Made by a program: the position numbers and the translations under genes. Shown one piece after another: positions 1 through 64,000 of a stretch of DNA of 64,000 nucleotides (position 1 is its first letter; the number at the start of each line of letters is the position of its first letter). The stretch is from Candidatus Acidiferrales bacterium. GTDB taxonomy: Bacteria > Acidobacteriota > Terriglobia > Acidiferrales > UBA7541. The stretch is from assembly GCA_050746805.1 (NCBI GenBank), contig JBOGMW010000102.1, forward strand, positions 287-64,286. Reading direction: 5' to 3'. The notes beneath the pieces are model-generated. The model did no database searches. It was not told the origin of the DNA and worked only from the letters and a program-made list of their open reading frames with translations.

Positions 1-81
1 TTGTCCGACGAGGGCGCTTCGCAATGGCGCACTGATCCACGCGAAACCGAGCGCAACACCTGGGAAGACAAGCCCTAGCCG

Positions 82-1887
82 CTACGCCCACTTATCAATC
101 GACGCGCTCACCGTGTAGCTCAGCGTGCCTGCCTGGAAAAACGCATTGGTCTGTCCGCCGGCCACCACAATGTTGATGTCGTTCACGTGCGGCCATCGCG
201 GGATCATGGCGTCGTCCGGCATCTTGTACCAGGTAGCGTAAGGCTCCAGCCCCTTCAGCGCGCGCGGATAGTCGAATCCGACCGCGAAATCGCGGTTTTT
301 ATAATCCTTTACCGACTGGTTGGTGTTCTTGTACAGCCATTCGATCAGCTGTTCCTTCGTTTCGTACCCGCGCGACTTCAAATCCGTCGCGATGATCGGA
401 TCGGCCACCACCAGCGCGCCGAAAAATCCGGTGAACACGCTGAAGAGGTCGCAGAAGCATTCCTCGTGTTTCGGTACGGGAGCTTCCGTTCCTCTCGCGC
501 CTTGTCCCGGCACCATCCCCAGCCCGCGGAACAAGCTCACCACGTTCTCTTCCGCCTTGAATCCCTTCTGCACGTGCAGCGGCGTCCACGGACTAGCCTG
601 CTCGTTCTCCGCGATGATCAGGTTGTTGTAATTCAAATTGTTGCCCTGCGATCCCAGGTACGTGTCTCCGGGAATGCCGGCGTTCGCCAGGTTTTTCGAT
701 AGGACGGTCCATGCTCGCCCGATCGCCGCGTTCGCCTGCGCGAACGGTCCCATCGCCCCGATGCCGTAATTCATGTTCAGCTTGTCGCGGATCGGCCCGT
801 TGATCACCGCGCAGTATGCAAACGAGTTCGTCGAGCTCATCAGCGCCGGCGTTCCCGTCGAAGCGATTGCCAGCACCGTCGGCAAATATTCCGGGCGGCA
901 TCCCGCCATCACCGCGTTGATCGCCACCTGCCGCACGTTGTACGTCCAGCCCTCGTACGCCCCGCCCGCCATCTTGCCCACCAACTCGTCCGGCTGATGG
1001 CCGGTGCCTTTCAGCATCGCATCGACGCGCGCTTCGGTCGGCGCGATGATCGGCAGAAAATCCGTCATTCCATTGTTCAGATAAAGTTCCTGCAAGCCGT
1101 CGGCGGTCTCCGTATACGTCGCTGGCCCGATGTCCGGAGTGATCCTGCCGGTCTTCGTGTCCTCTGCGGTAAGCGGCCTCGTCAGCGCATCCACAATATC
1201 TTTCATCAACGGTTTTCCCGTTACCGGGTCCGGCCCCTCCACGTACGCCCACAATTGCGCCGCCGTTTTCCCCGCCACCGGATGCGGCGTGAACACGATG
1301 CGAATGTGCGGCATGCCGCGTTTGGCGGCGTTCAGGGTCGCCAGTTGCACGAACGCCTCTGTAACCAGCGGAACGGTGGGAATTCCCAGCTTCTCAACCG
1401 TTATGCAGTGACCGACGGTCGCTGGCGTGCACGTGCTTCAATGTCCGATCGCCATAATCGCGGCATTTCCATGTGCTTTGATCTCCTGCCACAGCGGCGG
1501 ATCGTCCTCGAAATAGACGCCCGCCTTGCGCCGGTACACCGTCTTCACCGTGGGCATATTTTTCTGGAACCAGATCTGCATCTCTTTCAGCAGGATATCG
1601 CCGCCTTGGAATCCCGTGTCCACCAGGTAGATGGTCTTTCCATCGAGCGTCGAAAGCCGCGGCGCCATCGGAAACAGTTGAATCGCAGGCGGCGTGCCCT
1701 TCGGATTCATCCCGGTCAATTTCACCTGTGAACTGTCGCAGCCTTCAGCCGCGCCATTTGCGCCGCCATTGAGAGCCCCCGCGGCGCCACGTGCGCCGCC
1801 ATCGCGCAGCGTCCGCGCGTCAACCTTCGCGCCCGCCAGCAGCGCCGGTGAAATCCCCAGCAACGACAACATCTTTCGCCGATTCAT
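82..1887 (-). CDS. Exported (Tat-like signal) thiol-redox protein with in-frame UGA in a U-x-x-C motif; candidate selenoprotein (UGSC-family-like)
   Basis: Track ORFs 1438..1887 and 82..1350 are in the same frame. The only stop between them is TGA 1438..1440. My translation across it reads ...HGNAAIMAIGH-U-STCTPATVGHCITVEKLGIPTVPLVTEAFVQLATLNAAKRG... The N-terminus MNRRKMLSLLGISPALLAGA is twin-arginine-like. A hairpin lies 13 nt 3' of the UGA. Confidence 0.6.
1406..1424 (-). promoter_or_regulatory. SECIS-like stem-loop downstream of UGA 1438..1440
   Basis: Minus-strand RNA CAGCGACC-GUC-GGUCACUG forms 3 bp, a C/A mismatch and 4 bp, with a GUC apical loop. It starts 13 nt after the UGA. Confidence 0.4.
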
Positions 1888-2157
1888 GCCTGTACCTCCA
1901 TGCCGCCAATCTGGCCGCCACTATACCCCCGCCCCGTAGCAGGCGCAATCGCGCCGCATGTTCGCGCGCGGCGATGTAAGGTCTAAACGTAGCGCCGGGT
2001 TCTTTAGCCCGGCAGCATTTCTCCGCGCCCGAGGATAAACGGAAAAGATCAAGACCGCCGCACTCCTTTCAGAACACCCGGCTCAGTTGCCGAATAGGGT
2101 ACATGCGATATCTGCGCGGGGTTGCTGTGCGCGCCCCGGTGCGACACACTGGGGGCC

Positions 2158-2427
2158 ATGTTCAACCGATCCGTTGACCTAACGTGTGAACAAAATGAGC
2201 GTGAGGCACTGCGCCAAAGGCTCATAGACTTTGGCAATTTGAAACTAATGGGCCGCGCAGACGAAATTGGCGACGTTAAGTTCGTCTCGTCTGATCCAGA
2301 CATTCGTAAACTGCTGGACGGGAGCACCGCACCGCTGGACAACCCACAGCCCGCCGATTCACACATCCTCCTCTTGCTTCAATCCCTGCGTGCCGACGGA
2401 TGGAGCTTCAACAGCGCACAGGACTAA
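2158..2427 (+). CDS. hypothetical protein (orphan, AT-richer islet)
   Basis: ORF 2122..2427 with an internal ATG at 2158 (MFNRSVDLTCEQNEREALRQRLIDFGNLKL...). No recognisable domain. Confidence 0.3.
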   Translation: MFNRSVDLTCEQNEREALRQRLIDFGNLKLMGRADEIGDVKFVSSDPDIRKLLDGSTAPLDNPQPADSHILLLLQSLRADGWSFNSAQD

Positions 2428-2542
2428 TCCGCCACTGTTGTCTAACCAGCAGGAGTACCATTGCCACGGTTTACACACCGATACAAAGTCCATAGAGGCG
2501 CTGACACAGAAAGCGAATAAAGCTGCGTCGAGGGTATACACG

Positions 2543-2794
2543 ATGCTCCTTCAGATCTTCGCCTTGAAGAAGCTGTTAAACGCAGCGCAAGGGGTAGCTG
2601 AGGAACAAACTCGGCCTGACATACCTAAATGTCCGACTTGCAAAAACAACCATTTCGTCAAACGCGAGCGGTGGAATTTCATATGCGCAAGCCCGACGCA
2701 CAAGCCATTGAACTTTGAGGCCGCAGACTGGGACGACCCCGATGCTAAAGCGGCAATCGAACTTCTTGAAAAAGCTAAACAGCAATGGGAGTGA
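2543..2794 (+). CDS. hypothetical small protein with CPTC motif
   Basis: 3' part of ORF 2267..2794 from ATG 2543 (MLLQIFALKKLLNAAQGVAEEQTRPDIPKCPTCKNNHFVKRERWNFICASPTHKPLNFEAADWDDPDAKAAIELLEKAKQQWE). The composition is protein-like. No family recognised. Confidence 0.35.
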   Translation: MLLQIFALKKLLNAAQGVAEEQTRPDIPKCPTCKNNHFVKRERWNFICASPTHKPLNFEAADWDDPDAKAAIELLEKAKQQWE

Positions 2795-2975
2795 GCCGAC
2801 TGGCTGGGGTTTCTGTAGCGGTTCCGCTCCAAAGGAACGGCAAATTTTCTCCGTCGGTCCGGCATCCTTAGGCGCCCCCTTCCAATATCGAAGCGTGCAA
2901 CGGCCGAAATGGCGTTAACGGCGCAAGATCGGTTTTGTGCTAGTGTTTTACAAGGACACTCAAAAGGTGCGCTGT

Positions 2976-3527
2976 ATGCTTTGTCCCAAATGCGGAAAAG
3001 AACTTGCCGATGACTCGCGGTTCTGCACGCAGTGTGGTCAGGCCGTGACGTTGTCACAGCCACTTGATCCACGGAGAAGCCCATGGAAGCGGGGTGACCT
3101 GTGTACACGAGGCTTCAAAGCGGTCGGTTTTGTGCTCGCTCACACGCCAGAATATCTGGAAATCCGTTGGGGTCAGGGCATCGGTACCGAAAAAATTCCG
3201 GCTCATCAGATTGATGACATTTGGAGGCTTGCGCACGCGGGCGCACTCTCTACTGCTGACGATCAAAAGACAAATTTGGAAGTGTTGGAGGCGCTTCTGT
3301 CTCTTGAAAAAATAAGAGACGCTATGGCCAGCAAGACCTTCAAGAACGAACGAGAGAAACTTGAAACGAACAAGTTACTCAGCAGGGCTTTTGGAGAAGA
3401 GAAGTGCGATTGGGATGTGAAGAATGGACATCGGCTTTTCCGATTGGCTGTGAACCCCGAATCAGTCGGCGTCATTTTCAAAATTCGAGAACGGATCCAC
3501 CGGGTCTTTCGCAATCGGAGCCACTGA
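2976..3527 (+). CDS. zinc-ribbon domain protein
   Basis: MLCPKCGKELADDSRFCTQCGQAV at the N-terminus (CxxC-N10-CxxC zinc ribbon). The rest is unrecognised. A strong hairpin with U-tract lies 120 nt downstream. Confidence 0.5.
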   Translation: MLCPKCGKELADDSRFCTQCGQAVTLSQPLDPRRSPWKRGDLCTRGFKAVGFVLAHTPEYLEIRWGQGIGTEKIPAHQIDDIWRLAHAGALSTADDQKTNLEVLEALLSLEKIRDAMASKTFKNEREKLETNKLLSRAFGEEKCDWDVKNGHRLFRLAVNPESVGVIFKIRERIHRVFRNRSH

Positions 3528-3649
3528 AAAACGTCGAACGTTCGTGCCTTTTTTATCGGCGGGTGGCGAACCCATCGCGGTCGAAGCCGAGCGCGGCGAT
3601 ACCGCACAACACGCCAGCAACATCGCCTGCGTAAAATCGTCTGAGGGTA

Positions 3650-3690
3650 CCGCATCCTTCGCGGCCTTTGCGAAGGGTGCGGATTTTCGC
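3650..3690 (+). terminator. intrinsic terminator-like hairpin
   Basis: CCGCATCCTTCGC-GGCCTTT-GCGAAGGGTGCGG gives a 13-bp stem with one G.U pair, followed by ATTTTCGC. Confidence 0.5.
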
Positions 3691-3715
3691 TTCGTGGGAA
3701 CGACTCGGTTCTCCG

Positions 3716-3816
3716 CTAGATTCCCAAGGCGAAAAAGTTCGTACAACGCCACATTGAACCTCGGCGCCACACCCATTCACCGTCGCTCGTTTTTTGTTTG
3801 CTTGCGTGAAGGGCGG
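3716..3816. repeat. about 100-nt non-coding repeat, copy A
   Basis: CTAGATTCCCAAGGCGAAAAAGTTCGTACAACGCCACATTGAACCTCGGCGCCACACCCATTCACCGTCGCTCGTTTTTTGTTTGCTTGCGTGAAGGGCGG aligns by eye at roughly 75-80 percent identity with 4149..4253. Confidence 0.5.
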
Positions 3817-3869
3817 GTGGCAATCTCTTGTCCGCGATGCGACGGGTGATTTGGAAGGGATAAAACAAC

Positions 3870-4004
3870 ATGAACAACGTCACGTACCAAATACTGAGCA
3901 CTCTCGCGATTCTCGGCCTCGGATTTATATTCATCGGCATGCCAATATGGGGCATCGTGGCGTTGTGCCAGAGCCGCAAAAGACGACCCACAGAACAGAG
4001 CTGA
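3870..4004 (+). CDS. 44-aa small membrane protein (below ORF-track cutoff)
   Basis: MNNVTYQILSTLAILGLGFIFIGMPIWGIVALCQSRKRRPTEQS has one hydrophobic helix and a basic tail. GGAAGGGA lies 9 nt upstream of the ATG. A terminator-like hairpin lies 22 nt downstream. Confidence 0.4.
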   Translation: MNNVTYQILSTLAILGLGFIFIGMPIWGIVALCQSRKRRPTEQS

Positions 4005-4025
4005 CGGCCCGCGGCACGCCGCGCA

Positions 4026-4063
4026 GCCGCCCGAGCTTGCCTTGGGTGCAAGGGCGGCCTTTT
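4026..4063 (+). terminator. intrinsic terminator-like hairpin
   Basis: GCCGCCC...TTGC-CTTGGGT-GCAA-GGGCGGC followed by CTTTT. Confidence 0.45.
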
Positions 4064-4093
4064 GACCTCGCCGGAAAGAGGCGCGTCACCTTT

Positions 4094-4120
4094 CTACCTT
4101 TCGCGCTGCTTCACCCGCGC
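4094..4120. repeat. 27-nt repeat, copy 1
   Basis: CTACCTTTCGCGCTGCTTCACCCGCGC matches 4413..4439 (CTACCTTTCGCGCCGGTTCACCCGCGC) at 24/27 positions. Confidence 0.6.
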
Positions 4121-4148
4121 AAAGTCTTCAATTCCTTTCCACCTGGCA

Positions 4149-4253
4149 CTAAATTCCCAAAACGGGAAGTTGGTACTGCCGCCAGATTGAACCTCGACGC
4201 TACCCCATGCCCATGCTACCGCTGCTTGTTTTTAGTTGCTTGCGCGAAGCGGC
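4149..4253. repeat. about 100-nt non-coding repeat, copy B
   Basis: CTAAATTCCCAAAACGGGAAGTTGGTACTGCCGCCAGATTGAACCTCGACGCTACCCCATGCCCATGCTACCGCTGCTTGTTTTTAGTTGCTTGCGCGAAGCGGC is the homologue of 3716..3816. Confidence 0.5.
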
Positions 4254-4412
4254 TGAGCGCAGTCAGGCAAAGCTGGACAGAACAGGAGGCGGGAACGCGA
4301 TGAACGCGACGACGAGCGCAACTGCACCAGCGCCGAGCCCGTCCCGCGCCCGCGAGGCTAGGGTGACAGGGCGAAGCTTCAGCCCTGCCGAAAACCCGCC
4401 TCCCACCAGGCT

Positions 4413-4439
4413 CTACCTTTCGCGCCGGTTCACCCGCGC
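4413..4439. repeat. 27-nt repeat, copy 2
   Basis: See 4094..4120. Confidence 0.6.
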
Positions 4440-4459
4440 GACGCGCCTGGTTTCTGCCT

Positions 4460-4494
4460 TCACCAGTCACCACTCACCAGTCACCAATCACTCT
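4460..4494. repeat. heptanucleotide tandem repeat (5 units)
   Basis: TCACCAG TCACCAC TCACCAG TCACCAA TCACTCT. Confidence 0.8.
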
Positions 4495-4746
4495 TTGCGA
4501 CCGGAACAGTCAATCGAGTCGAAGCACACGTAAGTCGCAGAAAACAAACGGCCGGACACCCGTCCACCCGGAACGTCCCGCATCAAGAACCTCTCGGACT
4601 TTTCGCCGTTTCCGCCGCGTCAATCGGGTATAGAATCGTCGTTCCTAGCCACTCATATGCGCCGGATGTTTCGCGCTCAAATTTCGAGCGTGCCGGCGCT
4701 CAAATGTCCGCCACAAATCGAATTTGCGGTCTAAGGAATTTTTCAG

Positions 4747-6735
4747 GTGCAATCGAACATCAGACGTTGGTCCGCCATCTTTTCTTCACGGCCCCTTGCC
4801 GGAGCCACTGGCCTTTTGCTAACCCTCCTTGCCGTCTCGCCGGCGCTCGCCGCGCCGCCTTCGAAGTCTTTGTCGCCTTCCACTCCTTCCTCGAATATCT
4901 CGAGCGTCAGCGTACCTCCCGAGCAGCTCATCCAATATCTCAACCAGTCCATCGACCTCTATCACCAGACCGCCATTCAGCAGCACATCGCCACTGAACC
5001 TCAGGAACAACTGCTCCTCTACGACAATCGCCAACTGGCCGATCAATCCGTCCAGCTAGCTTTCCAGTTCGCGCGCGCTCAATTGGACGTCATGTCCGCC
5101 GAGCCCGCGTCCTCTCTGGTCGCCAAAGCTTCCGCTGGTTCGCCGCAGTACAACTCGCTGCGGCAAATGCTTGCGTCCATCGAAAAAAATCTTCAGGAAA
5201 CCCAAGACGAATCCGACGCCGACACCCAGAAACTCGCTACCGTTACCGGCGCCAAACGCGCCCAGTTGAAATCCACAATTGCAGAGTTGCAGGGCGAAAT
5301 TGCCCTGGCTCGGGCCCGCCGCGACGCTGTTCGCAACATGCTCGAATTCGTCGGGAGTTCCGCCAACAATGCGCTCAGCGCCAGCGGACTTCGTGCGCAA
5401 ATCGACGCTCTCGCTTCGTCCGTTCCCTCAGCCAGCTCCGCATCGGTTGCTTCCGGCAAGGCACGTTCCACCGAGCCTTTCTCCCTCACCGATGGCAAGA
5501 GCGCGCCCTCCAATATCTGGGATCTCTTCGCCGATCTTTTTGGCCTTTCTTCCAAGCTGCGCACCGTAAACTCCATGCTCGCGGATACCAACGCGCTGCT
5601 GAAAACTTCCGATAGCCTTCGTGCACCTTTCCTCGCGCGGTTGCGCGATCTTTCGAAGCAGGGAGACACGCTCGCCGCCCAGGCGGACACCGCCGACCTT
5701 TCGCATCTCGCGCAGGAGCGCCAGCAGCTCGATGCCATCGCCGCTCAATTCAGGCAGTTAGCCACAGGCGTTATTCCTCTCAGCAAGCAGCGCGTCTTGT
5801 TGGGCCTTTACCAGAAAAATCTCGTCAGTTGGCGCGATACCGTCTACGGACGTTATAAATCGGATGCGCGCAGTCTCGGTATTCGCCTGGGCGCGTTGGC
5901 CGTTGTCTTCGCGATTGTTTGGGGGCTCTCCGAACTTTGGCGCCGCGCCGTCTACCGCTATGTCCGCGAGCCGCGCCGCCGCCATCAATTCCTGCTGATT
6001 CGTAAGCTCACCTTCTGGTTTGTCGTTGCCGTGATCGTGATTCTCACCTTCGCCAGTAAGCTCGGCTCGTTCGTCACTTTTGCTGGTTTGCTGACCGCCG
6101 GTCTCGCCGTTGCCCTCCAGAACGTGCTCGTTTCCGTGGTCGGCTATTTCTTCTTGATCGGTAAGTTCGGAATCCGTGTGGGCGATCGCATCCAAGTCAG
6201 CGGCGTCCACGGGGAAGTGATCGAGATCGGCCTGGTGCGTTTTCATCTGATGGAACTCGGCGACGGTGCCACGCCCACCGGCCGCGTCGTCGCCTTCTCG
6301 AACTCCATCGTGTTCCAGCCCACTGCGGGACTTTTCAAGCAGATCCCCGGCGCCTCGTTCGCTTGGCATCAGGTGACGCTCACCGTCCCGCGCAGCGCCG
6401 ATTTCGGCGCCATCAAAAAGAATCTCCTCGGTGCCGTCGAGGATGTCCTCCGCGATTACCACACCGATATCGAAACCGTTTATCACCACATGGAGAAAAC
6501 GGGAATCGTGATGTCCGATCGAGGCCTGCGTCCCAAGCTGGAGCTGCATCTCACGCCTGCGGGTATCGACGCCACCATCCGCTATCCCGTCGATCTCCAG
6601 CACGCCTCCGATATCGACGCGCGCGTCTCCCGTGAACTTCTCAACGCCCTCGAACGCGACACCAAGCTCCAAACTCCCGAAGGCCCCGCCATCCACCTAA
6701 AAACTGACGTCCCCGCCGTCACCCCCTCCGGCTAA
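4747..6735 (+). CDS. mechanosensitive ion channel, MscS family (MscK-like, long N-terminal coiled-coil domain)
   Basis: 662 aa. It has a signal-like N-terminus, a Q/L/A-rich coiled region and TM helices. The MscS core reads LTAGLAVALQNVLVSVVGYFFLIGKFGIRVGDRIQVSGVHGEVIEIGLVRFHLME. Confidence 0.85.
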   Translation: MQSNIRRWSAIFSSRPLAGATGLLLTLLAVSPALAAPPSKSLSPSTPSSNISSVSVPPEQLIQYLNQSIDLYHQTAIQQHIATEPQEQLLLYDNRQLADQSVQLAFQFARAQLDVMSAEPASSLVAKASAGSPQYNSLRQMLASIEKNLQETQDESDADTQKLATVTGAKRAQLKSTIAELQGEIALARARRDAVRNMLEFVGSSANNALSASGLRAQIDALASSVPSASSASVASGKARSTEPFSLTDGKSAPSNIWDLFADLFGLSSKLRTVNSMLADTNALLKTSDSLRAPFLARLRDLSKQGDTLAAQADTADLSHLAQERQQLDAIAAQFRQLATGVIPLSKQRVLLGLYQKNLVSWRDTVYGRYKSDARSLGIRLGALAVVFAIVWGLSELWRRAVYRYVREPRRRHQFLLIRKLTFWFVVAVIVILTFASKLGSFVTFAGLLTAGLAVALQNVLVSVVGYFFLIGKFGIRVGDRIQVSGVHGEVIEIGLVRFHLMELGDGATPTGRVVAFSNSIVFQPTAGLFKQIPGASFAWHQVTLTVPRSADFGAIKKNLLGAVEDVLRDYHTDIETVYHHMEKTGIVMSDRGLRPKLELHLTPAGIDATIRYPVDLQHASDIDARVSRELLNALERDTKLQTPEGPAIHLKTDVPAVTPSG

Positions 6736-6835
6736 TCCGTCAGTTCGCCGAAGGCGGCTCAACGTGGTCGATCACGAGGCGGCCATGTGCCCTAGCCTTT
6801 CCCGGCGAAGATTCCTGGCCGCCACGCGGTTCTCC

Positions 6836-8612
6836 TCAGTTTCCGCTTGGCCGTTCGACGTGCTCGATGACGAGGACATCCACGGGAGCTTTTGCCGATA
6901 CGATGTTCAGCCCGAGTTGCTTGCGTAGAGCAACGAGAAACGGTGCGTTTGAGGGGTCGGCGGGCTTTGGCATTCCGGGAGATCTCGGCGTCCAATGCAA
7001 CTTGAAGCTGTAGCGGCCATGAAGGCCGGTCTGGTCCACGAGCGGCCGGCTGCTTCCCCCCGGGAGAAGCTCAACGATCCCAAGGAAGTCATTCAAAGAG
7101 CAGGACTTCATGTAGAACCCGCGCTTTCGCGGACCGTACCCTGGAGGTCCAGTTATTCGGCAAGGCCGGTTACCGGTCTTATCTTCGGTGATCTTCGGGC
7201 CATTTTTAGTCAAAACCAGCTCAAAGATGGGAAGCACCTTGGTCTCGTGCTTTACTCGCAGCTTGAACCGATTGATCAGCAGAGAGCGAAGCATCAGCAT
7301 GGCTTGATCTGATCGTTCATAAAGCGAGAGATTCTTCCATTTGCCATTGACGATGGAATCGCTCACCTTGGCGTTGATCTGGTAGAAATCGGTCCTTATC
7401 CACGACGGACCTCCCAATACCTGGGTCGGGCTCAGCGGCCTTACGTGCGGCTGGCCGTACGCATCCATAATTAACGCCGCCACGATCGTGCTCGCACTGA
7501 AATTGCCACGAGATAGTCGAACGCCCGCGAGCGGCATGCCTGGCAGGAGATTGCCTGCCACCAGCGGTGTTTGTAGCTGATCCGGTTTGATTGACGCGGT
7601 CTCAAACGAAGGCAATCGCGCGTTGCCCGCTTCTGCGCCCTGGGTTCCACCTTGTGATGCAAAACCCGTCATGCCCAAGGCAAGCGGTACCGCAATTGCC
7701 ACAGCCGCAGCCCCGCCCAGCAGCAATTTTCTCCCCGGTGTCAGCCTCTGGCCGATGTGCCGGGCCATGATGTGAACGATCCGCCTCTTCAGGTCTGAGC
7801 CGATGATTCCCGATACGCAAACAACCGGCGATTTGACGCAGTGCTTGCAGACATTGAGAATCGCGTCGGCGTACTCGCGCGGCTCTCTGCCCTGCGCCAG
7901 CACGGATTCATCGCAGGCACGCTCACGTTCTTCGACCAGCCTCGCTCCAATCCACCAGACCAGCGGATAGAACCAGAAGACCGCTTCAACGATCATGTGG
8001 ATCGCCGCCGTCAAGTTATCGCGTATTCGAATATGGCTTAGCTCATGCGCGAGAATCGCCTCTAGTTGAGGGCGCTCAAGGGTCTTGAAGATGCCTTCAG
8101 GCAAGAGCACTGTTGGCCGAAAGAATCCGATCACGCCGGGTTCGAGCAGTCCGGGAGAAGAGCGAACGGCAAGCGTTGCTGGAATGTCGATCGGCGTGCT
8201 GGCGCGGAGAGGAGCACGAACGCGGAGCCAGTCGCGCAGGCGCATCAAGGCGACGGCCGCAAATCCACATGCCCAAACGGCGAGAACCACGACCGTAACC
8301 CAATCGATTGCGTGCCTCGCTGCGGGCGCTAGAGTGATCGTGTCTGGGGAATGGCTGAGTGATCCGCACAATCGTGTCTGAGACAGCCGGCGAGGCGATC
8401 TCCGAGGCAATGTTCCCGGCTGCCAGCGAACCCCACAAGTGGTGACCGAGGCTCACCAACAGCGAAAATGGAATTAGGAACTTGACCGAGGCGCTAAGCC
8501 AAAGCCAGTAGCGAACCTGGGCTCGATTTTTGCGGAAGGCCAGCGTCAATAGGCCCACTGCAACCACAAACACCGTTGATTGCCACAAATGGTTCACCAC
8601 TTCAGCGATCAT
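6836..8612 (-). pseudogene. BlaR1/MecR1-type M56 peptidase sensor fused to a TIGR03435-like C-terminal domain, interrupted by a frameshift
   Basis: The N-terminus (MIAEVVNHLWQSTVF...SPAVSDTIVRITQPFP) is in the frame of ORF 8097..8612. The rest is in the frame of ORF 6836..8410 (DTITLAPAARHAIDW..., HELSHIRIRDN HExxH, C-terminal FETASIKP...LVDQTGLHGRYSF...). Removing one C from the CCCC run (plus-strand GGGG 8346..8349) joins the two frames. Confidence 0.75.
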
Positions 8613-9009
8613 TTCGGCTTACGCGTCCTTTCTGCTTGTGTTCGAGCTCAAGCTTCTTGATCGTCTTCTCCAACTCTCGAACGTCATCGAGTGTAAGCTT
8701 TCCGGCTTGGGCCAGTTCGGCCATCATGGGCTGAGCTCGCCCCCCAAAGAAACTCAAAATCTCGTCGAGCAACCGGTGGCGCGCGACGTCCCTCGGCACG
8801 ATCGGCTCAAAAATATGCGCGTTGCTGATCTTCCGTACTCGGCGAACCGCTTTCTTACCCTCCAACCTGTACACGGTGGTCTGGACGGTGGTGTAAGCAG
8901 GGCGAGGTTCCGGAAACGACTCCTGGATCTCGCGAATGGATGCCCTCCCATTCGTCCACAGGGCCTCCAGGATTTGGAGTTCGAGCTTGGTTAGTTTCTG
9001 GCGGGCCAT
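8602..9009 (-). CDS. BlaI/MecI/CopY-family transcriptional repressor
   Basis: MARQKLTKLELQILEALWTNGRASIREIQESFPEPRPAYTTVQTTVYRLEGKKAV is a winged-helix penicillinase-repressor fold. It overlaps the blaR1-like start by 11 nt. Confidence 0.9.
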   Translation of the reverse strand: MARQKLTKLELQILEALWTNGRASIREIQESFPEPRPAYTTVQTTVYRLEGKKAVRRVRKISNAHIFEPIVPRDVARHRLLDEILSFFGGRAQPMMAELAQAGKLTLDDVRELEKTIKKLELEHKQKGRVSRNDR

Positions 9010-9036
9010 GGGCCTCCTACTATGTCGCGTCTAAAT

Positions 9037-9053
9037 CTACTATACTGTAGTAG
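9037..9053. promoter_or_regulatory. candidate BlaI operator (inverted repeat)
   Basis: CTACTA-TACTG-TAGTAG lies 28 nt upstream of the blaI-like start and contains TAC/GTA half-sites. A related CTACTATG occurs at 9017..9024. Confidence 0.4.
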
Positions 9054-9467
9054 GTGTCCGAGAGTAAAATCCTGAATCTTTGCGGGACGCAGCCGAAACC
9101 TGTTGTATCTTTGCTTAAATTAGAGCACGCTAAATCTGTGAAGTTGTGGCTGGGAGCGGTGGCAATCGCAAGCGGTGCCGCAGCCGCCGAATGGGGTGTC
9201 ACCATTGAATCAAGGCGCGACCACTTGGAGCGTAACGCAGCCGGGCCACCCCGCGCGCCATCGTACGTCCCTGTGGCTCGCGCGCGTCGATTGCGCCCGC
9301 TGGTCTCCGCTAGGCTCCTCAGCGAACGCCAAGCGAAAGTTAATAGCGAACCCGCGTCGAGTAGAACGCGAGCTAACTACCCGTCAATCCAGCAACTTCC
9401 ATTTTTCTAATCGCGAACTTTCTGGGACTTGTGGCAATTGGACTGAGGTAATCCGAGGAGCCCGCTA

Positions 9468-10898
9468 GTGGCCACCCAAGCGCCGCCAGAATCGAAACCC
9501 ATGCCCACGCGGATTGAATCGGACAGCATGGGGAAGATTGAGGTCCCCGCCGACCGCTACTATGGTGCGCAAACGGCCCGCTCGCTGATCCATTTCCACA
9601 TCGGCGACGACACGATGCCGCCCGAGCTCATCCGCGCCTTCGGCATCCTGAAAAAAGCCGCCGCGCTCGTGAATCAGGATCTGGGCAAGCTTCCCTCAGA
9701 AAAAGCCAAGCTGATCGCTCAAGTCGCCGACGAAGTGATCGCCGGAAAGCTCGACGCGCATTTTCCTCTCCGCATTTGGCAAACCGGCAGCGGCACTCAA
9801 ACCAATATGAATGCCAACGAGGTGATCTCCAATCGCGCCATCGAGATCGCCGGCGGCGTGATGGGCAGCAAAAAGCCGATTCATCCGAATGACGACGTGA
9901 ATATGTCGCAGTCCTCGAACGATACGTTTCCGACGGCCATGCATATCGCCGCCGCTTCGCGCGTCGCCGAAGCGCTGATTCCGTCGGTCGAACGTCTGCA
10001 CGACGCTCTCGATGCCAAAGCCAAAACGTTCGCGAATATCGTAAAGATAGGCCGCACGCATTTAATGGATGCCACGCCGCTCACCGTCGGTCAAGAAATG
10101 TCCGGCTGGGCTAGCCTGCTGGAACGCGATGTTGCGCGTCTGCGCGAAGTGCTCTCGGGCCTCTACGACCTCGCGATCGGTGGTACCGCCGTCGGCACGG
10201 GCCTCAACGCGCACCCGGAATTCGCGGACCGCGCCGCCAGGAAGATTGTCGAGCTCACCGGCCTGCCGTTCCGCTCGCATCCCAATAAATTCGCCGCGCT
10301 TTCCGCGCACGATGAAATCGTCTTTGCCAGCGGCGCGCTGAAAACCCTTGCCGCCTCTCTAATGAAGATCGCCAACGACGTCCGTTGGCTCGCTTCCGGC
10401 CCGCGCGCGGGACTCGGCGAACTTATTCTTCCAGAAAACGAGCCCGGCTCGTCGATCATGCCCGGCAAAGTGAATCCGACGCAGTCCGAGGCTATGACCA
10501 TGGTTGCCGTGCAGGTCTTCGGCAACGACGCCGCCATCGGGTTTGCCGGATCGCAGGGCAATTTCGAGCTGAACGTATTCAAGCCGGTGATGATCTATAA
10601 CTTCCTGCACTCAGTCCGCTTGCTCACCGACGCCTGCCGCTCTTTTACCGATCATTGCGTGCAGGGCATGGAAGTGGATACGCAGCGCATCGAGCAGTAT
10701 GTGAAGAACACTCTAATGCTCGTTACCGCGCTAGCTCCCAAAATTGGATATGAGAAAGCCGCCGCGATCGCTAAGAAAGCGCATCACGAACACACGAGCC
10801 TTCGCGACGCTAGTCGCGAGCTCGGCTATATCTCGGAGCAAGAATTTGACCAAATTGTGCGCGCGGAAAAAATGACCAAGCCAGGAAATGTTTCGTAA
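9468..10898 (+). CDS. fumC: class II fumarate hydratase
   Basis: 476 aa. [17 protein letters not shown] signature. The N-terminus [25 protein letters not shown] is typical. A GAGGAG SD lies upstream of the GTG start. Confidence 0.95.
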
Positions 10899-11104
10899 AC
10901 GCCTTGCCTGTTTCATTCCGGCACATATCTAGGAATATTTGTGCGCGACGTATCACTTTGAGTGCTCGACGAATTGACGATTCTTATTTCTCGCACATGT
11001 GCCTCGCGAGTATGAAAAATCCCTTTGACTCGCGCGCACCTCTTCATTAAATTCGCATTCCCTTTGGGAACCTCTCGCACTTTCCCCCTTCCGCAGGAGT
11101 TCTT

Positions 11105-11830
11105 ATGCTTATACTCGTTGCGGAAAACGACCCGGCGCTCGGCACATATCTCGAGCGCGGATTCAATGCCGAGCACTACGCCGTCGATCTTGCGGTAGAC
11201 GCCGAGCAAGCCACAAATCGCGCCCTCGCGCACAAGTACGACGCCGCAATCCTGGACCTGAACTTTGCGCAGTCCGAAGGTCTCGATGTGCTGCGGAGCA
11301 TTCGCGTCAACTGCCAGGATTTGCCCATCCTGATCCTCGCCAATCAGGCTCGCCCGGAAGAGCGTGCGCAGGTTCTCGATCTTGGCGCGGACGATCTGCT
11401 TTTGAAGCCCTTCGCCTTTTCAGAGCTTTCGGCGCGGGTAAGGGCCCTCTTGCGCCGCGGTGGACGCGCTCCGGATGTAGTGCTACGCGTGGACGACCTG
11501 GAACTAAATCGCGTGGAGCACTGCGTGAAGCGCGCGCAAAAGAAGATCGAGCTAACGCCCAAGGAATTCGCGCTGCTGGAGTATCTAATGCGCAATTGCG
11601 GGCGGCGCGTGACCCGCGCGGAAATCATCGAGCACGTCTGGAACCTGAACTTTGACACCATGACCAACGTGGTCGACGTGTACATCAATTACGTTCGCAA
11701 AAAGGTGGACGCGTCGGCCGGACACAAGCTGATTTACACGATCCGCGGCGTCGGATATCAACTGCGCTCTCCGATTGCGGCGAGCGCGCCCGTAGCACCG
11801 CACGCGGCTGCGCCGATCGCTTCCAATTAA
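11105..11830 (+). CDS. OmpR/PhoB-family response regulator
   Basis: Receiver domain (MLILVAENDP...AAILDLNF...LLLKPF) plus winged-helix Trans_reg_C (ELTPKEFALLEYLMRNCGRRVTRAEIIEHVWN...IYTIRGVGYQL). Confidence 0.9.
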   Translation: MLILVAENDPALGTYLERGFNAEHYAVDLAVDAEQATNRALAHKYDAAILDLNFAQSEGLDVLRSIRVNCQDLPILILANQARPEERAQVLDLGADDLLLKPFAFSELSARVRALLRRGGRAPDVVLRVDDLELNRVEHCVKRAQKKIELTPKEFALLEYLMRNCGRRVTRAEIIEHVWNLNFDTMTNVVDVYINYVRKKVDASAGHKLIYTIRGVGYQLRSPIAASAPVAPHAAAPIASN

Positions 11831-11867
11831 AGGCCCAGGAATTGTCGCTTAGGTTGAGGAGGATTGA

Positions 11868-13100
11868 ATGTCAGCAGCCAGCCAAGCAATTGCAAGCAGA
11901 AGCGCCAGCCGAGTTTTGGTGGCCAGTCCGCGCGCGGAATTTCGCAAGGACGTCCTGAAATCCCTTCCGCCGGCCACGTGCGGAGCGGAAGAGGCAGCGG
12001 GTGGCGCGGACGCCTTGCTCAAGCTCAGCGAACAGGATTTTCGTACGCTGCTGCTCGATCCGCGGCTAGACGACTTGGACGTCAACGAACTGGTGGAAAC
12101 GATTCATTCGCGCCATCCCGCGGTCAACGTGGTGGTACTCGACCGTGAATCGCACAATGAGCAATTGACGTTTGATCTGGCAGGCAATTCCGCAGCTGAA
12201 CAGTCGACGCAAGAAACGGAGCCGAGGCAATCTGAAAACGTGGATGCGGCGATTGTTTCCGACGCTTTACCGGTTTGCTCGTATTTGCCGGAGGAAGCAC
12301 AGCAGCCTGAACGACATGAATCCGCGCTCAGCGAGCCCTTGCCGGACATGATCGGGACCAGCCGCACGATGCAGCAGATCTGCAGGTTGGCGCGTTTGGT
12401 CGCGCCCCGCAGCACCGCCGTACTGATTGTGGGCGCCACCGGCACGGGCAAGGAACTAGTAGCTCGCGGCATTCACGCGCTCAGCCGCCGTAGCCGCGGT
12501 CCGTTCGTGGTGGTCAATTGCGCGGCGATCCCCGAGAGTTTGCTGGAGGCGGAACTTTTTGGATTCACGCGCGGCGCGTTCACCGGCGCATTCCAATCGC
12601 GGCTGGGCCGCATCCACGCGGCGCATGGCGGAACGCTATTGCTCGATGAAGTCGGCGAGTTGCCGCTGAGCATGCAGGCGAAACTTCTGCGGTTCGTGCA
12701 GGAAGGCGAAGTACAGCGGCTGGGAAGCGCGGACTTGTTCCGCGTGGATGCGCGGCTGATCGCGGCCACCAACGCGGACTTGCTGCAGCGGGTCCGCGAA
12801 AAACAATTTCGCGAAGATCTGTATTACCGGCTCTCGATTTTTCCGCTGAATCTGCCGCCCCTGCGCAATCGAACGGAAGACATCTTGCCGCTTGCGGAAC
12901 ACTTTTTGGAAACGCTGAGCCAGCAGAGCGCGCTGCCGCGAAAAAGTCTGAGCCTCGAAGCGTCGCGGCTGCTGCGCGCGCATTGCTGGCCGGGCAACGT
13001 ACGCGAGTTGCAGCACTCGATCGAGCGTGCGTTCGTGCTGGCCGATGGCCACGCGCAGATTCGAGCCGAAGACTTCAGCATGCCGGCGGCTTCCGCCTAA
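11868..13100 (+). CDS. sigma54-dependent activator (bEBP) with degenerate receiver and no C-terminal HTH
   Basis: Walker A VLIVGATGTGKELVARGIH. GAFTGA loop (RGAFTGAFQS). ESLLEAELFG. The protein ends ...NVRELQHSIERAFVLADGHAQIRAEDFSMPAASA, directly after the AAA+ domain. The N-terminal REC-like region has VLVASPRA where the DD/DE pair normally sits. A GAGGAGG SD is present. Confidence 0.85.
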   Translation: MSAASQAIASRSASRVLVASPRAEFRKDVLKSLPPATCGAEEAAGGADALLKLSEQDFRTLLLDPRLDDLDVNELVETIHSRHPAVNVVVLDRESHNEQLTFDLAGNSAAEQSTQETEPRQSENVDAAIVSDALPVCSYLPEEAQQPERHESALSEPLPDMIGTSRTMQQICRLARLVAPRSTAVLIVGATGTGKELVARGIHALSRRSRGPFVVVNCAAIPESLLEAELFGFTRGAFTGAFQSRLGRIHAAHGGTLLLDEVGELPLSMQAKLLRFVQEGEVQRLGSADLFRVDARLIAATNADLLQRVREKQFREDLYYRLSIFPLNLPPLRNRTEDILPLAEHFLETLSQQSALPRKSLSLEASRLLRAHCWPGNVRELQHSIERAFVLADGHAQIRAEDFSMPAASA

Positions 13101-13149
13101 TAGTTATAAATTTCTAAGGCCCGCGCGGCCTGCATGGACCCAATTTTGC

Positions 13150-14508
13150 ATGGGTCTATGCGCCATGCCGGAATCCGCAATTCGCAACAGCCCGGTCCGC
13201 CGGGAGAAGCAAGCGCGCCGAACGCCGCGGCAGAAAATTGCAACGAGAAGGACGCTCGAGCGCGCGTTCCAGAATTTCACGCACGCCGCCGACTCGCTAC
13301 AAAAATCCTACGCACAGTTGCAGGGTGAAGTGCTGCGGCTGCGCTTCGATCTGGAGCGCACGAACCGCGACTTGGCGTCGAGCGTAGAAGAGAACGCGCG
13401 CATGCGCCGGTATCTCGGCCAGGTTCTAGAAAGCCTGCCATGCGGAGTGCTGGTAGTTACAACCGATGGCGAAGTGCGCATGGCCAATCCCGAAGCGCGG
13501 CGGCTGCTTTCGCTTACTTCCGGCCATCCAGCAGATGACGCGGCTGGGCTGGCGCTGCCGCAGGAAATTGTCCAGCAGGCCCTCGACTTGTGCCGAAAAT
13601 CGTCGACGCCCGCCACTTTGGAATACGCGATTCTGGCGGCTTCAGGCGAGCGGATCGTTGGTCTCGTTTGCGCTGTGCTGGGCGATGCCGACGGAGAAGG
13701 ACTGAGCGGCGAATCGGTGCTGCTGCTTCGCGATGTGACCGAGGAGCGAAAGCAAGCAGCCGAGCGCGAATCAGCGCGACGCAAGGAGTCCCTGGCGGAA
13801 ATGGCCACTTTGCTGGCCCACGAAATTCGCAACCCTCTTGGCAGCCTGGAACTGTTCGCCGGACTTTTGGCTGACGCGGCTGCCACGCAGCCGGATCTGC
13901 GGCGTTGGACGGACCACATCCAAGCGGGACTTCGCGGTCTCTCTGCAACCGTCAACAACGTCCTTCAGTTTCACAGCCAGCCTGATGCGCAATTGACCGA
14001 CGTGAATTTAGGCCGCCTAATGCGCGAATCCGTCGAGTTTCTGCGGCCCCTGGCGCGGCAAGCCGGGCTAAAAATTGACCTGCAAAACTCGCTCGGGGAA
14101 TTGGAAATTCCGGCGGACGCCCACCGATTGCAGCAAGTGTTTTTCAATCTGGCGCTCAATGCGTTTCGTGCCATGTCCGTGGGAGGAACGCTTTCGATAC
14201 GGCTGCAGTGGGCAAACTTTGAGCAGCTCAATGAAGTGCGTATTTCGTTTGAAGACACCGGTCGCGGGATCGCTCCGGAACACCTGGCAAAAATATTCGA
14301 GGCTGGTTTCTCCACGCAACCTGGCAATCCAGGCATCGGGCTTTCGGTATGCCGCACGGTCGTGGAGCAGCATCACGGGACAATCTCGGCAACGAGCGAG
14401 GTGGGCAAAGGCGCCACTTTCTGCGTGATCGTGCCGCGAGTGGTGGTGGCTTCCCAAACGAGCCGAGGTTTGCTGAGCGAGGGACTGAGCGTCGGGAGAA
14501 GCGCATGA
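13150..14508 (+). CDS. cytoplasmic PAS-domain sensor histidine kinase
   Basis: No TM segment seen. Coiled-coil region. PAS-like LESLPCGVLVVTTDGEVRMANPEARRLL. H-box LAHEIRNPLGSL. HATPase FEDTGRGIAPEHLAKIFEAGFST...GIGLSVCR. The start is uncertain (ATG 13150 or 13165). Confidence 0.85.
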   Translation: MGLCAMPESAIRNSPVRREKQARRTPRQKIATRRTLERAFQNFTHAADSLQKSYAQLQGEVLRLRFDLERTNRDLASSVEENARMRRYLGQVLESLPCGVLVVTTDGEVRMANPEARRLLSLTSGHPADDAAGLALPQEIVQQALDLCRKSSTPATLEYAILAASGERIVGLVCAVLGDADGEGLSGESVLLLRDVTEERKQAAERESARRKESLAEMATLLAHEIRNPLGSLELFAGLLADAAATQPDLRRWTDHIQAGLRGLSATVNNVLQFHSQPDAQLTDVNLGRLMRESVEFLRPLARQAGLKIDLQNSLGELEIPADAHRLQQVFFNLALNAFRAMSVGGTLSIRLQWANFEQLNEVRISFEDTGRGIAPEHLAKIFEAGFSTQPGNPGIGLSVCRTVVEQHHGTISATSEVGKGATFCVIVPRVVVASQTSRGLLSEGLSVGRSA

Positions 14509-15911
14509 GCCGCGTTCTAGTTGTTGATGACGAAGCACCGATGCGCACCGCGCTGGAGGCGCATTTCGCTCGCGATGGTTGGGACGTGACCACGGCGTAC
14601 GGCGCGCGCGACGCACTGGAAAAGTTCCGGCGCGCTCCTTGTCCGCTAGTGATTAGCGACATGCGCATGCCCGATGGCGATGGGCTAGGCGTGATGCGCG
14701 GGATGCGCGAAGTGGCGCCGCAAGTGGGTGTTGTGTTTTTGACTGCCTATGGGTCCGTGCCGGATGCGGTGCGCGCGATGCGCGAAGGCGCTTGCGACTA
14801 TTTGGTGAAGCCGGTGTGTTTCGAGCAGCTGAAGGAAGCAACGCGGCGGGTGCTGGCGCGTTCTACGCCGGCGTCGAAGGAAGCCGCAGAAAGCGCGCTG
14901 GTTGGGAGTTCGCCGGCGCTGAAAGAGTTGCTGGAGCGGGCACGGCAGGTCGCTCGTACGGATATGGACGTCCTGATCTCAGCCGAAAGTGGCACCGGGA
15001 AGGAGCTACTGGCGCGGCTGATACATCAGGCGAGCGACCGCCGGAACCGCGCGTTCGTGGCGGTAAACTGCGCGGCTTTTCCAGAATCGCTGCTCGAGAG
15101 CGAACTTTTCGGATACGCTCGCGGTGCGTTCACGGGCGCGGTGACCGGCAAGCCCGGAAAATTCGAGTTGGCGCACGGTGGAACTTTGCTGCTCGATGAG
15201 ATTGGTGAAATGCCGTTGCCGCTGCAGCCGAAATTGCTGCGGGTCTTGCAGGAGCGGGAAGTGGACAGGTTGGGCGAGACGCGCACTGTGCGCGTGGACG
15301 TGCGCGTGATCGCGACCACGAACCAGCCGCTGGCGCGGTTGGTTGAGGAAGGTAAGTTTCGCGCCGATCTTTTTTACCGGCTCAACGTAGTCCCGTTCAC
15401 CATTCCACCGCTGCGCGAACGGCACGGCGACGTGCCGCTGCTGGTCGAGCATTTCCTGCGAAAATACGCCGCAGACGGGCGCGCCGAGGCGCCTCGTTTT
15501 TCTCCCGCATTGATGGAGCAGTGGGAGGCGCACGACTGGCCGGGGAACGTTCGCGAACTGGAAAATCTGGTGCGGCGAGCGATTGCGTTGCATTCGGGAG
15601 GGGAAGTGGGATCGGAGTTCTTCAATTCCGTGTCACCAAGAACGGGTGAGCCGCGCGAGGCGACGCCCGCCCGTCCTGACAGCTTGCGTGCAGAGTCAGC
15701 AGGATCATTGCGCGACATGGAGCGGCAGTTATTGGTCGCCACACTCAAAGCCGAGGGCGGAAACCGCACACGGGCGGCCCGCGCTCTGGGAATTTGTCCG
15801 CGCACGATGCGCAACAAAATCCGGGAATACGGATTGCCACCGCGAACGTACCAACGCGCGAGCGATAGGTTGTCTTCCGCTCTGGAGGGAAACGCGCATG
15901 AGCTTAATTGA
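14505..15911 (+). CDS. NtrC/FleR-type sigma54-dependent response regulator (REC-AAA+-Fis HTH)
   Basis: MSRVLVVDDEAPMR...VISDMRMPDGDG...LVKP is a canonical receiver. ESGTGKELLARLIH. GAFTGA. C-terminal GGNRTRAARALGICPRTMRNKIREYGL. ATGA start/stop overlap with the kinase gene. Confidence 0.9.
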   Translation: MSRVLVVDDEAPMRTALEAHFARDGWDVTTAYGARDALEKFRRAPCPLVISDMRMPDGDGLGVMRGMREVAPQVGVVFLTAYGSVPDAVRAMREGACDYLVKPVCFEQLKEATRRVLARSTPASKEAAESALVGSSPALKELLERARQVARTDMDVLISAESGTGKELLARLIHQASDRRNRAFVAVNCAAFPESLLESELFGYARGAFTGAVTGKPGKFELAHGGTLLLDEIGEMPLPLQPKLLRVLQEREVDRLGETRTVRVDVRVIATTNQPLARLVEEGKFRADLFYRLNVVPFTIPPLRERHGDVPLLVEHFLRKYAADGRAEAPRFSPALMEQWEAHDWPGNVRELENLVRRAIALHSGGEVGSEFFNSVSPRTGEPREATPARPDSLRAESAGSLRDMERQLLVATLKAEGGNRTRAARALGICPRTMRNKIREYGLPPRTYQRASDRLSSALEGNAHELN

Positions 15912-16260
15912 CACGCCGTACGTTCCATTTCTCGAGCGCTATTTAGATCTAGCGTCGTTTCGCGAAACGCTGGTCTCGGCCAACCTGGCGAACATCGACA
16001 CGCCGGGGTACCAGACGATGGACGTCTCGTTTCAGAGCGAGCTTGCTTGGGCCAGCACGGAAGATTTTTCCAGACCGTTGCGCCCGGTGGTGCGGCCGGT
16101 GTACGGGCTGATCGAGCGGCCGGACGGAAACAACGTGAGCCTGGATCGAGAAGGCATGCTGCTGGCTCAGACGCAGCTTGAATACAAGACCGCGATCGAG
16201 CTGATCCGCGCGCAGTTTCGCCGGATTCTGGGCGCGATCAACGACGGGAATGAATCATGA
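15898..16260 (+). CDS. flgB: flagellar basal-body rod protein FlgB
   Basis: MSLIDTPYVPFLERYLDLASFRETLVSANLANIDTPGYQT. Overlaps the activator gene by 14 nt. Confidence 0.9.
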   Translation: MSLIDTPYVPFLERYLDLASFRETLVSANLANIDTPGYQTMDVSFQSELAWASTEDFSRPLRPVVRPVYGLIERPDGNNVSLDREGMLLAQTQLEYKTAIELIRAQFRRILGAINDGNES

Positions 16261-16697
16261 ACCTTTTTGGAGTGATGACCATCAGCGGCACGGCACTGCT
16301 GGCCGAACGCGAGCGCGCGGAAATCGTGGCCAGCAACCTGGCTAACGTCGAAACCACGCGCACGCCGGCAGGCGGACCCTATCAGCGCGAGCATGTGGTG
16401 TTTGCGGCGATGCGGCCAATGGGCATGCCGTTCGGTGTGCAGCTTGCGTCCATGGTGGATTTCAGCGCGCGCGGAGTGCAGGTAGCTGGAGTAGTGCCCG
16501 ATGCCGCGCCGCCGATTCGGCGCTACGAGCCGGGGCATCCGGACGCGGACGCTCAGGGATATGTGGAGATGCCTGCTATTAATCCCGTCGAGGAGGAAGT
16601 GAACTTGATGAGCGCGGCGCGTTCGTATCAGGCGAATATTTCAGCGGTGCAAGCGACGAAAAACATGATCGCGTCGGCGCTGGAGATTCTGGCGTGA
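16257..16697 (+). CDS. flgC: flagellar basal-body rod protein FlgC
   Basis: ISGTALLAERERAEIVASNLANVETTRTP...VEMPAINPVEEEVNLMSAARSYQANISAV. ATGA overlap with flgB. Confidence 0.95.
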   Translation: MNLFGVMTISGTALLAERERAEIVASNLANVETTRTPAGGPYQREHVVFAAMRPMGMPFGVQLASMVDFSARGVQVAGVVPDAAPPIRRYEPGHPDADAQGYVEMPAINPVEEEVNLMSAARSYQANISAVQATKNMIASALEILA

Positions 16698-16734
16698 TTG
16701 CCACGCCGCAAAGGATTCATAGGTGAGGTGAACG

Positions 16735-17058
16735 ATGACGAACCCCATCCCAGGATTTTCGTCCATGCCGCTGGTGAACGGACCCGGAGGCGCAGCGGCC
16801 GGCAATACCATCAGCGGTGTTGGCGGTCCCGGAGATGGTCCGGATTTCTCGCAAACGCTCGACGGAATGATGAGCCAAGTGGCCGACATGCAGACCAGCG
16901 CGCAGGCCCAGGTAGTGGACCTGCTGCAGGGAAACGGGCAGGACGTGCATTCGGCAATGATCGCGGTTGAAAAGGCGGATTTGTCGTTTCAATTGATGAT
17001 GCAGGTGCGCAACAAAATCATTCAGGCTTACCAGACGATTTCGCAGATGCCGTTCTGA
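16735..17058 (+). CDS. fliE: flagellar hook-basal body complex protein FliE
   Basis: FSQTLDGMMSQVADMQTSAQAQVVDLLQGNGQDVHSAMIAVEKADLSFQLMMQVRNKIIQAYQTISQMPF. Confidence 0.9.
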   Translation: MTNPIPGFSSMPLVNGPGGAAAGNTISGVGGPGDGPDFSQTLDGMMSQVADMQTSAQAQVVDLLQGNGQDVHSAMIAVEKADLSFQLMMQVRNKIIQAYQTISQMPF

Positions 17059-17205
17059 GGATCGGCGCCGCGAAATCAATTCAGAAGGCTTTCGTTAGGA
17101 TTCCGTCGCGACCGGCGCCGTCGGAACCAGACGAGCAGCCACTAGCACACGCGGCAGGGTTTTCCCGAACTGTCCGAATCGAAACAGCCGGGCGAACCAG
17201 GCACC

Positions 17206-18933
17206 GTGGACAAGTTTCTAAAACAATTGACAGCGTTCCTGCGCGGGATGACGCCGCGACAGAAGATGTTATTGGCTGCGGGCGCGGCGGCCGTGCTGAT
17301 CGTGCTGGGCGTTTTCGCACGGCTCAGTCAAACCGCCGAGTTCAAGCCGCTCTACGCCGGATTGCAACCATCGGACGAGCAATCAGTGGTGCAGAGCCTG
17401 GCCTCCAAAAGTATTTCCTACCAGGTATCTCCTGACGGCACCAGTGTGAGCGTGCCGGCGGACGAACTCGACAAAGCGCGACTCGAACTCGCCGCCGAAG
17501 GCTTACCGCAGTCCGGCCGGCTAGGGTTTGAAATTTTCGATAAGCAGAATTGGACGGAAAGCGATTTCACCGAGCAGGTCGATTACCAGCGAGCTCTCGA
17601 AGGGGAATTGGAGCGCACCATTCAGACGCTCGGGGATGTGCAATCGGTGCGCGTGCATCTGGTCCTGCCGCACGATTCGCTGTTTAGCGACCGGGAGCGT
17701 CCGGCTAAAGCGGCCGTGGTAATGAAGCTTCGCGGCGGCGGATTGACGGATCAGGAGGTGAATGCCGTCACCCACTTGGTGGCGAGCGCGGTGGACGGGC
17801 TGACGCCGGACAACGTCACACTGATCAGTGCCGACGGCATGACGCCAATCGTAGCCAAAGGGCACGACGGAATTCACGGCATGGATTCGTCGATGGATCT
17901 GGAGGCGGCGCTCGCGGAAAAGGTAGTGGCCACGCTCACCCCGGTGGTGGGACAAGGCCACGTGAAGGCTAGCGTGACGGTGGCATACGATCCGAGTTCG
18001 GGCGACACCACGCAGGAAACGTACGATCCTGCCAATCCGGTGCTCGTTTCCGAGCAAGTGCAGGAAGAAAACTTTGGCGGGCACCCACCGGAGGGAATTC
18101 CGGGAACGACGAGCAACGTCCCGAGCTCGCCTGGAAATTCCGCCGCCCCAAATAAGAACGGAAATGGCGCAAGCAAAAGCCCTTCGACGAATAGCAGACC
18201 AGTCGAAAAGGCGAATCCGGCAAACCCGATGATAGCGGCCTCATCCGAATCCGAGGGCCAGCGCAGCGACAGCCGCACGTACGCAGTGAGTAAAACAATG
18301 CGGCATACGATTGACCCGCCGGGCCGAATCGACAACGTGGACGCGGCCGTGCTGGTGGACGACGTGATTGAGCAGCAGAAAGACGCCAAGGGGCAGATGC
18401 ACGAGGTGCGGCGGGCGCGGACTCCGGAAGAAATGAAACAGATCGAGGATTTAGCGCGCGCGGCGGTGGGCTTTGATGCGGCGCGTGGCGACGTCCTATC
18501 CGTCGAGAACGTCCCATTCGTTACGCCCCCGGTAGAGACGCCTACGCCGCTGCCGATCGTGCAGCGGGTGCGCATTTTGGCCGAGCAGTGGATTTGGCTG
18601 GTGCGCTACATCGTGCTGCTGCTCTTGTTCGGCTTGTTATATTTGCTGGTACTGCGTCCGGTGACGAACCAGTTGATCGAGGCGCTGCGGCAAGGCGGGC
18701 GCGCAGGCGTTCCAGCGCTGGCTGGCGCCGGTGGGGGCGAACTCGTGTCGGGTTTGAGCGAGAGCACCGCGGCGTTTGGAGGGTCCGAACTGGACCGGGA
18801 GCTAAGCCAGAGCAATTCGGACGTGGATCGCGTGGTGCGCATGAAGAAACACTTAACTGACCGCGTGAAACAAGAACCTGTGGCCGCGAGCCAGTTGGTG
18901 CGCACATGGATTAATCAGAAGAGGGACCACTGA
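17206..18933 (+). CDS. fliF: flagellar M-ring protein FliF
   Basis: 575 aa. FKPLYAGLQPSDEQSVVQSLASKSISYQVSPDGTSVSVPADELDKARLELAAEGLPQSG. C-terminal TM and FliG-binding tail. Confidence 0.95.
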   Translation: MDKFLKQLTAFLRGMTPRQKMLLAAGAAAVLIVLGVFARLSQTAEFKPLYAGLQPSDEQSVVQSLASKSISYQVSPDGTSVSVPADELDKARLELAAEGLPQSGRLGFEIFDKQNWTESDFTEQVDYQRALEGELERTIQTLGDVQSVRVHLVLPHDSLFSDRERPAKAAVVMKLRGGGLTDQEVNAVTHLVASAVDGLTPDNVTLISADGMTPIVAKGHDGIHGMDSSMDLEAALAEKVVATLTPVVGQGHVKASVTVAYDPSSGDTTQETYDPANPVLVSEQVQEENFGGHPPEGIPGTTSNVPSSPGNSAAPNKNGNGASKSPSTNSRPVEKANPANPMIAASSESEGQRSDSRTYAVSKTMRHTIDPPGRIDNVDAAVLVDDVIEQQKDAKGQMHEVRRARTPEEMKQIEDLARAAVGFDAARGDVLSVENVPFVTPPVETPTPLPIVQRVRILAEQWIWLVRYIVLLLLFGLLYLLVLRPVTNQLIEALRQGGRAGVPALAGAGGGELVSGLSESTAAFGGSELDRELSQSNSDVDRVVRMKKHLTDRVKQEPVAASQLVRTWINQKRDH

Positions 18934-19952
18934 TGGCCGCGTCCGAAGCGGAAGTATCAGGACTGCAGAAGGCCGCCATTTTACTGATCCTCTTGGGTGA
19001 GGACGCGGCCACGGCCATCTACCGTCACCTGAACGAAACCGAACTGCAGCAGATTACCAAACAGATCGCGTCGCTGCAGTCCGTGCCGCCGGAAATCGCC
19101 AGCGAGGTGCTCACGGAATTTCACCGATTGACACTTACGCAAGAATCCATTGCCGCAGGCGGAATCGAAGTGGCGTCGAAGATGCTAACGCAAGCGTTTG
19201 GCGAGCCGGCGGCGAAGGCTCTGCTGGAGCAAGTGGTCGCGGCGCACGAGGAAACCACGCAGCTTTTCGACTCGCTACAAAAAACCGACCCGCAGCAGCT
19301 GGTAAAGTTCGTGGAGTCGGAGCACCCGCAGACGATCGCCATGGTGCTGGCGCACATGGGGACGAAAACAGCGTCATCGCTGCTGGTCCTGCTGCCGGAA
19401 AAGCTGCGCGGACACGTAGTGAAGCGGCTGGCCGAGATGCAGGCCTTTTCCCCGGAGATGGCGCAGAAAATATCGCAGGTGCTGCACCGCAAAGTGGAGT
19501 CGCTCGGCGATCAGGTGCGGCGTTCCTATGGCGGAGTGAAAATCGCGGCGGAGATGCTGAATCGCATCGATCCTACCGTCAGCAAATCGATTCTGGAAAA
19601 CGTGGAATCGGAAGACGCCAAGTTGGCGCTCAACATTCGCAACAGCATGTTCACGTTCGAGGATCTGCTGAGCGTGCCGGAAAATGGGATTCGGGATTTG
19701 CTGTCGAGCGTCGATAAGAAAACGCTGGCGACGTCGTTGAAAGGCGCTCCAGAAGATTTGAAGAACCATATTTTCAAGACCATGTCGTCGCGCGCCGTGG
19801 AAATGCTGAAGGAAGACATGGAAGCGCTAGGGCCGGTGCGCGCACAGAGCGTGGTGCAAGCGCAGCAGGAGATCGTGCAATCGGCGCGCAGCTTGGAAGC
19901 CGAGGGAAAACTGGTGCTGAATAATGACCAGCAGGAAGCGTACATCGTCTGA
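18933..19952 (+). CDS. fliG: flagellar motor switch protein FliG
   Basis: 339 aa. LQKAAILLILLGEDAATAIYRHLNETELQQITKQIASL ... MFTFEDLLSVPENGIRDLL. TGATG junction with fliF. Confidence 0.95.
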   Translation: MAASEAEVSGLQKAAILLILLGEDAATAIYRHLNETELQQITKQIASLQSVPPEIASEVLTEFHRLTLTQESIAAGGIEVASKMLTQAFGEPAAKALLEQVVAAHEETTQLFDSLQKTDPQQLVKFVESEHPQTIAMVLAHMGTKTASSLLVLLPEKLRGHVVKRLAEMQAFSPEMAQKISQVLHRKVESLGDQVRRSYGGVKIAAEMLNRIDPTVSKSILENVESEDAKLALNIRNSMFTFEDLLSVPENGIRDLLSSVDKKTLATSLKGAPEDLKNHIFKTMSSRAVEMLKEDMEALGPVRAQSVVQAQQEIVQSARSLEAEGKLVLNNDQQEAYIV

Positions 19953-20631
19953 GGTACGAGGCGCCGATCCAGCCGCGCCGTTCGTCTATCACCCGGCGCC
20001 GGGATGGAAGCCGCCGCGCGAAGATCCGGCCGCAGCAATAGCAATCTTGACGGCTTCAGGCGCCGCGGTACTCTCCGCCCAGCCCGCGCCCAACGCGCCT
20101 AGCGCAGAAGAGCAGAGTCGCGCACGGGAAAAGCAAGCGTGGGAGCGCGGATTCCAGGAGGGCGCGGCGAAGGCTCGCGCGGAATCCGACGTCGAATCTA
20201 CAAAACAACGTGATGCCGTGGCCGAAGCTCTGCGCGGGTTCGCACAACAACGCGGAGAGTACTTTCGCCGCGTGGAAGCGGAAGTGGTGGGCCTGGCCCT
20301 GGCGATTGCGCGCAAGGTGCTGCGGCGCGAGGCGCAAATCGATCCGCTGCTGCTCTCAGGAATGGTTCGCGTGGCTCTCGAAAAAACGGCCGCGAGCCAG
20401 AACGTCCGCTTGCGCGTACACCCGTCGCAAATCGATGCGTGGCGTGAACACCTCGCGGCGCTTGGGGATCTGGGCATCGAACCGGAACTATCCGGAGACG
20501 CGACGCTCGAACCGAATCAGTGCCAGATCGAGACGGAAATGGGCGTGACGGAACTGAATCTCGAAACGCATCTCAAGGAAATCGAGCAAGGTCTCTTCGA
20601 CCTACTGGCGCAAAGGCCCACGCCCAAATGA
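19924..20631 (+). CDS. fliH: flagellar assembly protein FliH
   Basis: Position between fliG and fliI. FQEGAAKARAESD...EAEVVGLALAIARKVLRREAQIDPLLLSGMVRVALEK. The start is uncertain. Confidence 0.75.
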   Translation: MTSRKRTSSEVRGADPAAPFVYHPAPGWKPPREDPAAAIAILTASGAAVLSAQPAPNAPSAEEQSRAREKQAWERGFQEGAAKARAESDVESTKQRDAVAEALRGFAQQRGEYFRRVEAEVVGLALAIARKVLRREAQIDPLLLSGMVRVALEKTAASQNVRLRVHPSQIDAWREHLAALGDLGIEPELSGDATLEPNQCQIETEMGVTELNLETHLKEIEQGLFDLLAQRPTPK

Positions 20632-21944
20632 CGCAATCCGCTCCGCTCCTCGATCCATTTTTTCGCCGGCTCGATCAGGTTTCCGTTTGGCGCTCCACGG
20701 GCCGTATCAACAAAGCTGTCGGTTTTCTGGTTGAATCGGAGGGGCCGTGCTGTTCCGTGGGCGAATGCTGCGAAATCGTAGGCGCGGACGGCCACCCACG
20801 AGAAGGCGAAGTGGTTGGATTTCGCGGACGCACGGTGCTCTCGATGCCGCTCGAACGACCGGAAGGAATTCGCTTCGGCGACCGGGTGATCACGCATGGA
20901 ATTCATCCGGTGCTTCCGGTTGGTGATGAACTTCTCGGACGCGTGATCGACGCGATGGGCCGTCCGCTTGATTCCCTCGGCGGATATCGCGCCCCCGATT
21001 ATCGCGCGCTGCATGGCGCGGCCCCCCAGCCACTTGACCGCACGCCGATTCACGAGCCGCTGGGATGTGGCATTCGCGCGATTGACGGAATGCTTTCCTG
21101 CGGACGCGGCCAGCGCATCGGAATCTTCGGCGGCAGCGGAGTAGGGAAAAGCACGCTCGTGGGCATGATGGCGCGCGGCACTTCGGCAGACCTAACGGTC
21201 GTCGCGCTAGTGGGCGAGCGGGGGCGCGAGGTGCGAGAGTTTTTAGAGGACTCACTGGGCGCCGAAGGACGCAAGCGGTCGGTTGTGGTGGTCGCCACTT
21301 CAGATCAATCGCCGTTGCTGCGATTGCGCGCCGCGCTTGTGGCGACCGCCGTTTCGGAATATTTCGCGGCGCGCGGGCGGCATGTGCTGTTGGTGGTCGA
21401 TTCGCTCACCCGATTTGCCATGGCACAGCGCGAAGTGGGCCTGGCCGCTGGTGAGCCTCCGACGGCGAAAGCCTATACGCCTTCCGTTTTTTCCCTGTTA
21501 GCGCAACTCGTGGAACGCGCGGGGCACTTCGGGTCCGGTAGCATCACCGCGTTTTACAGCTTACTGATGGAAGGTGACGATCAGCAGGACCCGCTCGTCG
21601 ATGCCGTACGCGCGCTGCTCGACGGCCACATCGTTCTCGACCGGCGATTGGCGGCGCGAAATCACTACCCGCCCATCTCCGTGCTCGATAGTCTCAGCCG
21701 CCTGCTCGACGCTGTGTGCACTCCGGAGCAGCTCAACAAAATTCAGCGGGTGCGGCAGTTGATGGCTGCTTACGCGGCTTCGGAGGATCTAATCCGCGTG
21801 GGCGCCTATCAAAGGGGCACGGACGCTACGCTCGACAAAGCTCTGGAAGCGATGCCGGCAATCAACCGTTTCCTCTGCCAGAAAAAGTCCGATCTCTGCA
21901 CGTTCGAAGAATCCCGAGCGGCGCTTCTTGCCATCCCCGCATAA
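20628..21944 (+). CDS. fliI: flagellum-specific ATPase FliI
   Basis: Walker A GIFGGSGVGKSTLVGMM. VVVATSDQSPLLR. LLVVDSLTRFAMAQREV. ATGA overlap with fliH. Confidence 0.95.
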   Translation: MTQSAPLLDPFFRRLDQVSVWRSTGRINKAVGFLVESEGPCCSVGECCEIVGADGHPREGEVVGFRGRTVLSMPLERPEGIRFGDRVITHGIHPVLPVGDELLGRVIDAMGRPLDSLGGYRAPDYRALHGAAPQPLDRTPIHEPLGCGIRAIDGMLSCGRGQRIGIFGGSGVGKSTLVGMMARGTSADLTVVALVGERGREVREFLEDSLGAEGRKRSVVVVATSDQSPLLRLRAALVATAVSEYFAARGRHVLLVVDSLTRFAMAQREVGLAAGEPPTAKAYTPSVFSLLAQLVERAGHFGSGSITAFYSLLMEGDDQQDPLVDAVRALLDGHIVLDRRLAARNHYPPISVLDSLSRLLDAVCTPEQLNKIQRVRQLMAAYAASEDLIRVGAYQRGTDATLDKALEAMPAINRFLCQKKSDLCTFEESRAALLAIPA

Positions 21945-21946
21945 CC

Positions 21947-22393
21947 ATGCCATTTCAATTTACGCTGCAGCCTGTGTGGCGGCTCCGGGCGAGTTTGGAA
22001 CGAATCGAGCGGTTGCGCTTGCTGCAGATCGCGGCGGCCATCGTGCAAGTGCAAAATGAAATTGGCGCGTTGGTTCGCGAGTCGGAGGCGGCGCGGCAAA
22101 GATTGCGCGAGCGATTGGCCAGGGGCTCCTCCGGTGTGGAAATTCAATTCGAGGCTGCGTGTGAAGCGGCGCGATTGAATTATCGCCGCACGCTCGATGC
22201 GCGTTTGGCGATTCTTCGCGGGAAACACCAAGCGCAAAAAGTTGCCTACCGAAACGCACGCCAAAAGCGCGAAATTCTGGAAAATCTGCGCGAGCGGCAG
22301 TTCCACGAATATCTTCGCGAGCAGGCCCGGCGCGAACAGCGCGTGCAGGACGAACTGTATCTTCTGCGCCACGGTAATCCACTCGCTGAATAA
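21947..22393 (+). CDS. fliJ: flagellar export protein FliJ
   Basis: 148-aa coiled-coil protein directly after fliI (MPFQFTLQPVWRLRASLERIERLRLLQIAAAIVQVQNE...). Confidence 0.7.
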   Translation: MPFQFTLQPVWRLRASLERIERLRLLQIAAAIVQVQNEIGALVRESEAARQRLRERLARGSSGVEIQFEAACEAARLNYRRTLDARLAILRGKHQAQKVAYRNARQKREILENLRERQFHEYLREQARREQRVQDELYLLRHGNPLAE

Positions 22394-22567
22394 AGTTTGC
22401 CGGGCCACGTCGGCAATTCTTGCCGCTTCGTCGTTCCTTTCCTGAGCGTCCGAAGTGTTTCGCACGGCCTCAGTGGCCTCAAGACCCGCGATTACAACAA
22501 CATCGAACCACAATCGGTACTTCCGGCTCGGTAGTGCGAGTTCGGCCTGGGCCTTGCATCGGGTCCG

Positions 22568-24319
22568 ATGACCGATGGATCGCCCATGCTGACTATCGCC
22601 GCTCAAGCCGCGCCCCAAGATGCCGCCGCGGCGCCGTCGTTTGGCGCTCGATCTGCGGCGCCCGCGCAGCCCGGCTCGTTCGATTCAGTGCTTTCGTCAA
22701 AAACAGCGGCGCATGAAAGCGCGGCATCCTCCTCGCCCAAGGGATCCTCGTCCATCCCGAATGGCAATCGAGCGACGCCTTCGCATGACAAGCCTCACGG
22801 ACCGGCGTCGGCAGCATCCGCGACCCAAACAAACCCGGCAATCGCCGCTCCGGCACAACCAGAGGCGGTGGTTCAGGCCTCGCCAAAGAACGCTTCGACC
22901 GGCGCCGATTCGGTCGACGGAAGCACGCCAATTTCCGCCGAAAGTGAAAAGCTGGTCGAATCGCCGTCAGCAGGTGCGTCAGCGTCTGCTTGGATCGGTG
23001 GCTTGGACGAGCCGCAGGCCGCGCTTGCAGCGCAATCAAGCGCTCTCGAGTCCCCAGATTCTCAATCATCCGATCCAATGAAATCGCACTCGTCTGATCC
23101 TGCACGAGATTCGCAGACGCAATCTGCACCTGCATCGGTTGCGCCGGATTCGGCGCTGCTGGTTGCATCGCAGAATTCCGCGATCACCGACGGACAGCTT
23201 TTCACTCAAGATCTTCCGGCGGGCCCGGCAGTCGATTCACAAACGGTGCTTTGCGCGACCGCAACTTCCGGGCGCGCCGAAGCGTCATCGAGTGCCGCTG
23301 GACGCGCACCGGATGCGTCAGGAATTACGACCTCGCACGCGAATTCGGCAGGTCTCGAGCCACAGGCTTCCGGAATCAATGCGGGGGCAACAGATGTCCA
23401 GAATTCGCAATCAGCGCGCGCCGAAGATTCGAAAAGCAATCCCACGAACGCAGCGAGCACAGCGGTCACGTCGAACGCGCCTCGTTTACAATTCGTGCCG
23501 CTTGATGCATCGACCGTACTGCAGAACCAAGGCGTCAGTGTTTCATCGTCCAGCCACGGCACGTTGCAATTGACGGCATCCGATTCGGCAAAGACGGTTT
23601 CCGCGCCCGCAGATGCTTCGGGCTCAAGCCATACAGGCTCAGACGGTCAGTCCAGCGATCCAAAATCTTCGGATTCCAATTCAGCCGCCGCGCAGACCGC
23701 CGGGCTTGCGCAAACGGCTGTTGGCGGACCACTGCATGCGCCGGCCGGCCCCTCCGTTTCGACGGAAGTGCCGGCCAGCCCATCAGCGGCGACGGCTTCG
23801 CCGTCGGCTCTTACTCCCTCGAATTCATTGGTGTCGATTGCCTCGCGGCCTGCGCCGCTGCCGCCCGCTGCGCCTTCGTCGTTGAACGACGCCGTGCAAG
23901 CGAGCCAGCTGTATCAACATGTCGGCGGCGCCGAAATGCACATCGTCATGAGCACGGACTTGCTCGGCGCGGTGGACGTCCACGCTGTGGTGCGCCAGAG
24001 CACCGTTTCGGCAACGATCGGTGTGCAACGCCCCGAGGTGCAGTCGCTGTTGGCGAGCGATCTGCCATCGCTGCAGCACGCGCTTTCCGAACATAGTCTG
24101 CATGTCGAGCAGATATCCGTTTTCGGCGGTTCTACCGGAAACCAAATGGATATGGGCAGGCAGTCTCCGCAAAACCAGCGCAGTTGGCAATCGCCACTCA
24201 CGCCGTCAAGTGCGCCAGGTTACGAAGGCGACTCGATCGTCGCGAGATCTGTAGGGAGCTCCACAATCGCCGTCTCGGCAGGGAACTATGCCGAGGGGCG
24301 CTTGAGCATTCACGTGTAG
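22568..24319 (+). CDS. fliK: flagellar hook-length control protein FliK
   Basis: 583 aa. Long S/A/P/T-rich low-complexity N-terminal part. C-terminal Flg_hook-like domain ASQLYQHVGGAEMHIVMSTDLLGAVDVHAVVRQSTVSATIGVQRPEVQSLLASDLPSLQHAL. Confidence 0.8.
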   Translation: MTDGSPMLTIAAQAAPQDAAAAPSFGARSAAPAQPGSFDSVLSSKTAAHESAASSSPKGSSSIPNGNRATPSHDKPHGPASAASATQTNPAIAAPAQPEAVVQASPKNASTGADSVDGSTPISAESEKLVESPSAGASASAWIGGLDEPQAALAAQSSALESPDSQSSDPMKSHSSDPARDSQTQSAPASVAPDSALLVASQNSAITDGQLFTQDLPAGPAVDSQTVLCATATSGRAEASSSAAGRAPDASGITTSHANSAGLEPQASGINAGATDVQNSQSARAEDSKSNPTNAASTAVTSNAPRLQFVPLDASTVLQNQGVSVSSSSHGTLQLTASDSAKTVSAPADASGSSHTGSDGQSSDPKSSDSNSAAAQTAGLAQTAVGGPLHAPAGPSVSTEVPASPSAATASPSALTPSNSLVSIASRPAPLPPAAPSSLNDAVQASQLYQHVGGAEMHIVMSTDLLGAVDVHAVVRQSTVSATIGVQRPEVQSLLASDLPSLQHALSEHSLHVEQISVFGGSTGNQMDMGRQSPQNQRSWQSPLTPSSAPGYEGDSIVARSVGSSTIAVSAGNYAEGRLSIHV

Positions 24320-24345
24320 CGAATTGCGAGCAAAGGAGAAAAGCG

Positions 24346-24687
24346 ATGTCATCAATCGGTGCGGTGAATCCATTCCAGCCGCAGGCGGCGGACGCCACGA
24401 GCAACTCGACCAATTCATCGAATTCGTCGTCATCCAGCAATGAATTGACGGGCGACTCCTTCATTCAACTTTTGACCGCGCAGCTTCAGGCCCAGGATCC
24501 GTTGAACCCGACTGATCCGACCACTTTCGTCACACAGCTGGTGCAGTTCAACCAACTCGAACAGCTGATCGACATCAATCAAACTTTGTCGCAGTCTGCG
24601 CAGCCTGCGGCCACAGACCAAACTCAACCCACTAGCTCGGCGGCAAACGTGACGTCACGGCAGCCAGCTGGAACTTCAATCCTATAG
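24346..24687 (+). CDS. flgD: hook capping/assembly protein FlgD (N-terminal domain only, 113 aa)
   Basis: LTGDSFIQLLTAQLQAQDPLNPTDPTTFVTQLVQFNQLEQLIDINQTL. Sits between fliK and flgE. AGGAGA SD. Confidence 0.8.
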   Translation: MSSIGAVNPFQPQAADATSNSTNSSNSSSSSNELTGDSFIQLLTAQLQAQDPLNPTDPTTFVTQLVQFNQLEQLIDINQTLSQSAQPAATDQTQPTSSAANVTSRQPAGTSIL

Positions 24688-24697
24688 GAGATAGAAC

Positions 24698-25945
24698 ATG
24701 CCATCTTTTGCGACAGCCTTGTCCGGACTGAACGCCGATTCTCAGGATCTTTCAGTGATTTCGAATAACCTGGCGAACCTGAATACCACGGCATTCAAAA
24801 GCGCCGCCGCTTCGTTTCAGGATTTGTTTTACCAGCAGATAGGGAGCAGCGGCGACGGCAACCCGCTCGAGGTCGGCGCTGGAACGCAGGTCGGTTCAGT
24901 GCCGGCCAACTTCACGCAGGGCAACACCGAGTCCACGGGCGTTCCCACGGACTTGGCGATTCAAGGCGATGGCTTCCTGATCGGCGTCAACAATGGCCAG
25001 GAGGTTTACACGCGCGCGGGGAATTTGTCTCTCACGGCCGATGGACTGCTGGTAACGCCGGACGGCTCTGAGATCCAAGGCTTCTCAGCCGTGAACGGTG
25101 CCATCAGTCCCAGCCAGACTCCCGGACCTCTGACTATTGCGACGGGCTTAATCAATCCGCCTAAAGCGAGCGCCAACGCGCAGCTCAGCGTCAATTTAGA
25201 TTCGGGTACGGCCGTGGGCGGCACGTTCAGCACGCCTCTCACCGTTTATGACTCGCTCGGCGCGTCACACGTGGTCACATTCACATTCACGAAAACCGCC
25301 GCTAATGCCTGGAGCTATTCGGCCACCATTCCGGCGGCGGATGTAACTGGATCCGCGGCTCCGGTGGTGATCGCTAGTGGAACTGGCGCCACCGGTTTGA
25401 CGTTCAACGGCGCGGGCCAGCTTACTGCCCCGGCCGGACCTATATCCATGTCGGCAGCGAACCTCGCCGACGGTGCTAATACGCTCGCGTTCAAGTGGGA
25501 TTTAAGCGATGCCAATGGCAACGGCCTGCTCACCCAGGTTTCCGGGCCATCGTCAACTTCCGCCACGCAGCAGGACGGCTTTGCCAGCGGCTCGCTGGTG
25601 AGCTTCAGCATCGGCTCCGATGGCACCATTCAAGGCACCTTCAGCAACGGCCAAACGCAGGCGCTCGGGCAAATTCTGCTTGCCACGTTTGCCGATGAAC
25701 AGGGTTTGAGCCGCGTCGGCGCAAATGAGTTCGTCGCCAATTTGGCTTCCGGTGCGCCAAGCGTAGGCGCGCCCGGGACGGGAGGCCGCGGCACGCTTTC
25801 AGGTGGCGCGCTCGAGCAATCCAACGTGGACATTTCCACCGAGTTTGCCAACCTGATCCTGGCTCAAAGCGGATTCCAGGCCAATGCAAAGGTGGTAACA
25901 ACTCTGGACACGATCACGCAAGATACGATCAACATGATCCAGTAA
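24698..25945 (+). CDS. flgE: flagellar hook protein FlgE
   Basis: MPSFATALSGLNADSQDLSVISNNLANLNTTAFKS ... GALEQSNVDISTEFANLILAQSGFQANAKVVTT. Confidence 0.95.
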   Translation: MPSFATALSGLNADSQDLSVISNNLANLNTTAFKSAAASFQDLFYQQIGSSGDGNPLEVGAGTQVGSVPANFTQGNTESTGVPTDLAIQGDGFLIGVNNGQEVYTRAGNLSLTADGLLVTPDGSEIQGFSAVNGAISPSQTPGPLTIATGLINPPKASANAQLSVNLDSGTAVGGTFSTPLTVYDSLGASHVVTFTFTKTAANAWSYSATIPAADVTGSAAPVVIASGTGATGLTFNGAGQLTAPAGPISMSAANLADGANTLAFKWDLSDANGNGLLTQVSGPSSTSATQQDGFASGSLVSFSIGSDGTIQGTFSNGQTQALGQILLATFADEQGLSRVGANEFVANLASGAPSVGAPGTGGRGTLSGGALEQSNVDISTEFANLILAQSGFQANAKVVTTLDTITQDTINMIQ

Positions 25946-26203
25946 AAGGCAAAAAGCTGCGCGCTCGCATTCGCGCGAATCAAAGCTCGCGCGTATACGG
26001 CGATCGCGAGATTCTCTTCATTAGATTCTTTTTAGCTGACGCGTGAGAAGGTGCGGTGCCGTCAAATCTCCGCGCCGTCTTGCGTGCGACATCTTGCATA
26101 AACCCCGGCAGTAACGGCGGTTGCGCGTTGTTTCGCGCGGCGGCAAAGATTTTCGGGTGCACCGGCCCTTCGGTTTGCCAATTGCATATCCCTCGGCGAA
26201 GCC

Positions 26204-26692
26204 ATGGCCCAAGCCCCTGTTGCAGCGCCCGAAGCGCCGAAGAAGTCGAAGAAAAAGCCTCGCGGCAAGAAAATGTTGCTGGTGGTTGTGGTGCTGCTTT
26301 GCGCCGGACTCGCCGCCGGTGGGTGGCTCTGGCACGGTTCCGCCTCATCGCGGAACAAACCTGCGGACGCAAACGTCAGCGCGGTGAAATCCGTTCTGCA
26401 CCTCGAAAGCTTCGTTGTGAACTTGCAAGGCGGTGATTCGGACACCGGTTATCTCCGCGTGGGCATCGATCTGGGATTGGGCGTCGCCGCGCAGGGCGAT
26501 GGCGAAAAAGACGTGATCGCGCCTTTGCGCGACACCATTCTTACCGTTTTGGGAACTCAGAATGTGGGCGACCTGTTGACGCCCGCGGGCAAGGCAAAAC
26601 TGAAAGACCAGATCCTTGCGGCCATTCAACAGCGGCTTCCCGACATCCAGTGCCGCGACGTTTATTTCACCGAATTTCTGGTGCAGCACTAA
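26204..26692 (+). CDS. fliL: flagellar basal body-associated protein FliL
   Basis: Basic N-terminus, one TM (MLLVVVVLLCAGLAAGGWLW), then LHLESFVVNLQGGDSDTGYLRVGIDLGL...LKDQILAAIQQRL. Confidence 0.85.
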   Translation: MAQAPVAAPEAPKKSKKKPRGKKMLLVVVVLLCAGLAAGGWLWHGSASSRNKPADANVSAVKSVLHLESFVVNLQGGDSDTGYLRVGIDLGLGVAAQGDGEKDVIAPLRDTILTVLGTQNVGDLLTPAGKAKLKDQILAAIQQRLPDIQCRDVYFTEFLVQH

Positions 26693-26695
26693 GCC

Positions 26696-27019
26696 ATGGC
26701 GCCGTCCACTACCACAGCTGTCGTCGAACCATCTGTGCACCCCGCCCCGCCCGTGCACGCTGCGCCGCCGACGCCCGCCGCGACAGCTTCCGATCCCTGG
26801 GCTGGTTTTCTGCACGTTTCGATGATCGTCGCTGTCGACGCGACCATCGTCGGCTTGACGGTTCGCGAACTGTTTCGCCTGGAGAGAGGTTCGATCGTCG
26901 CCACCGCGCAACTGGTTGAATCGAACGTGCCTTTGAGAGCCGGTGGATCGCTGATTGGATGGGGCGAGTTTCAGGTTGTCGGAGAAAAGCTGGCCGTGCG
27001 CGTAGCGGAGTTGGCCTGA
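26696..27019 (+). CDS. short FliN-family (SpoA domain) switch protein
   Basis: 107 aa. A P/A-rich N-terminus, then VAVDATIVGLTVRELFRLERGSIVATAQLVESNVPLRAGGSLIGWGEFQVVGEKLAVRVAEL. Confidence 0.75.
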   Translation: MAPSTTTAVVEPSVHPAPPVHAAPPTPAATASDPWAGFLHVSMIVAVDATIVGLTVRELFRLERGSIVATAQLVESNVPLRAGGSLIGWGEFQVVGEKLAVRVAELA

Positions 27020-27028
27020 GTATCGTCC

Positions 27029-27346
27029 ATGACGCTAAAAGCAAAAATCGCAATGGAACCGCAAAGCGTTCCCATTTCGCGGGCCTCCGCTTTCGATCTG
27101 TTGCGCTCGGTGTTCGCGCGGCTCTCCAGCCTTGGCATCAGCCGCGTGTGGCGGCGTAACGCGCGCGGCTTGCGCGTTTGCGAGACGCTTTCTCTCGGGA
27201 ATCGCGGCTACATCGCCGTGGTCAGTTACCGGCGGCAGGAGTTTCTCGTCGGCGGCACCACAAATTCGATTGCGCTGCTGGCGCAGCTCTCCACTGCGTC
27301 CGAGGCAGAGCAGAAGAGTCTGGAGGACGACGATCCGACGCGCTGA
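27029..27346 (+). CDS. fliO: FliO-like flagellar biosynthesis protein
   Basis: Position immediately upstream of fliP. LRVCETLSLGNRGYIAVVSYRRQEFLVGGTTNSIALLAQL resembles the FliO core. The TM segment is weak. Confidence 0.55.
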   Translation: MTLKAKIAMEPQSVPISRASAFDLLRSVFARLSSLGISRVWRRNARGLRVCETLSLGNRGYIAVVSYRRQEFLVGGTTNSIALLAQLSTASEAEQKSLEDDDPTR

Positions 27347-27371
27347 TGCGCAGCCGCCGGCTCGCGGGCCC

Positions 27372-28121
27372 ATGAAATGTTCCGCGCTGATCACACGCCT
27401 TTCTATCGCCACCGCGGCTTTCGTCGCGTGGCCCGTGTCCGCCTGGGCGCAGACGCAATCGCTGCCCGCGCTTCCGCTGCGCCTTCCGCCCATTTCTGAC
27501 AGTTCCACATGGACCATCGTCGTGGTCCTCACACTGCTCACGGTGTTGCCGGCGCTGTTGCTTTCCATGACGCCATTCGTGCGCATCCTGATCGTGTTTC
27601 ACTTTCTGCGTCAGGCGCTCGGCACGCAGGACACGCCCAGCAACCAGACGCTCATCGGCCTGGCGCTGTTTCTGACGTATTTCGTGATGCAGCCCGTGGG
27701 CGTGCAAATCAATCGCGTGGCTATCGCGCCGCTCGAAGCGCATCGCATCACCGCCATGCAGGCGCTCGATCGGGGCTCCGTTCCGTTACGCGATTTCATG
27801 CTCCGGTTTACGCGCGAGAAGGATCTCGCCCTGCTTACCGACATGGCGCAGATTCCGCGCCCACGCGAGCCTTCCGACCTGCCCATGCGCGTGGTGATTC
27901 CTGCGTACATATTGTCCGAAATGAAAGCGGGATTTCAGATTGGGGCGGTGTTGTTCTTGCCTTTCATGGTGGTGGACATGGTGGTTGCGGCCATCACCAC
28001 GTCGGTCGGAATGCTGCAACTTCCACCCGTGATCATCTCCACGCCGCTGAAAATTTTGCTGTTCGTGGTGGCCGACGGATGGAACCTGGTGGTCGGCTCG
28101 CTGCTGAAAACTTTTTCGTGA
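27372..28121 (+). CDS. fliP: flagellar export gate protein FliP
   Basis: Signal peptide MKCSALITRLSIATAAFVAWPVSAWA. LLLSMTPFVRILIVFHFLRQALGTQDTPSNQTLIGLALFLTYFVMQPV. Confidence 0.95.
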   Translation: MKCSALITRLSIATAAFVAWPVSAWAQTQSLPALPLRLPPISDSSTWTIVVVLTLLTVLPALLLSMTPFVRILIVFHFLRQALGTQDTPSNQTLIGLALFLTYFVMQPVGVQINRVAIAPLEAHRITAMQALDRGSVPLRDFMLRFTREKDLALLTDMAQIPRPREPSDLPMRVVIPAYILSEMKAGFQIGAVLFLPFMVVDMVVAAITTSVGMLQLPPVIISTPLKILLFVVADGWNLVVGSLLKTFS

Positions 28122-28130
28122 GGCGCATTC

Positions 28131-28400
28131 ATGTCCATGGCTCAGGTGGTTCAAATCACGCGTTCCACGCTGGAGATATCGTTTCTCGTCAGCGCGCCGA
28201 TCTTAGCCGCGGCCATGCTGGTGAGCGCGCTGATCAGCGTGGGTCAGGTGCTCACTTCGATGCAGGATGCCACGCTTTCCACCGTGCCGCGCATCGCGGC
28301 AGTGGGCGCGTTCGCTTTTTGGCTTACGCCGTGGATGATGCACCGCCTGGTGACGTTTACCGTGACGCTTTTCGGCAATTTCCGCCACTTCGTGCAATGA
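28131..28400 (+). CDS. fliQ: flagellar export gate protein FliQ
   Basis: 89 aa. LVSAPILAAAMLVSALISVGQVLTSMQDATLSTVPRIAAV. Confidence 0.95.
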   Translation: MSMAQVVQITRSTLEISFLVSAPILAAAMLVSALISVGQVLTSMQDATLSTVPRIAAVGAFAFWLTPWMMHRLVTFTVTLFGNFRHFVQ

Positions 28401-28418
28401 ACCTTTCAGGAGAAAGTT

Positions 28419-29183
28419 TTGATCGGAGCGTTTCTCAGCCGCGCGCTGCTGGTCGCCGTCCGCGTCGGAGGTCTGATGACCTTCGCGCCCTTTTTCGGCA
28501 ATGCATCGCTGCCCAATCAGGTGAAAGCGGGACTCACGCTGGTTCTCACCGTGCTCCTGCTGCCCGTGTACGCGCCGGGGAATGCGCCCGCGGCGCACAG
28601 CATCGGCCAGTGGGCCGCCATGGCGCTCAGCGAAGCGGCGATCGGCTTGATGATCGGTTTCACCACCCAGTTCGTCTTCGACGGCATGGAGCTCGCCGGG
28701 CAAATCATCGGTTTCCAATTCGGATTTTCGCTGGTCAACATCATCGACCCCAACACTCAGGTGCAAACCACCGTACTCGGCTCGTTCCACGAGCTTTTTG
28801 CCTTATTAGTTTTCATGGAGCTGGGTATTCAGCGCTGGCTGCTGCGCGCCACTGCCGCCAGTTTTCGCATGATTCCAGTCGGCGGCTTTGTCGTCACGCG
28901 GTTGGCTGCCGCCGAATTGCTCCGCATGGCCGGCGCGATGTGGCTGATCGGTGCGGAAATTGCCTTTCCGGTCGTGCTGGCCACCATGCTTGTCGATTTG
29001 ACGGTCGGTTTCGTGTCCAAGGCCTCGCCCCAATTTCCGGCCATGTTTTTCGGCATTTCCGCCAAGGTGCTGGTGGGACTGGCGGTGTTGGTCGGCGCCG
29101 TCGCATTTTGGCCCGGCGCGCTTGCCCATTATTTCTATCACGCGCTCGCCGATGTCCAACGCTTACTGTCCATCGCTCGCTAG
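28419..29183 (+). CDS. fliR: flagellar export gate protein FliR
   Basis: 254-aa polytopic protein. RVGGLMTFAPFFGNASLPNQVKAGLTLVLT...GQIIGFQFGFSLVNIIDP. Confidence 0.9.
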   Translation: MIGAFLSRALLVAVRVGGLMTFAPFFGNASLPNQVKAGLTLVLTVLLLPVYAPGNAPAAHSIGQWAAMALSEAAIGLMIGFTTQFVFDGMELAGQIIGFQFGFSLVNIIDPNTQVQTTVLGSFHELFALLVFMELGIQRWLLRATAASFRMIPVGGFVVTRLAAAELLRMAGAMWLIGAEIAFPVVLATMLVDLTVGFVSKASPQFPAMFFGISAKVLVGLAVLVGAVAFWPGALAHYFYHALADVQRLLSIAR

Positions 29184-29195
29184 GAGCGTCGCCTG

Positions 29196-30320
29196 ATGGC
29201 CGATGAACAAAAGTCAGAACGAGCCACTCCTCGCCGGAGAAAAAAGGCCCTCGAGCAAGGCCAGCTCGTTCGCAGCCGCGATTTGCCGGCGGCGCTGGCT
29301 CTGCTGTCAGTTGCCGTGCTTTTGCGCTGGGCTCAGGGAGACTGGCTGCCCACGTGGCGAGGGTTATTCCGCAATCTTCTGGACGCGGCTTCGAGCGCAA
29401 ACGTGAATGCGTTTTTGCCGGCGCTGCACTGGACCACGATGGACACAATTCTCTGGGCTGGGCCACCATTGGCCGCCGCATTCGCTATTTCCGCCTTTGG
29501 CCTCGCGGCGCAGGGAGGTTTTGTTGTCACGCCGCTGGCCTTCGAGCCGAAATGGGAGCGTTTCAATCCGGCAAGCAACCTCTCGCGGGTTTTTTCCGTC
29601 GGTGGATTAAGCCCGCTGCTGAAGTCCCTGATCCCTGCGGCGTTTCTGCTCTACATAGCGTTCGCGATTCTTCGCCGCGATTGGCCGCAACTAATCCACG
29701 CATCGTCGATGGGCCTTCCTGCCGAAATGCATTGGCTCGGGAATTTGCTATACGAATTTTCTTGGAAGGCTGGAATGGTCTTGCTGGCTTGGTCCGCCGT
29801 CGATTACGGACTGCAGCGCTTAAATTACGAACGCTCCCTGCGCATGAGCAAGCAGGAAATCCGCGACGAGTCTAAGGAGCTCGAGGGCAATCCAACCACG
29901 CGAGGCCGCGTTCGCCGTCTCCGCCGCGATTTGCGTCGCCGCCGGATGATGCAGAACGTTCAGCGCGCTACGGTGGTCATTACCAACCCGGACGAGTTTG
30001 CCGTGGCCCTCGAATACATCCCCGAAAAAATGCCCGCGCCTCTGGTGCTGGCCAAAGGGCGAGGCTCGTTAGCCCAGAAAATCAAGCGCGAGGCCCGCTG
30101 GCACGAAGTTCCCATCGTTGAAAATCGCCCGCTGGCGCAAGCGCTCTATCGCACCGTGGAGGTCGGCGGCACGATTCCCGCAAAACTCTACACCGCCGTT
30201 GCTGAAGTGCTGGCATTCATCTACCGCGCGCAAGCGCGCATGCGCGCCGAAGCTGATGCCCGGCGCGCGAATCCGTCCGGCGCGCCGCGATCAGTTCCGG
30301 GAAAAGGGCCGCAGAGGTAA
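29196..30320 (+). CDS. flhB: flagellar export switch protein FlhB (NPDE instead of NPTH)
   Basis: MADEQKSERATPRRRKKALEQGQLVRSRDL...MSKQEIRDESKELEGNPTTRGRVRR...ATVVITNPDEFAVALEY. Confidence 0.95.
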   Translation: MADEQKSERATPRRRKKALEQGQLVRSRDLPAALALLSVAVLLRWAQGDWLPTWRGLFRNLLDAASSANVNAFLPALHWTTMDTILWAGPPLAAAFAISAFGLAAQGGFVVTPLAFEPKWERFNPASNLSRVFSVGGLSPLLKSLIPAAFLLYIAFAILRRDWPQLIHASSMGLPAEMHWLGNLLYEFSWKAGMVLLAWSAVDYGLQRLNYERSLRMSKQEIRDESKELEGNPTTRGRVRRLRRDLRRRRMMQNVQRATVVITNPDEFAVALEYIPEKMPAPLVLAKGRGSLAQKIKREARWHEVPIVENRPLAQALYRTVEVGGTIPAKLYTAVAEVLAFIYRAQARMRAEADARRANPSGAPRSVPGKGPQR

Positions 30321-30329
30321 CTCGCGAAT

Positions 30330-32393
30330 ATGGCTGCTACCGCCAATACGCTCGCAGGACGCAAATCCAACCGCGATTGGTTTTTGCCGATTGCTGCCGT
30401 CGCCGTCGTATTCGTGATGCTGGTGCCGATTCCAGCATTTCTTTTGGACATCCTGCTCGCCACCAGCATCACCCTCGGTGTTCTGGTGCTGCTCTCCGCG
30501 TTGCAAATTCTGCGCCCGGTGCAGTTTTCCGTTTTTCCCACGCTGCTTCTGCTGCTCACCCTGTTTCGCCTGTCGCTCAATCTGGCCAGCACGCGGCGCA
30601 TTCTGCTTCATGGCAGCGAAGGAACTTCCGCCGCTGGACACGTGATCGAATCGTTTGGTCAGTTCGTCGTGGGTGGGAATTATGTCGTGGGGTTCGTCGT
30701 GTTCCTCGCGCTGATAGCCATTCAATACTTGGTGATCAATCACGGCGCGGTGCGCACCGCGGAAGTTTCCGCGCGCTTTACTCTTGACGCCCTCCCGGGG
30801 AAGCAGATGGCTATCGACGCCGATCTCAACTCCGGGGCGATTGACGAGCGCACCGCCCGCACCCGCCGCGAGCAGATCGCGCGCGAGGCCGAATTCTACG
30901 GCGCGATGGACGGCGCCGCGCGCTTCAGCCAGCGCGACGCCTTGGCCACCATTCTGATCACCGCCATCAACATCATCGCCGGATTCCTGATCGGCGTGTT
31001 TCAGCACGGCATGACGCTGCAAGATGCGCTCAGTACTTACACCATTTTGACCGTGGGCGACGGCCTGGTGACTCTGATCCCGTCTCTGCTCGTATCCGTG
31101 GCGGGCGGGATCGTTGTCACTCGCGCGACATCCGACGATCCCATCGGCACGGAGGTCGGCCGGCAGCTTTTTGGTAAGCGGCGCACCCTCTACCTGGCTG
31201 CGGGAGTGATGACCAGCCTCGCTCTGATTCCCGGGCTGCCGAAGTTTTCCTTTCTGTTGCTCGCCGGTTCCGTGGCCTACCTGGGCTACCGCAATTCGGA
31301 GGTTGCCGCGCCCCTCGCCGGCAAGGACGCCGAAATCGAGCGCAAGCCAAACGCGCAGGAGCAGCTTGAATCTCTGTTGAAGCTCGACGATATCAGCGTC
31401 GAAGTCGGCTTTGGGCTGATTCCTCTAGTCGATCAGAAACAAGGCGGCCAGATGCTGCCGCGCATTCGCGCTCTGCGCCGCCATCTGGCCACCGAACTCG
31501 GTTTCATCGTTCCCGCCATCCATATTACGGACAACATGCGTCTGAAGCCGCGCGAATACGTAGTCCGGCTGCGAGGAGTGGAAATCGCACGCGGCGAAAC
31601 CTACCAGGATTGGCTGCTGGCCATCAGTTCGGAATCGTCTCCGCCCCCGATTCAAGGTGTGGAAACGCGCGAGCCTGCCTTCGGTGTTCCCGCGCGATGG
31701 ATTCCCACGAACATGCGGGATACCGCTCTAGGCGCGGGATACGCAGTGGTCGAGCAGACCTCCGTGATCGCCACGCATCTCGCCGAAGTGGTTCGCCGCC
31801 ACGCGCACGAAGTTCTCACCCGCCAGGAAACCAAGCGTTTGCTCGACGCGCTTTCCGAGTCGCAGCCAAAGCTCGTCGAAGAACTGGTGCCGCGCGTGCT
31901 CAGCCTGGGAGAAGTCGAAAAAATCCTCCAGCAGCTTCTGCGGGAACAAGTATCCATCCGCGATCTGCCCACCATTCTTGAGACACTGATCGACGCCTCC
32001 GCCGTTAATCGCAGCATCGTGTCTCTGGTTGAAACGGCTCGCCAGGCGTTGGGGCGCGCGCTGGTCCAGCCGCTGCTGCAGGACGACGGCAAACTCAAGG
32101 TGCTGGCGCTCGATCCGGCGCTCGAAGACGAAATCAACCGCGCTTTTGAGCCCGCAGCCGCTGCAGCTCGTCCTCCGGCCCTGCAAACCGGCTTTTTGCG
32201 CCGAGTCCTTGACGGACTTCGCCGCGTCGCGGGAGAACAAATTGCAGTGGCATCGCCCATCGTGCTTTGCAGCAGTCCGGCGCGCTTTCACCTGCGGCGG
32301 CTTCTCGAGCCGTTTGTGCCGCGCATCGTCGTTCTGTCACCCGCCGAAATTCCCCCGGTGGTGTCCGTCCAATCGCTGGGAGTAGTGCAATGA
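30330..32393 (+). CDS. flhA: flagellar export gate protein FlhA
   Basis: 687 aa. FPTLLLLLTLFRLSLNLASTRRILLHG...VVGFVVFLALIAIQYLVINHGAVRTAEVSARFTLDALPGKQMAIDADL. Confidence 0.97.
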   Translation: MAATANTLAGRKSNRDWFLPIAAVAVVFVMLVPIPAFLLDILLATSITLGVLVLLSALQILRPVQFSVFPTLLLLLTLFRLSLNLASTRRILLHGSEGTSAAGHVIESFGQFVVGGNYVVGFVVFLALIAIQYLVINHGAVRTAEVSARFTLDALPGKQMAIDADLNSGAIDERTARTRREQIAREAEFYGAMDGAARFSQRDALATILITAINIIAGFLIGVFQHGMTLQDALSTYTILTVGDGLVTLIPSLLVSVAGGIVVTRATSDDPIGTEVGRQLFGKRRTLYLAAGVMTSLALIPGLPKFSFLLLAGSVAYLGYRNSEVAAPLAGKDAEIERKPNAQEQLESLLKLDDISVEVGFGLIPLVDQKQGGQMLPRIRALRRHLATELGFIVPAIHITDNMRLKPREYVVRLRGVEIARGETYQDWLLAISSESSPPPIQGVETREPAFGVPARWIPTNMRDTALGAGYAVVEQTSVIATHLAEVVRRHAHEVLTRQETKRLLDALSESQPKLVEELVPRVLSLGEVEKILQQLLREQVSIRDLPTILETLIDASAVNRSIVSLVETARQALGRALVQPLLQDDGKLKVLALDPALEDEINRAFEPAAAAARPPALQTGFLRRVLDGLRRVAGEQIAVASPIVLCSSPARFHLRRLLEPFVPRIVVLSPAEIPPVVSVQSLGVVQ

Positions 32394-32442
32394 CGCCCCA
32401 TGCCAAGTCCTGGTGTGGTTTGAAAGGGTCCCTGTGAACGAG

Positions 32443-33273
32443 ATGAGTCAACAATCTGTCGCGGCGCCCGCGTTACTCGATGAAGGACAGCGCGAAAAAC
32501 TGCTCATCGAGCATTTGCCGCAGGTGCAATACATCGCGCGGCGCATTCACGACCGGCTGCCTCCGCAAGTGCTGCTCGAAGATCTGGTGCACGCCGGAAT
32601 TCTTGGCCTGATGGATGCGGTGCAAAAGTACGATCCAGGCAAAAACGTACAGTTGAAGCATTACGCCGAATTTCGCATTCGCGGCGCCATTCTCGATAGC
32701 CTCCGTCAAGTCGATTGGAGCCCGCGAGCTTTGCGCCGTCAGGCGCGCCGCATGGAACAGGCCATCTCGGATTGCAAGGCGCGCCTCGGCCGCGATCCGA
32801 GCGAGCCTGAAATTGCCGCGGAACTCAACATCAGCCTGGAACGTTTGCAGCAATTGCTTGGCGATTTGCGCGGCCTGGATATTGGCAGCCTGCAATCGGA
32901 AGCCAATGAATCATCGGGCGATGAGGTGGCGCAACCGCGCGCGGTGGGCGAGGAAAACGATCCGTACCAGCAGGCGCTGCGGTCGGAAATGAACGGACTG
33001 CTGGAACGTGCCATCGGTGAACTTCCCGACCGCGAACGGCAGGTCCTCGCTCTTTACCACTACGAGGAACTCACCATGAAGGAAGTCGGCGCGGTGCTCA
33101 AGATTGGAGAATCGCGCGTCTCGCAGATTCACACTGCGGCGCTGCTCAGGCTTCGCGTGCGCATGCGCGAACTGGTGGAATTGTTGCCGACGAGTTCGAG
33201 GCAGCCCGCGCACGTGCCTTCGCTTGCGCGCCGGCAGGCCGCCGTGGAGGTGAACGTATGGAAAAAATCCTGA
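32443..33273 (+). CDS. fliA: flagellar sigma factor FliA (sigma28)
   Basis: LIEHLPQVQYIARRIHDRLPPQVLLEDLVHAGILGLMDAVQKYDPGKNVQLKHYAEFRIRGAILD... region 4 LTMKEVGAVLKIGESRVSQIHTAALLRLR. An alternative GTG start lies at 32413. Confidence 0.9.
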   Translation: MSQQSVAAPALLDEGQREKLLIEHLPQVQYIARRIHDRLPPQVLLEDLVHAGILGLMDAVQKYDPGKNVQLKHYAEFRIRGAILDSLRQVDWSPRALRRQARRMEQAISDCKARLGRDPSEPEIAAELNISLERLQQLLGDLRGLDIGSLQSEANESSGDEVAQPRAVGEENDPYQQALRSEMNGLLERAIGELPDRERQVLALYHYEELTMKEVGAVLKIGESRVSQIHTAALLRLRVRMRELVELLPTSSRQPAHVPSLARRQAAVEVNVWKKS

Positions 33274-34241
33274 AGCAGGAAGAAATCGACCATTTATTCC
33301 GCAGCGCGAAAGTCTCGCCCGCCGCGCTCAAAGTCCGCCGTCGCGCGGTGCAGACGTGCGACTTTCGCCAATCCGGCCAGCTGAGCAAAAACCAGGTTCG
33401 CCAGGTCAGCTCGCTTCACGATAATTTCGCTCCCAACGTTTCCAATTCTCTAGGCGCCTACCTGCGCGTCGGGTTTCAGATGAGTTTGGTGGCCGTCGAG
33501 CAGCTCGCTTACAGTGAATTTCTCGGGCGGCTTCCGGAGCAAACGTACTTTTCCACCTCGCTGTTGATGCCCACGGAAGAAACCGCGGCGCTGCAGATGG
33601 ATTTATCGCTGATTTTCCCGATGATCGACTTGTTGCTGGGCGGTCCCGGGCGCAGTCTCGACGAACCTCGCGACCTCACGGAGATCGAAGAGCAGATTGC
33701 CATCACCGTAATCGGTGTACTTTGGCGCGAGCTGCAAGCTACCTGGCAAATCGCCTGGCCGCTCGAGTTTCAAGCAGGTCCGCGCCTGAAGCCGTCGCAA
33801 ACGATGAGCTTGCTGCCTTCCGGCGAGCGCGTCCTAAACGTGAGCTTTGAAATTCAATTGACGGATGTTCGCGGCGTGCTGAATCTCGTCTTCCCGGCGA
33901 TCGTTTCCAACATGTTGCTGCGAAAGCTTTCCCAGCAGGGCTTGGTCCATCGCCGCCGGCGCTCGGAGGATAGCACCGCGCGGATTCGCGAACGTCTTCT
34001 CGAAGCAAGCGTAGCCATGGACCTCGATCTCGCGCACGTGCCACTACGCATCCGCGATATTGTCGATCTGGAGCTTGGCCAAGTTCTCCCGCTGCGCCAT
34101 TCACTAGAAGAGTCGATGACGATTTCCATTAACGGCGAGCGCATTTTCAGCGGCGCGCCGGTCAGTTGCGGTTCGGCGCGCGCTGCTTTAATTCAGAGCA
34201 AGCTTCCCATTCCCGGTTTGCTGCTTAAGGAGCACGCGTGA
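33258..34241 (+). CDS. fliM: flagellar motor switch protein FliM
   Basis: MEKILKQEEIDHLF (CheY-P-binding-type N-terminus)...LSLIFPMIDLLLGGPG. 327 aa. Confidence 0.9.
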   Translation: MEKILKQEEIDHLFRSAKVSPAALKVRRRAVQTCDFRQSGQLSKNQVRQVSSLHDNFAPNVSNSLGAYLRVGFQMSLVAVEQLAYSEFLGRLPEQTYFSTSLLMPTEETAALQMDLSLIFPMIDLLLGGPGRSLDEPRDLTEIEEQIAITVIGVLWRELQATWQIAWPLEFQAGPRLKPSQTMSLLPSGERVLNVSFEIQLTDVRGVLNLVFPAIVSNMLLRKLSQQGLVHRRRRSEDSTARIRERLLEASVAMDLDLAHVPLRIRDIVDLELGQVLPLRHSLEESMTISINGERIFSGAPVSCGSARAALIQSKLPIPGLLLKEHA

Positions 34242-35215
34242 ATACCGGCGCACTGCCCGAAATTTCCGTGGGCGATCAGAAATTCGCGCAAATCTGGGCT
34301 GATGCCACCGCGCGCGTTCTCGAGTCGCTGCATGCCAAGCAGTTTACGGCCACGCCGCGCCCTCCCGCCGCAGCCGAAACAGCCGTTGCCGCCTCCGGCG
34401 AAAGTTTGTGGATGCGCTTCCAAGCGAGCGGCAGCGTAGCCGGAGAATTCGCTTTTCAGTTCACGCGTTCTGATGGCGTGCGGCTGGCGCAGTTACTTGC
34501 CGGGGAGCCGCTTGATGGCGCCGCCGCGTTCAATGAAACGCACACCGACGCGCTGCAGGAAACGTTTCGGCAATTTGCAGGCGTTGCCGCTTCCGCTTGC
34601 AAATCGAAATACGGCGAGGAAGCCCAATTCCAATTGCAGCCGGGAAACGAGCCGGCTTGGACGCCCGCCGGATACGCCGCGTGGCTTTTTGCGGCGCCGG
34701 AAATCGCGCCGTTGCAATGGACGCTGCTGCTGAACGCCGATCTTCATAGCTCGCTGGACTCCTTCAGCGACAAACAGCAAGCGAACGCCGCGCCAGAAGC
34801 GCCCGTTGCGCCCGCCCCAACGCCCGCCATTGCGGAGTCGCCGGAACCGCCGGCAATGCCGGAATATGCGCCTTCACAACGCATGGAGCCGCGGGCCATT
34901 GACGCGCCGCCAGACGCAACCGCCGCGGGCGCCGAAGACGCTGCGCCGATGCCCGCCAATCTCGACGTACTGCTTGATGTGGAGTTGGACGCGAGGCTGC
35001 GATTTGGCCAGCGCGATATGCTGCTGCGCGAAATTTTGGAGTTGCGCCCTGGCTCGGTGGTGGAGCTCGATCGGAAAGTGCAGGAACCGGCGGAACTGCT
35101 TGTCTCCGGACGAGTGATCGCGCGTGGAGAAGTGGTGATCGTGGACGGTAATTACGGGCTGCGCATCACGGATATTGTGCAGCCGCAGCAGCGGCTCGAG
35201 TCCGTGGAAACCTAA
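34238..35215 (+). CDS. fliN: FliN/FliY-type switch protein (long N-terminal extension plus C-terminal SpoA domain)
   Basis: C-terminus NLDVLLDVELDARLRFGQRDMLLREILELRPGSVVELDRKVQEPAELLVSGRVIARGEVVIVDGNYGLRITDIV. GTGA overlap with fliM. Confidence 0.85.
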   Translation: MNTGALPEISVGDQKFAQIWADATARVLESLHAKQFTATPRPPAAAETAVAASGESLWMRFQASGSVAGEFAFQFTRSDGVRLAQLLAGEPLDGAAAFNETHTDALQETFRQFAGVAASACKSKYGEEAQFQLQPGNEPAWTPAGYAAWLFAAPEIAPLQWTLLLNADLHSSLDSFSDKQQANAAPEAPVAPAPTPAIAESPEPPAMPEYAPSQRMEPRAIDAPPDATAAGAEDAAPMPANLDVLLDVELDARLRFGQRDMLLREILELRPGSVVELDRKVQEPAELLVSGRVIARGEVVIVDGNYGLRITDIVQPQQRLESVET

Positions 35216-35272
35216 CAGCGCGCGGACTATCGGGGTATTTCGGTCGGCACAAGCTTCGCGGGAGGAAAATCC

Positions 35273-36085
35273 TTGGAGTGCGAAAATCCAAGCTGTCCAT
35301 CGCGCAATTCGTTGCGGCGGCTGATGTCCTGGCGCAAGGGGGAAGGCGTCACGTTGCAGGGGCGCTGGTATTGCAGCCTCGACTGTTTCGAGCAGGCGAT
35401 TACGGATGTTTTCGCGGGGCTGCTGAAGTTGCCGGAGGAGCCGCTGCCTCGGCTGCATCGCGTGCCGCTGGGCCTGTTGTTGCTTGGGCGCGGCGTGATC
35501 ACCGATGCCCAACTGAAATCGGCGCTCGAAGCGCAGCGCAGCTCCGGAGTGGAGCGGCTGGGGCATTGGCTGGTGCGGCTCGGAGTCGCTTCGGCGACGG
35601 ACGTTTCCGCGGCGCTGGCAGCGCAGTGGGGTTGCGCCACGTTTCCGCTGGAGCGCGATTTTCGGTATCGGGAGTGCGCCGGCTTGCTGCCGTACGCGCT
35701 GCTGGAATCCTCGCGCATGATTCCAGTGCGTTATCTGCCCGCGAGCCAGATGCTATTCGTCGCTTTTGCCGAGGACATCGACCATACCGCGCTGTACGCC
35801 ATCGGGCAACTGACGGGCGGCCGTACCGAGCCGTGCGTGGCTACTGAAGCGGCGGTGGAACACGCGCTCGATGAGGTGCGCGCGGCGCATCGGCCAACCG
35901 AAATTGTGTTCGAGACGCTGTGGGACGCGCGAGAAATGGCTCACACGATCCGCGATTACGCCGTGAAATTGGGCGCCGACGAACTGATGCTGGCGCGGCC
36001 GCGGCGATTTTTGTGGGTGCGGCTGCGGGCGTCCGAGCAGTCGTGGGATTTTCTGTTCCGGCTGCCGCCAGGCAATTTGGAGTAG
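35273..36085 (+). CDS. stand-alone MshEN / T2SSE_N-domain protein with N-terminal Cys4 module (no ATPase domain)
   Basis: TTG start with a GGGAGGA SD. MECENPSCPS...WYCSLDC. Then PLGLLLLGRGVITDAQLKSALEAQ-RSSGVE-RLGHWLVRLGVASATDVSAALAAQ, followed by the alpha/beta part LLPYALLESSRMIPVRYL...LFVAFAEDIDHTALYAIGQLTGGRTEPCVATEAAVEHAL. Confidence 0.75.
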   Translation: MECENPSCPSRNSLRRLMSWRKGEGVTLQGRWYCSLDCFEQAITDVFAGLLKLPEEPLPRLHRVPLGLLLLGRGVITDAQLKSALEAQRSSGVERLGHWLVRLGVASATDVSAALAAQWGCATFPLERDFRYRECAGLLPYALLESSRMIPVRYLPASQMLFVAFAEDIDHTALYAIGQLTGGRTEPCVATEAAVEHALDEVRAAHRPTEIVFETLWDAREMAHTIRDYAVKLGADELMLARPRRFLWVRLRASEQSWDFLFRLPPGNLE

Positions 36086-36247
36086 CGGAAACCGAGCAGC
36101 GGGAGCACTTTGTGTGGCTGCCTTTGAGCGGCGTAGGCCCCAATGTCTACCGAAGCGGTACGAGCTTTTCACCGGCTGAAAACCTAAAGCCCCTTGCTCG
36201 CCAAGCCGATATCTCCCTTGCGGCGACTTTGCGAACCGGGGGAGCGT

Positions 36248-36895
36248 ATGCCAACCGCAACACAGAGCGGGATTCACGAGACAAGTTTTTCGTGCCATGC
36301 GGGAATGCCGAGCGCTTTCGGAGCCACAGCGCCGCAGACGCGCAAAGCCGCGGCAGTCGTGCCTGAGGTTTGCGATCGCGCTGCGCGCTTGGCGGACCTG
36401 TTGGCCCAAGATCCAGTTGACCTGACGAGCGTGAGCGACGAAATCCGCTCGCAGCCTTCGCTCGCCGCTGCCGTAAGATGGATTGCGGCATCGCTGCAGT
36501 TGTTGCCGCCGGACTCGATAAGCAGCGTAGAGGAAGCGGCTATTGTGCTGGGTACCGAACGGCTGCGAGTTCTGTTGCATGCTTGGCCCGCATTCGAGCA
36601 GGCGCAAGGGCGAGCGGACGGCGATGCCCCAGTTTCCAGCGAAGACGTTGCTGCCTCGGGCGTGGCATGGACGCCGGAGTCGGTTTACCTTGCTTGCTTC
36701 GTCCGGCTATTGGGACTCGGTAGCGGAGACACAGCAGATTCCATCGACGCTGTTTGCTTGGCTGCGAGTAACAGAACGGAAATTGCCGAGTTGACGGAGA
36801 TGCTGGTGCGGGATTTTCTCGCGCTGATTCCTACCGTCCATCCGCGGCTGCCCGGTGCGCTTCGGCAACGCGACGAGCAGGGCAAGAGACGGTAG
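36248..36895 (+). CDS. HDOD-like domain protein (divergent)
   Basis: LADLLAQDPVDLTSVSDEIRSQPSLAAAVRWIAASLQLLPPDSISSVEEAAIVLGTERLRVLL follows the HDOD N-terminal pattern. The start is uncertain (ORF opens at 36194). Confidence 0.5.
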   Translation: MPTATQSGIHETSFSCHAGMPSAFGATAPQTRKAAAVVPEVCDRAARLADLLAQDPVDLTSVSDEIRSQPSLAAAVRWIAASLQLLPPDSISSVEEAAIVLGTERLRVLLHAWPAFEQAQGRADGDAPVSSEDVAASGVAWTPESVYLACFVRLLGLGSGDTADSIDAVCLAASNRTEIAELTEMLVRDFLALIPTVHPRLPGALRQRDEQGKRR

Positions 36896-37080
36896 ACAAT
36901 CGCGCGGCTGCCCGAAAAGCATGAGCTGCCGAACGCGTTCTTCTTCACGGCACCCACCCGCTCTCTTCCTACAGCTTCATTCAGTTTTCAAAGAACATCC
37001 AGATTAGGTACAGGTCCATCTGGCCTGTACCTAACCCGGAGCTCTTAGGTTGAGATGAAGTTGAGGGCGTTGTGTTTCGG

Positions 37081-38172
37081 TCACCTAGATTTCAAATAGT
37101 AGCCGGGGCGGGCGCGGACGATGACGTCGCGCTGATCGACGGTGACTCGGAGGATGTGAAAGCCGGGAGGACCGTCTGAAGGCGGACTAAAGCTGAGAAT
37201 GTATTGCGCGTGGAGTTCGCTGCCGATGCGATCGAGCGCGCTCTGCAGCGCCGATTCGCGTAGACCGCTGTAGTCGAAACCGCCGGTGGCGGCTGCGGCC
37301 ACTTCGAGCTGATGATGTTTGATCTCGTTGGTGCCGCGTTCAAGAAGCCACAGCGATGGTATGGCGAAACCGATGCATTGAGAGTCTCCATAGCCGGAAA
37401 CGGGCGAGGAGCACGGCGCGGCTGTGATAGGCGGAAGTCCGCGGATTTTTAACGGAGTCGGGTCCAGTTTGCCGGAGCGCAGGTCGGCTCCCACGCTGCT
37501 TTCTCCTACGACGAAAATTGAGATGTCGGCCCGTTCGGCTTCTCGCACGATTTCGCCGAGCGTGGCCCTGCTCCCACTATCCTGCGATTCGCCAACGACG
37601 AGCATGATGCGTCGCCATTTCCTTGGCTGCGTTTCCAATAGGTGAACGCCGGCCGCCATGCCGTCGTGGAGGTCCATTTCCGGCGTTTCGAATTTCGTCC
37701 CCTCGATTGCCTTTTCCAAAACATCGCGATCCGAAGTGAACGGCTGGCGGATGGTGACCGTCGAATCGTAAGTGATCATCGCCGCTTGGCTGTCGAGCGC
37801 CATAACCGTGTCCGCGAAGATGATTCCGAGGCTGTGAATCGCCGGCGCCGTCGAGTGCAAGCGCGAACTTGTGTCGAGCACCAGAGCGACCGCGAGAGGA
37901 TCGCCGCCAAGTTCCCAGTGATCTAGTTTCTGTTCGACGCCATTGTCGAATACGTGAAAATGGGATTGCGATAGATTGAGGACCAATTCACCGTGGCGAG
38001 TGGTGACGGTTACTGGGATGGTCACTTCGTTGGTGGTCACGCGAATGGGATTTTTGGCCACTGCGGGAGGAGGCGGCGACTGAGCGAGGACAACGAGCGA
38101 AATGAGTGCAATGAATGCAATGAATGAAACGATTACGCCCAAACGGTGGACCGGCAGACAGATCACACACAT
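37081..38172 (-). CDS. VWA-domain protein (TIGR03436-like acidobacterial VWFA family), signal-anchored
   Basis: MCVICLPVHRLGVIVSFIAFIALISLVVLAQ. IRVTTNEVTIPVTVTTRHGELVLNLSQSHFHVFDNGVEQKL. MIDAS-type VLDTSSR. The ORF stays open upstream to 38457, but that part is R/S/P-rich. Confidence 0.75.
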   Translation of the reverse strand: MCVICLPVHRLGVIVSFIAFIALISLVVLAQSPPPPAVAKNPIRVTTNEVTIPVTVTTRHGELVLNLSQSHFHVFDNGVEQKLDHWELGGDPLAVALVLDTSSRLHSTAPAIHSLGIIFADTVMALDSQAAMITYDSTVTIRQPFTSDRDVLEKAIEGTKFETPEMDLHDGMAAGVHLLETQPRKWRRIMLVVGESQDSGSRATLGEIVREAERADISIFVVGESSVGADLRSGKLDPTPLKIRGLPPITAAPCSSPVSGYGDSQCIGFAIPSLWLLERGTNEIKHHQLEVAAAATGGFDYSGLRESALQSALDRIGSELHAQYILSFSPPSDGPPGFHILRVTVDQRDVIVRARPGYYLKSR

Positions 38173-38440
38173 GCCAGGGGAATGGTGCACGTAATGCAAA
38201 GTTGACGCCAGGCCATCGCCGGGGCCGTCGCTGCCAGAAACCGGAACTGCGGCGCTGCTCCTGCTACGAGTGCGGTGCGACCGTCGGGCCAGATGGTATG
38301 CGGCAAAGGGTGCCATGCGCGGCGGCTGTGGAGTCGGCAAAAAATGCCTCATGCTGCGCGGCGTGCGATTCGAGGACCTGCGAGCGGCTGCGGACGTTGC
38401 GGTGCAAGCAGTTGCGCCGGCGATGTGGAAAGTACGGCGA

Positions 38441-38456
38441 TGGCTCTGATCTTGCA
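38441..38456 (+). promoter_or_regulatory. sigma54-type promoter (-24/-12) for flgF operon
   Basis: TGGCTC-TGATC-TTGCA compared with the consensus TGGCAC-N5-TTGCA. The GC of the -12 element lies 28 nt upstream of the flgF ATG, leaving a leader that carries the GAGGGA SD. Confidence 0.55.
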
Positions 38457-38482
38457 CTGGAGAAGAGCCGAAGAGGGAAATT

Positions 38483-39220
38483 ATGGGTAGCGGATTTTAT
38501 GCGGCTTACACGGGACTGGCGGCGCGGATGAGCGAGCTGGACGTGGTAGCGAACAATTTGGCGAACGTGTCGACCACCGGGTATCGCGGGCAGAACGAAT
38601 TTTACAACGCGGTAACGGCGAGCCAGGAGCCGCAGGCGATGAGTCCATTGAATGTGGCGATTAATGATTATGGCGTGCTGGGCGGAACCAGCATCGATTT
38701 CGCGCAGGGAAATTTGCAGCAGACGGGGAACAACCTCGACTTGGCGATCAAAGGGCCGGGGTTTTTCGCGGTGCGGACCGCGGGCGGAGTGCGATACACG
38801 CGCGATGGCGCGTTTCATGTGAGCGCGGCGGGCGAGATCGTGAACGAGCAGGGCGACGCGGTGTTGAACCCGAAAAATCTGCCGATTCAAGTGCCGCTCG
38901 GGACGGTAACGATCGCGCAGGACGGCACGGTCTCGGTGGACGGCGCGATTGCCGGGCAGGTGCAGGTGTCGGAGTTTGCATCGGACGCGCAACTGGAGCC
39001 GGAAGGCGACACGAATTTTATTGCGCCGTCGGGCGCGGCTCAGCCGGCGAAGAACTCGACGGTGGCTTCGGGGATGCTGGAGTCGTCGAATCTGAATGCG
39101 ATTCAGGAGACGGTGTCGCTGCTGGTGCTGCAACGTCATGCGGACATGATGGAGAAGGCGCTGTCGATTTTTCTGGACGATTTCAATCGCACGGCGGTGC
39201 AGGAATTGGCAGTGGATTGA
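38483..39220 (+). CDS. flgF: flagellar basal-body rod protein FlgF
   Basis: MGSGFYAAYTGLAARMSELDVVANNLANVSTTGYRGQ ... MLESSNLNAIQETVSLLVLQRHADMMEKAL. Confidence 0.9.
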   Translation: MGSGFYAAYTGLAARMSELDVVANNLANVSTTGYRGQNEFYNAVTASQEPQAMSPLNVAINDYGVLGGTSIDFAQGNLQQTGNNLDLAIKGPGFFAVRTAGGVRYTRDGAFHVSAAGEIVNEQGDAVLNPKNLPIQVPLGTVTIAQDGTVSVDGAIAGQVQVSEFASDAQLEPEGDTNFIAPSGAAQPAKNSTVASGMLESSNLNAIQETVSLLVLQRHADMMEKALSIFLDDFNRTAVQELAVD

Positions 39221-39415
39221 CGCGCGGGTGAAACGGCGCGACACGAGGCGCGCTGCGGCGCGCACTCATGTCGCAGCTAAAAGCTGCGACCCACAAAGGA
39301 TCTCGAAGCGCCGTAATGGAACCGAATGGGAAGTGGGCCGCGCCGGGCGCAAAGATGTTCGTGATCAGAGGCAATTCTAAAGGCTGCGAGCGAGAATTTT
39401 GCAAGGGGGCTGAAC

Positions 39416-40207
39416 ATGTTTCGTTCTTTGTACACGGCGGCGAGCGGGATGGAAGCGCAGGAGATGAATCTCGATAACATCGCCAACAACTTGTCGAACG
39501 CCAATAGCACAGGATTTCGCAGGCGGCGGCTGGATTTCGAGGACTTGATTTACCAGAACATGGTGACGCCGGGCGCTCCGAACACGCAACAGACGGTGAT
39601 ACCGGCGGGATTGCAGGTGGGACTAGGGTCGCGCCCAGTAGCTACGGAGGTGATTCAGCAGCAAGGCAATTTCGATTCGACGGGCAATCCGCTCGACTTG
39701 GCAATTCAGGGCGCGGGATATTTTCAAGTACTGCTGCCGAGCGGAGAAATCGCGTACACGCGCGCGGGGAATTTTACCGTCGATAACGTGGGGAATTTGG
39801 TGACGCAGGATGGAAATCCGGTGCAGCCGGCGATCACTATTCCGCCGGACGCATTGACGGTGACGGTGGGAAACGACGGCACGGTGAGCGTGACGGAGCC
39901 GGGACAACAGCAGCCCGCGCAGGTGGGATCGATTCAACTAGCGACGTTTCAAAATCCGGGCGGGCTGAACAGCATGGGTGCGAATTTGTTTGAGACGACG
40001 GGCGCGTCGGGCGATCCAATCGTGGGAACGCCGGGCGGTGCGGAGGGCCTTGGTACGGTGCAGCAGGGAATGCTGGAAGAGTCGAACGTGGACGTGGTGA
40101 CGGAGTTCGTAAATATGATTGTGGCGCAAAGGTCGTATGAGGCGAGCTCGCAGGTGATCAAGGCGGCCAATGAGATGTTTCAGACGGTGAACAATCTGGA
40201 GACGTAG
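39416..40207 (+). CDS. flgG: flagellar distal rod protein FlgG
   Basis: MFRSLYTAASGMEAQEMNLDNIANNLSNANSTGFRRRRLDFEDLIYQ ... MLEESNVDVVTEFVNMIVAQRSYEASSQVIKAANEMFQ. Confidence 0.95.
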   Translation: MFRSLYTAASGMEAQEMNLDNIANNLSNANSTGFRRRRLDFEDLIYQNMVTPGAPNTQQTVIPAGLQVGLGSRPVATEVIQQQGNFDSTGNPLDLAIQGAGYFQVLLPSGEIAYTRAGNFTVDNVGNLVTQDGNPVQPAITIPPDALTVTVGNDGTVSVTEPGQQQPAQVGSIQLATFQNPGGLNSMGANLFETTGASGDPIVGTPGGAEGLGTVQQGMLEESNVDVVTEFVNMIVAQRSYEASSQVIKAANEMFQTVNNLET

Positions 40208-40983
40208 TGACGGGATACGCGGAGTGGAGCATGAGTATCGATCCGAAGAAAGTTTGGCGCGGACGGCGACGAGCGGCGGGAAACCCGGCGCGGATCGCGG
40301 CGTTGGCTATGCTGGCCGCATGGGGGCTGGCTGCGGCGGGCGCCGCGGTGGCGCGAAGCGACGAGTCGAGGACGCGACGCGTGACGCGCGAGGAAGTGGT
40401 GGCGGCGATCGAGCGGACACTGCGTGCGAATTGGTCCGCGTCGGGCGAAGGGCAGGGGGCTGGCGAGGCGCTGTCAGTGGACGACGTGCAGCTGGCGGCG
40501 GAAGTGGACGTTACGGAAAGCGCACCGCAATTGCAAGTGGCGCAGATTCAGGCGGCACCGGACGGGGCGACGACCCGAGTTCTCGTGTGGGTGACGTCGG
40601 AGCCGCGCGTGCCGCCGTTTTGGGTGCGAGTCGATCGCAGAATCGAAATCGGCGACGTGAGCAGACGGCGCGAGTTGATCGGGGGCGTCGAAGCTCCGAT
40701 GCGAGTGGCGACCGCGCCCGCTGCACGGATAGCGATTGTGCCGGTAAGTGCACGCATGAAGCGGTCGGGTGCGGGCCGCGGCGATGCACTGGGCGCTGTG
40801 CTAGTGAAGAGCGGTGATCCGGTGGAATTGGTGGTGCGAGTTGGCGGCATGAGGATTCAGGGAACGGGGATTCCTCTGGAGCGCGGCAGGAGAGGCGACG
40901 AGGTACGGGTGCGCGCGGCACCGTCTGGGAAAGTTTTGGTGGGCACGGTGGTGGGCGAGCAGATCGTGCAGGTGAGTTTCTGA
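40207..40983 (+). CDS. flgA: P-ring assembly chaperone FlgA
   Basis: C-terminus VLVKSGDPVELVVRVGGMRIQGTGIPLERGRRGDEVRVRAAPSGKVLVGTVVGEQIVQV. Position before flgH. Confidence 0.8.
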   Translation: MTGYAEWSMSIDPKKVWRGRRRAAGNPARIAALAMLAAWGLAAAGAAVARSDESRTRRVTREEVVAAIERTLRANWSASGEGQGAGEALSVDDVQLAAEVDVTESAPQLQVAQIQAAPDGATTRVLVWVTSEPRVPPFWVRVDRRIEIGDVSRRRELIGGVEAPMRVATAPAARIAIVPVSARMKRSGAGRGDALGAVLVKSGDPVELVVRVGGMRIQGTGIPLERGRRGDEVRVRAAPSGKVLVGTVVGEQIVQVSF

Positions 40984-40994
40984 GGAGATTTTCG

Positions 40995-41723
40995 GTGACG
41001 CATGTGACGGGCAAATGGGCAGTGAAGTTGCGAGCGACGGCGTTGGGATGCGCCGCGGCGCTGATGTTACTGAGCGCGGAAAGCGCGACCGCGAAAGGCA
41101 AAAACAAACCGGCGAAACCAGACACGATAAACGCGTATATCGCGCAGTTTCCGCCGGAGCGAGCGTATGTGGCGACCACCGGAAGCTTATGGAATCCGAC
41201 GGGGCGGTTGAGCGATGTAGCGAGCGATGCCAAAGCGCGTTACGCGGGAGATCAGATGACGATTCAACTGGTGGAATCGACCACGTCGGCGCTGCAGGGA
41301 AGCGTGCAGACGTCGCGCTCGCTCGCGGCATCGTCGAGCATCGGAGCGTTTTTCGGCAAGGTGGCCGGCGGATCGGCCGCGCAGAACATTTTCTCGCCCA
41401 ATTCATCACAGGCGCTGGCGGGCAAGGGGCAGACAGCGCTGGCAACGTCCCTCGATACCACGCTGGCGGCGAATGTCACGCAGGTGCTGCCGAACGGACT
41501 GCTGGTGATCGAGGCTCGGCGGCAAGTGGAAGTGAGCCAGCAGCGGCAGACCATGGTGCTGCGCGGAATTGTGCGTCCGCAGGATATCTCGCCAAACGAT
41601 GTGGTGCTTTCGACGTCGATCAGCCATTTGGAAGTGACGCTGGACGGCAAGGGCGTGCTGACGGAATCGACGCGGCAGCCAGGGCTGATCGTACGCACGC
41701 TGCTGCACTTCTTTAGTTTCTGA
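40995..41723 (+). CDS. flgH: flagellar L-ring protein FlgH
   Basis: SLWNPTGRLSDVASDAKARYAGDQMTIQLVESTTS...VLPNGLLVIEARRQVEVSQQRQTMVLRGIVRPQDISPNDVVLSTSISHLEV. Confidence 0.9.
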   Translation: MTHVTGKWAVKLRATALGCAAALMLLSAESATAKGKNKPAKPDTINAYIAQFPPERAYVATTGSLWNPTGRLSDVASDAKARYAGDQMTIQLVESTTSALQGSVQTSRSLAASSSIGAFFGKVAGGSAAQNIFSPNSSQALAGKGQTALATSLDTTLAANVTQVLPNGLLVIEARRQVEVSQQRQTMVLRGIVRPQDISPNDVVLSTSISHLEVTLDGKGVLTESTRQPGLIVRTLLHFFSF

Positions 41724-41731
41724 CGAGGCGA

Positions 41732-42916
41732 ATGATGGCGGAGACGCGAAGCGAGAGCTGGATGCGGAGAGGGGCGGCGGAGAATCAGCCGCGCGTGATT
41801 GCGCTGGTTTGCGTTTGCGCGGCTGCTTTGATCTTCGGCGCGGGAGCGCGGGCAGATCAGAGGAAAGTGGAAGGGCGGCCCGTTCGGCTGCGCGATATCA
41901 CGACGGTCGAAGGCGTGCGCGACAATCCGCTGATCGGCTACGGCTTGGTGGTGGGATTGAAGCGCACGGGCGACAGCCAGCAGACGATTTTTTCGACGCA
42001 AACGCTGGCAAATATTTTGCAGCGGATGGGATTGCAGATCCCGGTTTCGTCGGTGCAGATACGCAACGTGGCGGCGGTGTTCGTGACGGCGACGCTGCCG
42101 CCGTTCGCGGAGCCGGGGATGCGGATTGACGTGACGGTTTCGTCGATCGGCGATGCCAAGAGTATCGAGGGCGGAATTTTACTGATGACGCCGTTGCACG
42201 CGAGCAATGGCGACGTTTACGCGGAAGCGCAAGGCGCCCTGACAATCGCGGGATACACGGCGGGCGGGCACGGCACGACGGCCACCGTGAATCAGCCGAC
42301 GGTGGGGCGGGTTCCCAACGGAGCGATTGTGGAGCGCGACGTGGCCGTGGATTTATCAAGCATGAAGACGATTTCGTTGTTGCTGCGGCAGCCGGATTTC
42401 AAAGTGGCGAACGAAACCGCGGAAGCAATCGCCAAAGTGATGGGGCAGGGCGTGGCGCGAGCCGTGGACGGAAGCCGAATTGAAATCAATCCCACGGGAA
42501 TCGCGCCGGAGGGAATTCCCGGCTTGCTGGCGAAGATCGGCGATTTGACGGTAGACGTGCCTCCAGTGGCGAAAGTGGTGATCAACGAGCGGACTGGAAC
42601 CGTAGTGCTGGGGCGCGACGTGAGCTTGGGCGCGTGCTCGATTTTGCAAGGAAGCTTGGCGGTGGACATCACAACGACTTTCAACGTGTCGCAGCCAGCA
42701 CCGTTTTCTCAGAATGGACAAACGACCGTGACGCCCCAGACGAACGTCCAGGCCAAGGAACAACCGGCGCAGGCGGTGCAGTTGCAGGAGGGTGCAACGG
42801 TGGAGGACCTGGTGCGCGGGCTGCAGGCCATCGGCGCCACGTCGCGAGACATCGTGGCAATCTTGCAGGCGATCAAGGCAGCGGGTGCGCTGCAGGCCGA
42901 CTTGGAGGTGATTTGA
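41732..42916 (+). CDS. flgI: flagellar P-ring protein FlgI
   Basis: RLRDITTVEGVRDNPLIGYGLVVGLKRTGDSQQTIFSTQTLANILQRMG...VINERTGTVVLG. Confidence 0.95.
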   Translation: MMAETRSESWMRRGAAENQPRVIALVCVCAAALIFGAGARADQRKVEGRPVRLRDITTVEGVRDNPLIGYGLVVGLKRTGDSQQTIFSTQTLANILQRMGLQIPVSSVQIRNVAAVFVTATLPPFAEPGMRIDVTVSSIGDAKSIEGGILLMTPLHASNGDVYAEAQGALTIAGYTAGGHGTTATVNQPTVGRVPNGAIVERDVAVDLSSMKTISLLLRQPDFKVANETAEAIAKVMGQGVARAVDGSRIEINPTGIAPEGIPGLLAKIGDLTVDVPPVAKVVINERTGTVVLGRDVSLGACSILQGSLAVDITTTFNVSQPAPFSQNGQTTVTPQTNVQAKEQPAQAVQLQEGATVEDLVRGLQAIGATSRDIVAILQAIKAAGALQADLEVI

Positions 42917-43350
42917 TGAGTGTTGGAGGCGCGGCGTGCGCGGGCCTGGCGCAGATGAGCGGCGAGGCGGAGGGCGCGGCAGCATGGGCGAAGGGCGGCG
43001 CGAAGTCCGCTGGAAATGCTGTGAGGAGTATGGACAGCAAGAGGCAACAGGCCGAAATGCTGAAGCTAAAAAAGGCAGCAACGCAGTTCGAGGCTATGCT
43101 GCTGGAGAAATGGTGGTCCTCCATGAAGGAGAGCGGGCTGAGCGAAGACGACAGCAGCGATCCGGGGCAGGGCACGCTGGACAACATGGGAATGCAGGCC
43201 ATGTCCACTGCGGTTGCGGGCGCGGGAGGCATCGGAATCGCGTCCATGTTGGTGCATAGCTTGCAGGGGGAGATAGCGAGCGAAAGCGCCCAAGCGACAG
43301 CGGTTGCAAGCGTCGCAAAAGCACCAGTGGCGAGCATTAAATCGAATTAG
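42916..43350 (+). CDS. flgJ: rod-binding protein (FlgJ N-terminal-type, no muramidase domain)
   Basis: KKAATQFEAMLLEKWWSSMKESG matches the Rod_binding core. 144 aa. TGATG junction with flgI. Confidence 0.7.
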   Translation: MSVGGAACAGLAQMSGEAEGAAAWAKGGAKSAGNAVRSMDSKRQQAEMLKLKKAATQFEAMLLEKWWSSMKESGLSEDDSSDPGQGTLDNMGMQAMSTAVAGAGGIGIASMLVHSLQGEIASESAQATAVASVAKAPVASIKSN

Positions 43351-43402
43351 CGTAGTGAGTTGCGGAGCGTATCGAGTTGAGCGAGAGCCAAGCGCGAATC
43401 GA

Positions 43403-43429
43403 TGAAGATAAGCAAAGTTTCGCCGATTT
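43403..43429 (+). promoter_or_regulatory. sigma28-like promoter (weaker, distal) upstream of flgM
   Basis: TGAA-N15-GCCGATTT. Confidence 0.4.
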
Positions 43430-43460
43430 GAGTAATTGAGGGCAAAGCGTCCGCGTGGAT

Positions 43461-43487
43461 TAAAGGTTTCTTAATCGCGGCCGATTA
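43461..43487 (+). promoter_or_regulatory. sigma28-type promoter upstream of flgM
   Basis: TAAAG-N14-GCCGATTA, the same architecture as the fliC promoter. It lies 32 nt upstream of the flgM GTG. Confidence 0.65.
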
Positions 43488-43518
43488 AGAGCACAGATCG
43501 AACAGTAATTCTGGAGGC

Positions 43519-43848
43519 GTGCAAGTGAGGATCGATCCAAACTTGGGAGCGTCACAAGCCCAGGGAACGGAACGGGCGGCGAGCCCGGAGAATACGGCGG
43601 CGCCTTCGTCGGCGTCGAAGCCACTGCGAATTTCGAACCAGGATAGCGGCGATCAGGCGAACCTCTCCGCGGATGCGCAGCAGCTATCGAATTTGAGCCA
43701 GGCACTGAACGACGTGCCGCAGGTCCGGCAGGAGCGCGTTGCGCCACTGAGCAAGGCGGTGCAGAGCGGCACGTACGCGGCGCAGAACCAGCAGATCGCG
43801 CAATCGATGCTGCGCGATTTCCGGATGACGAGTTCGTCGAGCCAATAA
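43519..43848 (+). CDS. flgM: anti-sigma28 factor FlgM
   Basis: 109 aa. DQANLSADAQQLSNLSQALNDVPQVRQERVAPLSKAVQSGTYAAQNQQIAQSML. Confidence 0.85.
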   Translation: MQVRIDPNLGASQAQGTERAASPENTAAPSSASKPLRISNQDSGDQANLSADAQQLSNLSQALNDVPQVRQERVAPLSKAVQSGTYAAQNQQIAQSMLRDFRMTSSSSQ

Positions 43849-43879
43849 CATTGGGGCATTAACGCCTGGAGCGAGCGGT

Positions 43880-44065
43880 ATGGCGGAACCGACGTCGCGG
43901 ATTGAGCCGGCAACTTCGTATAACGAGCCAGAGTCCAACGTGGCTTCGCGGCGTGGCCGCGAAAAGCGGCGTCCTAAGGCGAAGTCGCCGGATGACTTGG
44001 CGGAACTCACTGCAGCGGACGATGTGGACGAGCAAGAAAAACATTCTCTGGATACCCTGGCATGA
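43880..44065 (+). CDS. 61-aa charged hypothetical protein between flgM and flgN
   Basis: MAEPTSRIEPATSYNEPESNVASRRGREKRRPKAKSPDDLAELTAADDVDEQEKHSLDTLA. Its stop overlaps the next start (ATGA). Confidence 0.4.
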   Translation: MAEPTSRIEPATSYNEPESNVASRRGREKRRPKAKSPDDLAELTAADDVDEQEKHSLDTLA

Positions 44066-44562
44066 GCGCTGTAGTCGAAACCGCACAACTCGCAGAAGCC
44101 ATCGAGGCGCAATCACGCCTGATGCGCAAGCTTGCAAACGAGATGGAAGAATCGCGCACCGCGTACATTGCCATGAACCTGGAAGCGATCTACGGGCACG
44201 TGACGGCGCAAACGGAACTTTGCGAACGCTTGAGCGAAGCCGATCGTGCGCGCGCCGCAGCTTCGCAGGCGTTGCGTGCGGCTCTACCGGCGGAACTTTG
44301 GACTGAAGGAAACGCTCTGCCAGACGACTTGAACCGCTGGTTTGCCACCATCGATCCAGCCTCGGCCGAGAGGCTGCGCCACGCGATTACGGATATGGCG
44401 CTGGCCGAAGGACAGGCGCGGCATTTGCATCGAGCGCACGCGGTGATGCTGGAGGGATCGCGGCGCACTATCCAAATGCTAGCCAACGCGCTGACGACCT
44501 TCTCTCCATTTTACTCTGCGCCACAGGGCGGGACACCTGCCGTGGAGGCGAGGCAGGCATGA
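44062..44562 (+). CDS. flgN: FlgN-like export chaperone
   Basis: 166-aa helical protein. Conserved position between flgM and flgK. LAEAIEAQSRLMRKLANEMEESRTAYIAMNLEAIYGHVTAQTELCERL. ATGA overlap with flgK. Confidence 0.55.
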   Translation: MSAVVETAQLAEAIEAQSRLMRKLANEMEESRTAYIAMNLEAIYGHVTAQTELCERLSEADRARAAASQALRAALPAELWTEGNALPDDLNRWFATIDPASAERLRHAITDMALAEGQARHLHRAHAVMLEGSRRTIQMLANALTTFSPFYSAPQGGTPAVEARQA

Positions 44563-45935
44563 GCCTGAGTTCCAGCCTGCTGATCGCGGTGCAGTCCATG
44601 CTCACCGATCAGGGCGCGATGAACGTGGTAAGCAACAACATCTCCAACGTGAACACTCCGGGATACACGCGGGAAGTGGCCAACCTGGTGGAAAACCCGC
44701 CGGCAATGTACGGCGGACTGCCGTTTGGCACCGGAGTGGACCTGCAGAGCGTACAGAGCGTGCGCGATAACGTGCTGCAGTTGCGGTTGAATCAGGAAAC
44801 GCAGAATCAAGGCAAGTTCGACACGCTGTCCATGGGGCTGAACCAGATTCAGACGCTCTTCAACGAGCCGGCAGGATCGGGATTGCAGAGCTTGATCAGC
44901 CAGTTCTTCAACAGTTTTCAGCAGCTTTCGGCCGATCCAACGAATTCCGGGCTGCGGCAGAGCGTGATCAGCTCAGCGCAGGCGCTGGCGGCTGGTTTTA
45001 ATCAGACGGCGTCCGCGCTCGTGACGCAACAGCAGGATGCGGACCAGGCGGTGGTGCAAACCGCGCAGCAGATCAATCAGCTCACTTCACAAATCGCCAA
45101 GCTGAATGGACAAATTTCCGCCACTTCCGGAGGCGGGCAGGACGCTAATACGTTCATCGACCAGCGCGGGCAACTGATCAACCAGCTTTCGCAACTCGTG
45201 GATGTGCAGTCGATCACGGCGGACGGCGGAAGCCTGACGCTGACGACCACTGGCGGTGCGGCGCTGGTGGTGGGCAACCAGAGTTTTAACTTGCAGACGG
45301 AGACCAATTTATCGACCGGCTTTCACGATGTTTACGCGCAGGGCGCGGACATCACCAGCTCGATCCAGTCGGGCGATCTTGCGGCAGATATTCAACTGCG
45401 CGACCAGGAAATCCCGTCGATTGTGAGTAACCTGGACACGCTGGCGAATGGAATTGCCACGTCCGCGAACACTCAAAACGCGGCAGGCTTCGATTTGAAT
45501 GGCAATCCCGGCGCTAATATCTTCGTGCCGCCGACGGGTGTGGCAGGCTCGGCTTTGAATCTAGCCGTCACCATTACCGATCCGAACACGATCGGAGCCA
45601 GTTCCGACGGGACACCCGGCGACAACGCGAATGCGACGGCGCTGGCGAATCTGCAAAACCAGAACATCGTCAGCGGGCAGACGCCGATCGATTTTTATTC
45701 CGGTATCGTGTTTCAGGTGGGCAGCGATGCGTCCAATGCCTCGAGCCAGCTTTCCGGAGAGAAACTGCTGGTGCAGCAATTGCAAGATCAAGTGAACGCG
45801 GTTTCCGGCGTGTCGCTGGACGAAGAAGCCGCCAACCTGGTGCAATTCCAGAACGCTTACAACGCATCTGCGCGCGTGGCATCGATCGTGGCTAGTCTGT
45901 TTCAGACGGCGATTAACATGACGGGTAGCTCATGA
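44559..45935 (+). CDS. flgK: hook-associated protein 1 FlgK
   Basis: MSLSSSLLIAVQSMLTDQGAMNVVSNNISNVNTPGYTRE ... VSLDEEAANLVQFQNAYNASARVASIV. Confidence 0.95.
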   Translation: MSLSSSLLIAVQSMLTDQGAMNVVSNNISNVNTPGYTREVANLVENPPAMYGGLPFGTGVDLQSVQSVRDNVLQLRLNQETQNQGKFDTLSMGLNQIQTLFNEPAGSGLQSLISQFFNSFQQLSADPTNSGLRQSVISSAQALAAGFNQTASALVTQQQDADQAVVQTAQQINQLTSQIAKLNGQISATSGGGQDANTFIDQRGQLINQLSQLVDVQSITADGGSLTLTTTGGAALVVGNQSFNLQTETNLSTGFHDVYAQGADITSSIQSGDLAADIQLRDQEIPSIVSNLDTLANGIATSANTQNAAGFDLNGNPGANIFVPPTGVAGSALNLAVTITDPNTIGASSDGTPGDNANATALANLQNQNIVSGQTPIDFYSGIVFQVGSDASNASSQLSGEKLLVQQLQDQVNAVSGVSLDEEAANLVQFQNAYNASARVASIVASLFQTAINMTGSS

Positions 45936-46828
45936 GCGCTCGCGTAGATCCAAATATTCTTCCGGACCTGCTTTCCGGACTCAACGAGATGCGGCAGCAA
46001 CTGAACGCGGCTGACGCGGAGCTGGCGTCCGGCAGAAGCATCAACGAACCCTCGGACAATCCAGCGGGTACGGCGGCGCTGGTGTTGAATCACGCACAGC
46101 AGAGCCAGACGGATACGTTTCAGCAGAACATTACCGACCTGCAATCGAAGATGCAGATCGCGGATTCAGCGCTCAGTTCCGCGGAGACGGCGATTCAACA
46201 GGCGATTTCGGTTGGCGTGGAAGCGGGAAATTCGACGCTATCAGATCAGGATCGCCAGGCGATCGCGCAGCAGCTCTCTGGAATTCAGCAGCAGCTAGTG
46301 GGAATCGCGAATTCGACGGCCGGAGGCACATACCTTTTCGGCGGGACGCTGGTGACCACACAACCGTTTACACCCAATGCAGCCGATCCCTCGGGTGTGA
46401 CGTACAGCGGGAATAGCTCGGTGCTGTCGGTGGAGATCGCGAACGGGCAAAGCGTGACGACAAGTGTTCCAGGCAACCAGCTGTTCCTTAATCCGGCAGG
46501 CAGCGTCTTGGGCGCGATCAATCAACTGATCGCTGCGGTTCAGTCCAACTCCGGAATTGCGGCGGCGAACACGGCGCTGGGACAGGCAGCCAGCGAATTC
46601 AGCACCGAGCGTCTGGTGTACGGAACGTCACTCAATCAGTTGCAATCCACCGAAACGTTTTTGGCCAACGATCGGGTGCAGCTGCAAACGCAGGAAAGCA
46701 ATATCGCCGGAGCGGACCTGGCACAGGTCACCACGAATTTCAGCCAGGCAGACGTTGCGTACCAGTCGCTGCTGCAGGCCGAAGGAAAAATTCTCAGCCT
46801 GCCAACCCTTCTCGATTACCTGCAGTAG
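45932..46828 (+). CDS. flgL: hook-associated protein 3 FlgL
   Basis: 298 aa. LASGRSINEPSDNPAGTAALV ... GADLAQVTTNFSQADVAYQSLLQAEGKILSLPTLLDYL. Confidence 0.9.
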   Translation: MSARVDPNILPDLLSGLNEMRQQLNAADAELASGRSINEPSDNPAGTAALVLNHAQQSQTDTFQQNITDLQSKMQIADSALSSAETAIQQAISVGVEAGNSTLSDQDRQAIAQQLSGIQQQLVGIANSTAGGTYLFGGTLVTTQPFTPNAADPSGVTYSGNSSVLSVEIANGQSVTTSVPGNQLFLNPAGSVLGAINQLIAAVQSNSGIAAANTALGQAASEFSTERLVYGTSLNQLQSTETFLANDRVQLQTQESNIAGADLAQVTTNFSQADVAYQSLLQAEGKILSLPTLLDYLQ

Positions 46829-46899
46829 CCTGCCGCACCGATTGTTTCTCTACGATGGATAGCCGTGAATGGGCCGCAAGGTTCGTCGGGCTAAATCTC

Positions 46900-46932
46900 A
46901 AAAAAGCACGCCCCACAGATGAGCCTGGGGTG
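46900..46932 (-). terminator. intrinsic terminator of the minus-strand fliC-fliD-fliS operon
   Basis: Minus-strand RNA CACCCCA-GGCUCAUCUG-UGGGGCG then UGCUUUUUU. It lies 35 nt after the stop at 46967. Confidence 0.65.
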
Positions 46933-46966
46933 TCGGAACCGCGGTTCGAGCACGCCGGCAACGAAC

Positions 46967-47320
46967 CTATCCGATGTGACGGGCGAGGCTGGCCCAGGCG
47001 CCGACGGCGCCGGCCCGCGCGCGGGCGTTGGCTAATTGCGTGCTACGGACGCGCAGAGCGGCCTCCACATCGACGAGCTTGGCGCGCAGCGCGCGTAGCG
47101 TGTCGGTGTAGGAGGCGATATGAGTCCGCCATTCCTGTCCGGAGAGGGTTTCGCGCGGCGCGGACTGAACGGCGCGGTCGACATCGCGCAGGATTTGAGA
47201 CATTTCTTCGATAGCGCGGGAGCGCTGGTTCACTGGATCGGGAGAATTGGAGAGGACCCTGAGGCAAACGCGAAGATCGCGGTTGGCCTGTTGGATCGTC
47301 TCGATCGGCGCGGCGGACAT
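46967..47320 (-). CDS. hypothetical helical protein in the FliT position
   Basis: 117 aa. Its start overlaps the fliS stop (TGATG). No family recognised from sequence. Confidence 0.5.
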   Translation of the reverse strand: MSAAPIETIQQANRDLRVCLRVLSNSPDPVNQRSRAIEEMSQILRDVDRAVQSAPRETLSGQEWRTHIASYTDTLRALRAKLVDVEAALRVRSTQLANARARAGAVGAWASLARHIG

Positions 47321-47781
47321 CAGCGCGACGCCCGCACGCGACGAGATTCATTGCCGCGCAGCACCGGAGGAGGCACGGGGCCGGCCATTACCGGTTCCGG
47401 CTCTTCCTGCTTGCTGAGTTCGCGATCGACCTCCTGCCACCCTTCGGCAACGCCGGAAAATTCAGCGGCCAAAGCTTCCAGTATTTGAGCGGCGTTGGGG
47501 CCGCTGCATTCGAGGATTTTGACGCGTGATGAGTTATAGAAATCGGAGAGGCTGCGCGCCACTTGCCCACCTTTCTCAAAATTGAGAACAGATTGGAGGT
47601 GGCCGATTACCACGATAGCGTGGCTTAATTCGCGAGTGCGGCGTTCGATCTGGTTGCGCTGCACGGCGTCGAGAGCCCGGCGCAGGCTGCGAATCACTTC
47701 TTCGTACAAGATGACGATCAGACCGACTGGGCTTGCGCCTCCGACAGCCAGTTCGCGGTACGCGCGAGCGGGATCTCTCAT
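47320..47781 (-). CDS. fliS: flagellin chaperone FliS
   Basis: GASPVGLIVILYEEVIRSLRRALDAVQRNQIERRTRELSHAIVVIGHLQSVLNFEKGGQVARSLSDFY. Confidence 0.9.
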   Translation of the reverse strand: MRDPARAYRELAVGGASPVGLIVILYEEVIRSLRRALDAVQRNQIERRTRELSHAIVVIGHLQSVLNFEKGGQVARSLSDFYNSSRVKILECSGPNAAQILEALAAEFSGVAEGWQEVDRELSKQEEPEPVMAGPVPPPVLRGNESRRVRASR

Positions 47782-47803
47782 TTTTGTCCTTTACCCTCTT
47801 CCT

Positions 47804-49174
47804 TTAACCGAGCGACTGCAATTGCTGGGATATTTGCTGCAACAAAAGCGGAAGCTCCTGCAGGGTGGTATCTACCTGCACGTATTGCTGCGTTAGTTGC
47901 TGCTGCATGGTATTGAGCTGGTCCTGAAAATCGGAAATTTGCTGCGTGATGCTGGTTTGCGTTTGCGACAAGCCATTCATGTCCTGCGCGAGCGAGCCGG
48001 TGATGGGATCGGCGATGCCAGAGGCGATGCTCGACAGGTTGGCGCCGAAGCTACCGGATGTGGCCGATTGAAAGAACGATTGCACGGCGGTCGCGTTGCT
48101 CTGCAGCGCGCTTGAAAGGGCGGAGCTATTCACGGTTAAAGTACCGTCATTGTTCATGCTAATGCCGAGATCGGCGAGACTTTGCACCGCACCGTTGCCG
48201 GACATAGCGAAGGACGCCGCGGAAAGTATCTGGTTCTGGGCCAGTGCCAGGGTGCTGTCCGAGGCGAGCGGTCCGGACGAGTTGGTGGTGGGATCGACGG
48301 CGAACTGCTGGTTGAGGTCGCCCATCACGGTGTTGTAGGCGCTGACGAAACTGTTTACGGCAGCTTCCTGCTGGGTCACATCTGGCCCGGTGGTCAACGT
48401 GACTGAGGAATTTGGATTCGCGCCAGTGAGATTCAGAGTGACGCCGGACAAGGCGCCGGTGACCACGTTGCTGGCGCTCGAAATTGGGATGCCGTCAACG
48501 GTAAGCGAGGCGTTCGTGCCCGCAGCGGTGGTGAACGTGGGCAAGCCGCTAGACGGGGTGATGGTAAGGTTGCCGGGCTGGCCGCTGGTGTTGCTCACGA
48601 TTGCGAGGCGCGCTCCGTTGGCATCTGTGATGACGCTGGCGGTGACGCCGATGTTCGCCGTGTTGTTGATGGCATCGGCCAAGCCGGCGAGCGTGTTGTT
48701 GGTGTCGTCGATGGTGACGGTGGTCGGAGTGCCGGAGCCAACTTGGATGCTCAGAGTGCCGGTGGCGAGTGGAGTGGAGCTCGAGGCCACTGCAGTCGAA
48801 TAGCCTGACGAAGTGGTGGCGAGATTCGACACGGTGATCGTGTGCGTCCCGGATGGAGTGCCCGACACGGCGGTAGCCGAAAGGATTGAAGAATCGGATG
48901 ACGTGGCCGCGATAGCCGTCATTTGCCCGACGGGGTCGGTGAGGGCGTAGACAGCGTTCTGGAGCGTCTGAAAGTCGTTGTTAAAGCTGGTGAGCGCCGA
49001 TTGCTCGCTGGTGATCTGCGTTTGCTGACTCTGCATCACGGTCAGTTCGGCGGTTTGATTGGCCATGGCCGCGCTGACGAGTTGGCTTACGTCGATTCCG
49101 GCGCCAAGGCCGCCGCTGCTGGAGTTCGATTGCGAGCCGCCGAGAATGGACCCGCCGATGCTGGTGCTACTCAC
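47804..49174 (-). CDS. fliD: flagellar filament cap protein FliD
   Basis: 456 aa. GAGIDVSQLVSAAMANQTAELTVMQSQQTQITSEQSALTSFNNDFQTLQ ... QQLTQQYVQVDTTLQEL. Confidence 0.9.
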   Translation of the reverse strand: MSSTSIGGSILGGSQSNSSSGGLGAGIDVSQLVSAAMANQTAELTVMQSQQTQITSEQSALTSFNNDFQTLQNAVYALTDPVGQMTAIAATSSDSSILSATAVSGTPSGTHTITVSNLATTSSGYSTAVASSSTPLATGTLSIQVGSGTPTTVTIDDTNNTLAGLADAINNTANIGVTASVITDANGARLAIVSNTSGQPGNLTITPSSGLPTFTTAAGTNASLTVDGIPISSASNVVTGALSGVTLNLTGANPNSSVTLTTGPDVTQQEAAVNSFVSAYNTVMGDLNQQFAVDPTTNSSGPLASDSTLALAQNQILSAASFAMSGNGAVQSLADLGISMNNDGTLTVNSSALSSALQSNATAVQSFFQSATSGSFGANLSSIASGIADPITGSLAQDMNGLSQTQTSITQQISDFQDQLNTMQQQLTQQYVQVDTTLQELPLLLQQISQQLQSLG

Positions 49175-49288
49175 GGAAGCCTCCTTGCGACGCGCACACC
49201 AGACGTGGCGGAAGGTGCGCCGGCCGCGATCGAAAGCCGTTCAATCGTATTTTCCTCGATGGCCATTTTTTTGCGAAGAAGCCCGAAA

Positions 49289-49311
49289 GGCGGGCCCGAA
49301 GTGAGCCCGCC
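49289..49311 (-). terminator. terminator/attenuator-like hairpin after fliC
   Basis: Minus-strand RNA GGCGGGC-UCACUUCGG-GCCCGCC followed by UUUCGGGCUUCUU. Confidence 0.45.
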
Positions 49312-49329
49312 CTCCAGAACCTGTCAGGT

Positions 49330-50178
49330 CTAGTGAAGCAAATTGAGAACCTGCTGTTGCGCTGTGTTGGCTTGCGCCAGAGCCGAAATACCTGTCTGTT
49401 CAAGGATCGAGTATTTCGAAAGGTTGGCGACAACAGTGGGAATATCCGCGGCGGTGATTTGATCTTCCGCGGAGGTGAGGTTCTGTACTTCATTGTTCAT
49501 CACGTTGCTGGCCGCTTGCAAACGGTTGATGCCGGCTCCAATGGTGCCGCGGTCAGCGGCGACGGTGGCGATGGCGGTATTCACCAATTGCAGCGTTGCT
49601 TCCGGATCGGTTGCTCCGCCCGCTCCAGGAGTGCCGGTGAGAGTGGTGCTGTCAAGACCAAGGGCCGTGGTCGATAGACCGCTGATCTTGACGCCGATCG
49701 TAGTTGTGCCAGACGCGGTCGAGTCGCTGAGGAAAATCGAGCTCGTCGTGTTGGCCGTGGATGCGAAGATCGTCGCGCCGTTGAATGTGGTGTTCGTGCC
49801 GATGTTGTTGATTTCGTCCAGAATCTGTTGATATTCGGCGTCCAGCGCGGTGCGTTGACCGCTGGAAACCGTGCCGGTGGACGCTTCGGTGCCCAGCGTG
49901 ACTGCGCGGTTCAAAAGTGTGGTGACCTGGCCGAGCGCGCCGTCGGCAACCTGCAGAGCCCCGACGCCGTCGTTCGCATTGGCCACCGATTGCGTCAACG
50001 CCGTAACGTTGGCTTGCAAACCGTTGGCAATGGCAAGCCCAGCCGCATCATCGGCGCCGCTATTAATGCGCGACCCGGATGACAGCTGGGTGAGAGTGTT
50101 TTGTAAGTCCGATTGCGTGACGCTTAACTGGTTCTGAGCGATCAGCGAAGGGATGTTGTTCAGTACGCTTAATGCCAT
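49330..50178 (-). CDS. fliC: flagellin (short, 282 aa)
   Basis: MALSVLNNIPSLIAQNQLSVTQSDLQNTLTQLSSGSRINSGADDAAGLAIANGL ... LSKYSILEQTGISALAQANTAQQQVLNLL. Confidence 0.95.
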   Translation of the reverse strand: MALSVLNNIPSLIAQNQLSVTQSDLQNTLTQLSSGSRINSGADDAAGLAIANGLQANVTALTQSVANANDGVGALQVADGALGQVTTLLNRAVTLGTEASTGTVSSGQRTALDAEYQQILDEINNIGTNTTFNGATIFASTANTTSSIFLSDSTASGTTTIGVKISGLSTTALGLDSTTLTGTPGAGGATDPEATLQLVNTAIATVAADRGTIGAGINRLQAASNVMNNEVQNLTSAEDQITAADIPTVVANLSKYSILEQTGISALAQANTAQQQVLNLLH

Positions 50179-50301
50179 GGAGATAGCTCCTGCTGAACTG
50201 CTGAGGTTCCGTCCGCAAGCTCGGAGCCTTTCTCACCGGCTGGACACTCCCCCGCGCCGAAGGCGTCTCGAACACTGAACGGCTTTTTCTGTTCAATGAG
50301 C

Positions 50302-50329
50302 AAATCGGCCAGGGCTGAGAGCGCTTTAA
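50302..50329 (-). promoter_or_regulatory. sigma28-type promoter of fliC
   Basis: The minus strand reads TTAAAG-CGCTCTCAGCCCTG-GCCGATTT (TAAA-N15-GCCGATTT). It lies about 120 nt upstream of the fliC ATG. Confidence 0.7.
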
Positions 50330-50350
50330 TGTTTTGGGTGTAGCGCCGAA

Positions 50351-51706
50351 TCAAGAGATTACTTTTTCCGCAACTTGAGCACTCGAGACGGGAGCAGCTG
50401 TTTCAATCTTGGACAGGGCGTTCAAGAGCGGTTCAGAATTCGGATGCAGCGCGAGGCCTCGGCGGATGAGCGCGGCGGCCTCCGGCCATTGCTCCAGTTT
50501 GCCGCGAATGCTGGCGGCGCGGAGGAAGTCTTCGGCACGCGGCGAGGTGGCGGCCACCTTTTTCTCGGCGGCTTCTGCGGCCTCGGGCAAGCGCTTCAGA
50601 AAAACCTCGGCGACGATCAACCGGTCGTGCAGGTCAGGATCAGTGGGTTCGGCTTCGATCGCCTCGCGCAGGCGGCGGAGGCCGGCGCGGTCGCGGCCCT
50701 GGCGAATTTCCGCAAGGCCGAGCTTGCTTTCGATGGGGGCTTTGGCCGGCGCATGTTTGAGGCTGCGGCGATAGCACGCGGCCGCCGCGTCAAAATCGCC
50801 CAAATTGTAATGTACGTCTCCGAGCATCTCGGCGAGCCAGGGAGTGGAGTGTCCGCACCGTTGCGCGCGGCGTAGGTTGGCCAGGGCGCCGGCGTACTCT
50901 TGCAGGCGGAATCGGCACACGCCCACGAAAAACCAGCCTAAGCCGAATTGCGGATCGATTTTGCAAGCGCGCTCGAACGAGACCAGTGCGTCGCGATTGT
51001 TTCCCAGGTTTTCCAGCAGCGAAACGCCCAACTCAAAATGCGCCTGGCGGTTATCGGGCATTTCAGTGACCTTCTGTTTGCCCAGTTCGAGATAGAACAG
51101 GATTTTTCGGGCGCGTTCTTCGGCATCGCCCAGCATGCCCATGTGGTGGATCATCAGATTCGCCGTGGCAAGCTTGCGGTGCGACGAAAGAATGCTCCAG
51201 CCCACGGTCTCGTGGACGCGCCCGGCGAAGCGAATCTGCGGATCGCGACGGAACAGGCGCACGTTTTCGTGATCTACGTACGCGGCCGCATGCCGGGCCG
51301 GAGCGTAACTCGAGTCATTCGGCACTGCCGAACGGTCCCACAGCTTGTGCGCGAGCGTGGGAACGTAATTGCGAATGGCAACCTGATAGCCGTCCACTTC
51401 CTTTCTGGCCATTAGTGCAGGCAGGGCGGTTGCGGCGTCCGGATCGAGGCGTTCATCGGCGTCCAGCGACACAACCCAGTCTGCCGTGACCATCTCCAGC
51501 GGCATATTCCGCGCTTTTGCAAAGTCATTCTCCCACGGGATGAAAATCAGACGGGCTCCAGCAGCCCGCGCGATGGACGGCGTTTCGTCGGTTGACCCAG
51601 TGTCGGCGACTACAATTTCGCTCGCGATTCCTTTCACGCTGGCAAGGCAATCCGGCAGATCGCGCTCGGCGTTCTTGACGATCATCGATAGAGCAACTGT
51701 CGGCAT
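50351..51706 (-). CDS. family-2 glycosyltransferase fused to C-terminal TPR repeats
   Basis: LSMIVKNAERDLPDCLASVKGIASEIVVADTGSTDET...VVSLDADERL is a GT2 DxD-type core. The C-terminal half has TPR-like repeats (AHFELGVSLLENLGNNRDALVSFERACKIDP...). Confidence 0.85.
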   Translation of the reverse strand: MPTVALSMIVKNAERDLPDCLASVKGIASEIVVADTGSTDETPSIARAAGARLIFIPWENDFAKARNMPLEMVTADWVVSLDADERLDPDAATALPALMARKEVDGYQVAIRNYVPTLAHKLWDRSAVPNDSSYAPARHAAAYVDHENVRLFRRDPQIRFAGRVHETVGWSILSSHRKLATANLMIHHMGMLGDAEERARKILFYLELGKQKVTEMPDNRQAHFELGVSLLENLGNNRDALVSFERACKIDPQFGLGWFFVGVCRFRLQEYAGALANLRRAQRCGHSTPWLAEMLGDVHYNLGDFDAAAACYRRSLKHAPAKAPIESKLGLAEIRQGRDRAGLRRLREAIEAEPTDPDLHDRLIVAEVFLKRLPEAAEAAEKKVAATSPRAEDFLRAASIRGKLEQWPEAAALIRRGLALHPNSEPLLNALSKIETAAPVSSAQVAEKVIS

Positions 51707-51846
51707 GAAGCTCTCTGTATTCCCCCAAAAGTTTTCGGCCGCAGAAGCCGTCTTCTTAAGGCATATCGATCTTTAAGGCTGGTTCTTCGGAGTTGCGGAT
51801 AAGGCACGAACCGGTGTCACGAGTGCGCCGTTTCGGAACACGCGCC

Positions 51847-51873
51847 TCAATGCTCGCCGAATCCCGCCGATAC
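51847..51873 (+). promoter_or_regulatory. sigma28-like promoter upstream of flbD-motAB
   Basis: TCAA-N15-GCCGATAC, 68 nt upstream of the flbD ATG. Confidence 0.45.
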
Positions 51874-51902
51874 ACCCAGTGCGTACCACCATGGGCTGCG
51901 GT

Positions 51903-51918
51903 TGGCCCGTTCCGTGCA
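51903..51918 (+). promoter_or_regulatory. sigma54-like -24/-12 element upstream of flbD
   Basis: TGGCCCG-TTCC-GTGCA compared with TGGCACG-N4-TTGCA. The GC of the -12 element lies 24 nt upstream of the flbD ATG. Confidence 0.35.
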
Positions 51919-51940
51919 AGGCGTGTGCCAGAGGACGCGG

Positions 51941-52219
51941 ATGATTTATTTGACTCGGCTAAACAACCAGCCGCTGATCGTCAACGCTGATTTGATCAAG
52001 TTCATCGAGAACGCGCCGGATACGGTGATCACGCTACTGACAGGCGACAAGCTGGTGGTGCGCGAATCGGCAGCGGAAGTACTCGAACGCATTGCCGAGT
52101 TTCATCGCAAGTTCTATCGGCGGGCTGGGCCTGGAATCCTGTTCGATACGTCGCTGCCCGAAGGCGGCGGTGCAAAGCCGGAGGACCCTAACGGTCCTCC
52201 GCGAACTGACAAACCTTAG
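51941..52219 (+). CDS. flbD: flagellar protein FlbD
   Basis: MIYLTRLNNQPLIVNADLIKFIENAPDTVITLLTGDKLVVRESAAEVLERIAEFHRK. Confidence 0.85.
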   Translation: MIYLTRLNNQPLIVNADLIKFIENAPDTVITLLTGDKLVVRESAAEVLERIAEFHRKFYRRAGPGILFDTSLPEGGGAKPEDPNGPPRTDKP

Positions 52220-52232
52220 CGGGGGCGGGGGC

Positions 52233-53009
52233 GTGGACAAGGGAAGTTTCTTAGGCGTGATCGTCGCCCTGGGCGGCATATTGCTGGGCCTAACGCTAGA
52301 GGGCGGCAAAATCGGGCAAATCTTGCAGCCGACGGCGGCGCTTATCGTTTTTGGAGGCACTCTTGGCGCAATTTTGCTGCAGTTTCCGATCGCGGTGGTG
52401 TTCGCCGCATTCGCCAGCCTAGCCACCGTATTTTTCGAACCGGGCGACGACCCTCTGATGATCGTGAAGGAGATGGTGGGATTCGCGCAAAAGGCACGCA
52501 AAGAGGGCATCGTTTCACTGGACCCGGAAATCGAGGCCATCCGCGACTCGTTCCTGAAAAAATCGTTGATGCTCGCCGTCGATGGCACCGAGCCGGCCGA
52601 ACTTCGAAAAATTATGGAGTTCGAATTGGACAATGAAGCGGAACGCAGCGAAAACATTCCCAAAGTCTTCGAGTCCGCGGGAGGCTTTTCGCCCACCATC
52701 GGAATTATCGGTGCTGTGCTCGGGTTGATTCAGGTGATGCAGCACCTAGACAACATCACCGAAGTGGGCCGCGGCATCGCCGTCGCTTTCGTGGCGACGA
52801 TTTACGGCGTTGCGTCCGCCAACCTTTTCTTCCTGCCCGCGGCGGGCAAACTGAAAATTCGCAATCGCGCCGTGGAATTGCGGCACGAAATCGTGCTCGA
52901 AGGCGTCATCTCGATTCTGGAAGGCATGAATCCGCGCATGGTGGAAACAAAGCTTTTGAGTTTTTTGGCTGAAAGTCAGCAGACGACGAATGCCGCGGGA
53001 GAAAAATGA
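52233..53009 (+). CDS. motA: flagellar stator protein MotA
   Basis: GTG start. FLGVIVALGGILLGLTLEGGKIGQILQPTAALIVFGGTLGA...GIIGAVLGLIQVMQHLDNITEVGRGIAVAFVATIYGVASANLFFLPAAGKL. Confidence 0.9.
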   Translation: MDKGSFLGVIVALGGILLGLTLEGGKIGQILQPTAALIVFGGTLGAILLQFPIAVVFAAFASLATVFFEPGDDPLMIVKEMVGFAQKARKEGIVSLDPEIEAIRDSFLKKSLMLAVDGTEPAELRKIMEFELDNEAERSENIPKVFESAGGFSPTIGIIGAVLGLIQVMQHLDNITEVGRGIAVAFVATIYGVASANLFFLPAAGKLKIRNRAVELRHEIVLEGVISILEGMNPRMVETKLLSFLAESQQTTNAAGEK

Positions 53010-53893
53010 GCCGGCGGAAAAAGAAACCGCAGCATGAGAATCACGAGCGTTGGCTGGTGTCCTATGCGGACTTCATCACCCTGCTGTTTGCATTCTTTGT
53101 GGTGCTTTATTCTTCGGCGCAAGTGGACAAGCGCAAAGTGGGCGAATTGGCGATGGCCATTCAGGTGGCGTTTCAGAAAATGGGCATCTTCGAGGCGTCC
53201 AACACCAAGCCGGCCTTGCTCAACACCGAGCCCATGCCATTCTCGAAGGTTCAAATGGTGGAAAACGTTCCGCGCGTGGCAAAGCTGGATCAGTTGGTCA
53301 GCCCGCCGCGAGGTCCGCTAGCCGAGGGCGCGCCGCGGACGCCCATGAACGAAATCCAAAAGCAGCTGCACGAGGCTCTCTCACCCGAGCTGAAAAAGCA
53401 CACGGTGTCGATCACGCCGACGAAAGAGGGAATCGTTGTGAGCCTCCGCGAAGCAGGGTTCTTTGCCAGCGGCTCGTCGGATCTGCGGCCGGGCGCAACG
53501 GGAACGCTTGCCGACTTCGAGAAAGTGGTCGCTCCTTATCATGTACGCATCCGCATCGAGGGACATACGGACAACGTGCCGATCCACAACTCTCGGTTCG
53601 ATTCCAATTGGGATCTCTCCACAGCGCGCGCCACGGAAATCATCAAACTCTTCATTTCGAAATACGGTATTGCGCCCGATCGATTGTCCGCCGCCGGTTA
53701 CGGCGAATATTATCCCGTGGCCTCCAACGCCACAGCGACGGGCCGCGCCATGAACCGCCGGGTCGATCTGGTAATCCTCACTCCAACTTCCGATTCGGGC
53801 CCGCCGCTACCGCCCGGATCGCCGGGTCTTAGCGCCATGTCCGATCTAGGAGGCACCTTGCCGCCTGTCCAAGCAAGGCGGCCCGCGAAGTAA
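53006..53893 (+). CDS. motB: flagellar stator protein MotB (OmpA-like C-terminal domain)
   Basis: HERWLVSYADFITLLFAFFVVLYSSAQVD...IRIEGHTDNVPIHNSRFDSNWDLSTARATEIIKLF...NRRVDLVIL. ATGA overlap with motA. Confidence 0.95.
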   Translation: MSRRKKKPQHENHERWLVSYADFITLLFAFFVVLYSSAQVDKRKVGELAMAIQVAFQKMGIFEASNTKPALLNTEPMPFSKVQMVENVPRVAKLDQLVSPPRGPLAEGAPRTPMNEIQKQLHEALSPELKKHTVSITPTKEGIVVSLREAGFFASGSSDLRPGATGTLADFEKVVAPYHVRIRIEGHTDNVPIHNSRFDSNWDLSTARATEIIKLFISKYGIAPDRLSAAGYGEYYPVASNATATGRAMNRRVDLVILTPTSDSGPPLPPGSPGLSAMSDLGGTLPPVQARRPAK

Positions 53894-54129
53894 GACGCGC
53901 GCAAAAACCGGCCGTGAAGGCCCCGTTAATGGTACGAATCGGTGCTTTTTTGGCCACATAAGCGCCAGACAGTCTCCGCTGCGACCCCGGCGCGCGCTAT
54001 GATCCATGCATTCCGGGCCCAGCCAGTCGGTTTGCGGGTGCCGGAAACTTCGCGCTCATCCCCGAGGGATGAAGCGCGCGGAACGCAACTCCATCTCAAA
54101 CGGAATTCACAAATTAAAAGGAGGCGCAA

Positions 54130-54414
54130 GTGAAACACTGGCTTTCCAGTTCTCTAGCTCTTGTCGCACTGGTTTTCGCGCTCAGTTTCCCCGTGGCCGT
54201 CCCGGCTGCGCCCCGCACGCCTCAGCCGAAAGCTGCAGCGGCGGCGGCCGAACCGCATCCTGAGATTCGCGCCGCCATGGCCAATCTGCGCGAGGCGCGC
54301 GAACACCTTAATCACGCGAGTCACGATTTCGGCGGTCATCGCGTGGCCGCCATTAAGGCAGTCGACGAAGCCATTCACCAGCTTCAACTTGCCATGCAGT
54401 ACGACAGGCGCTAA
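54130..54414 (+). CDS. small secreted hypothetical protein
   Basis: AAGGAGG SD 5 nt upstream of the GTG. Signal peptide MKHWLSSSLALVALVFALSFPVAVPA. Helical His-rich mature part. Confidence 0.6.
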   Translation: MKHWLSSSLALVALVFALSFPVAVPAAPRTPQPKAAAAAAEPHPEIRAAMANLREAREHLNHASHDFGGHRVAAIKAVDEAIHQLQLAMQYDRR

Positions 54415-54599
54415 GGCACAAGATCCTCGGCCTGGCTTGCGGCGTCCGACCTCGCAGCGGGCGCCGCAAGCCGGGACGTGGCCTGGCATCGCTCATTGCC
54501 GGCCGTAGTCCTGCGGTTGCCGCGCATATCCCACCTGCACGCAGCGGCTCAAGTAACCAGTTAAAGTAAATGCTGAATAGCTTTGGGAGAAATCAGTAG

Positions 54600-55271
54600 A
54601 TGAGCAATCGATCTGTTGCGGCTATGCAAATCGCGGTGAACGTGGTTCTCATCATCCTCATATCAGCCGTTTTATTCTGCGTCCCCATAGTGATAGTAAC
54701 TGCTTCACTCGTTGGGAATAGTGACGGTGTTACCTGGCCTCTCCTTTTTGAACAATACAGTGATATTTACGCTTTCTGGGCTGTAGTGTCGATTTTGATA
54801 GGGATATTTAATCTTTTCGTGAGCAAGAAATACGCGGAAGAGATTGTCCCGGGATGGGCAAATCTGATTTCAGGTATCATCCCCGGCATGATTCTGAGAT
54901 TTGCGTGGAGAGGCTTTAAAAATGCACAACTGGTCCATGCTGAGGAAGCGCGAGTAAACATTAACAGGAAGTGGTTATTGATTTCCTCGCTCACGGGATG
55001 TATCGCCATCATAGGTATCCCCTCCATGATCATACTGGGTGATGACAGGTTGCTGCTGCCTTTCCTTAGCGACTCGGATGTGCCAATACTCCTTGGCACG
55101 ATTGCGGCAGCAGTGTTCTTCTTTTATGGAGTCAATCGCGCATTTCGATTTCTTCCTTGCAAGCAGTGTGGCCAGCAAATCACAGATGACGCGTCGTTTT
55201 GTGCCCAATGCGGAAACGAAACCACACATGGATTTTTGAGAAAGGCGCGCCAGCACGGCGGGCACGAATAA
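54600..55271 (+). CDS. polytopic membrane protein with C-terminal zinc ribbon
   Basis: Several hydrophobic helices. C-terminus CKQCGQQITDDASFCAQCGNE. AT-richer codon usage than neighbours (by eye). Confidence 0.6.
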   Translation: MSNRSVAAMQIAVNVVLIILISAVLFCVPIVIVTASLVGNSDGVTWPLLFEQYSDIYAFWAVVSILIGIFNLFVSKKYAEEIVPGWANLISGIIPGMILRFAWRGFKNAQLVHAEEARVNINRKWLLISSLTGCIAIIGIPSMIILGDDRLLLPFLSDSDVPILLGTIAAAVFFFYGVNRAFRFLPCKQCGQQITDDASFCAQCGNETTHGFLRKARQHGGHE

Positions 55272-55311
55272 ACTCGACGGAAACCTGGCGATATAGCCAA
55301 TCGGAGCAACC

Positions 55312-56247
55312 ATGAATACTCGCTCTTTCTTTCGCCTCTTCCGTTTCCAAATTCCTCGCCTCGCCGCCATCCCGGTGATGCTGCTGCTCATTCTGGTAGG
55401 GGGAAACTCTGCATCTTGCGCAGCGAGTACCCCAGGCGATGCTCTTTTCAAGGCCGCACACGATGGGAATGTCAAAAAGGTATCCTCCCTGGTTCCCAGT
55501 GCTTCTCAATCTGATGTTTCTCAAGCTTTGAAAGAGGCCGCGTTCATGGGACACCTTAATGTAGTGCAGGCCATAATTGCTCTTGGAGCTGACATCAACG
55601 GCAACTTCAGTTCTATTCTCACTGAAAAAGATCTTGTTCAAAACGACGGGACGCTTGACGCTGCGAGATTTTACACTTTCTGTAGCCCAGGGAAATTGCC
55701 GATAAGAAGCCCCCTAATCGCCGCGACTAGAGCTGGTAAATCGGACGTGGTGAAATGGCTTGCCGACCATGGGGCCGACATCGACTTACAAGGATGGGCT
55801 TGTATATTCGAGGATATGGATCAGCAGCAGGAGCCGCCTCATTTGATCAAGTTTAGACCTGTGGTCGCAGAAAAGGGAAACAACGCTCTTTCCGAGGCGA
55901 TACTTGCCGGAGAGACTTCTATCGCTCAAGTCCTGATAGCGCATGGCGCGGACCTTTCTCGGAGCGTCGTGTGGCACTCGGCTGACATTCCAGCATTGCG
56001 AGAACTTGATAATCGCGACAGAAACGGGCCCAATACCCTTATTCTTTATATTGGCGGTTCGGCCTTTCCCGATTACGGAACTCACCTGAAACCTAGTGAT
56101 GGTGGCTTCATGCTAACTGACATTGATGCCGAGCAACAGCGCGAAACAACCATTCGTGAACTCGCTTCAAATTCAACGATCCTCGAAATCCGAGCGTTAG
56201 TGGGTACCCAAGCCGGGGTAGCCAATGGCGGTGGCAATACACATTAG
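55312..56247 (+). CDS. ankyrin-repeat protein with N-terminal signal/anchor
   Basis: ALFKAAHDGNVKKVSSLV, ALKEAAFMGHLNVVQAIIALGADING, SPLIAATRAGKSDVVKWLADHGADIDLQ, NALSEAILAGETSIAQVLIAHGADL. Confidence 0.8.
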   Translation: MNTRSFFRLFRFQIPRLAAIPVMLLLILVGGNSASCAASTPGDALFKAAHDGNVKKVSSLVPSASQSDVSQALKEAAFMGHLNVVQAIIALGADINGNFSSILTEKDLVQNDGTLDAARFYTFCSPGKLPIRSPLIAATRAGKSDVVKWLADHGADIDLQGWACIFEDMDQQQEPPHLIKFRPVVAEKGNNALSEAILAGETSIAQVLIAHGADLSRSVVWHSADIPALRELDNRDRNGPNTLILYIGGSAFPDYGTHLKPSDGGFMLTDIDAEQQRETTIRELASNSTILEIRALVGTQAGVANGGGNTH

Positions 56248-56547
56248 ATCCCCCAATGGCAATCTGGTGGCGATTTGGTACCAGCAAACCTACAGGAGTC
56301 TTCGCAATCCCATTCTCGATCCATTCCGCACCGTTCGAATCCTCGCCCTACGGGTCGGCTGCTTGAAAATTGCGTTTAGCACCGATTCTTGGGCGGCAAT
56401 TCTCTGCGCCATCGGCGATTTTTCTTCACCTGTAATTTCACCTGTAATAGTTCCGTCTTAGCCGTACTTCCGCGTACTTAGACGGTCCCTGACGCTCTCT
56501 AAGTTGTTGGAAGTACATAATCACGCCGCTTTGACAGGGTAGAGGTC

Positions 56548-56575
56548 TGGAGTTCGAGTCTCCACGGGCCTACCA
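56548..56575 (+). other. tRNA 3'-end-like fragment (T-arm, acceptor 3' strand, discriminator, CCA) without a 5' half
   Basis: TGGAG-TTCGAGT-CTCCA CGGGCCT A CCA. No complementary (A/G)GGCCCG acceptor strand within 100 nt upstream. Confidence 0.6.
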
Positions 56576-56581
56576 TTATTT

Positions 56582-56846
56582 TCAATGCTTTAGAGAGATT
56601 TCGGCTTCAAAACCTCGGGAAATACGAAAGACAAGCCTGGCAAACAGCAGAATTCCCCGCCAATGGCAAAAATCATTTGGAAGAGCAACTGGAGCGTGAG
56701 GCAGGTTACCGCAACTTCATCCTCAATCTTTACCACGCCAAACCATTCTCCGGGCAAGCGTGGTTACACGGCGCAAAGGCTGGACGAATGGTTCACATCG
56801 CTGCGGTGGATGCACCCGTCACTCAAGCCGACGTAAAAGCCATTTA
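56582..56846 (+). pseudogene. startless gene remnant, possibly the 3' end of a DNA methyltransferase-type gene
   Basis: An open frame without a start codon runs from the tRNA fragment to TAA 56844..56846: ...QAWQTAEFPANGKNHLEEQLEREAGYRNFILNLYHAKPFSGQAWLHGAKAGRMVHIAAVDAPVTQADVKAI. The family assignment rests on memory of similar C-termini only. Confidence 0.3.
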
Positions 56847-56904
56847 AGAACGGCGATGTCTAGTTAAATGATGTGTAGACGAAGTTTGCTTACGAGCCGT
56901 CCGC

Positions 56905-57831
56905 CTAGTTGCGGACGTTTTGTGCGATGGGTTGAGTTGGCGGGGCCGATGCCGCCCGGATCTGTTCCACAATCTGCCGCGCGAGTTTTAAGCTCGTGGC
57001 ACAGGTTGGATCGGTGATGCGGCACTCGGCGATGGTCATCGCGCAGCCGCACGTACAGCGCTCTGAGTTCATGCGCTTCAAAGCCAATTTCTTCTGGGTC
57101 GGAGTCAGCCCTTTGAAATTCACTCCTGGCATGCTGGTGGCCAGCGCGGCGTTTTTCAGAAAGATTTGACCGGTGTCCTTGAACGTTTCAATCTTCGCGT
57201 GCACGGGCATTCCGAGCAATGCGCGAATTTCATTGTCGTACACTTCCTTCGGATACAGGCCAACGTGCTTTTGCACCACGCGGCCTTCCGGATCGACCAC
57301 GAACGAAGTGGGTAGCGCGGGGATTCCGCCGTACTCTTCCGATAGCGCGTCGCTGCCCATGACGATGGGATAATTCATGCCGATTTTGTCGGCGAAGTCC
57401 TTCACGCCTTGCGCCGGGCCGTCGTCCATCGATACGCCAACAATCTGCAGCTTTCCCTGGAACTCTTTCTGCAGCTCCATCATTTCCGGAATTTCTTCCT
57501 GGCAGGGAGGGCACCATGTGGCCCAGAAATTCACGATCACTACTTTTCCGCGCAGTTGCGCGGTTGAGACAAGCTGCCCGTTGAGGTCATTGACCAAGAA
57601 CGGAGGCATCGGCCCCGCGTTGGTGGCGAAGCGGATCACTTCGGAGTCGCCAGAATCGTCCGCATTAGTTTTCGCGCTGGCCGGCTGCGGCTTCGCAGCA
57701 ACGGCGTGCGCCGTACTGGCAGCGCCCGGCTTAGCTGCAGAGACGTGCAGTTCGCGCGCGCCTTCGATGGCGATGGCTATAGCCCCCAGAGCGCAGGCAA
57801 CCAGCAGAATGATGAGTGCCGACTTCTTCAT
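56905..57831 (-). CDS. TlpA/ResA-like thiol:disulfide oxidoreductase with Cys-rich C-terminal extension
   Basis: Signal anchor MKKSALIILLVACALGAIAIA. VVIVNFWATWCPPCQEEIPEMMELQKEF. C-terminus RCTCGCAMTIAECRITDPTC. Confidence 0.85.
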   Translation of the reverse strand: MKKSALIILLVACALGAIAIAIEGARELHVSAAKPGAASTAHAVAAKPQPASAKTNADDSGDSEVIRFATNAGPMPPFLVNDLNGQLVSTAQLRGKVVIVNFWATWCPPCQEEIPEMMELQKEFQGKLQIVGVSMDDGPAQGVKDFADKIGMNYPIVMGSDALSEEYGGIPALPTSFVVDPEGRVVQKHVGLYPKEVYDNEIRALLGMPVHAKIETFKDTGQIFLKNAALATSMPGVNFKGLTPTQKKLALKRMNSERCTCGCAMTIAECRITDPTCATSLKLARQIVEQIRAASAPPTQPIAQNVRN

Positions 57832-58407
57832 GGATTTCGGACTCGCCCTTAAAGATTATGCGGCAGATGGGCGCGGGACACAACGCCAAGCGCTAACCGG
57901 TGCTTAAAAGGAAAGAACACTCCACGGTAGCTGTGTCCGCGTTTGTAAATGAGGACCCAAAACCGGGCCTCATCGCCTCGGAATCCCAAAATCCACATTT
58001 CTCGGTTTAGGCGTGCTCTCTAAATGGTCGTGTGAAGCTTCACAATGCGTCTGGATTGACCGGATTCAGAAAGTCGTACCTGAAGGCCTGGAAACTGGAC
58101 CGCGCCTTCAGCCCGCCTCTAATTCGAAACTCGTCTGGAAGGTTTCTATCCGGGACGCGCGTTCCCGATTCGACTCGCAGCAACTGGCTCCGGCGCATGT
58201 GCTGCACGCCTAAGTTGCTGAAAAATCAGTCTCGCGCGAGTGAAACGTGCAAAGTTGAAGTGGGCATGCGACGTGCATTAGAGAGGTCGTGGGTCGCGTT
58301 CCAACACGGTCCGCATCGTTGGTGAATGGGGAGGAAGGGGCCCGTTCGCTGGTGATTCGGGTCGTTCCCACCTGCCTCTGAGAGGGAAGCTGGATGGATG
58401 ACCCCAT

Positions 58408-58494
58408 GGTTCGACTTCGCCTAGGTCGAACCAAATGGAACGCGGCCTTTGGAGGCTCCCGATCCCAAGCGGGAGCCTCCTCCTAATTTTCTTC
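58408..58494 (+). terminator. two tandem perfect hairpins, the second with a U-rich tail
   Basis: GGTTCGAC-TTCGCCTAG-GTCGAACC (58408..58432). GGAGGCTCCC-GATCCCAAGC-GGGAGCCTCC (58451..58480) followed by TCCTAATTTTCTTC. Confidence 0.55.
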
Positions 58495-58594
58495 GCAGCG
58501 CCAATCGCTACCTAAGCTCGAACGTCAATGCTCAAAGCTCGCATTTGGCGCCCATCTCGCATTCCGCTGCTCCATGCGATAATTTCCTCATCGC

Positions 58595-59416
58595 ATGCGC
58601 AACCTGAAGCTCATCATCGCCTACGACGGCGCGGAATTCCACGGCTGGCAAATTCAGCCGGGAGTGCCGACCATTCAGGGGGCGATCAACGAAATAGCCT
58701 CGCAGGTGACGCAGGAGAAGATCTTCGTCCACGGCGCCAGCCGCACGGACGCGGGCGTCCATGCGCTCGGGCAGGTGGCGCATTTCAAGACGCGCTCGCA
58801 AATCCCAGCCGCAGAGTTTCAGCGCGCACTGAATGCGCTCCTGCCGCCCGCAATTCGCATCATGGCTGCCGAGGAAGTGGGCCCCGATTTTCACGCGCGT
58901 TGGCTGGCGCAGGCGAAGACGTATCGCTACCGGATTTATCGCGGCGCGGTGTTGTCGCCGTTCGAGCATCGCCGCGTGCTGCATTATTCCGGGCCGCTCG
59001 ACGAAGCTGCGATGTCCGCCGCAGCTCGCGAATTCGCAGGCGAGCGCGATTTCGCGACTTTCTCGGCATCGTCGGGATCAGAAGACGACGACCGCGACCG
59101 CGCGACGGTTCGCGTGATTTACAGTTCTGAAATGATTCGCGAGGCTGATCGCGACGAAATCGCGTACGTGGTGCGCGGCCAATCGTTTCTGCGTTACATG
59201 GTGCGCAAAATCGTGGGAACTCTGCTGGAAGTGGGGAAGGGAAGGCTCGCGCCCGGCGACATCCACGAATTATTCGAGGCGCGCGACCGCAGCCGCTCTG
59301 GTGCCACGCTCCCGCCCGAAGGCCTGTATCTCGTCTCGCTTGAATATCCCGATCCCACTGATTCGCTAGCATCGACGGCCCGCCGCTCCCGTTCGTCCTC
59401 GCGACGCGACTTTTAA
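58595..59416 (+). CDS. truA: tRNA pseudouridine(38-40) synthase TruA
   Basis: MRNLKLIIAYDGAEFHGWQIQPGVPTIQGAINEIASQVTQEKIFVHGASRTDAGVHALGQVAHF ... SFLRYMVRKIVGTLLEVG. Confidence 0.95.
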   Translation: MRNLKLIIAYDGAEFHGWQIQPGVPTIQGAINEIASQVTQEKIFVHGASRTDAGVHALGQVAHFKTRSQIPAAEFQRALNALLPPAIRIMAAEEVGPDFHARWLAQAKTYRYRIYRGAVLSPFEHRRVLHYSGPLDEAAMSAAAREFAGERDFATFSASSGSEDDDRDRATVRVIYSSEMIREADRDEIAYVVRGQSFLRYMVRKIVGTLLEVGKGRLAPGDIHELFEARDRSRSGATLPPEGLYLVSLEYPDPTDSLASTARRSRSSSRRDF

Positions 59417-59468
59417 CGGGTGGTCGGCTGGGTAAACATAGGGTCAGCCGTGCTACCGGGGCGCAGGA

Positions 59469-59831
59469 TTAGCGCGCCGATTCAGCAATGGCCGTTTGCC
59501 CCATAACCGTTTGCTCGTCAAGATCGGTTACGCCACGCCCCAAAACAACTAATCGATGGAATAAGAAACCCATAGCAATTTTGTTCACTTCGGGTTTGCG
59601 GATGTTGTAGAAGACGACCGTAGCCAATTCGATCGAACGGACCAGTCCAAAGTTACGACTGTGTCCGCCATAATATTCTCCGCCTTCTCCCATGAACAGG
59701 TATGAGACGGACCATTTCCCCAACGTATAAGACCTTGCGCTGCACGCTTCGGCATCTCTCATTACCCTGACCTGATGGGGCCTCGTATGGCGTGAAGAGG
59801 CATACCCCTGCGAGAATCGCGAGGCCGACAA
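59469..59831 (-). CDS. hypothetical protein (AT-richer)
   Basis: ORF only (an internal start MRDAEACSARSYTLGKWSVSYLFMGEGGEYYGGHSRNFGLV... is possible at 59762). No domain recognised. Confidence 0.3.
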   Translation of the reverse strand: MSASRFSQGYASSRHTRPHQVRVMRDAEACSARSYTLGKWSVSYLFMGEGGEYYGGHSRNFGLVRSIELATVVFYNIRKPEVNKIAMGFLFHRLVVLGRGVTDLDEQTVMGQTAIAESAR

Positions 59832-59973
59832 GGAGAATGGGGGAGCTTTCTTCCACTTTCGATTTTGACGGAAATTTCTAGCCGTTCAGATGATAAGATT
59901 ACATCGAAATTGGCCCGGTGTGGACCAGAGCCTTCTTGGAGGTATTCTGCGTGACACGGGCCAGTGGTAATGT

Positions 59974-61068
59974 ATGCGATCAAGGATAGCGATGGCCAAC
60001 GAAGTGCCGAACGACCTGGCCGAAAAAGCAGCGATCATGCGGGAATTTGGACGGCTGCGCGCCGCAGGGCAGCCAATTCCGGCGGAGTTACAAGCGAAGC
60101 ACGTCAACGCTACCAACGACGGCTACACCACCGGCCCTGAGCCTGCAGAGCGAATCCCCGATTTCTCGTTGGCCGACCAAAACGGAATGTCCAGGTCGCT
60201 CGTAAATCTCGCCGGGGCCAACGGATTGCTTTTGGTGTTCTATCGCAGCGCGGATTGGTGACGCTACTGCCGCTCCCAACTCGTCGAGTTGGAACAATCA
60301 CGCACGATAATCGAAAAGGAAGGCTTTCGCATCGCGGCCGTCAGTTACGATTCGCAGGAAAAACTTCGCAATTTCGGGCAGCAATACCAGATTGGCTTTC
60401 CGCTGCTTTCCGATGCTGGCAGCGCCGTGATTCGCAGCTTCGGAATCTTGAACACCAATATCGCGCCCGAGCTGCGGGCGCACGGTGTTCCGCATCCCGT
60501 GCAGTATCTGGTCGCGCCGGACGGCATCGTCATCCGCAAGTATTTCGTGCCCAATTACCAGCATCGCGTCGCGGGATCTGCCGTTGCTCTGCAAGAATTC
60601 GGGGCCACGAGCCACCTCGCACCAGCGGTCACTTTGCATAGTGGCGCATTGACGGTGCACCTGGGTCTATCGACAGAGCAAGCTTTCGCCGGCCATGAAA
60701 TCGGTTTCTTCGCCAAATTCGCGCTTGAACCGGGCTGGCACGTCTACGGCGCACCGCTGCCGGAGAACTACACCGTAACGTCCGTGACGTTCGATGACCC
60801 CAGCATCATTCGCCAGTCGTTTGAATTGCCGCCGCCCGTTCCGCTGCGAATCGCGGCGCTTGGGGAAACGCTGCCGGTTTACAGCGGTTCGTTCCAAGGA
60901 TCGGGTTCGCTCTTACTGAAATATCCGCTCGACGAGGGCAGGATCACACTCTCAGGCCGCGTCCGCTTCCAACAATGCAGCGACACCGTCTGCGAGCCGC
61001 CTGAAACTCTCCCGTTCGACCTTCCGCTGACTCTTCAACCATTCCAGATCGCGCCGCAGCGCAAATAG
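59974..61068 (+). CDS. AhpC/TSA-type (peroxiredoxin-like) protein with in-frame UGA at the first Cys of the W-C-x-x-C motif, fused to a DsbD-alpha/DsbC-like C-terminal domain; candidate selenoprotein
   Basis: ORFs 59974..60261 and 60289..61068 share one frame, and the only stop between them is TGA 60259..60261. The read-through is ...IPDFSLADQNGMSRSLVNLAGANGLLLVFYRSADW-U-RYCRSQLVELEQSRTIIEKEGFRIAAVSYDSQEKLRNF... The C-terminus reads FALEPGWHVYGAPLP...GRVRFQQCSDTVCEPPETL. Confidence 0.65.
60276..60292 (+). promoter_or_regulatory. SECIS-like stem-loop downstream of UGA 60259..60261
   Basis: CCAACUC-GUC-GAGUUGG forms a perfect 7-bp stem with a GUC apical loop. It starts 14 nt after the UGA. Confidence 0.45.
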
Positions 61069-61182
61069 TTCTGCCAGATCTTGTGCATGAGTGGGCCTTC
61101 CCACTTGTGTTATAAGCAACCAGAGCGCGACGCAATGCCATTCGCAGCGAGGCGGCAGCTGCATCTGGCGAACCGGAGGTAC

Positions 61183-62334
61183 ATGGCGATGGACAGACGA
61201 TCGTTTGTGAAGGCTGCGGCGCTTTCGTACGCCACGGCCTCCAGTTGGCTGACGGCCGCCGCGTCGCAAATCAAAATGCCGGTGAGCAACAAGGAGGCGT
61301 CTAAGCCCCGTAAGGTTCCCTACAAACGCATCGCTACCGAAGAAGCCTGGGGCACCGTGGAAATGTTCGACATGTACATTCAGCTGATCGACAAAAATCC
61401 GTACGCCCACCCCGGGCTTGCAAGCATGTGGGGAAGCACCGGCAATCGCGCCGGGGAATCAGAAGGCAGCGCCAATCCCATCGTCAGGCGGCTGGCGGAT
61501 ATGGGAGAAGGTCGAATCAGTGATATGGACGCCAGCGGAATCGACGTAGCACTACTTTTATTAACCGCGCCCGGCGTGCAGGTGTTCGACGCGGCGACAG
61601 CAAATTCGCTGGCGGCGTCGACGAACGATCAACTTGCGGAGGCGATCCGCAAATATCCCACTCGATTTGCCGGGCTAGCCGCCATTGCTCCACAAGATCC
61701 GAAAACGGCCGCGAAAGAATTCGAGCGGGCGACGAAAACCCTCGGCTTGAAAGGGGCGGTCATCAACTCGCATACCGAAGGCGAATACCTCGACGACCCG
61801 AAGTTCTGGGATATTTTCGAGGCTGCCGAGGCGTTGAATGCCCCCATTTACATTCATCCTCGGGAGCCCGGGCCGCAAATGCTGCAGCCGTTTTTGCGGC
61901 GGGGAATGGAGCGCGCTCTTTGGGGCTTCAACGTCGAGGTTAGCGTGCATACGCTCGGGCTGATCGCCGCTGGGGTTTTCGATCGTTTTCCGAATCTCAA
62001 GATCGTTATCGGACACGCCGGGGAAGGGCTTCCGTATATGCTGTATCGCATCGACTACTGGGAACAGCGCAAAAAACCATTCATGCCCAAACTGAAGATG
62101 CTGCCCAGCGACTATATGAGGCGGAATATCTTCATTACCACGAGTGGCATGCCGTGGGGACCAGCTATACAGCTCGCGCAATCCGTGCTGGGCGTGGATC
62201 GTGTGCTATATGCGATGGATTACCCATACGAATTCGAAATCGAAGAAGTCACGATGACCGACGATATCTCCATGAGCGACGCGGATAAAAAGAAATTCTT
62301 TCAGACTAACGCGGAAAAGGTCTTTTCGCTCTAA
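61183..62334 (+). CDS. amidohydrolase-2 (ACMSD-like) family protein with Tat-type signal
   Basis: MAMDRRSFVKAAALSYATASSWL. KIVIGHAGEGLPYMLYRIDY. DRVLYAMDYPYEF. GGAGG SD. The start is ATG 61183 or 61189. Confidence 0.85.
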   Translation: MAMDRRSFVKAAALSYATASSWLTAAASQIKMPVSNKEASKPRKVPYKRIATEEAWGTVEMFDMYIQLIDKNPYAHPGLASMWGSTGNRAGESEGSANPIVRRLADMGEGRISDMDASGIDVALLLLTAPGVQVFDAATANSLAASTNDQLAEAIRKYPTRFAGLAAIAPQDPKTAAKEFERATKTLGLKGAVINSHTEGEYLDDPKFWDIFEAAEALNAPIYIHPREPGPQMLQPFLRRGMERALWGFNVEVSVHTLGLIAAGVFDRFPNLKIVIGHAGEGLPYMLYRIDYWEQRKKPFMPKLKMLPSDYMRRNIFITTSGMPWGPAIQLAQSVLGVDRVLYAMDYPYEFEIEEVTMTDDISMSDADKKKFFQTNAEKVFSL

Positions 62335-62416
62335 GTCGCGCCCATTCAAAAATAGGGGCGCAGCATGCCGTGGCCGCCGCCGAAGTTTTCTTAATGGGGA
62401 GCGAAACGTCGGAATG

Positions 62417-63340
62417 TTAGATGGGTTGCTCGCCGATCACCGTCGTCCGCACCAGATGGCGCCGCTCGTTCTCGTAATCGTGGATGCCGCAGTGCTGCAG
62501 GAAGCGGTTGTCCCAGACGATTACGGTGTTCGGCTTCCAGCGAATGCGGCACTGATACTGAAGCTTGTGGGGCATGTGGGCGAAATATTCCAGAAGTGGA
62601 CGGCTATCTTCCGCGCTCCAGCCTTCGAAGTGCCGAAAATATGCGGCCGTGACGTAGAGGGCTTTTCGTCCCGTGGTCGGATGCCGCCGCACGGCCGGAT
62701 GCGCGTTTTCGAGCTGGTCTTCTTTAAAGTCATGCGATTCACGCAGACGAAGCTGTTTGTCCTTGTCGAGCTTGGCGTTCTTCGACCAAATATCTTTTCC
62801 GGAATAGACCACGCGCAACTCTTCGAGCGTCTTCTTCATTCCGTCAGAGAGTTCCTCGTACGCCAGGTACATATTGGCGAACGCGGTGTCGCCGCCGTAT
62901 CGAGGCGCGTCGATGGCGCGCATCACCATGCACTTCGGTGGTCGCTTTAGAAACGGGCTGTCGGTGTGAAACTTCGTGAACGGCACCACGCTCACAGGGT
63001 CGTGCACTTCCCGACGCACTTCTTGCATTTCGCGGTCGCCAGCATAGAGCGGGGCCTGCGGCAATTCCATCAGCTCGCCGAAATAATGCGAGAACGCTTT
63101 GTGCTGCTCGATGCTCAAATCCTGATCGCGCAGCATGATCACCAGAAAGTGCTCGAACGCGGTCATGATTTCGCTGAGCACTTCTTCCTTCAGCGGCTTT
63201 CGCAAATCCACGCCGGTAATCTCGCAACCGCACGCGCCGGTCAGCGGTTCCACGCCAATATGACGAAACTCCGGCATCGGCCGCCCAGCCACCACCAAGT
63301 GCTCATTCTCGGTTTGTAACGCCTTCGCCTCTACGCTCAC
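62417..63340 (-). CDS. TauD/TfdA-family Fe(II)/2-oxoglutarate dioxygenase
   Basis: GVEPLTGACGCEITGVDLRKPL...FHTDSPFLKRPPKCMVMRAIDAPRYGGDTAFANMYLAYEEL...VWDNRFLQHCGIHDY. Confidence 0.9.
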   Translation of the reverse strand: MSVEAKALQTENEHLVVAGRPMPEFRHIGVEPLTGACGCEITGVDLRKPLKEEVLSEIMTAFEHFLVIMLRDQDLSIEQHKAFSHYFGELMELPQAPLYAGDREMQEVRREVHDPVSVVPFTKFHTDSPFLKRPPKCMVMRAIDAPRYGGDTAFANMYLAYEELSDGMKKTLEELRVVYSGKDIWSKNAKLDKDKQLRLRESHDFKEDQLENAHPAVRRHPTTGRKALYVTAAYFRHFEGWSAEDSRPLLEYFAHMPHKLQYQCRIRWKPNTVIVWDNRFLQHCGIHDYENERRHLVRTTVIGEQPI

Positions 63341-63682
63341 GGAAGACCTCCCTTGGTTGCCCCAATTCGCCGCCTTGCCTCATCGCAGCTACTCGCCAAC
63401 CGCAGCTACGCGGATTGTAGGCCCGCGGTAGCCGAATCGTAAGTGAAATTTTCCGCGGCGCCCGCACCTCCTCCCGCACCGTCATTCCGAGGAGCGAAGC
63501 GACGAGGAATCTGCTTTTCATTTGCCGGGGCGACTTGGAGGTCTCGCGGCGCGCCGCCGCGCTGGCGGCCACGCTGGAGTTGCCGGTAATCGAAGTAGTT
63601 GTGAATGGGGTAAGCTATCGGACCGGCGGGAGCTCTGATTCGCCCGTAGACCCTAATTCCACTCGGTCCGGAGGCTATACCG

Positions 63683-64000
63683 ATGCGCTTCGTCTCCCTT
63701 CTTCTTGTGTTGGCTGCTCTCGTGACACCGTTCACATTCGGACAGGCAACCAACTTTGCCGATCGGGCGCCAATTTTGCTGGGAACAGCGTGGTATCCGG
63801 AACAATGGCCGGAGTCGCGTTGGGAATCCGATCTGTCTCTAATGGAAGCGGCGCACATCGACGTAGTACGTGTGGGTGAGTTCGCATGGAGCACCATGGA
63901 GCCCGCGGAGGGCCACTACGACTTCGGCTGGCTGGACCGCGCGATTGCGCTGGCGGCCAAGCACCACATTGCGGTGGTGCTGGGAACGCCCACTGCGGCC
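63683..64000 (+). CDS. GH42-type beta-galactosidase, 5' part (runs off the window)
   Basis: My translation from ATG 63683 (GGAGG SD): MRFVSLLLVLAALVTPFTFGQ...LLGTAWYPEQWPESRWESDLSLMEAAHIDVVRVGEFAWSTMEPAEGHYDFGWLDRAIALAAKHHIAVVLGTPTAA. Confidence 0.85.
   Translation, partial: MRFVSLLLVLAALVTPFTFGQATNFADRAPILLGTAWYPEQWPESRWESDLSLMEAAHIDVVRVGEFAWSTMEPAEGHYDFGWLDRAIALAAKHHIAVVLGTPTAA

Follow-up and report, generated by a model that had tools for sequence, protein, structure and literature searches.

In the SECIS element of E. coli fdhF, a hairpin begins about 11 nt after the UGA and carries a GGUC-containing apical loop, the G and U of which contact SelB. The periplasmic formate dehydrogenases FdnG and FdoG are examples of selenoproteins exported by the Tat pathway, and signal peptides also occur in many predicted selenoproteins of the Prx-, Trx- and DsbA-like types. 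A selenocysteine (Sec) motif of the form U-x-x-C is listed for PrdB, of D-proline reductase, in Table 2 of PMC2398784. The UGSC family, with the motif U-G-S-C, was first described in marine metagenomes and in Hyphomonas neptunium and is listed in reviews of the prokaryotic selenoproteome (PMC1976440, PMC2398784, PMC9312934, PMC13188914). No function has been assigned to this family in the literature (PMC1976440, PMC13188914).

The locus analyzed here lies in a 64-kb window, i.e., the whole stretch of 64,000 nucleotides under study (59% G+C). The minus-strand frame 1887..82 comprises 602 codons with the final stop and is open except for a single internal TGA (1440..1438, codon 150) in the context ...AAIMAIGH-U-STC-TPATVGHC..., so that Cys153 stands two residues past the TGA; both the continuous 601-codon read-through and the placement of the UGA had been described in an earlier note from the letters alone. 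Judging from the sequence comparisons below, the two called ORFs are a single gene, the 601-residue product of which is probably an exported Sec-containing redox protein of the UGSC family. With a probability of roughly 0.88, the whole set of observations is best explained by one gene in which UGA150 is decoded as Sec through a SECIS element and which encodes a UGSC-family redox protein carrying a Tat leader to the periplasm. The protein shares with the UGSC family the domain itself, the placement of U-x-x-C and the Sec/Cys alternation; it differs in its motif, U-S-T-C, and, compared with the 147-position model NF041046, in carrying a twin-arginine leader and, at its C-terminal end, a further domain of 385 residues. 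The coordinates of all features are collected in Table 1.

Table 1. Features of the two predicted selenoprotein genes in the 64-kb window
Feature	Position	Strand	Details
Predicted selenoprotein CDS, complete	82..1887	-	601 residues including Sec150; stop TAG 84..82; uninterrupted frame
GGAGG, Shine-Dalgarno-like	1895..1899	-	7-nt spacer to ATG 1887..1885; read from sequence
Predicted signal peptide, twin-arginine type, residues 1-26	1810..1887	-	MNRRKMLSLLGISPALLAGAKVDA; motif conservation in acidobacterial clade
UGSC domain, alpha/beta, residues 62-215	1243..1704	-	Pfam PF24696; holds U-x-x-C centre
UGA codon 150, predicted to be decoded as selenocysteine	1438..1440	-	TGA/TGC/TGT alternation; full-length homologues have MAIGHCSTC
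Cys153, putative resolving cysteine in U-S-T-C	1429..1431	-	Invariant in the homologue alignment (A1); kept in nearly all loci
Putative SECIS element	1405..1425	-	Hairpin CAGCGACC/GGUCACUG at 1424..1406; apical G-U-C 1416..1414; frozen codons in Sec forms
C-terminal domain, residues 216-601 (~385 residues)	85..1242	-	No conserved Cys; invariant S-S-T-x-S loop
Second predicted selenoprotein gene, AhpC/TSA-type redoxin fused to DsbD_N	59974..61068	+	UGA 60259..60261 in W-U-RYC
Hairpin of the second gene	60276..60292	+	Perfect 7-bp stem; GUC loop 60283..60285

Family membership and domain architecture

A Pfam scan of the read-through product identifies PF24696 with a score of 100.5 bits (cut-off 25; E = 1.5e-28); the alignment covers model positions 5-158 of 172 and runs across the UGA, in agreement with the resemblance to the UGSC family pointed out in the earlier note. 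The NCBIfam equivalog model NF041046 is matched with 83.6 bits (E = 1.3e-23), under its curated cut-off of 125; the protein is related to this family but lies outside the curated equivalog. The literal U-G-S-C motif is absent, and the homologues show the variants USTC, USGC, UGGC, USSC, UAGC and UPGC, of which U-x-x-C is the constant part. The alternation of Sec and Cys at the first motif position, a trait of the UGSC family, is present here, and several homologues of both clades have already been named “UGSC family (seleno)protein” by NCBI. The gene adds another member to the known UGSC family, and its mode of recoding is a standard one. In the AF2 model of a Cys homologue, the motif follows a beta-strand and is located at the start of a helix. 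A Foldseek search started with the full-length model identifies only generic alpha/beta folds (TM of 0.18 or below), with no thioredoxin-fold protein among them.

The remaining NCBIfam matches connect residues 134-205 weakly to region 330-396 of GrdB/GrdF, the selenoprotein B of glycine/sarcosine/betaine reductase; this region contains the selenocysteine of GrdB. The respective GrdB/PrdB models, TIGR01917 and NF040794, give E = 0.033 and 0.037, i.e., scores near 13 bits where the cut-offs are 602 and 800; PF07355 (GrdB/GrdF/PrdB) is not matched in the Pfam scan of the protein, and no grdA, grdE or prdA neighbors were seen in the loci examined. Homology to GrdB/GrdF/PrdB is possible, and PrdB has a U-x-x-C Sec motif like that of the present protein; membership in that family is not supported.

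The conserved residues of the C-terminal domain are polar. This domain has no match in Pfam, the sole match in a sequence profile search against the PDB has E = 0.88, and in the Foldseek search with the full-length model its best TM is 0.18, to generic alpha/beta folds. Cyclic amide hydrolases of the Toblerone fold were considered as relatives but not accepted (domain-only Foldseek search: best E = 0.043, probability 0.2, TM 0.17-0.20). Pyruvoyl-type self-processing at the S-S-T-x-S loop was likewise considered and not adopted; the loop is of low confidence in both models. A search among representative sequences for relatives with further domains yields, as the extra domains, UGSC and one copper amine oxidase N-terminal domain. 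The family comprises 5484 clusters at 50% identity (E <= 1e-3). A “UGSC/Unknown_1 fusion” that may or may not correspond to this C-terminal domain was mentioned in 2008 (PMC2398784).

N-terminal leader and predicted export

The N-terminus of the protein reads MNRRKMLSLLGISPALLAGAKVDAR. Its arginine pair occupies residues 3 and 4, its core is mildly hydrophobic, and basic residues lie close to the A-x-A sites. Paired arginines, a weakly hydrophobic core containing Gly, Ser and Pro, and basic residues near A-x-A are typical of Tat leaders. The pattern RR-x-h-h...G-x-P is found in 41/41 complete N-termini of the acidobacterial clade, as against 2 true cases in 121 other homologues; within the clade, the longer motif N-R-R-K-(L/M)-L-S-L-(L/M)-G-x-S-P-A is kept in every member (41/41). 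The twin-arginine-like leader pointed out in the earlier note is, accordingly, a conserved feature of the clade. The same note called exported selenoproteins uncommon; this was overstated, considering FdnG, FdoG and the signal-bearing Prx-, Trx- and DsbA-like selenoproteins. The likeness to FdnG and FdoG consists in the insertion of Sec in the cytoplasm followed by export of the folded protein, which in the present case the leader suggests; otherwise, the protein contains neither a molybdopterin nor an Fe-S domain and shows no sequence relationship to these enzymes.

Conceivably, the selenoprotein does not use the Tat pathway: its N-terminal segment might be a Sec-type signal or anchor it in the membrane, or the protein might be cytoplasmic like most of its homologues. 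Most of the non-acidobacterial homologues begin about 55 residues later and have no leader, a subset has classical Sec-type signals (e.g., MKLRIAVIAVLCIGL...), and NCBIfam and Pfam scans of the protein at E <= 1 report no twin-arginine signal family. The invariance of the arginine motif throughout the clade and the Tat-like composition of the leader argue against this possibility, to which we assign a minor but appreciable chance, and favor Tat export of the acidobacterial form.

Selenocysteine and cysteine at the UGA position

Under loose filters on length and GC3, the 64-kb window contains 37 pairs of same-frame ORFs parted by a TGA alone, 10 of which have a Cys within 3 residues. Because such pairs are common, the ORF-TGA-ORF pattern is not significant alone, and the significance of the in-frame TGA comes from comparative data rather than from the pattern itself. 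At the corresponding codon, about 150 of approximately 170 homologous genes, drawn from many phyla, have TGA, and 21 have TGC or TGT. The 81 genome loci contribute 77 TGA, 13 TGC/TGT and one TTA, and the 80 metagenome loci 74 TGA and 8 TGC; the phyla with homologous loci include Acidobacteriota, Chloroflexota, Proteobacteria, Desulfobacterota and Actinomycetota. In full-length homologues, which are encoded by single genes of 578-615 aa and align with the CDS product from end to end, the UGA column is occupied by Cys (MAIGHCSTC). The homologues thus continue past this position with either Cys or TGA, as the earlier note had anticipated for a selenoprotein, and the two-gene arrangement ending at the UGA that the note named as contrary evidence is not what the Cys forms show. 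The sequence-based checks suggested in the note all turned out in favor of a selenoprotein.

Public gene calls offer another reading, namely, that the UGA is a true stop, which either separates two genes with products of 149 aa and about 420 aa or inactivates a single gene. A related locus in a separate assembly (GCA_030038275.1, 86.7% nucleotide identity across the gene) is annotated as 143 + 428 aa, and the nearest relatives in the databases are recorded as fragments of 410-445 aa that begin past the UGA; the abundance of chance TGA-parted pairs in the window points the same way. Against a true stop, protein-level conservation extends over the approximately 30 residues (STCTPATVGHCITVEKLGIPTVP...) that separate the UGA from any downstream start, and the Pfam domain runs through; the in-frame UGA is flanked by conserved protein on both sides, as in selenoprotein genes. 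Moreover, a nonsense mutation would be sporadic, whereas the TGA recurs across phyla; the Cys homologues are undivided genes; and the hairpin described below is selected only where the codon is TGA. Taken together, these observations make termination at codon 150 very improbable and are best compatible with a continuous gene containing Sec150.

The hairpin downstream of the UGA

Exactly 13 nt past the UGA, as the earlier note had it, the mRNA can form the hairpin CAGCGACC-GUC-GGUCACUG, in the stem of which 7 Watson-Crick pairs are interrupted by a single C.A mismatch. When folded alone, the hairpin has an energy of -11.3 kcal/mol (z = +0.31), with 120/200 shuffles at least as stable, and in the folding of 61 nt another structure is preferred. 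An Rfam scan at gathering and permissive thresholds detects no SECIS or other family at either of the two UGA codons. Given that single-sequence folding gives no signal above shuffles, comparative tests were used.

Among 37 distinct Sec forms, columns +13..+23 and +26..+33 are invariant, including 6 synonymous sites, and variation within the hairpin block is confined to two positions, the final base of the loop (+24) and the base that opens the 3' arm (+25). The common sequence is CCA GCG ACC GUN RGU CAC UGC, whereas synonymous sites on either side of it are free to vary. In a set of 33 related Sec-form genes, 8 of the 185 conserved degenerate codon columns have zero entropy, and 7 of these 8 fall at residues 149-161, which encompass the UGA and the hairpin. 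The combination CCA..ACC..(G/A)GT is retained in none of the 9 Cys forms, one of which is a Cys paralog located directly upstream of a Sec paralog in the same contig. The hairpin is, on this comparative evidence, under RNA-level selection, and only in the Sec forms.

Among more distant homologues, 90/111 Sec forms vs 3/16 Cys forms have a hairpin of 8 bp capped by a GGUC loop, and synonymous changes in its stem compensate one another. Covariation scores 0.299, compared with a shuffle mean of 0.177 +/- 0.014 (0/500 shuffles reach 0.299) and with 0.178 or less in slid controls. With the GGUC tetraloop at +18..+21 and the covarying 8-bp stem, these elements come very near the fdhF geometry. The hairpin of the present gene resembles that of fdhF in lying directly past the UGA within the coding sequence and in its apical G-U; this clade differs from fdhF-type SECIS elements in that the hairpin is placed about 3.5 nt further downstream, the loop is (C)GUN(R) at +21..+25, the internal C.A mismatch is conserved, and the element is not recognized by the Rfam models.

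Gene neighborhood, Sec machinery and a second predicted selenoprotein

No selA, selB, selD or tRNA-Sec gene is present in the 64-kb window, as judged from ARAGORN, which reports no tRNA, and from NCBIfam scans of 30 large ORFs. The same scans identify a flagellar cluster, fumC, sigma-54 regulators and other genes. Two alphaproteobacterial loci contain a homologue followed by selD, a trxB-like gene, selA, selB and tRNA-Sec. A TrxB-like flavoprotein is encoded nearby, on the strand of the homologue, in 22 loci from the cytoplasmic clades. The acidobacterial long forms often occur in tandem arrays of Sec and Cys paralogs, sometimes beside PQQ dehydrogenases and cytochrome c.

The lack of Sec machinery genes in the window would fit with UGA150 being read as another amino acid, either through genome-wide reassignment to Trp or Gly or through near-cognate suppression inserting Trp or Cys. 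However, TGA is the stop codon of 12 of the 29 other family-supported genes in the window; therefore, the recoding is site-specific and UGA is not reassigned. In addition, alternation with Cys is the signature of Sec, the position and G-U loop of the hairpin are those of a bacterial SECIS element such as that of E. coli fdhF, and homologues adjoin the sel genes and tRNA-Sec, so that decoding as anything but Sec seems quite implausible. Although many homologues have TGC at this column, only one base different, misreading of a TGC or TGT codon in sequencing or assembly, which like a frameshift had been raised as a potential refutation, is barely credible because the separate assembly GCA_030038275.1, 13% different across the gene, has the TGA too and is identical over the next 56 nt, and because the hairpin codons go together with TGA in 37/37 clade members that possess them and occur in 0/9 Cys forms.

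The UGA at 60259, which the earlier note had paired with the first, likewise proves to be a Sec/Cys column among homologues. This second gene, together with the ordinary use of TGA as a stop elsewhere in the window and with the homologues that adjoin selD, selA, selB and tRNA-Sec, makes it indirectly plausible that the genome encodes Sec machinery outside the 64 kb. In the protein encoded by the second gene, Pfam identifies AhpC-TSA at residues 59-187, spanning U96, and DsbD_N at residues 232-346; the homologues read SADWCRYC at the UGA column, and the nearest relatives are annotated as fragments of 253-259 aa that begin past the UGA. The two hairpins had been described as having the same geometry and the same GUC loop. 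The loop sequence and its position (GUC at +22..+24) are indeed common to both; the geometry is not, given that the second hairpin starts 14 nt rather than 13 nt past the UGA and has a stem without mismatch.

Proposed mechanism and implications

If UGA150 is decoded as Sec, the hairpin located 13-32 nt downstream in the mRNA, with the apical G-U at +22/+23, would recruit SelB with Sec-tRNA(Sec), and selenocysteine would be inserted in place of the stop. Sec150 and Cys153 are predicted to sit in the N-terminal UGSC domain, at the junction where a beta-strand is followed by a helix, and most likely act as a redox centre that alternates between the selenol/thiol and the selenenylsulfide form. This centre may serve, or be served by, the fused 385-residue C-terminal domain, whatever the substrate might be. 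In the acidobacterial clade, the twin-arginine leader would take the folded protein to the periplasm.

A broader and tentative reading, which we consider less likely than not, is that the long form is a widespread selenoenzyme with the C-terminal domain as a new catalytic module, Tat-exported to the periplasm in Acidobacteria, with cytoplasmic versions recycled by a dedicated TrxB-like flavoprotein and the selD-cluster position hinting at selenium handling. The neighboring genes, i.e., the TrxB-like reductase and the sel genes, provide concrete starting points for experiments on function.

The gene and most of its database relatives are split or shortened at the UGA; therefore, protein catalogues miss both the redox centre and the signal peptide of a very large family that exists mostly in the Sec form and the C-terminal domain of which has no relative of known structure. 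For the organism itself, a flagellated acidobacterium, these findings indicate the use of selenocysteine in no fewer than two redox proteins, the first of which carries an export leader.

Reading frame and UGA of the first gene

Direct reading of the minus-strand gene confirms the claim of the earlier note, made from the sequence alone, of one continuous 601-residue frame with an in-frame UGA before STC; the frame's sole internal stop is TGA 1440..1438, which is codon 150 and lies within AAIMAIGH-U-STC-TPATVGHC. The hairpin described 13 nt past this UGA is at that position, and its stem contains one C.A mismatch. Compared as a single sequence with 200 shuffles, the hairpin shows no unusual stability (-11.3 kcal/mol, z = +0.31; 120 of the 200 shuffles fold as well), and the 61-nt fold favours another structure. 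In the window (59% G+C), same-frame ORF pairs split by TGA are frequent: with loose filters, 37 pairs are split only by TGA, and in 10 of these a Cys lies within three residues. Thus, the pattern is real, yet it is no proof alone, because the hairpin is not unusually stable and such pairs are common.

At 27000-29200 (+), immediately upstream of flhB, TGA 28119-28121 and 28398-28400 split long same-frame ORFs of high GC3 (360, 92 and 260 codons). Rather than recoding, this probably reflects neighbouring flagellar export genes that share a frame by chance. An overlapping 565-aa ORF (27509-29206) is probably spurious given its low GC3 (0.42) and the lack of a family match.

Features of the two UGA-containing genes in the window
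Feature	Position	Strand	Basis or remark
Coding frame of the first gene, 601 residues	ATG 1887..1885 to stop 84..82	-	direct reading of sequence
GGAGG	7 nt upstream of ATG 1887..1885	-	direct reading of sequence
Hairpin CAGCGACC-GUC-GGUCACUG	1424..1406	-	begins after 13 nt 3' of UGA
C-terminal domain, 385 residues	85-1242	-	residues 216-601 of the first-gene protein
Second selenoprotein gene, AhpC/TSA-type redoxin fused to DsbD_N	59974-61068	+	Pfam domains, homologue Cys column

Homologues and family assignment

The 2813 relatives identified by a protein search are either full-length proteins (578-615 aa) reading MAIGHCSTC or MAIGHCSGC, or fragments of 410-445 aa that start just past the UGA position; the closest relative (95% identity) is one of the fragments. 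Several relatives are named 'UGSC family (seleno)protein' by NCBI. Read in DNA, the codon aligned with residue 150 is TGA (77), TGC (11), TGT (2) or TTA (1) in 81 loci of species-representative genomes, and TGA (74) or TGC (8) in 80 metagenome loci. As had been predicted, homologues have Cys or TGA in this column, and the full-length proteins continue past it. Conservation across the whole family is limited to U150 and C153; Cys161 is clade-specific. Among the host taxa are Acidobacteriota, Chloroflexota, Desulfobacterota, Alpha-, Beta- and Gammaproteobacteria, and Actinomycetota; one of the hosts is the cultured Pseudonocardia acaciae DSM 45401.

Both a sequencing error and a sporadic nonsense mutation at codon 150 are ruled out by locus L001 (GCA_030038275.1), whose copy of the gene shares 86.7% DNA identity and has the same TGA followed by 56 identical nucleotides. 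L001 shows synteny, with 77-87% DNA identity, at the first gene and at an MscS-like gene (4747-6735); the approximately 2.7 kb between them (1932-4600 in the window, 6650-9454 in L001) is not alignable, and in the window this spacer has a weak coding signal.

In profile searches with Cys put in for U, Pfam family PF24696 (UGSC) matches residues 62-215, across the UGA, with 100.5 bits (gathering score, 25), which bears out the likeness to UGSC (seleno)proteins pointed out in the earlier note. Residues 82-214 match the curated NCBIfam model NF041046 with 83.6 bits, under its cut-off of 125; the sole further NCBIfam matches, to GrdB/GrdF, are weak (E = 0.03), and residues 216-601 match no Pfam or NCBIfam family. 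The UGSC-containing protein is described in the literature as an abundant selenoprotein of unknown function from marine and freshwater metagenomes and Hyphomonas neptunium, and was taken to be thioredoxin-like (PMC1976440, PMC2398784, PMC9312934, PMC13188914); a 2008 paper mentions UGSC fused to an 'Unknown_1' domain (PMC2398784). Pfam, NCBIfam and reviews thus already cover the selenoprotein family to which the first gene adds a new member, one of an acidobacterial clade with a Tat-like leader and a U-S-T-C motif.

Selection on the hairpin

In the acidobacterial clade (motif PATV[G/S]H C), all 37 distinct Sec-form (TGA) sequences continue after the UGA with CCA GCG ACC GUN (G/A)GU CAC UGC, and synonymous sites beside the hairpin codons vary freely. 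In a codon alignment of 33 full-length Sec-form genes, 185 columns hold an amino acid that is both conserved and degenerate, and just 8 of them have invariant codons (H149, U150, P155, A156, T157, H160, C161 and Y420). None of the nine Cys-form genes (TGC or TGT) of this clade keeps the hairpin codon combination: Pro is encoded by CCC, CCG or CCT, and residue 159 by GGC, GGA, GCG, AGC or AAC. In locus L163, a Cys-form gene is directly followed by a Sec-form paralog with the exact hairpin codons. These alignments place the constraint at the RNA level and link it to the UGA, since the codons are frozen in Sec forms and not kept in Cys forms.

Acidobacterial genomes often have two or three tandem copies of the gene (L002, L003, L004, L011, L015, L082-L084, L163, L164); some arrays mix TGA and TGC forms, with hairpin codons only in the Sec copies.

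In other clades (111 distinct Sec forms, 16 Cys forms), an 8-bp stem at +10..+29 lies about 3.5 nt nearer the UGA than in the acidobacterial clade, a geometry very close to that of the E. coli fdhF element. A GGUC loop is present in 90 of the 111 Sec forms vs 3 of the 16 Cys forms. The stem shows compensatory synonymous changes (CCG..GUC, CCC..GUG, CCA..GUU, CCU..GUA), and its covariation score of 0.299, vs 0.177 +/- 0.014 for shuffles, is reached by 0 of 500 shuffles; slid-partner controls score at most 0.178. No Rfam model matches the hairpin.

Selenocysteine decoding

The second gene has its UGA at 60259..60261 (motif W-U-RYC), inside the Pfam AhpC/TSA domain; homologues read SADWCRYC, with Cys in this column, and gene calling has wrongly shortened the nearest relatives to post-UGA fragments of 253-259 aa. 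Its hairpin (60276-60292) has a perfect 7-bp stem. As the earlier note had it, the apical loop is GUC in both genes; in both, it lies at +22..+24 from the UGA. TGA terminates 12 of the 29 family-supported genes in the window; thus, the genetic code is standard and recoding is local. No tRNA gene was found in the window, and selA, selB and selD are not among its 30 largest ORFs, which comprise a flagellar cluster, fumC, regulators and acidobacterial paralog families. In two alphaproteobacterial MAG contigs (L045 and L046, about 6000-13400), a UGSC-fusion homologue heads a same-strand cluster with selD, a thioredoxin-reductase-like gene, selA, selB and tRNA-Sec, in this order, and several further homologue loci have sel genes or tRNA-Sec nearby. 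The Sec/Cys pair of the second gene, the TGA terminators and the sel-linked homologues support Sec decoding indirectly. With the Sec/Cys column, the UGSC domain over the UGA and hairpin selection in Sec forms, the selenoprotein call is correct, and the recoding mechanism is conventional.

A ResA/TlpA-like thiol-disulfide oxidoreductase at 56905-57831 (-), which has a WCPPC motif as well as a signal or anchor, shows a weak, sub-threshold match to the NCBIfam 'WAxxUGC' selenoprotein family and is a Cys form here. The flagellar/motility cluster (about 17200-53900) is large and includes fliF, fliG, fliI, a FliK-like gene, flgE, flhB, flhA, fliA, fliM, fliN/Y, flgI, flgK, flgL, fliD, flagellin, motA and motB; its host looks like an acidobacterium because the TIGR03435 and TIGR03436 paralog families are present.

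Leader and export

All 41 complete N-termini of the acidobacterial clade carry the leader (N/K)-R-R-x-(L/M/I)-L-x-(L/M)-(L/M/I)-G-x-S-P-A, and A-x-A-type sites with nearby basic residues come after the twin-arginine motif. Outside the clade, this leader is found in two homologues only, both acidobacterial; in proteobacteria and Chloroflexota, most homologues have no leader and begin about 55 residues further on, and a subset has classical Sec-type signals. The leader thus appears to be a Tat signal gained specifically in this clade. Since no Tat-signal HMM in the NCBIfam and Pfam scans fired on the first-gene protein, its export is put at probable and no higher. The twin-arginine-like leader of the earlier note is present as described; the rarity attached there to an exported selenoprotein is overstated, given the precedents of FdnG and FdoG.

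Domain structure and possible function

In an AlphaFold model of the Cys homologue P0002 (pLDDT 78, pTM 0.69), the motif comes after a beta-strand, where a helix begins, and the domain around it alternates beta and alpha elements; this placement fits a selenol/thiol redox center. The C-terminal domain lacks a conserved Cys but is rich in invariant polar residues, among them an S-S-T-x-S loop that is modelled with low confidence. Searches yielded no Pfam family, PDB sequence relative or significant structural match for this domain, and its family comprises 5484 clusters at 50% identity. The domain profile also matches, in two stretches, some database proteins of about 710 aa that contain no Pfam domain, UGSC included.

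Functional hints for the large, widespread two-domain form come from gene neighborhoods only. In 22 loci of cytoplasmic clades, a TrxB-like flavoprotein is encoded near the homologue on the same strand; acidobacterial-clade neighborhoods contain tandem Sec/Cys paralogs, PQQ dehydrogenases (8 of 33 loci) and cytochrome c (4 of 33). The protein may be an oxidoreductase cycling through a selenenylsulfide, with a C-terminal domain that would bind or transform the substrate; the TrxB-like partner might recycle the cytoplasmic versions, and in the host organism the protein would work in the periplasm.

Follow-up and report, generated by a model that had tools for sequence, protein, structure and literature searches.

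In uncultured Acidobacteriota of soil (Terriglobia), a gene directly behind the flagellar switch genes fliM and fliN encodes a highly conserved protein, 270 aa long in the DNA analyzed here, that has a bona fide MshEN fold with an intact, strongly selected c-di-GMP motif and no ATPase. Since the MshEN site is intact, the usual enzyme partners are missing and the gene stands behind the switch genes, the protein probably represents an undescribed link between c-di-GMP and flagellar motility. Judged from its motif residues, it very likely binds c-di-GMP, and its dedication to the flagellum also seems likely; the switch complex is a possible target, to which we give slightly less than an even chance. 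The explanation as a whole, namely that the gene encodes a dedicated flagellar MshEN-type c-di-GMP receptor acting on the switch, we regard as evenly balanced.

The window, that is, the whole stretch of 64,000 nucleotides that was analyzed, is a flagellar supercluster, and none of its annotated ORFs was recognized as a pilus or T2SS gene. A sequence-only reading of the window had claimed an ORF of 270 aa at 35273-36085, and a TTG-initiated ORF is indeed present there on the + strand. The coding assignment to this strand is supported by the GC content at the codon positions (GC3 0.77 versus GC2 0.48), and the TTG start is supported by a Shine-Dalgarno sequence 7 nt before it. The start position M[ED]CEN is common to most homologues, and the public PGAP calls skip the TTG start and give 253-aa versions beginning at Met18. 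The features of the gene and its product are as follows.

35260 to 35265, + strand: Shine-Dalgarno sequence GGGAGG, read from the sequence, 7 nt 5' of the TTG start
35273 to 36085 including the stop codon, + strand: gene for the Zn-ribbon - MshEN - βαβββ protein, 270 aa, TTG start
35273 to 35422, + strand: N-terminal Cys4 zinc-ribbon-like module, residues 1-50 (C3, C8, C34, C38)
35465 to 35536, + strand: MshEN motif I, PLGLLLLGRGVITDAQLKSALEAQ, residues 65-88 (NF053729, regex match and mapping onto VcMshE)
35537 to 35554, + strand: spacer RSSGVE, 6 residues, residues 89-94
35555 to 35626, + strand: MshEN motif II, RLGHWLVRLGVASATDVSAALAAQ, residues 95-118 (NF053729, regex match and mapping onto VcMshE)
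35633 to 35887, + strand: MshEN_C / T2SSE_N1-type α/β subdomain, residues 121-205 (PF05157, Foldseek, phmmer)
35888 to 36067, + strand: conserved C-terminal βαβββ module, residues 206-265, with W248 and R250 near-invariant

The protein matches the NCBIfam model NF053729 ('c-di-GMP_motif, MshE-related') over residues 65-118 with 48.4 bits (cut-off 38) and Pfam MshEN PF05157 over residues 133-205 with 24.3 bits (cut-off 23.1); the HMM search proposed in the sequence-only reading thus passes both curated cut-offs. In phmmer, residues 65-202 were aligned with PilB 5tsg (E=1e-11). That reading had also quoted both tandem 24-residue motifs and their spacer RSSGVE (6 residues) correctly, and the α/β part of the T2SSE_N fold, which it had placed behind the motifs, is recovered by PF05157 on residues 133-205 and by the Foldseek matches. 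A structure prediction had been proposed as well; the AF2 model is confident (pLDDT 87, pTM 0.80) and matches the MshE/PilF·c-di-GMP structures 5htl and 8pdk, together with 7lkm, with a Foldseek probability of 1.0 and TMt of 0.65-0.75 over ~140 residues. For the model, Foldseek ranked the PilZ-bound N-domain of X. citri PilB first. No T2SSE or AAA ATPase family was detected in the protein with Pfam profiles at E<=1 or with NCBIfam profiles, which agrees with the earlier statement that it has no ATPase domain, and its alignments to PilB chains stop at residue ~202.

The protein shares with MshE, PilB, PilF and GspE the tandem 24-residue c-di-GMP motif and the same four-helix bundle plus T2SSE_N1 subdomain (VcMshE, 5HTL; T. 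thermophilus PilF GSPII-B, 8PDK). It differs from MshE, PilB and GspE in having neither the T2SSE ATPase nor a pil, gsp or msh context, being encoded in a flagellar switch operon, and in adding the N-terminal Cys4 and C-terminal βαβββ modules, a P-initial motif I and a spacer of 6 instead of 5 residues; the spacer of G. metallireducens PilB is longer still. In the alignment with V. cholerae MshE, each of the 20 motif positions has a counterpart in the protein, and 19 carry identical or conservative residues, the sole non-conservative change being that from R9 to P65. The same R-to-P change in motif I ('PLG') is present in PA14_29490 and NfrB, both of which are proven c-di-GMP binders (PMC5013675). 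When the 64-kb window was translated in all six frames, the relaxed motif of Wang et al. matched at exactly two places, both in tandem in this gene (mean of 0.2 matches in a triplet-shuffle control), and both motifs also satisfy a stricter regex. The MshEN pattern of two 24-residue motifs [RKPN]hGxxhhxx[GAS]hhxxxxhxxxhxx[Q..] on either side of a short spacer is present.

The family comprises 289 clusters at E≤1e-30, with member lengths of 200-375 aa across ~270 members. All members with a taxonomic label are from uncultured Terriglobia MAGs and every annotation is 'hypothetical'; no cultured or named host was found among the ~20 clusters inspected. The motif residues are near-invariant down to 30% identity, as judged from 121 close members and from 150 more distant ones that share 30-45% identity. 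P65 of motif I is present in 121/121 close and 147/147 distant members, and L81 and L85 of the same motif each in all 121 close members, and R63, two residues before the motif, is invariant. In motif II, position 95 is R or K in 120/121 and G97 is kept in 120/121 close members, and Q118 is kept in 120/121 close and 149/149 distant members. The spacer has 6 residues in 119 of the 121 close members; among the distant members it has 6 residues in 102 and 5 in 39. The dN/dS of the gene ranges from 0.06 to 0.18 in the pairs tested, with values of 0.06-0.09 for close relatives.

The Cys4 module that the sequence-only reading had placed ahead of the MshEN domain is present and, in the AF2 model, consists of a β-hairpin followed by a helix, with the signature 'WYCSxxCFE'. 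The four cysteines are invariant in 25 diverse N-terminal segments, all of which were chosen for having four cysteines, and across all members the module is kept wherever the N-terminus was called, with rare exceptions. No Pfam or PDB family was found for it in a Pfam scan of the 25 members and a PDB profile search, in which only scattered sub-threshold zinc-finger matches appeared. A zf-FCS/TRASH treble clef was considered and rejected; zf-FCS is matched by 1/25 members (E=0.0038) and not by the window protein. The first cysteine pair is C-X4-C and the second is part of YCSxxC, the FCS/TRASH signature being Cys-X2-Cys ... (F/Y)CS-X2-Cys, and the likeness of this cysteine pattern to FCS/MYM/TRASH zinc fingers is only a lead. 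The C-terminal βαβββ module modelled by itself gave a pLDDT of 90.7. It had no significant fold match (best E 0.02, to generic βαβββ half-VOC or nucleotidyltransferase-like folds) and no sequence match in the PDB profile search. That it is the remnant of an ATPase N2 domain, or else T2SSE_N1 for a second time, was tentatively rejected on topology, although not rigorously; in the AF2 model the topology is βαβββ in the module and ββαβα in the T2SSE_N1 part. As neither accessory module resembles a known family, the two give no hint of a target, which counts against the switch reading.

The genes around the MshEN gene and the promoter-like motif that follows it are listed below.

32413 to 33273, + strand: fliA (σ28), with Pfam Sigma70 r2, r3 and r4; overlap of its 3' end with the fliM start
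33258 to 34241, + strand: fliM, switch protein (PF02154, 116 bits; TIGR01397)
34238 to 35215, + strand: long fliN/fliY-like switch gene, 325 aa, with FliMN_C at residues 245-314 (PF01052, 77.6 bits)
36185 to 36210, + strand: σ28-type promoter-like motif TAAAG-N15-GCCGAT directly 3' of the MshEN gene, followed by AT to 36212
36194 to 36895, + strand: HDOD-like gene, truncated or divergent HDOD (PF08668, 29.1 bits, cut-off 22.9, residues 57-141)
43519 to 43848: flgM, canonical anti-σ28, with its own σ28 promoter

The fliN-like gene ends at 35215, leaving the 57-nt gap that the sequence-only reading had given. This gene belongs to the FliN family, as stated there, but it is a long FliN/FliY-like form, with FliY models and TIGR02480 fliN as its best NCBIfam matches, and a second, small FliN is encoded separately at 26696-27019. 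It is translationally coupled to fliM through a 4-nt overlap, and fliA is syntenic in the related loci. The synteny survey that had been suggested showed the linkage to fliM-fliN to be kept far beyond close relatives; FliA-FliM-FliN are immediately 5' of the MshEN gene in 24/28 close loci (species-level genomes) and in 8/10 distant metagenomic loci, with gaps of -4 to 57 nt in all loci but one, whose gene call is shortened. The MshEN gene is the last cistron behind fliA-fliM-fliN in 32 of 38 loci.

Ahead of the MshEN gene, neither a σ28 motif nor a terminator-like site was found. The window contains only 3 matches to the σ28-type motif where 0.14 would be expected; besides the one here, they stand before flgM and flagellin. 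Among 39 related loci, 25 have the motif at the corresponding place. The conserved σ28-type promoter after the stop codon and the FliA-FliM-FliN genes upstream therefore suggest that the MshEN gene is the last cistron of the fliA-fliM-fliN unit. Judged from its sequence and position, this promoter would drive HDOD and/or CheY-CheX. The next gene, previously described as HDOD-like, scores above the PF08668 cut-off, and its true start is probably ATG 36248 rather than TTG 36194, because the promoter overlaps the latter at 36185-36210. HDOD homologues lie 3' of the MshEN gene in 20 of the 28 close loci, and proteins of full length (320-350 aa) are found in the loci L035-L038. Across the loci the downstream partners are HDOD, CheY and CheX, and a divergent GGDEF cyclase is a neighbor in L029 and L034. 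Note that a VWA gene in the window is missing from 28/28 close relatives, at the boundary of two flagellar sub-clusters, where insertions occur.

We propose that the protein, with its Cys4 zinc-ribbon-like module, complete MshEN domain and small βαβββ module in this order, would be expressed as the last cistron of a flhB-flhA-fliA-fliM-fliN transcription unit; from this position, its synthesis would therefore accompany that of the switch (C-ring) proteins and probably scale with it. c-di-GMP would bind to the tandem 24-residue motifs in the four-helix bundle, and binding would shift the bundle relative to the α/β subdomain and the two accessory modules, as in MshE/PilB. The liganded protein may then dock on the switch complex, with FliM as the best candidate and FliN/Y as the next, and docking would alter rotation, switching bias or C-ring assembly as c-di-GMP rises. 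The σ28-driven downstream genes (HDOD, and CheY plus CheX in many relatives) may be part of one switch-control module. In an exploratory mirror-tree analysis of rate covariation, MshEN-FliM ranked first among 15 pairs (partial r 0.68, p 0.0005), which favors FliM over FliA (partial covariation with MshEN 0.30, p 0.03) as the partner; this evidence is weak, the known partners FliM-FliN scoring only -0.09.

The PilZ proteins YcgR (E. coli/Salmonella), FlgZ and MotI/DgrA (B. subtilis) are likewise small cytoplasmic c-di-GMP receptors of the flagellar regulon, and the logic proposed here, in which c-di-GMP acts on an effector and the effector on the motor, is the same. Their binding domain is unrelated to MshEN, however, and the 270-aa protein had no Pfam match to PilZ or YcgR at E<=1 and was negative for the regex RxxxR / [D/N]xSxxG. 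Like these receptors it is encoded with flagellar genes, but in a fliA-fliM-fliN unit and not in a σ28 late unit. In E. coli, ycgR belongs to the late genes (class 3). The YcgR-like brake or clutch that the sequence-only reading had suggested is plausible as a conjecture; given that the MshEN gene belongs to the σ28/C-ring expression class, in contrast to the late ycgR, an assembly or regulatory role fits at least as well as a brake. A precedent for a c-di-GMP effector within a flagellar operon is FlgZ of Pseudomonas, whose gene is co-transcribed with flgMN (PMC3913639).

The sequence-only reading had stated that no description of an isolated copy of MshEN was known, and this does not stand, since ATPase-less MshEN architectures have been listed (Wang et al. 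2016, PMC5013675, Suppl. Table 4). Among them are MshEN-REC, (MshEN_N)2-CheX, a CheA with MshEN_N, FrgA of M. xanthus and PA3740 of P. aeruginosa (MshEN-xT2SSE_N1, swarming). In these proteins and in E. coli NfrB (GT-MshEN), as in the protein reported here, MshEN is a c-di-GMP input without a secretion ATPase, and several of the ATPase-less proteins are tied to motility or chemotaxis. None of the architectures of Wang et al. has the order Zn-ribbon - MshEN - βαβββ or a location in a flagellar operon; going by its description as MshEN-xT2SSE_N1, PA3740 may differ in its C-terminal part from the βαβββ module here. Literature searches for a flagellar-operon MshEN protein, for follow-ups on PA3740 and for Acidobacteria flagella together with c-di-GMP found nothing relevant. 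In Caulobacter, Cle (CheY-like; a receiver with an Arg-rich tail) and TipF (a degenerate EAL) are c-di-GMP-responsive at the switch or in switch assembly. These have other receptor folds and no homology to the 270-aa protein, and the locus here joins the MshEN gene with HDOD, CheY and CheX. The stand-alone HDOD motility regulators PSPTO_4229 and SadB affect swimming (PMC11813219, PMC12075610).

The loci that deviate from the common gene order bear on other readings. Structural flagellar genes are deleted in L011 (order RR-X, with X the MshEN gene) and in the distant L034 (GGDEF | RR-X), both without an adjacent fliA, and in L023 fliM and fliN are excised, leaving RR-σ54 activator-FliA-X-HDOD intact with the σ28 promoter, and fragments of MotA/B. 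After loss of the cluster, the MshEN gene adjoins an OmpR-type response regulator in L011, L022, L028 and L034; in L029 it is apart from fliMN. Two of the four close orphan copies (L022 and L028) contain frameshifts, which may be due to pseudogenisation or nanopore consensus errors. In the orphan copies of L023 and L011, dN/dS is 0.06-0.09, as compared with 0.06-0.08 in flagellated sisters; relaxed selection, which we considered for these two copies, was not detectable, with deletion age as a caveat. Repeats as the reason why deletions end again and again between the MshEN gene and the gene of the response regulator were also rejected, as only chance matches of 9-19 nt were found. A pure motor accessory would not be expected to leave intact orphan copies under apparently undiminished purifying selection, unless the deletions happened very recently or these genomes carry flagellar genes at other sites. 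Since the MshEN copies outlast the deletion of structural flagellar genes, a regulatory, non-motor role has to be weighed.

Such a role would be that of a c-di-GMP-dependent regulator of flagellar gene expression, binding FliA (as anti-σ or co-factor), an OmpR-type response regulator or σ54 activators, and we consider it unlikely. WhiG is a sigma factor of the σ28 family, and the logic would resemble that of the RsiG-(c-di-GMP)-σWhiG switch of Streptomyces, reportedly described by Gallagher et al. in 2020, in which a c-di-GMP receptor is coupled to such a factor. The MshEN gene is in one transcription unit with fliA in every intact locus, and L023, a further likeness, keeps it with fliA, the σ28 promoter and HDOD beside a response regulator and a σ54 activator after the loss of structural genes. 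The adjacency to OmpR-type response regulators, the unrelaxed dN/dS of the orphan copies and the positive covariation with FliA also point in this direction. However, the window already encodes the canonical, separate FlgM, the fold here is MshEN, and the RsiG helical-hairpin motif E(X)3S(X)2R(X)3Q(X)3D (regex) and a DNA-binding domain were both looked for in the 270-aa protein and not found. Moreover, the covariation with FliA is much below that with FliM, fliA is not adjacent in two of the orphan loci, and the frameshifts in L022 and L028 are consistent with decay, nanopore errors being possible.

We consider it very unlikely that the protein is a ligand-independent scaffold, for example an assembly factor of the C-ring or the export gate, comparable to the non-binding N-domains of XpsE and X. 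citri PilB. Degenerate, non-binding MshEN domains are common (Wang 2016), the X. citri domain complexed with PilZ is the top Foldseek match, and motif I opens with P instead of R. Against this, the residues G11, I19, L29, R38, G40, L54, L58 and Q61, whose loss abolishes binding in XpsE, are all kept and are near-invariant in ~270 members down to 30% identity, the 'PLG' proteins do bind c-di-GMP, and the NF053729 score exceeds its curated cut-off. Finally, a general c-di-GMP effector for a non-flagellar target (exopolysaccharide, adhesion or pili), one that merely happens to sit at the margin of the flagellar cluster and is expressed inversely to or coordinated with motility, is highly improbable: the gene does outlast the loss of the flagellar cluster in at least three lineages (L011, L023 and L034), is apart from fliMN in L029 and lies at the insertion-prone boundary of two flagellar sub-clusters, but its place right behind fliN is held over very deep divergence with tiny or negative gaps, the flanking genes are always motility or chemotaxis genes (HDOD, CheY, CheX, FlgF), and FliM shows the strongest rate covariation.

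Control of flagella by c-di-GMP is a central paradigm of the motile-sessile switch, and among c-di-GMP receptor domains only one is more widespread than MshEN. The c-di-GMP motor effectors known to us are PilZ proteins (YcgR, FlgZ, MotI), Cle, TipF, or regulators such as FleQ, and, to our knowledge, MshEN has been characterized with outputs through ATPases of secretion and pilus systems and through the glycosyltransferase NfrB, whereas no mechanism is known for MshEN proteins that lack the ATPase. Returning to the receptor that acts on the switch, we tentatively suggest that Terriglobia possess a third, MshEN-based class of flagellar c-di-GMP effector, which would be encoded in the switch operon, stoichiometric with FliM and FliN/Y, and would act on the C-ring, likeliest on FliM, through the Zn-ribbon and βαβββ modules. 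If so, it would be the first MshEN domain with a rotary-motor component as its output, instead of an ATPase or a glycosyltransferase, and its mechanism would be unlike that of the PilZ brakes, for instance a gating of C-ring assembly, or alternatively a gating of CheY-P turnover jointly with the adjacent σ28-driven HDOD-CheY-CheX genes. As every labelled member is from an uncultured organism, the first tests must be biochemical, structural or heterologous. The family is a clean, small and highly conserved example of MshEN linked by gene order to a defined machine, and the conserved order X - σ28 promoter - HDOD-CheY-CheX gives the functionally obscure HDOD proteins a testable partner. It could thus reveal how MshEN signals without an enzyme partner, and how c-di-GMP is coupled to motility in a dominant, little-studied soil phylum.

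The MshEN gene occupies the position at which the sequence-only reading had called it:

35273-36085, + strand, MshEN gene, TTG start, 270 aa

Its codon-position GC contents (GC3 0.77, GC2 0.48) single it out from the overlapping ORFs as the one that is coding, and it is virtually certain to be a real gene. The predicted TTG start is supported by a Shine-Dalgarno sequence (GGGAGG) 7 nt upstream and by the conserved M[E/D]CEN N-terminus, a start position common to most homologues. Public PGAP records of orthologues (MGH9685684.1 and MGH9738518.1) start at Met18 with a product of 253 aa, which omits window positions 35273-35323 and with them two cysteines of the conserved Cys4 module, C3 and C8. 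The Cys4 module ahead of the MshEN domain, the 6-residue spacer between the motifs and the 57 nt between this gene and the one before were all found as described.

The protein passed the cut-offs of both NCBIfam NF053729 ('cyclic di-GMP-binding domain, MshE-related'; 48.4 bits, cut-off 38, residues 65-118) and Pfam MshEN PF05157 (24.3 bits, cut-off 23.1, residues 133-205), and, in line with its proposed lack of an ATPase domain, no ATPase family was detected with the Pfam and NCBIfam profiles. The best PDB sequence matches were to Geobacter PilB (1e-11, residues 65-202) and also MshE 5HTL (7.5e-7). The relaxed 24-residue motif defined by Wang et al. (PMC5013675) matched the six-frame translation of the 64-kb window twice (0.2 expected), both times in this protein, recovering the two tandem motifs reported.

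With 27 family members as input, AlphaFold2 gave a confident model (pLDDT 87.3, pTM 0.80), with the following parts:

residues 1-50, β-hairpin and helix, carrying C3, C8, C34 and C38
residues 65-119, four helices, the MshEN_N bundle
residues 121-205, ββαβα subdomain, MshEN_C / T2SSE_N1
residues 206-265, βαβββ module

Foldseek against the PDB gave a probability of 1.0 for MshEN domains only, each over about 140 residues, namely X. citri PilB-N (7LKM), V. cholerae MshE with c-di-GMP (5HTL, TMt 0.68-0.75) and T. thermophilus PilF GSPII-B with c-di-GMP (8PDK); the MshEN fold is hardly open to doubt. The C-terminal module modelled alone was also confident (pLDDT 90.7), and it had no significant structural relative in the fold search (best E 0.02) and no sequence relative in the PDB profile search. 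The Cys4 module matched no Pfam or PDB family, apart from a weak zf-FCS match in one of 25 members. Explicit alignment with V. cholerae MshE (VcMshE) found counterparts of all 20 motif positions:

motif I, VcMshE L10/G11/L14/V15/G18/I19/L25/L29/Q32, here L66/G67/L70/L71/G74/V75/L81/L85/Q88
motif II, first part, VcMshE R38/L39/G40/L43/I44, here R95/L96/G97/L100/V101
motif II, second part, VcMshE G47/F48/L54/L58/Q61, here G104/V105/V111/L115/Q118

The sole non-conservative change, R9 to P65, is common to PA14_29490 and E. coli NfrB. The former, with 'PLG' in the alignment, was among the proteins tested for binding (Wang et al. supplement, PMC5013675), and c-di-GMP binding at the MshEN domain of NfrB is described in a review. 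Every residue whose loss accounts for the non-binding of XpsE is kept, and we consider it quite probable that the protein binds c-di-GMP.

A first search gave 157 relatives (200-330 aa for the 120 listed), with a close set of 121 sequences. When 1.84 billion representatives were searched exhaustively with a profile, 289 clusters had E<=1e-30, and the best 150 of them form the distant set. Nearly all of these 150 align with the profile from position 2 to 265, over the entire architecture, at 30-45% identity to the query, and most are about 250-340 aa long. In these alignments, conservation of the predicted binding site is extreme. P65, G67, L81 and L85 are each present in 121/121 close sequences, Q88 in 119, R95 (R or K) in 120 and Q118 in 120, with a spacer of six residues in 119/121. 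The distant set of 150 retains P65 (147/147), G67 (145), L81 (139), Q88 (134, plus 13 H), G97 (147), Q118 (149/149) and W248 (142), and the four Cys residues where the N-terminus was called, with rare exceptions. Two cysteines outside the Cys4 module are also strongly conserved, C121 (35633-35635) within the invariant QWGC just past motif II and C188 (35834-35836) within 'TEPC' (123/150 and 136/150 distant members, respectively); they might form a disulfide, a redox site or a metal site.

The dN/dS values of the pairs tested were 0.06-0.18 (0.06-0.09 between close relatives), and pairwise distances put its rate of evolution slightly below that of FliM, clearly below that of FliN/Y and above those of FliA and FlhA. 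All named members are annotated as 'hypothetical protein' or 'T2SS protein E N-terminal domain', and the taxa given are uncultured MAGs, mostly Terriglobia, Terriglobales or Ca. Acidiferrales; the few bins with other taxon labels were taken to be mis-binned. No cultured host was found among about 20 clusters inspected.

The window holds a complete flagellar supercluster, in which fliA/fliM and fliM/fliN overlap:

left flank and regulators: fumarase, OmpR-type response regulator, two σ54 activators
basal body, export and hook: FlgC, FliE, FliF, FliG, FliI, FlgD, FlgE, FliL, then small FliN, FliP, FliQ, FliR, FlhB, FlhA
unit of interest: FliA, FliM, long FliN/Y, MshEN protein, HDOD
rod, ring and late genes: VWA gene (minus strand), then FlgF, FlgG, FlgA, FlgH, FlgI, FlgM, FlgN, FlgK, FlgL, FliS, FliD, flagellin, MotA, MotB
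11868-13100 and 14349-15911, + strand, the two σ54-dependent activators at the head of the cluster
26696-27019, + strand, small FliN, 107 aa, in the canonical position between fliL and fliPQR
34238-35215, + strand, long FliN/FliY-like gene, 325 aa, after fliM
37081-38457, - strand, VWA-domain gene, interrupting the cluster between HDOD and flgF

The gene downstream is HDOD-like, as proposed (PF08668, 29.1 bits). The suggested survey of synteny found FlhB-FlhA-FliA-FliM-FliN-MshEN in 24 of the 28 species-representative genomes encoding a relative, with an HDOD homologue downstream in 20 of the 28, and FliA-FliM-FliN directly upstream in 8/10 contexts of distant members. The FliN-MshEN gaps in the distant contexts were -4, 2, 7, 9, 13, 16 and 23 nt, and 173 nt in one locus (L036) where the gene call lacks part of the N-terminus. 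Downstream of distant members, HDOD (320-350 aa), CheY-like receiver and CheX genes occur in varying combinations, most fully as MshEN-HDOD-CheY-CheX-FlgFGAHI (L037 and L038). CheY-CheX occupy the VWA position in other relatives; the VWA gene has no counterpart in the 28 related loci, and a 98%-identical locus (L001) carries a different insert of ~4.6 kb there, so that the spot looks like a variable insertion point. The N-terminal ~190 residues of the long FliN/FliY-like protein match no family, and its relative in L033 has a faint CheX match.

Polar flagellates usually carry flhF/flhG between flhA and fliA. Here fliA directly follows flhA, the junction (window 32393-32413) being free of flhF/flhG, and fliM-fliN come next. 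One of the σ54 activators is NtrC/FleR-like; the other, without a receiver domain and with no HTH_8 detected, brings to mind FleQ, known as a c-di-GMP receptor in Pseudomonas. In two distant loci a divergent GGDEF diguanylate cyclase gene, which could be a local c-di-GMP source, lies upstream of the MshEN gene:

L029 6430-7758, - strand, directly abutting the MshEN gene
L034 4842-6167, - strand, with an OmpR-type response-regulator gene in between

A σ28-type motif, TAAAG-N12-17-GCCGAT, has three matches in the window (0.14 expected; 0/100 shuffles reach three):

36185-36210, + strand, just 3' of the MshEN gene, ahead of the HDOD gene
43461-43485, + strand, and 50304-50328, - strand, ahead of flgM and flagellin

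The motif lies directly past the MshEN stop codon in 25/39 related loci (for example, L001 6914-6939, L030 8913-8937 and L033 7928-7952) and keeps this position whether HDOD or CheY-CheX follows, including in distant loci with CheY-CheX and in the flagella-less L023. The fliN-MshEN gap contains neither a σ28-type motif nor a terminator-like site. From the placement of these motifs we infer that the MshEN gene is the last cistron of a putative fliA-fliM-fliN unit, which may reach upstream to flhBA, and that the genes beyond are separate, FliA-dependent late genes. The motif position also suggests ATG 36248, rather than TTG 36194, as the HDOD start.

We propose, as the most likely reading, that the protein would be made together with the switch proteins as a dedicated flagellar c-di-GMP receptor. 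With ligand bound in the four-helix bundle, the α/β subdomain, the Zn-ribbon module and the βαβββ module would change orientation, and the liganded protein would engage the switch complex, FliM first, altering rotation, switching or C-ring assembly. Dedication to the flagellum is probable; the full chain stands at about even chances, and the switch complex as the target is a tentative assignment. In an exploratory partial Mantel (mirror-tree) test of six proteins of the unit from 23 taxa, MshEN-FliM ranked highest among the 15 pairs (r 0.68, permutation p 0.0005), with FliA-MshEN at 0.30 (p 0.03) and FliN-MshEN at 0.22 (p 0.06); an earlier version with 12 taxa and nine proteins placed FliN first and FliM third among 36 pairs. 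The method is weak, because the known partners FliM-FliN score only -0.09, and the result was used as a tie-breaker only. The FliA value bears on an alternative in which the protein regulates σ28 or the transcription factors of the cluster in a c-di-GMP-dependent manner, by a logic like that of RsiG-WhiG; the protein is not a member of the RsiG type, and we regard this reading as unlikely. A ligand-independent scaffold, to be set beside the retained binding residues, is still less probable.

Loci in which the flagellar cluster has been deleted also bear on dedication. Remnants were found in four close loci and one distant locus, in the region corresponding to window 11105-35272:

L011: fumarase, response regulator (residues 1-209), intact MshEN gene
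L022: response regulator (1-185), FliN stub (87-325), MshEN gene with one frameshift
L028: response regulator, MshEN gene with several frameshifts and a stop
L023: response regulator, σ54 activator, FliA, MshEN gene, σ28 motif, HDOD, MotA/MotB fragments, redoxin
L034 (distant): divergent GGDEF, then response regulator and MshEN gene

The OmpR-type response regulator beside the MshEN gene is often truncated at residues ~185-209. The deletions are apparently independent events, since L010 and L013, sisters of L011 with 93-94% identity, have kept the cluster. No repeats accounting for the end-points were found, and dN/dS detected no relaxed selection in the intact orphan copies, the deletions being undated. 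The frameshifts in L022 and L028 may be nanopore errors. It is chiefly these remnants that point to a possible role of the protein beyond the motor; a general effector whose target lies outside the flagellum is as improbable as the scaffold.

In every feature testable by sequence or model, the protein belongs to the MshEN domain family. It falls outside the MshE/PilB/GspE ATPases, since it lacks both an ATPase and a pilus or T2SS context, and it is not a PilZ brake. The claim that no isolated copy had been described was incorrect, because Wang et al. (PMC5013675) catalogued ATPase-less MshEN proteins (PA3740, FrgA, MshEN-REC, (MshEN_N)2-CheX and CheA with MshEN_N). We found neither the Zn-ribbon-MshEN-βαβββ family nor any MshEN protein from a flagellar switch operon described in the literature. 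For flagellar operons that encode a c-di-GMP effector there is a precedent of the PilZ type, FlgZ (PMC3913639), and stand-alone HDOD proteins affect swimming (PMC11813219, PMC12075610). The receptor domain and the regulatory logic are known, the architecture and the operon position are new, and the target is probably new. The MshEN_N-CheX fusions elsewhere, together with CheY-CheX in the neighbourhood here, give a Rosetta-stone-type hint, which suggests that MshEN-type sensing is functionally connected with CheY-P turnover at the switch. The family is a tractable system in which to ask how MshEN signals without an enzyme, and the locus one in which to ask what HDOD proteins do.

Follow-up and report, generated by a model that had tools for sequence, protein, structure and literature searches.

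An in-frame UGA at a redox cysteine position, followed by a conserved hairpin, points to a redoxin/DsbD-alpha fusion selenoprotein in Acidobacteriota

Thioredoxin-fold selenoproteins with a UxxC active site and a SECIS element inside the coding region are a well-known kind, and a UGA that aligns precisely with a redox cysteine is the hallmark of Sec/Cys pairs. Early catalogues held only a handful of selenoproteins for Acidobacteriota. Among thiol-disulfide relays, the Ig-fold alpha and thioredoxin-fold gamma domains of DsbD exchange electrons directly, and ResA/TlpA/CcmG-type proteins are natural electron acceptors of the DsbD and ScsB alpha domains. It is unusual for a protein that has no export signal to carry a DsbD-alpha-like domain. 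The 'Prx-like thiol:disulfide oxidoreductase' selenoproteins of the Kryukov, Zhang and Gladyshev catalogues (PF00578, UxxC; PMC13188914, PMC1794560), a family concentrated in Deltaproteobacteria, have an AhpC/TSA-type thioredoxin fold; Sec stands in for the first cysteine of their CxxC, their SECIS falls inside the reading frame just past the UGA, and they have Cys-containing homologues.

The locus described here shares these four properties and adds to them a C-terminal DsbD-alpha-like domain with a second Cys pair, as well as N-terminal helices; its fusion is concentrated in Acidobacteriota. It lies in a 64-kb window, by which we mean the whole stretch of DNA that was analysed. Two open reading frames, 59974..60261 and 60289..61068, occupy a common frame in which TGA 60259..60261 is the sole interruption, as a re-reading of the coordinates given in a preliminary description of this DNA confirmed, and the junction translates as LLLVFYRSADW*RYCRSQLVELEQ. 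The best explanation as a whole, to which we assign a probability of roughly 0.88, is one selenoprotein gene with hairpin-directed Sec insertion, whose product would act as a two-centre selenol/thiol relay. The TGA is almost certainly decoded as selenocysteine, and the two frames almost certainly make up a single 358-residue redox protein that has been kept in dozens of soil Acidobacteriota species. The features of the locus are as follows.

59982..59986, + strand: Shine-Dalgarno-like AAGGA, 5 nt 5' of ATG 59992, read from the sequence
59992..61068, + strand: complete selenoprotein gene as proposed here, 358 codons and a TAG stop, in one frame that is open except at TGA 60259
59992..60138, + strand: conserved N-terminal extension with two predicted helices and no signal peptide or hydrophobic segment (alignment A1)
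60148..60534, + strand: AhpC/TSA-type thioredoxin-fold (redoxin) domain (Pfam PF00578 and PF08534; PDB profile search and Foldseek)
60259..60261, + strand: proposed Sec codon UGA, at the site of the first, nucleophilic Cys of the W-C-x-x-C motif
60268..60270, + strand: TGC codon for the partner Cys of the U-x-x-C motif, found in every locus; it aligns with the second cysteine of the ResA motif and with the site of the peroxidatic Cys in BCP
60276..60292, + strand: hairpin of the bacterial SECIS type, its 7-bp stem capped by the apical loop GUC at 60283..60285, inside the coding sequence, where it encodes S-Q-L-V-E-L-E
60667..61011, + strand: DsbD-alpha/ScsB-alpha-like Ig-fold domain (Pfam PF11412; AF2; Foldseek)
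60976..60993, + strand: invariant Cys pair C-S-D-T-V-C (TGC 60976..60978 and TGC 60991..60993), putative second redox centre

Translation probably starts at ATG 59992, with the upstream ATG 59974 as the alternative, because AAGGA, a candidate ribosome-binding site, stands 5 nt before it and homologues begin there, their N-termini matching M7 of the 59974 frame in alignment A1. Counted from ATG 59992 the Sec is residue 90, and from ATG 59974 residue 96. In the AF2 model the N-terminal extension forms helices 13-30 and 37-48, and neither the sequence nor alignment A1 contains a hydrophobic N-terminal segment in the window protein or its orthologues. Because the extension has no signal peptide or hydrophobic segment, the protein is predicted to be cytoplasmic.

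The reading of the TGA as Sec draws first on comparison with relatives. In 69 related loci, from species-representative genomes of different species, the codon at this site is TGA in 65 and TGC or TGT in 4, and in aligned full-length database homologues the column holds Cys in 15 of 15. The UGA thus falls exactly on the first redox Cys, as had been claimed. The comparison with Cys-containing orthologues that the preliminary description called for recovered relatives that are single unbroken reading frames of 357-377 aa with W-C-(R/Q)-Y-C-R at the position of the UGA; four Cys forms from genomes and six from metagenomes were recovered as well. The two halves are therefore one gene and not, as could have been the case, genes that are always separate in orthologues. 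On both flanks of the TGA the frame is intact in about 61 of the 65 Sec loci, and conservation upstream, with a median identity of 74 % over the N-terminal 85 aa, matches that downstream. TGA is also the commonest ordinary stop in the window, closing 16 of 38 long reading frames; the genetic code has therefore not been reassigned, and a general reassignment of TGA was rejected.

That the TGA is a true stop, leaving a pseudogene or a 95-aa N-terminal fragment followed by a 259-aa protein from TTG 60289, would agree with its normal use as a stop codon in this genome and with public gene calls, which are proteins of 253-259 aa starting M/L-EQSR. This reading is hardly credible, however, given that the same TGA occupies the same codon in 65 species between intact and equally conserved flanks, that the Cys forms are single reading frames, and that the 259-aa product would start partway through a thioredoxin fold and lack the active site. 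Moreover, RNA-level selection on the hairpin is seen only where the TGA is present.

The hairpin, CCAACTC-GTC-GAGTTGG, begins 14 nt past the TGA at 60276..60292 and is, as first described, a perfect 7-bp stem with a GUC loop; the loop begins 21 nt past the UGA. The published bSECIS model has a loop of 3-9 nt with a G within its first two positions, a stem of 4-16 bp, a UGA-to-loop distance of 16-37 nt and a minimum free energy of -7.5 kcal/mol or less (PMC13188914, Fig. 2), and the hairpin agrees with it on every count (GUC, 7 bp, 21 nt, -9.1 kcal/mol). That energy was obtained over 31 nt, where z = -2.9 and 3 of 200 shuffles folded as well. Scanned against Rfam with a permissive threshold, 59900..61100 gave two chance matches and no SECIS family. 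Of the window's 1677 TGA triplets, 16 (1 %) precede a perfect hairpin of at least 7 bp that fits the bSECIS model, and the hairpin alone is weak evidence for Sec.

Across relatives, RNA-level selection acts on the hairpin, and it does so in the Sec forms specifically. Most relatives have a GGUCG loop on 6 bp instead of GUC on 7 bp. The 5-bp core is paired in 66 of 66 Sec forms compared with 4 of 10 Cys forms encoding the same QLVELE peptide, so that, on the question of whether Sec-containing orthologues conserve the hairpin, the answer is that they do, with covariation and with decay in the Cys forms. At pair 4, where both sites are synonymous, the Sec forms have A-U in 47 cases, G-C in 17, G-U in 2 and A-C in none. 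Synonymous entropy is 0.39 in the hairpin versus 0.73 in the rest of the gene, and the synonymous diversity of the hairpin codons is the third lowest among 163 windows across the gene. Cytoplasmic orthologues alone show covariation at one pair, from only a few independent events; with the exported paralogues described below added, compensatory double changes appear in 4 of 7 pairs, 93 % of cells are paired versus 10-41 % in slid controls, and the covariation score of the combined alignment was reached by 0 of 500 shuffles.

Near-palindromic codons can encode S-Q-L-V-E-L-E, and the hairpin might be a by-product of this peptide, with the real SECIS elsewhere or atypical. The hairpin does overlap residues conserved for protein reasons, in the Cys forms too, of which 4 of 10 retain it in full, and over 60 nt the fold does not surpass that of shuffled sequences (z = -0.01). 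Against this, synonymous choice is constrained in the Sec forms only, as the pairing counts and the entropy dip indicate, and one of the compensatory changes, in the exported paralogues and L070, ties a wobble base to an E-to-Q amino-acid change. Apart from this stem RNAalifold returned a single consensus helix, which pairs alignment columns 1-5 and 13-17 and spans the UGA; there is therefore no alternative conserved stem downstream of the UGA. We regard a by-product hairpin as very unlikely.

Sec-decoding machinery is only assumed for the source genome, because tRNA-Sec, selA, selB and selD are absent from the 64-kb window: a tRNA scan found no tRNA-Sec and indeed no tRNA at all there, and selA, selB and selD were not found by Pfam searches of 20 window reading frames or by tblastn with the SelA, SelB and SelD of the relative L031. 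The window consists mostly of a flagellar and regulatory cluster. This absence from the window is what might favor read-through of the UGA without Sec, whether by near-cognate Trp or Cys insertion or by local recoding stimulated by the hairpin. In L031, however, selC, selB, selA and selD lie directly upstream of the orthologue, a full cluster abutting it, and selD is adjacent to the orthologue in L023 as well. Sec use is also documented in Acidobacteriota (PMC1794560 Table 2; PMC12013277 Table), the UGA matches the position of a redox Cys exactly, and the hairpin agrees with the SelB-type bSECIS model (PMC13188914); non-Sec read-through is accordingly highly improbable.

With U read as C, residues 59-187 match AhpC-TSA (PF00578) at 89.4 bits (cut-off 26), and PF08534 scores 43.7 bits. 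PDB profile and Foldseek searches return BCP/PrxQ, ResA and AhpE; the fold matches the ResA/TlpA/CcmG type with TM-scores of 0.72-0.79 (normalised to target length). In the model U-x-x-C immediately precedes helix 98-115, and the active site W-U-R-Y-C aligns with ResA W-C-E-P-C such that Sec takes the place of the first Cys. Alignment of BCP 'FFP-AAFSPVC' with 'FHRSAEW(U/C)QYC' puts Arg opposite Pro and Sec/Cys opposite Thr/Ser, and the peroxiredoxin motif P-x-x-x-T/S-x-x-C is absent from the redoxin domain. As judged from sequence, the motif is a CxxC of the thioredoxin/ResA type and not a peroxiredoxin PxxxTxxC site. The original label of peroxiredoxin-like module thus holds for the AhpC/TSA family assignment and fails for the motif, and because the canonical peroxiredoxin catalytic motif is missing, 'thiol/selenol-disulfide oxidoreductase' is the better name.

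The protein could nevertheless be a genuine selenoprotein that works as a peroxidase and not as a disulfide reductase or relay. Sec would attack peroxide, as in GPx and Sec-Prx, the neighbouring Cys would resolve the selenenic acid, and the DsbD-alpha-like dithiol would re-reduce the selenenylsulfide. The top Pfam match is AhpC/TSA, the BCP/PrxQ and AhpE peroxiredoxins are among the best matches in the PDB by sequence and by fold, and ScsB alpha domains feed a periplasmic peroxiredoxin pathway (PMC3322552). Peroxidase function is nonetheless doubtful: the Pro position of PxxxTxxC is Arg and its Thr position is Sec, ResA-type CxxC reductases match about equally well, and NCBIfam peroxiredoxin models score far under cut-off (for example PrxU, 16.3 vs 270).

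A linker of roughly 25 residues joins the thioredoxin-fold domain to the Ig-fold domain. The latter, for which the preliminary description had proposed a DsbD-alpha type, matches Pfam DsbD_N (PF11412) at residues 232-346 with 34.2 bits (cut-off 25), and its AF2 model (pLDDT 92.5) has as top Foldseek matches 6c29 (ScsB N-terminal domain), 1vrs_C (E. coli nDsbD) and 6dps (N. meningitidis nDsbD), with E values of 5e-5 to 5e-4. The proposed fusion of a redoxin module to this domain is supported. For the C-terminal domain, PDB sequences gave no match to either a single-sequence or a profile query, and the fold search alone succeeded; Foldseek with the full-length model returned thioredoxin-fold matches only and no two-domain template. 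The Cys pair, near the C-terminal strand and with C-x4-C spacing (C335/C340 from 59974, C329/C334 from 59992), is invariant in alignments A1, A3 and A4, the distant paralogue L070 included, and together with the U-x-x-C pair it gives the four conserved redox residues of the protein.

For the favored reading, a selenoprotein relay, we propose the following mechanism. A ribosome reaching UGA 60259..60261 would meet, 14 nt downstream, a hairpin acting as a bacterial SECIS; the hairpin would recruit SelB with Sec-tRNA(Sec), and selenocysteine would be inserted in place of termination. The product would be a protein of 358 aa with no signal peptide and a W-U-R-Y-C active site in which Sec is the attacking residue of the CxxC. 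Its most likely function, by analogy, would be that of a two-centre selenol/thiol-disulfide oxidoreductase in which reducing equivalents pass between the Sec-Cys and Cys-Cys centres inside one polypeptide. Such a relay may be modelled on the thioredoxin-fold/Ig-fold exchange of DsbD, or on that of DsbD/ScsB alpha domains with TlpA/CcmG-type redoxins, and Sec would speed up the exchange. Relays from alpha domains to TlpA and peroxiredoxin have precedent (PMC3322552). For this organism we infer SelB binding and Sec insertion, and likewise the direction of electron flow and the substrates.

The two folds invite comparison with several known systems. DsbD and ScsB (1VRS, 6DPS, 6C29; PMC3322552) likewise combine two kinds of soluble module, one an Ig fold bearing a Cys pair and the other a thioredoxin fold bearing C/UxxC. 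Unlike them, the window protein has no transmembrane beta domain and no signal peptide, places the thioredoxin fold first, has a thioredoxin fold of the AhpC/TSA/ResA type and not the DsbD-gamma type, and carries C-x4-C and an active-site Sec. The W-C-x-x-C of ResA/TlpA/CcmG aligns with it residue for residue, whereas the window protein is soluble, is without a membrane anchor, has the alpha-like fusion and uses Sec. It is not an equivalog of ResA or TlpA, because the curated NCBIfam cut-offs are not reached (38/170 and 24/230, respectively). None of the NCBIfam selenoprotein models reaches its cut-off on the window protein either: SelL-related NF040769 scores 43.8/120, ResA-like WAxxUGC NF041054 23.7/300, TUGYCR-motif NF053656 16.7/100 and PrxU NF040737 16.3/270. 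These four families, too, are redoxins with a thioredoxin fold whose Sec lies within or next to the CxxC equivalent, and TUGYCR resembles W-U-(R/Q)-Y-C-R, but none is described with a DsbD_N fusion. The literature families 'Prx-like thiol:disulfide oxidoreductase' (WP_010940744.1) and 'Redoxin family protein' (HEU0032618.1) agree with the window protein in listed domain (PF00578/PF08534) and UxxC motif, the only two properties compared. Peng et al. 2016, the deep-Sep paper and the 2026 review do not mention a redoxin-DsbD_N selenoprotein, and the DsbD-alpha fusion, with its cytoplasmic and exported paralogues, appears to be new to the literature.

Among the best 120 database matches, 98 are fragments of 243-262 aa labelled 'hypothetical protein' or 'DsbD domain-containing protein'. 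Gene callers split the protein, and the public gene calls and annotations examined therefore lack its active site, leaving a widespread redox enzyme of soil bacteria annotated without it. Recognition of the gene would add a conserved selenoprotein family and a clean, compact SECIS example to Acidobacteriota, and would permit an annotation model to be built; the known picture of Sec decoding is unchanged. The protein would also make it possible to study, in a simple and soluble setting, how a Sec centre on a thioredoxin fold exchanges electrons with a Cys pair of the DsbD-alpha type.

Paralogues in L026, L028, L031, L056 and L070 have a signal peptide in place of the N-terminal extension. Their TGA occupies the corresponding site, and the hairpin that follows keeps its register and the GGUCG loop but has a compensated stem. 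No recurrent partner gene was found near 70 loci, the one exception being the exported paralogue, in a subgroup of Bryobacterales; an apparent 'cluster' of neighbours at 28 loci was rejected as an artefact of antisense reading frames. Quite tentatively, we suggest an overlooked selenium-dependent redox system in Acidobacteriota and some Binataceae, made up of paired Sec-redoxin/DsbD-alpha fusions, one without an export signal (the window's type) and one with a signal peptide, often in a head-to-head arrangement and in some cases next to the sel operon. Each might be a self-contained 'mini-DsbD' relay that dispenses with the membrane domain, the cytoplasmic one putting a DsbD-alpha fold in the cytoplasm, with Sec as the majority state and apparently the ancestral one.

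The preliminary description also drew attention to a second UGA in the window with a matching hairpin. This TGA, at 1440..1438 on the - strand in the candidate selenoprotein gene 82..1887, has the context 'AIGH*STC', and its hairpin, CAGCGACC-GUC-GGUCACUG, does lie 13 nt downstream and has a GUC loop too. The stem is less perfect than was implied, with 3+4 bp and a C/A mismatch. The TGA of this - strand gene is conserved in L035.

Two open reading frames at 59974..60261 and 60289..61068 share one frame and, as the preliminary description had it, are split only by the TGA at 60259..60261, the translation across the junction being LLLVFYRSADW*RYCRSQLVELEQ. Because homologues begin at the residue encoded by the second ATG (59992), and AAGGA lies 5 nt upstream of it, the gene probably spans 59992..61068, with 358 codons and Sec as residue 90. 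Reading the TGA as Cys gave Pfam matches to AhpC-TSA (residues 59–187, 89 bits), Redoxin, and DsbD_N (residues 232–346, 34 bits; cut-off 25). An Amidohydrolase_2 gene (61081..62334, plus strand) begins 13 nt past the stop codon. None of the 70 related loci described below has a counterpart of it, not even the closest, where TauD lies ~0.9 kb past the selenoprotein gene, and it has the look of an insertion specific to this lineage.

Matches from a search of 5.8 billion proteins fell into two classes. Full-length proteins (331–377 aa, 54–67 % identical to the window protein) carry W-C-(R/Q)-Y-C-R at the junction in all 15 that were aligned, so that Cys-containing orthologues are unbroken and the two halves are not always separate genes. 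The short class, which supplied 98 of the 120 best matches (243–262 aa, 68–80 % identical), spans only the part after the TGA, begins with (M/L)EQSR, and is a gene-caller product of Sec forms; its public names are ‘hypothetical protein’ and ‘AhpC/TSA family/DsbC’, and a 189-aa NCBI fragment is called ‘DsbD domain-containing protein’.

Scanning a single genome per species identified 70 loci, 69 of them with the motif region, nearly all in Acidobacteriota MAGs and a few in Binataceae; the closest are Acidiferrales (81–83 % amino acid identity), followed by Bryobacterales and Terriglobia. The codon at the UGA site is TGA in 65 of the 69, TGC in three and TGT in one, and on a neighbour-joining tree the Cys forms nest within the Sec forms as two or more derived groups. 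The frame is open on both sides of the TGA in ~61 of the 65 Sec loci, the remainder either meeting a contig end or, in three loci, having premature stops that may be assembly errors, and the 85 residues 5′ of the TGA are conserved like the rest of the protein (median identity 74 %). A pseudogene, which the preliminary description had already thought hard to reconcile with the sequence, or a pair of separate genes is thus excluded for practical purposes. Reassignment of the genetic code was likewise rejected, since TGA is the commonest ordinary stop in the window, ending 16 of 38 ORFs of at least 250 aa. Among the related loci, L050, L066 and L067 have premature stops or frameshifts 3′ of the TGA (132–211 codons, compared with about 268), which may reflect either faulty assembly or genuine decay. 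Sec forms with a W-U-P-F-C-R-N variant (L057–L061, from Binataceae and ‘Proteobacteria’-labelled MAGs) lie outside Acidobacteriota, which suggests horizontal transfer or a wider distribution. Two MAGs each hold two cytoplasmic-type Sec copies on separate contigs (L022 and L036 in MFD04434.bin.1.11; L009 and L051 in MFD04463.bin.1.321), so the fusion family is duplicated in some genomes.

By PDB profile search and by Foldseek with an AF2 model (pLDDT 81, pTM 0.73), the N-terminal domain matches BCP/PrxQ, AhpE and ResA. Sec aligns with the first Cys of the ResA motif W-C-E-P-C, in keeping with the preliminary placement of the UGA on the first redox Cys of a W-C-x-x-C motif; the accompanying suggestion of a peroxiredoxin-like site did not hold, because against BCP (F-S-P-V-C) Sec falls where the peroxiredoxin TxxC motif has its Ser/Thr, and that motif's Pro is replaced by Arg, making this a thioredoxin-type UxxC rather than a canonical peroxiredoxin site. 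The main functional rival, a peroxidase in which Sec would attack the peroxide, is unlikely on the same grounds, though it keeps some weight. The U-x-x-C of the thioredoxin-type site directly precedes helix 98–115 in the model, where a nucleophilic CxxC lies in the thioredoxin fold. Modelled alone (pLDDT 92.5), the C-terminal domain takes an all-beta Ig-like fold. In the PDB it best matches the N-terminal domain of ScsB (6c29), cDsbD-bound nDsbD from E. coli (1vrs_C) and nDsbD from Neisseria (6dps), which, together with the Pfam match, bears out its earlier reading as DsbD-alpha-like. Its Cys pair, C-S-D-T-V-C, is invariant in all alignments, the distant paralogue included. The N-terminal extension of the window protein and its orthologues is charged and helical and has no signal peptide.

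That paralogue, ~30–35 % identical to the window-type protein, has a signal peptide and carries the more DsbD-like motif ‘YQACDxxxCY(N/L)P’; it is a Sec form in 5/5 cases and in L070. The head-to-head pairs are among Bryobacterales genomes.

L031 78..1226, minus strand: exported paralogue, with the sel cluster between it and the cytoplasmic gene
L026, L028, L056, L069 ~4807..5904, minus strand: exported paralogue, head-to-head with the cytoplasmic gene
L070 6001..6972: exported paralogue

No tRNA, selA, selB or selD was found within the 64-kb window. In the Bryobacterales MAG locus L031, the four genes directly preceding the orthologue form a complete Sec-insertion cluster:

1282..1377, minus strand: tRNA-Sec, anticodon TCA
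1430..3349: SelB
3346..4833: SelA (Pfam SelA, 537 bits)
4923..5969: SelD-type gene, Cys-type and divergently oriented, with the SelD motif HGGGCGCK

A Sec redoxin-DsbD_N paralogue flanks this cluster (1282..5969) on each side, and in L023 selD (1..1044) lies directly upstream of the fusion gene. Sec use is documented in Acidobacteriota (PMC1794560 Table 2; PMC12013277 Table). Elsewhere in the window, ~2 kb upstream of the selenoprotein gene, a secreted TlpA/ResA-like redoxin (56905..57831, minus strand; signal peptide, ‘FWATWCPPC’, Cys-rich C-terminal tail) is an ordinary Cys protein kept in the closest relatives. A large flagellar and chemotaxis-type cluster (~16000..50000), whose genes include one for a FliK-like hook-length protein (22568..24319), fits a motile Acidobacteriota genome, as does a sigma-54 two-component system (11105..15911).

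The hairpin reported in the preliminary description is present in the window sequence:

60276..60292, plus strand: CCAACTC-GTC-GAGTTGG, perfect 7-bp stem, 14 nt past the TGA

The bSECIS model (PMC13188914, Fig. 2 legend) specifies a loop of 3–9 nt and a stem of 4–16 bp, a G among the first two loop positions with G or U after it, a UGA-to-loop distance of 16–37 nt, and MFE ≤ -7.5 kcal/mol; the hairpin falls within all four constraints (loop GUC, stem 7 bp, 21 nt, -9.1 kcal/mol). By itself it is unremarkable: a 31-nt segment, folding at -9.1 kcal/mol, gave z = -2.9 with 3 of 200 shuffles equally good, a 60-nt segment folded no better than shuffles, and perfect bSECIS-fitting hairpins of at least 7 bp follow 16 of the window's 1677 TGA triplets (1 %). 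The case for a SECIS therefore rests on comparative evidence. Most relatives have a GGUCG loop on a 6-bp stem, and the 5-bp core is paired in 66/66 Sec sequences. Pair 4 is A-U in 47, G-C in 17, G-U in two and A-C in none, both sites being synonymous (CAA/CAG and TTG/CTG). As these changes represent only a few events on the neighbour-joining tree, independent tests were sought. Among ten Cys forms encoding the identical QLVELE peptide (four genomic, six metagenomic, retrieved with a Cys-specific degenerate pattern), only four keep the core. For the seven codons of the hairpin, normalised synonymous-codon entropy stands at 0.39, versus 0.73 elsewhere in the gene, the third lowest of 163 sliding windows. 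The exported paralogues share the TGA site, the register of the hairpin and its GGUCG loop, on a stem of G-C-A-G-C-U/A-G-C-U-G-C versus C-C-A-A-C-U/A-G-U-U-G-G in the cytoplasmic type. In the combined alignment both sides change in four of seven pairs, 93 % of cells are paired versus 10–41 % with the register slid, and the covariation score was reached by 0/500 shuffles. One stem compensation ties a wobble base to a Glu to Gln change, and in L070 the closing pair goes from C-G to G-C. Judged from these alignments, selection acts on the hairpin at the RNA level, and the element is of SECIS type.

The gene thus combines a recoded UGA and its SECIS-type hairpin with two folds and four conserved redox residues. 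We suggest that SelB-dependent insertion would place Sec at residue 90 of a cytoplasmic two-centre oxidoreductase, whose Sec-Cys and Cys-x4-Cys centres would swap reducing equivalents intramolecularly, by analogy with cDsbD-nDsbD (PDB 1VRS) and with the DsbD/ScsB alpha domains, which reduce TlpA/CcmG-type redoxins and a peroxiredoxin pathway (PMC3322552). The electron donor is presumably the thioredoxin system; no conserved partner gene was found near the fusion gene across the related loci.

Among bacterial selenoproteins, the commonest kind is a thioredoxin-fold protein with UxxC and a SECIS inside the coding sequence. Two families of the literature agree with the fusion in their listed domain and motif, ‘Prx-like thiol:disulfide oxidoreductase’ (PF00578, UxxC) and ‘Redoxin family protein’ (PF08534, UxxC). 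No NCBIfam selenoprotein model reached its curated cut-off for the fusion protein (score/cut-off: SelL-related 43.8/120, WAxxUGC 23.7/300, TUGYCR 16.7/100, PrxU 16.3/270). The bacterial selenoprotein literature, as far as surveyed, makes no mention of a DsbD_N-fused selenoprotein, and the redoxin–DsbD_N architecture seems undescribed. Decoding is of the standard kind, and the type of active site is familiar. The Sec form strongly predominates (65/69 species), and the fusion occurs as a pair of cytoplasmic and exported paralogues. The fusion is of use for annotation and redox biochemistry, and its mechanism brings no surprise.

The second UGA-x-x-Cys candidate that had been proposed in the window is also present:

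82..1887, minus strand: candidate selenoprotein gene with in-frame TGA 1440..1438, ‘AIGH*STC’

Its N-terminal domain is similar to the UGSC family (seleno)protein NF041046, scoring 83.6 bits where the cut-off is 125, and is followed by a fused C-terminal region of ~420 aa. A homologue at L035 7289..8932, directly downstream of that locus's redoxin-DsbD_N gene, retains the TGA (‘MAIGH*STC’).
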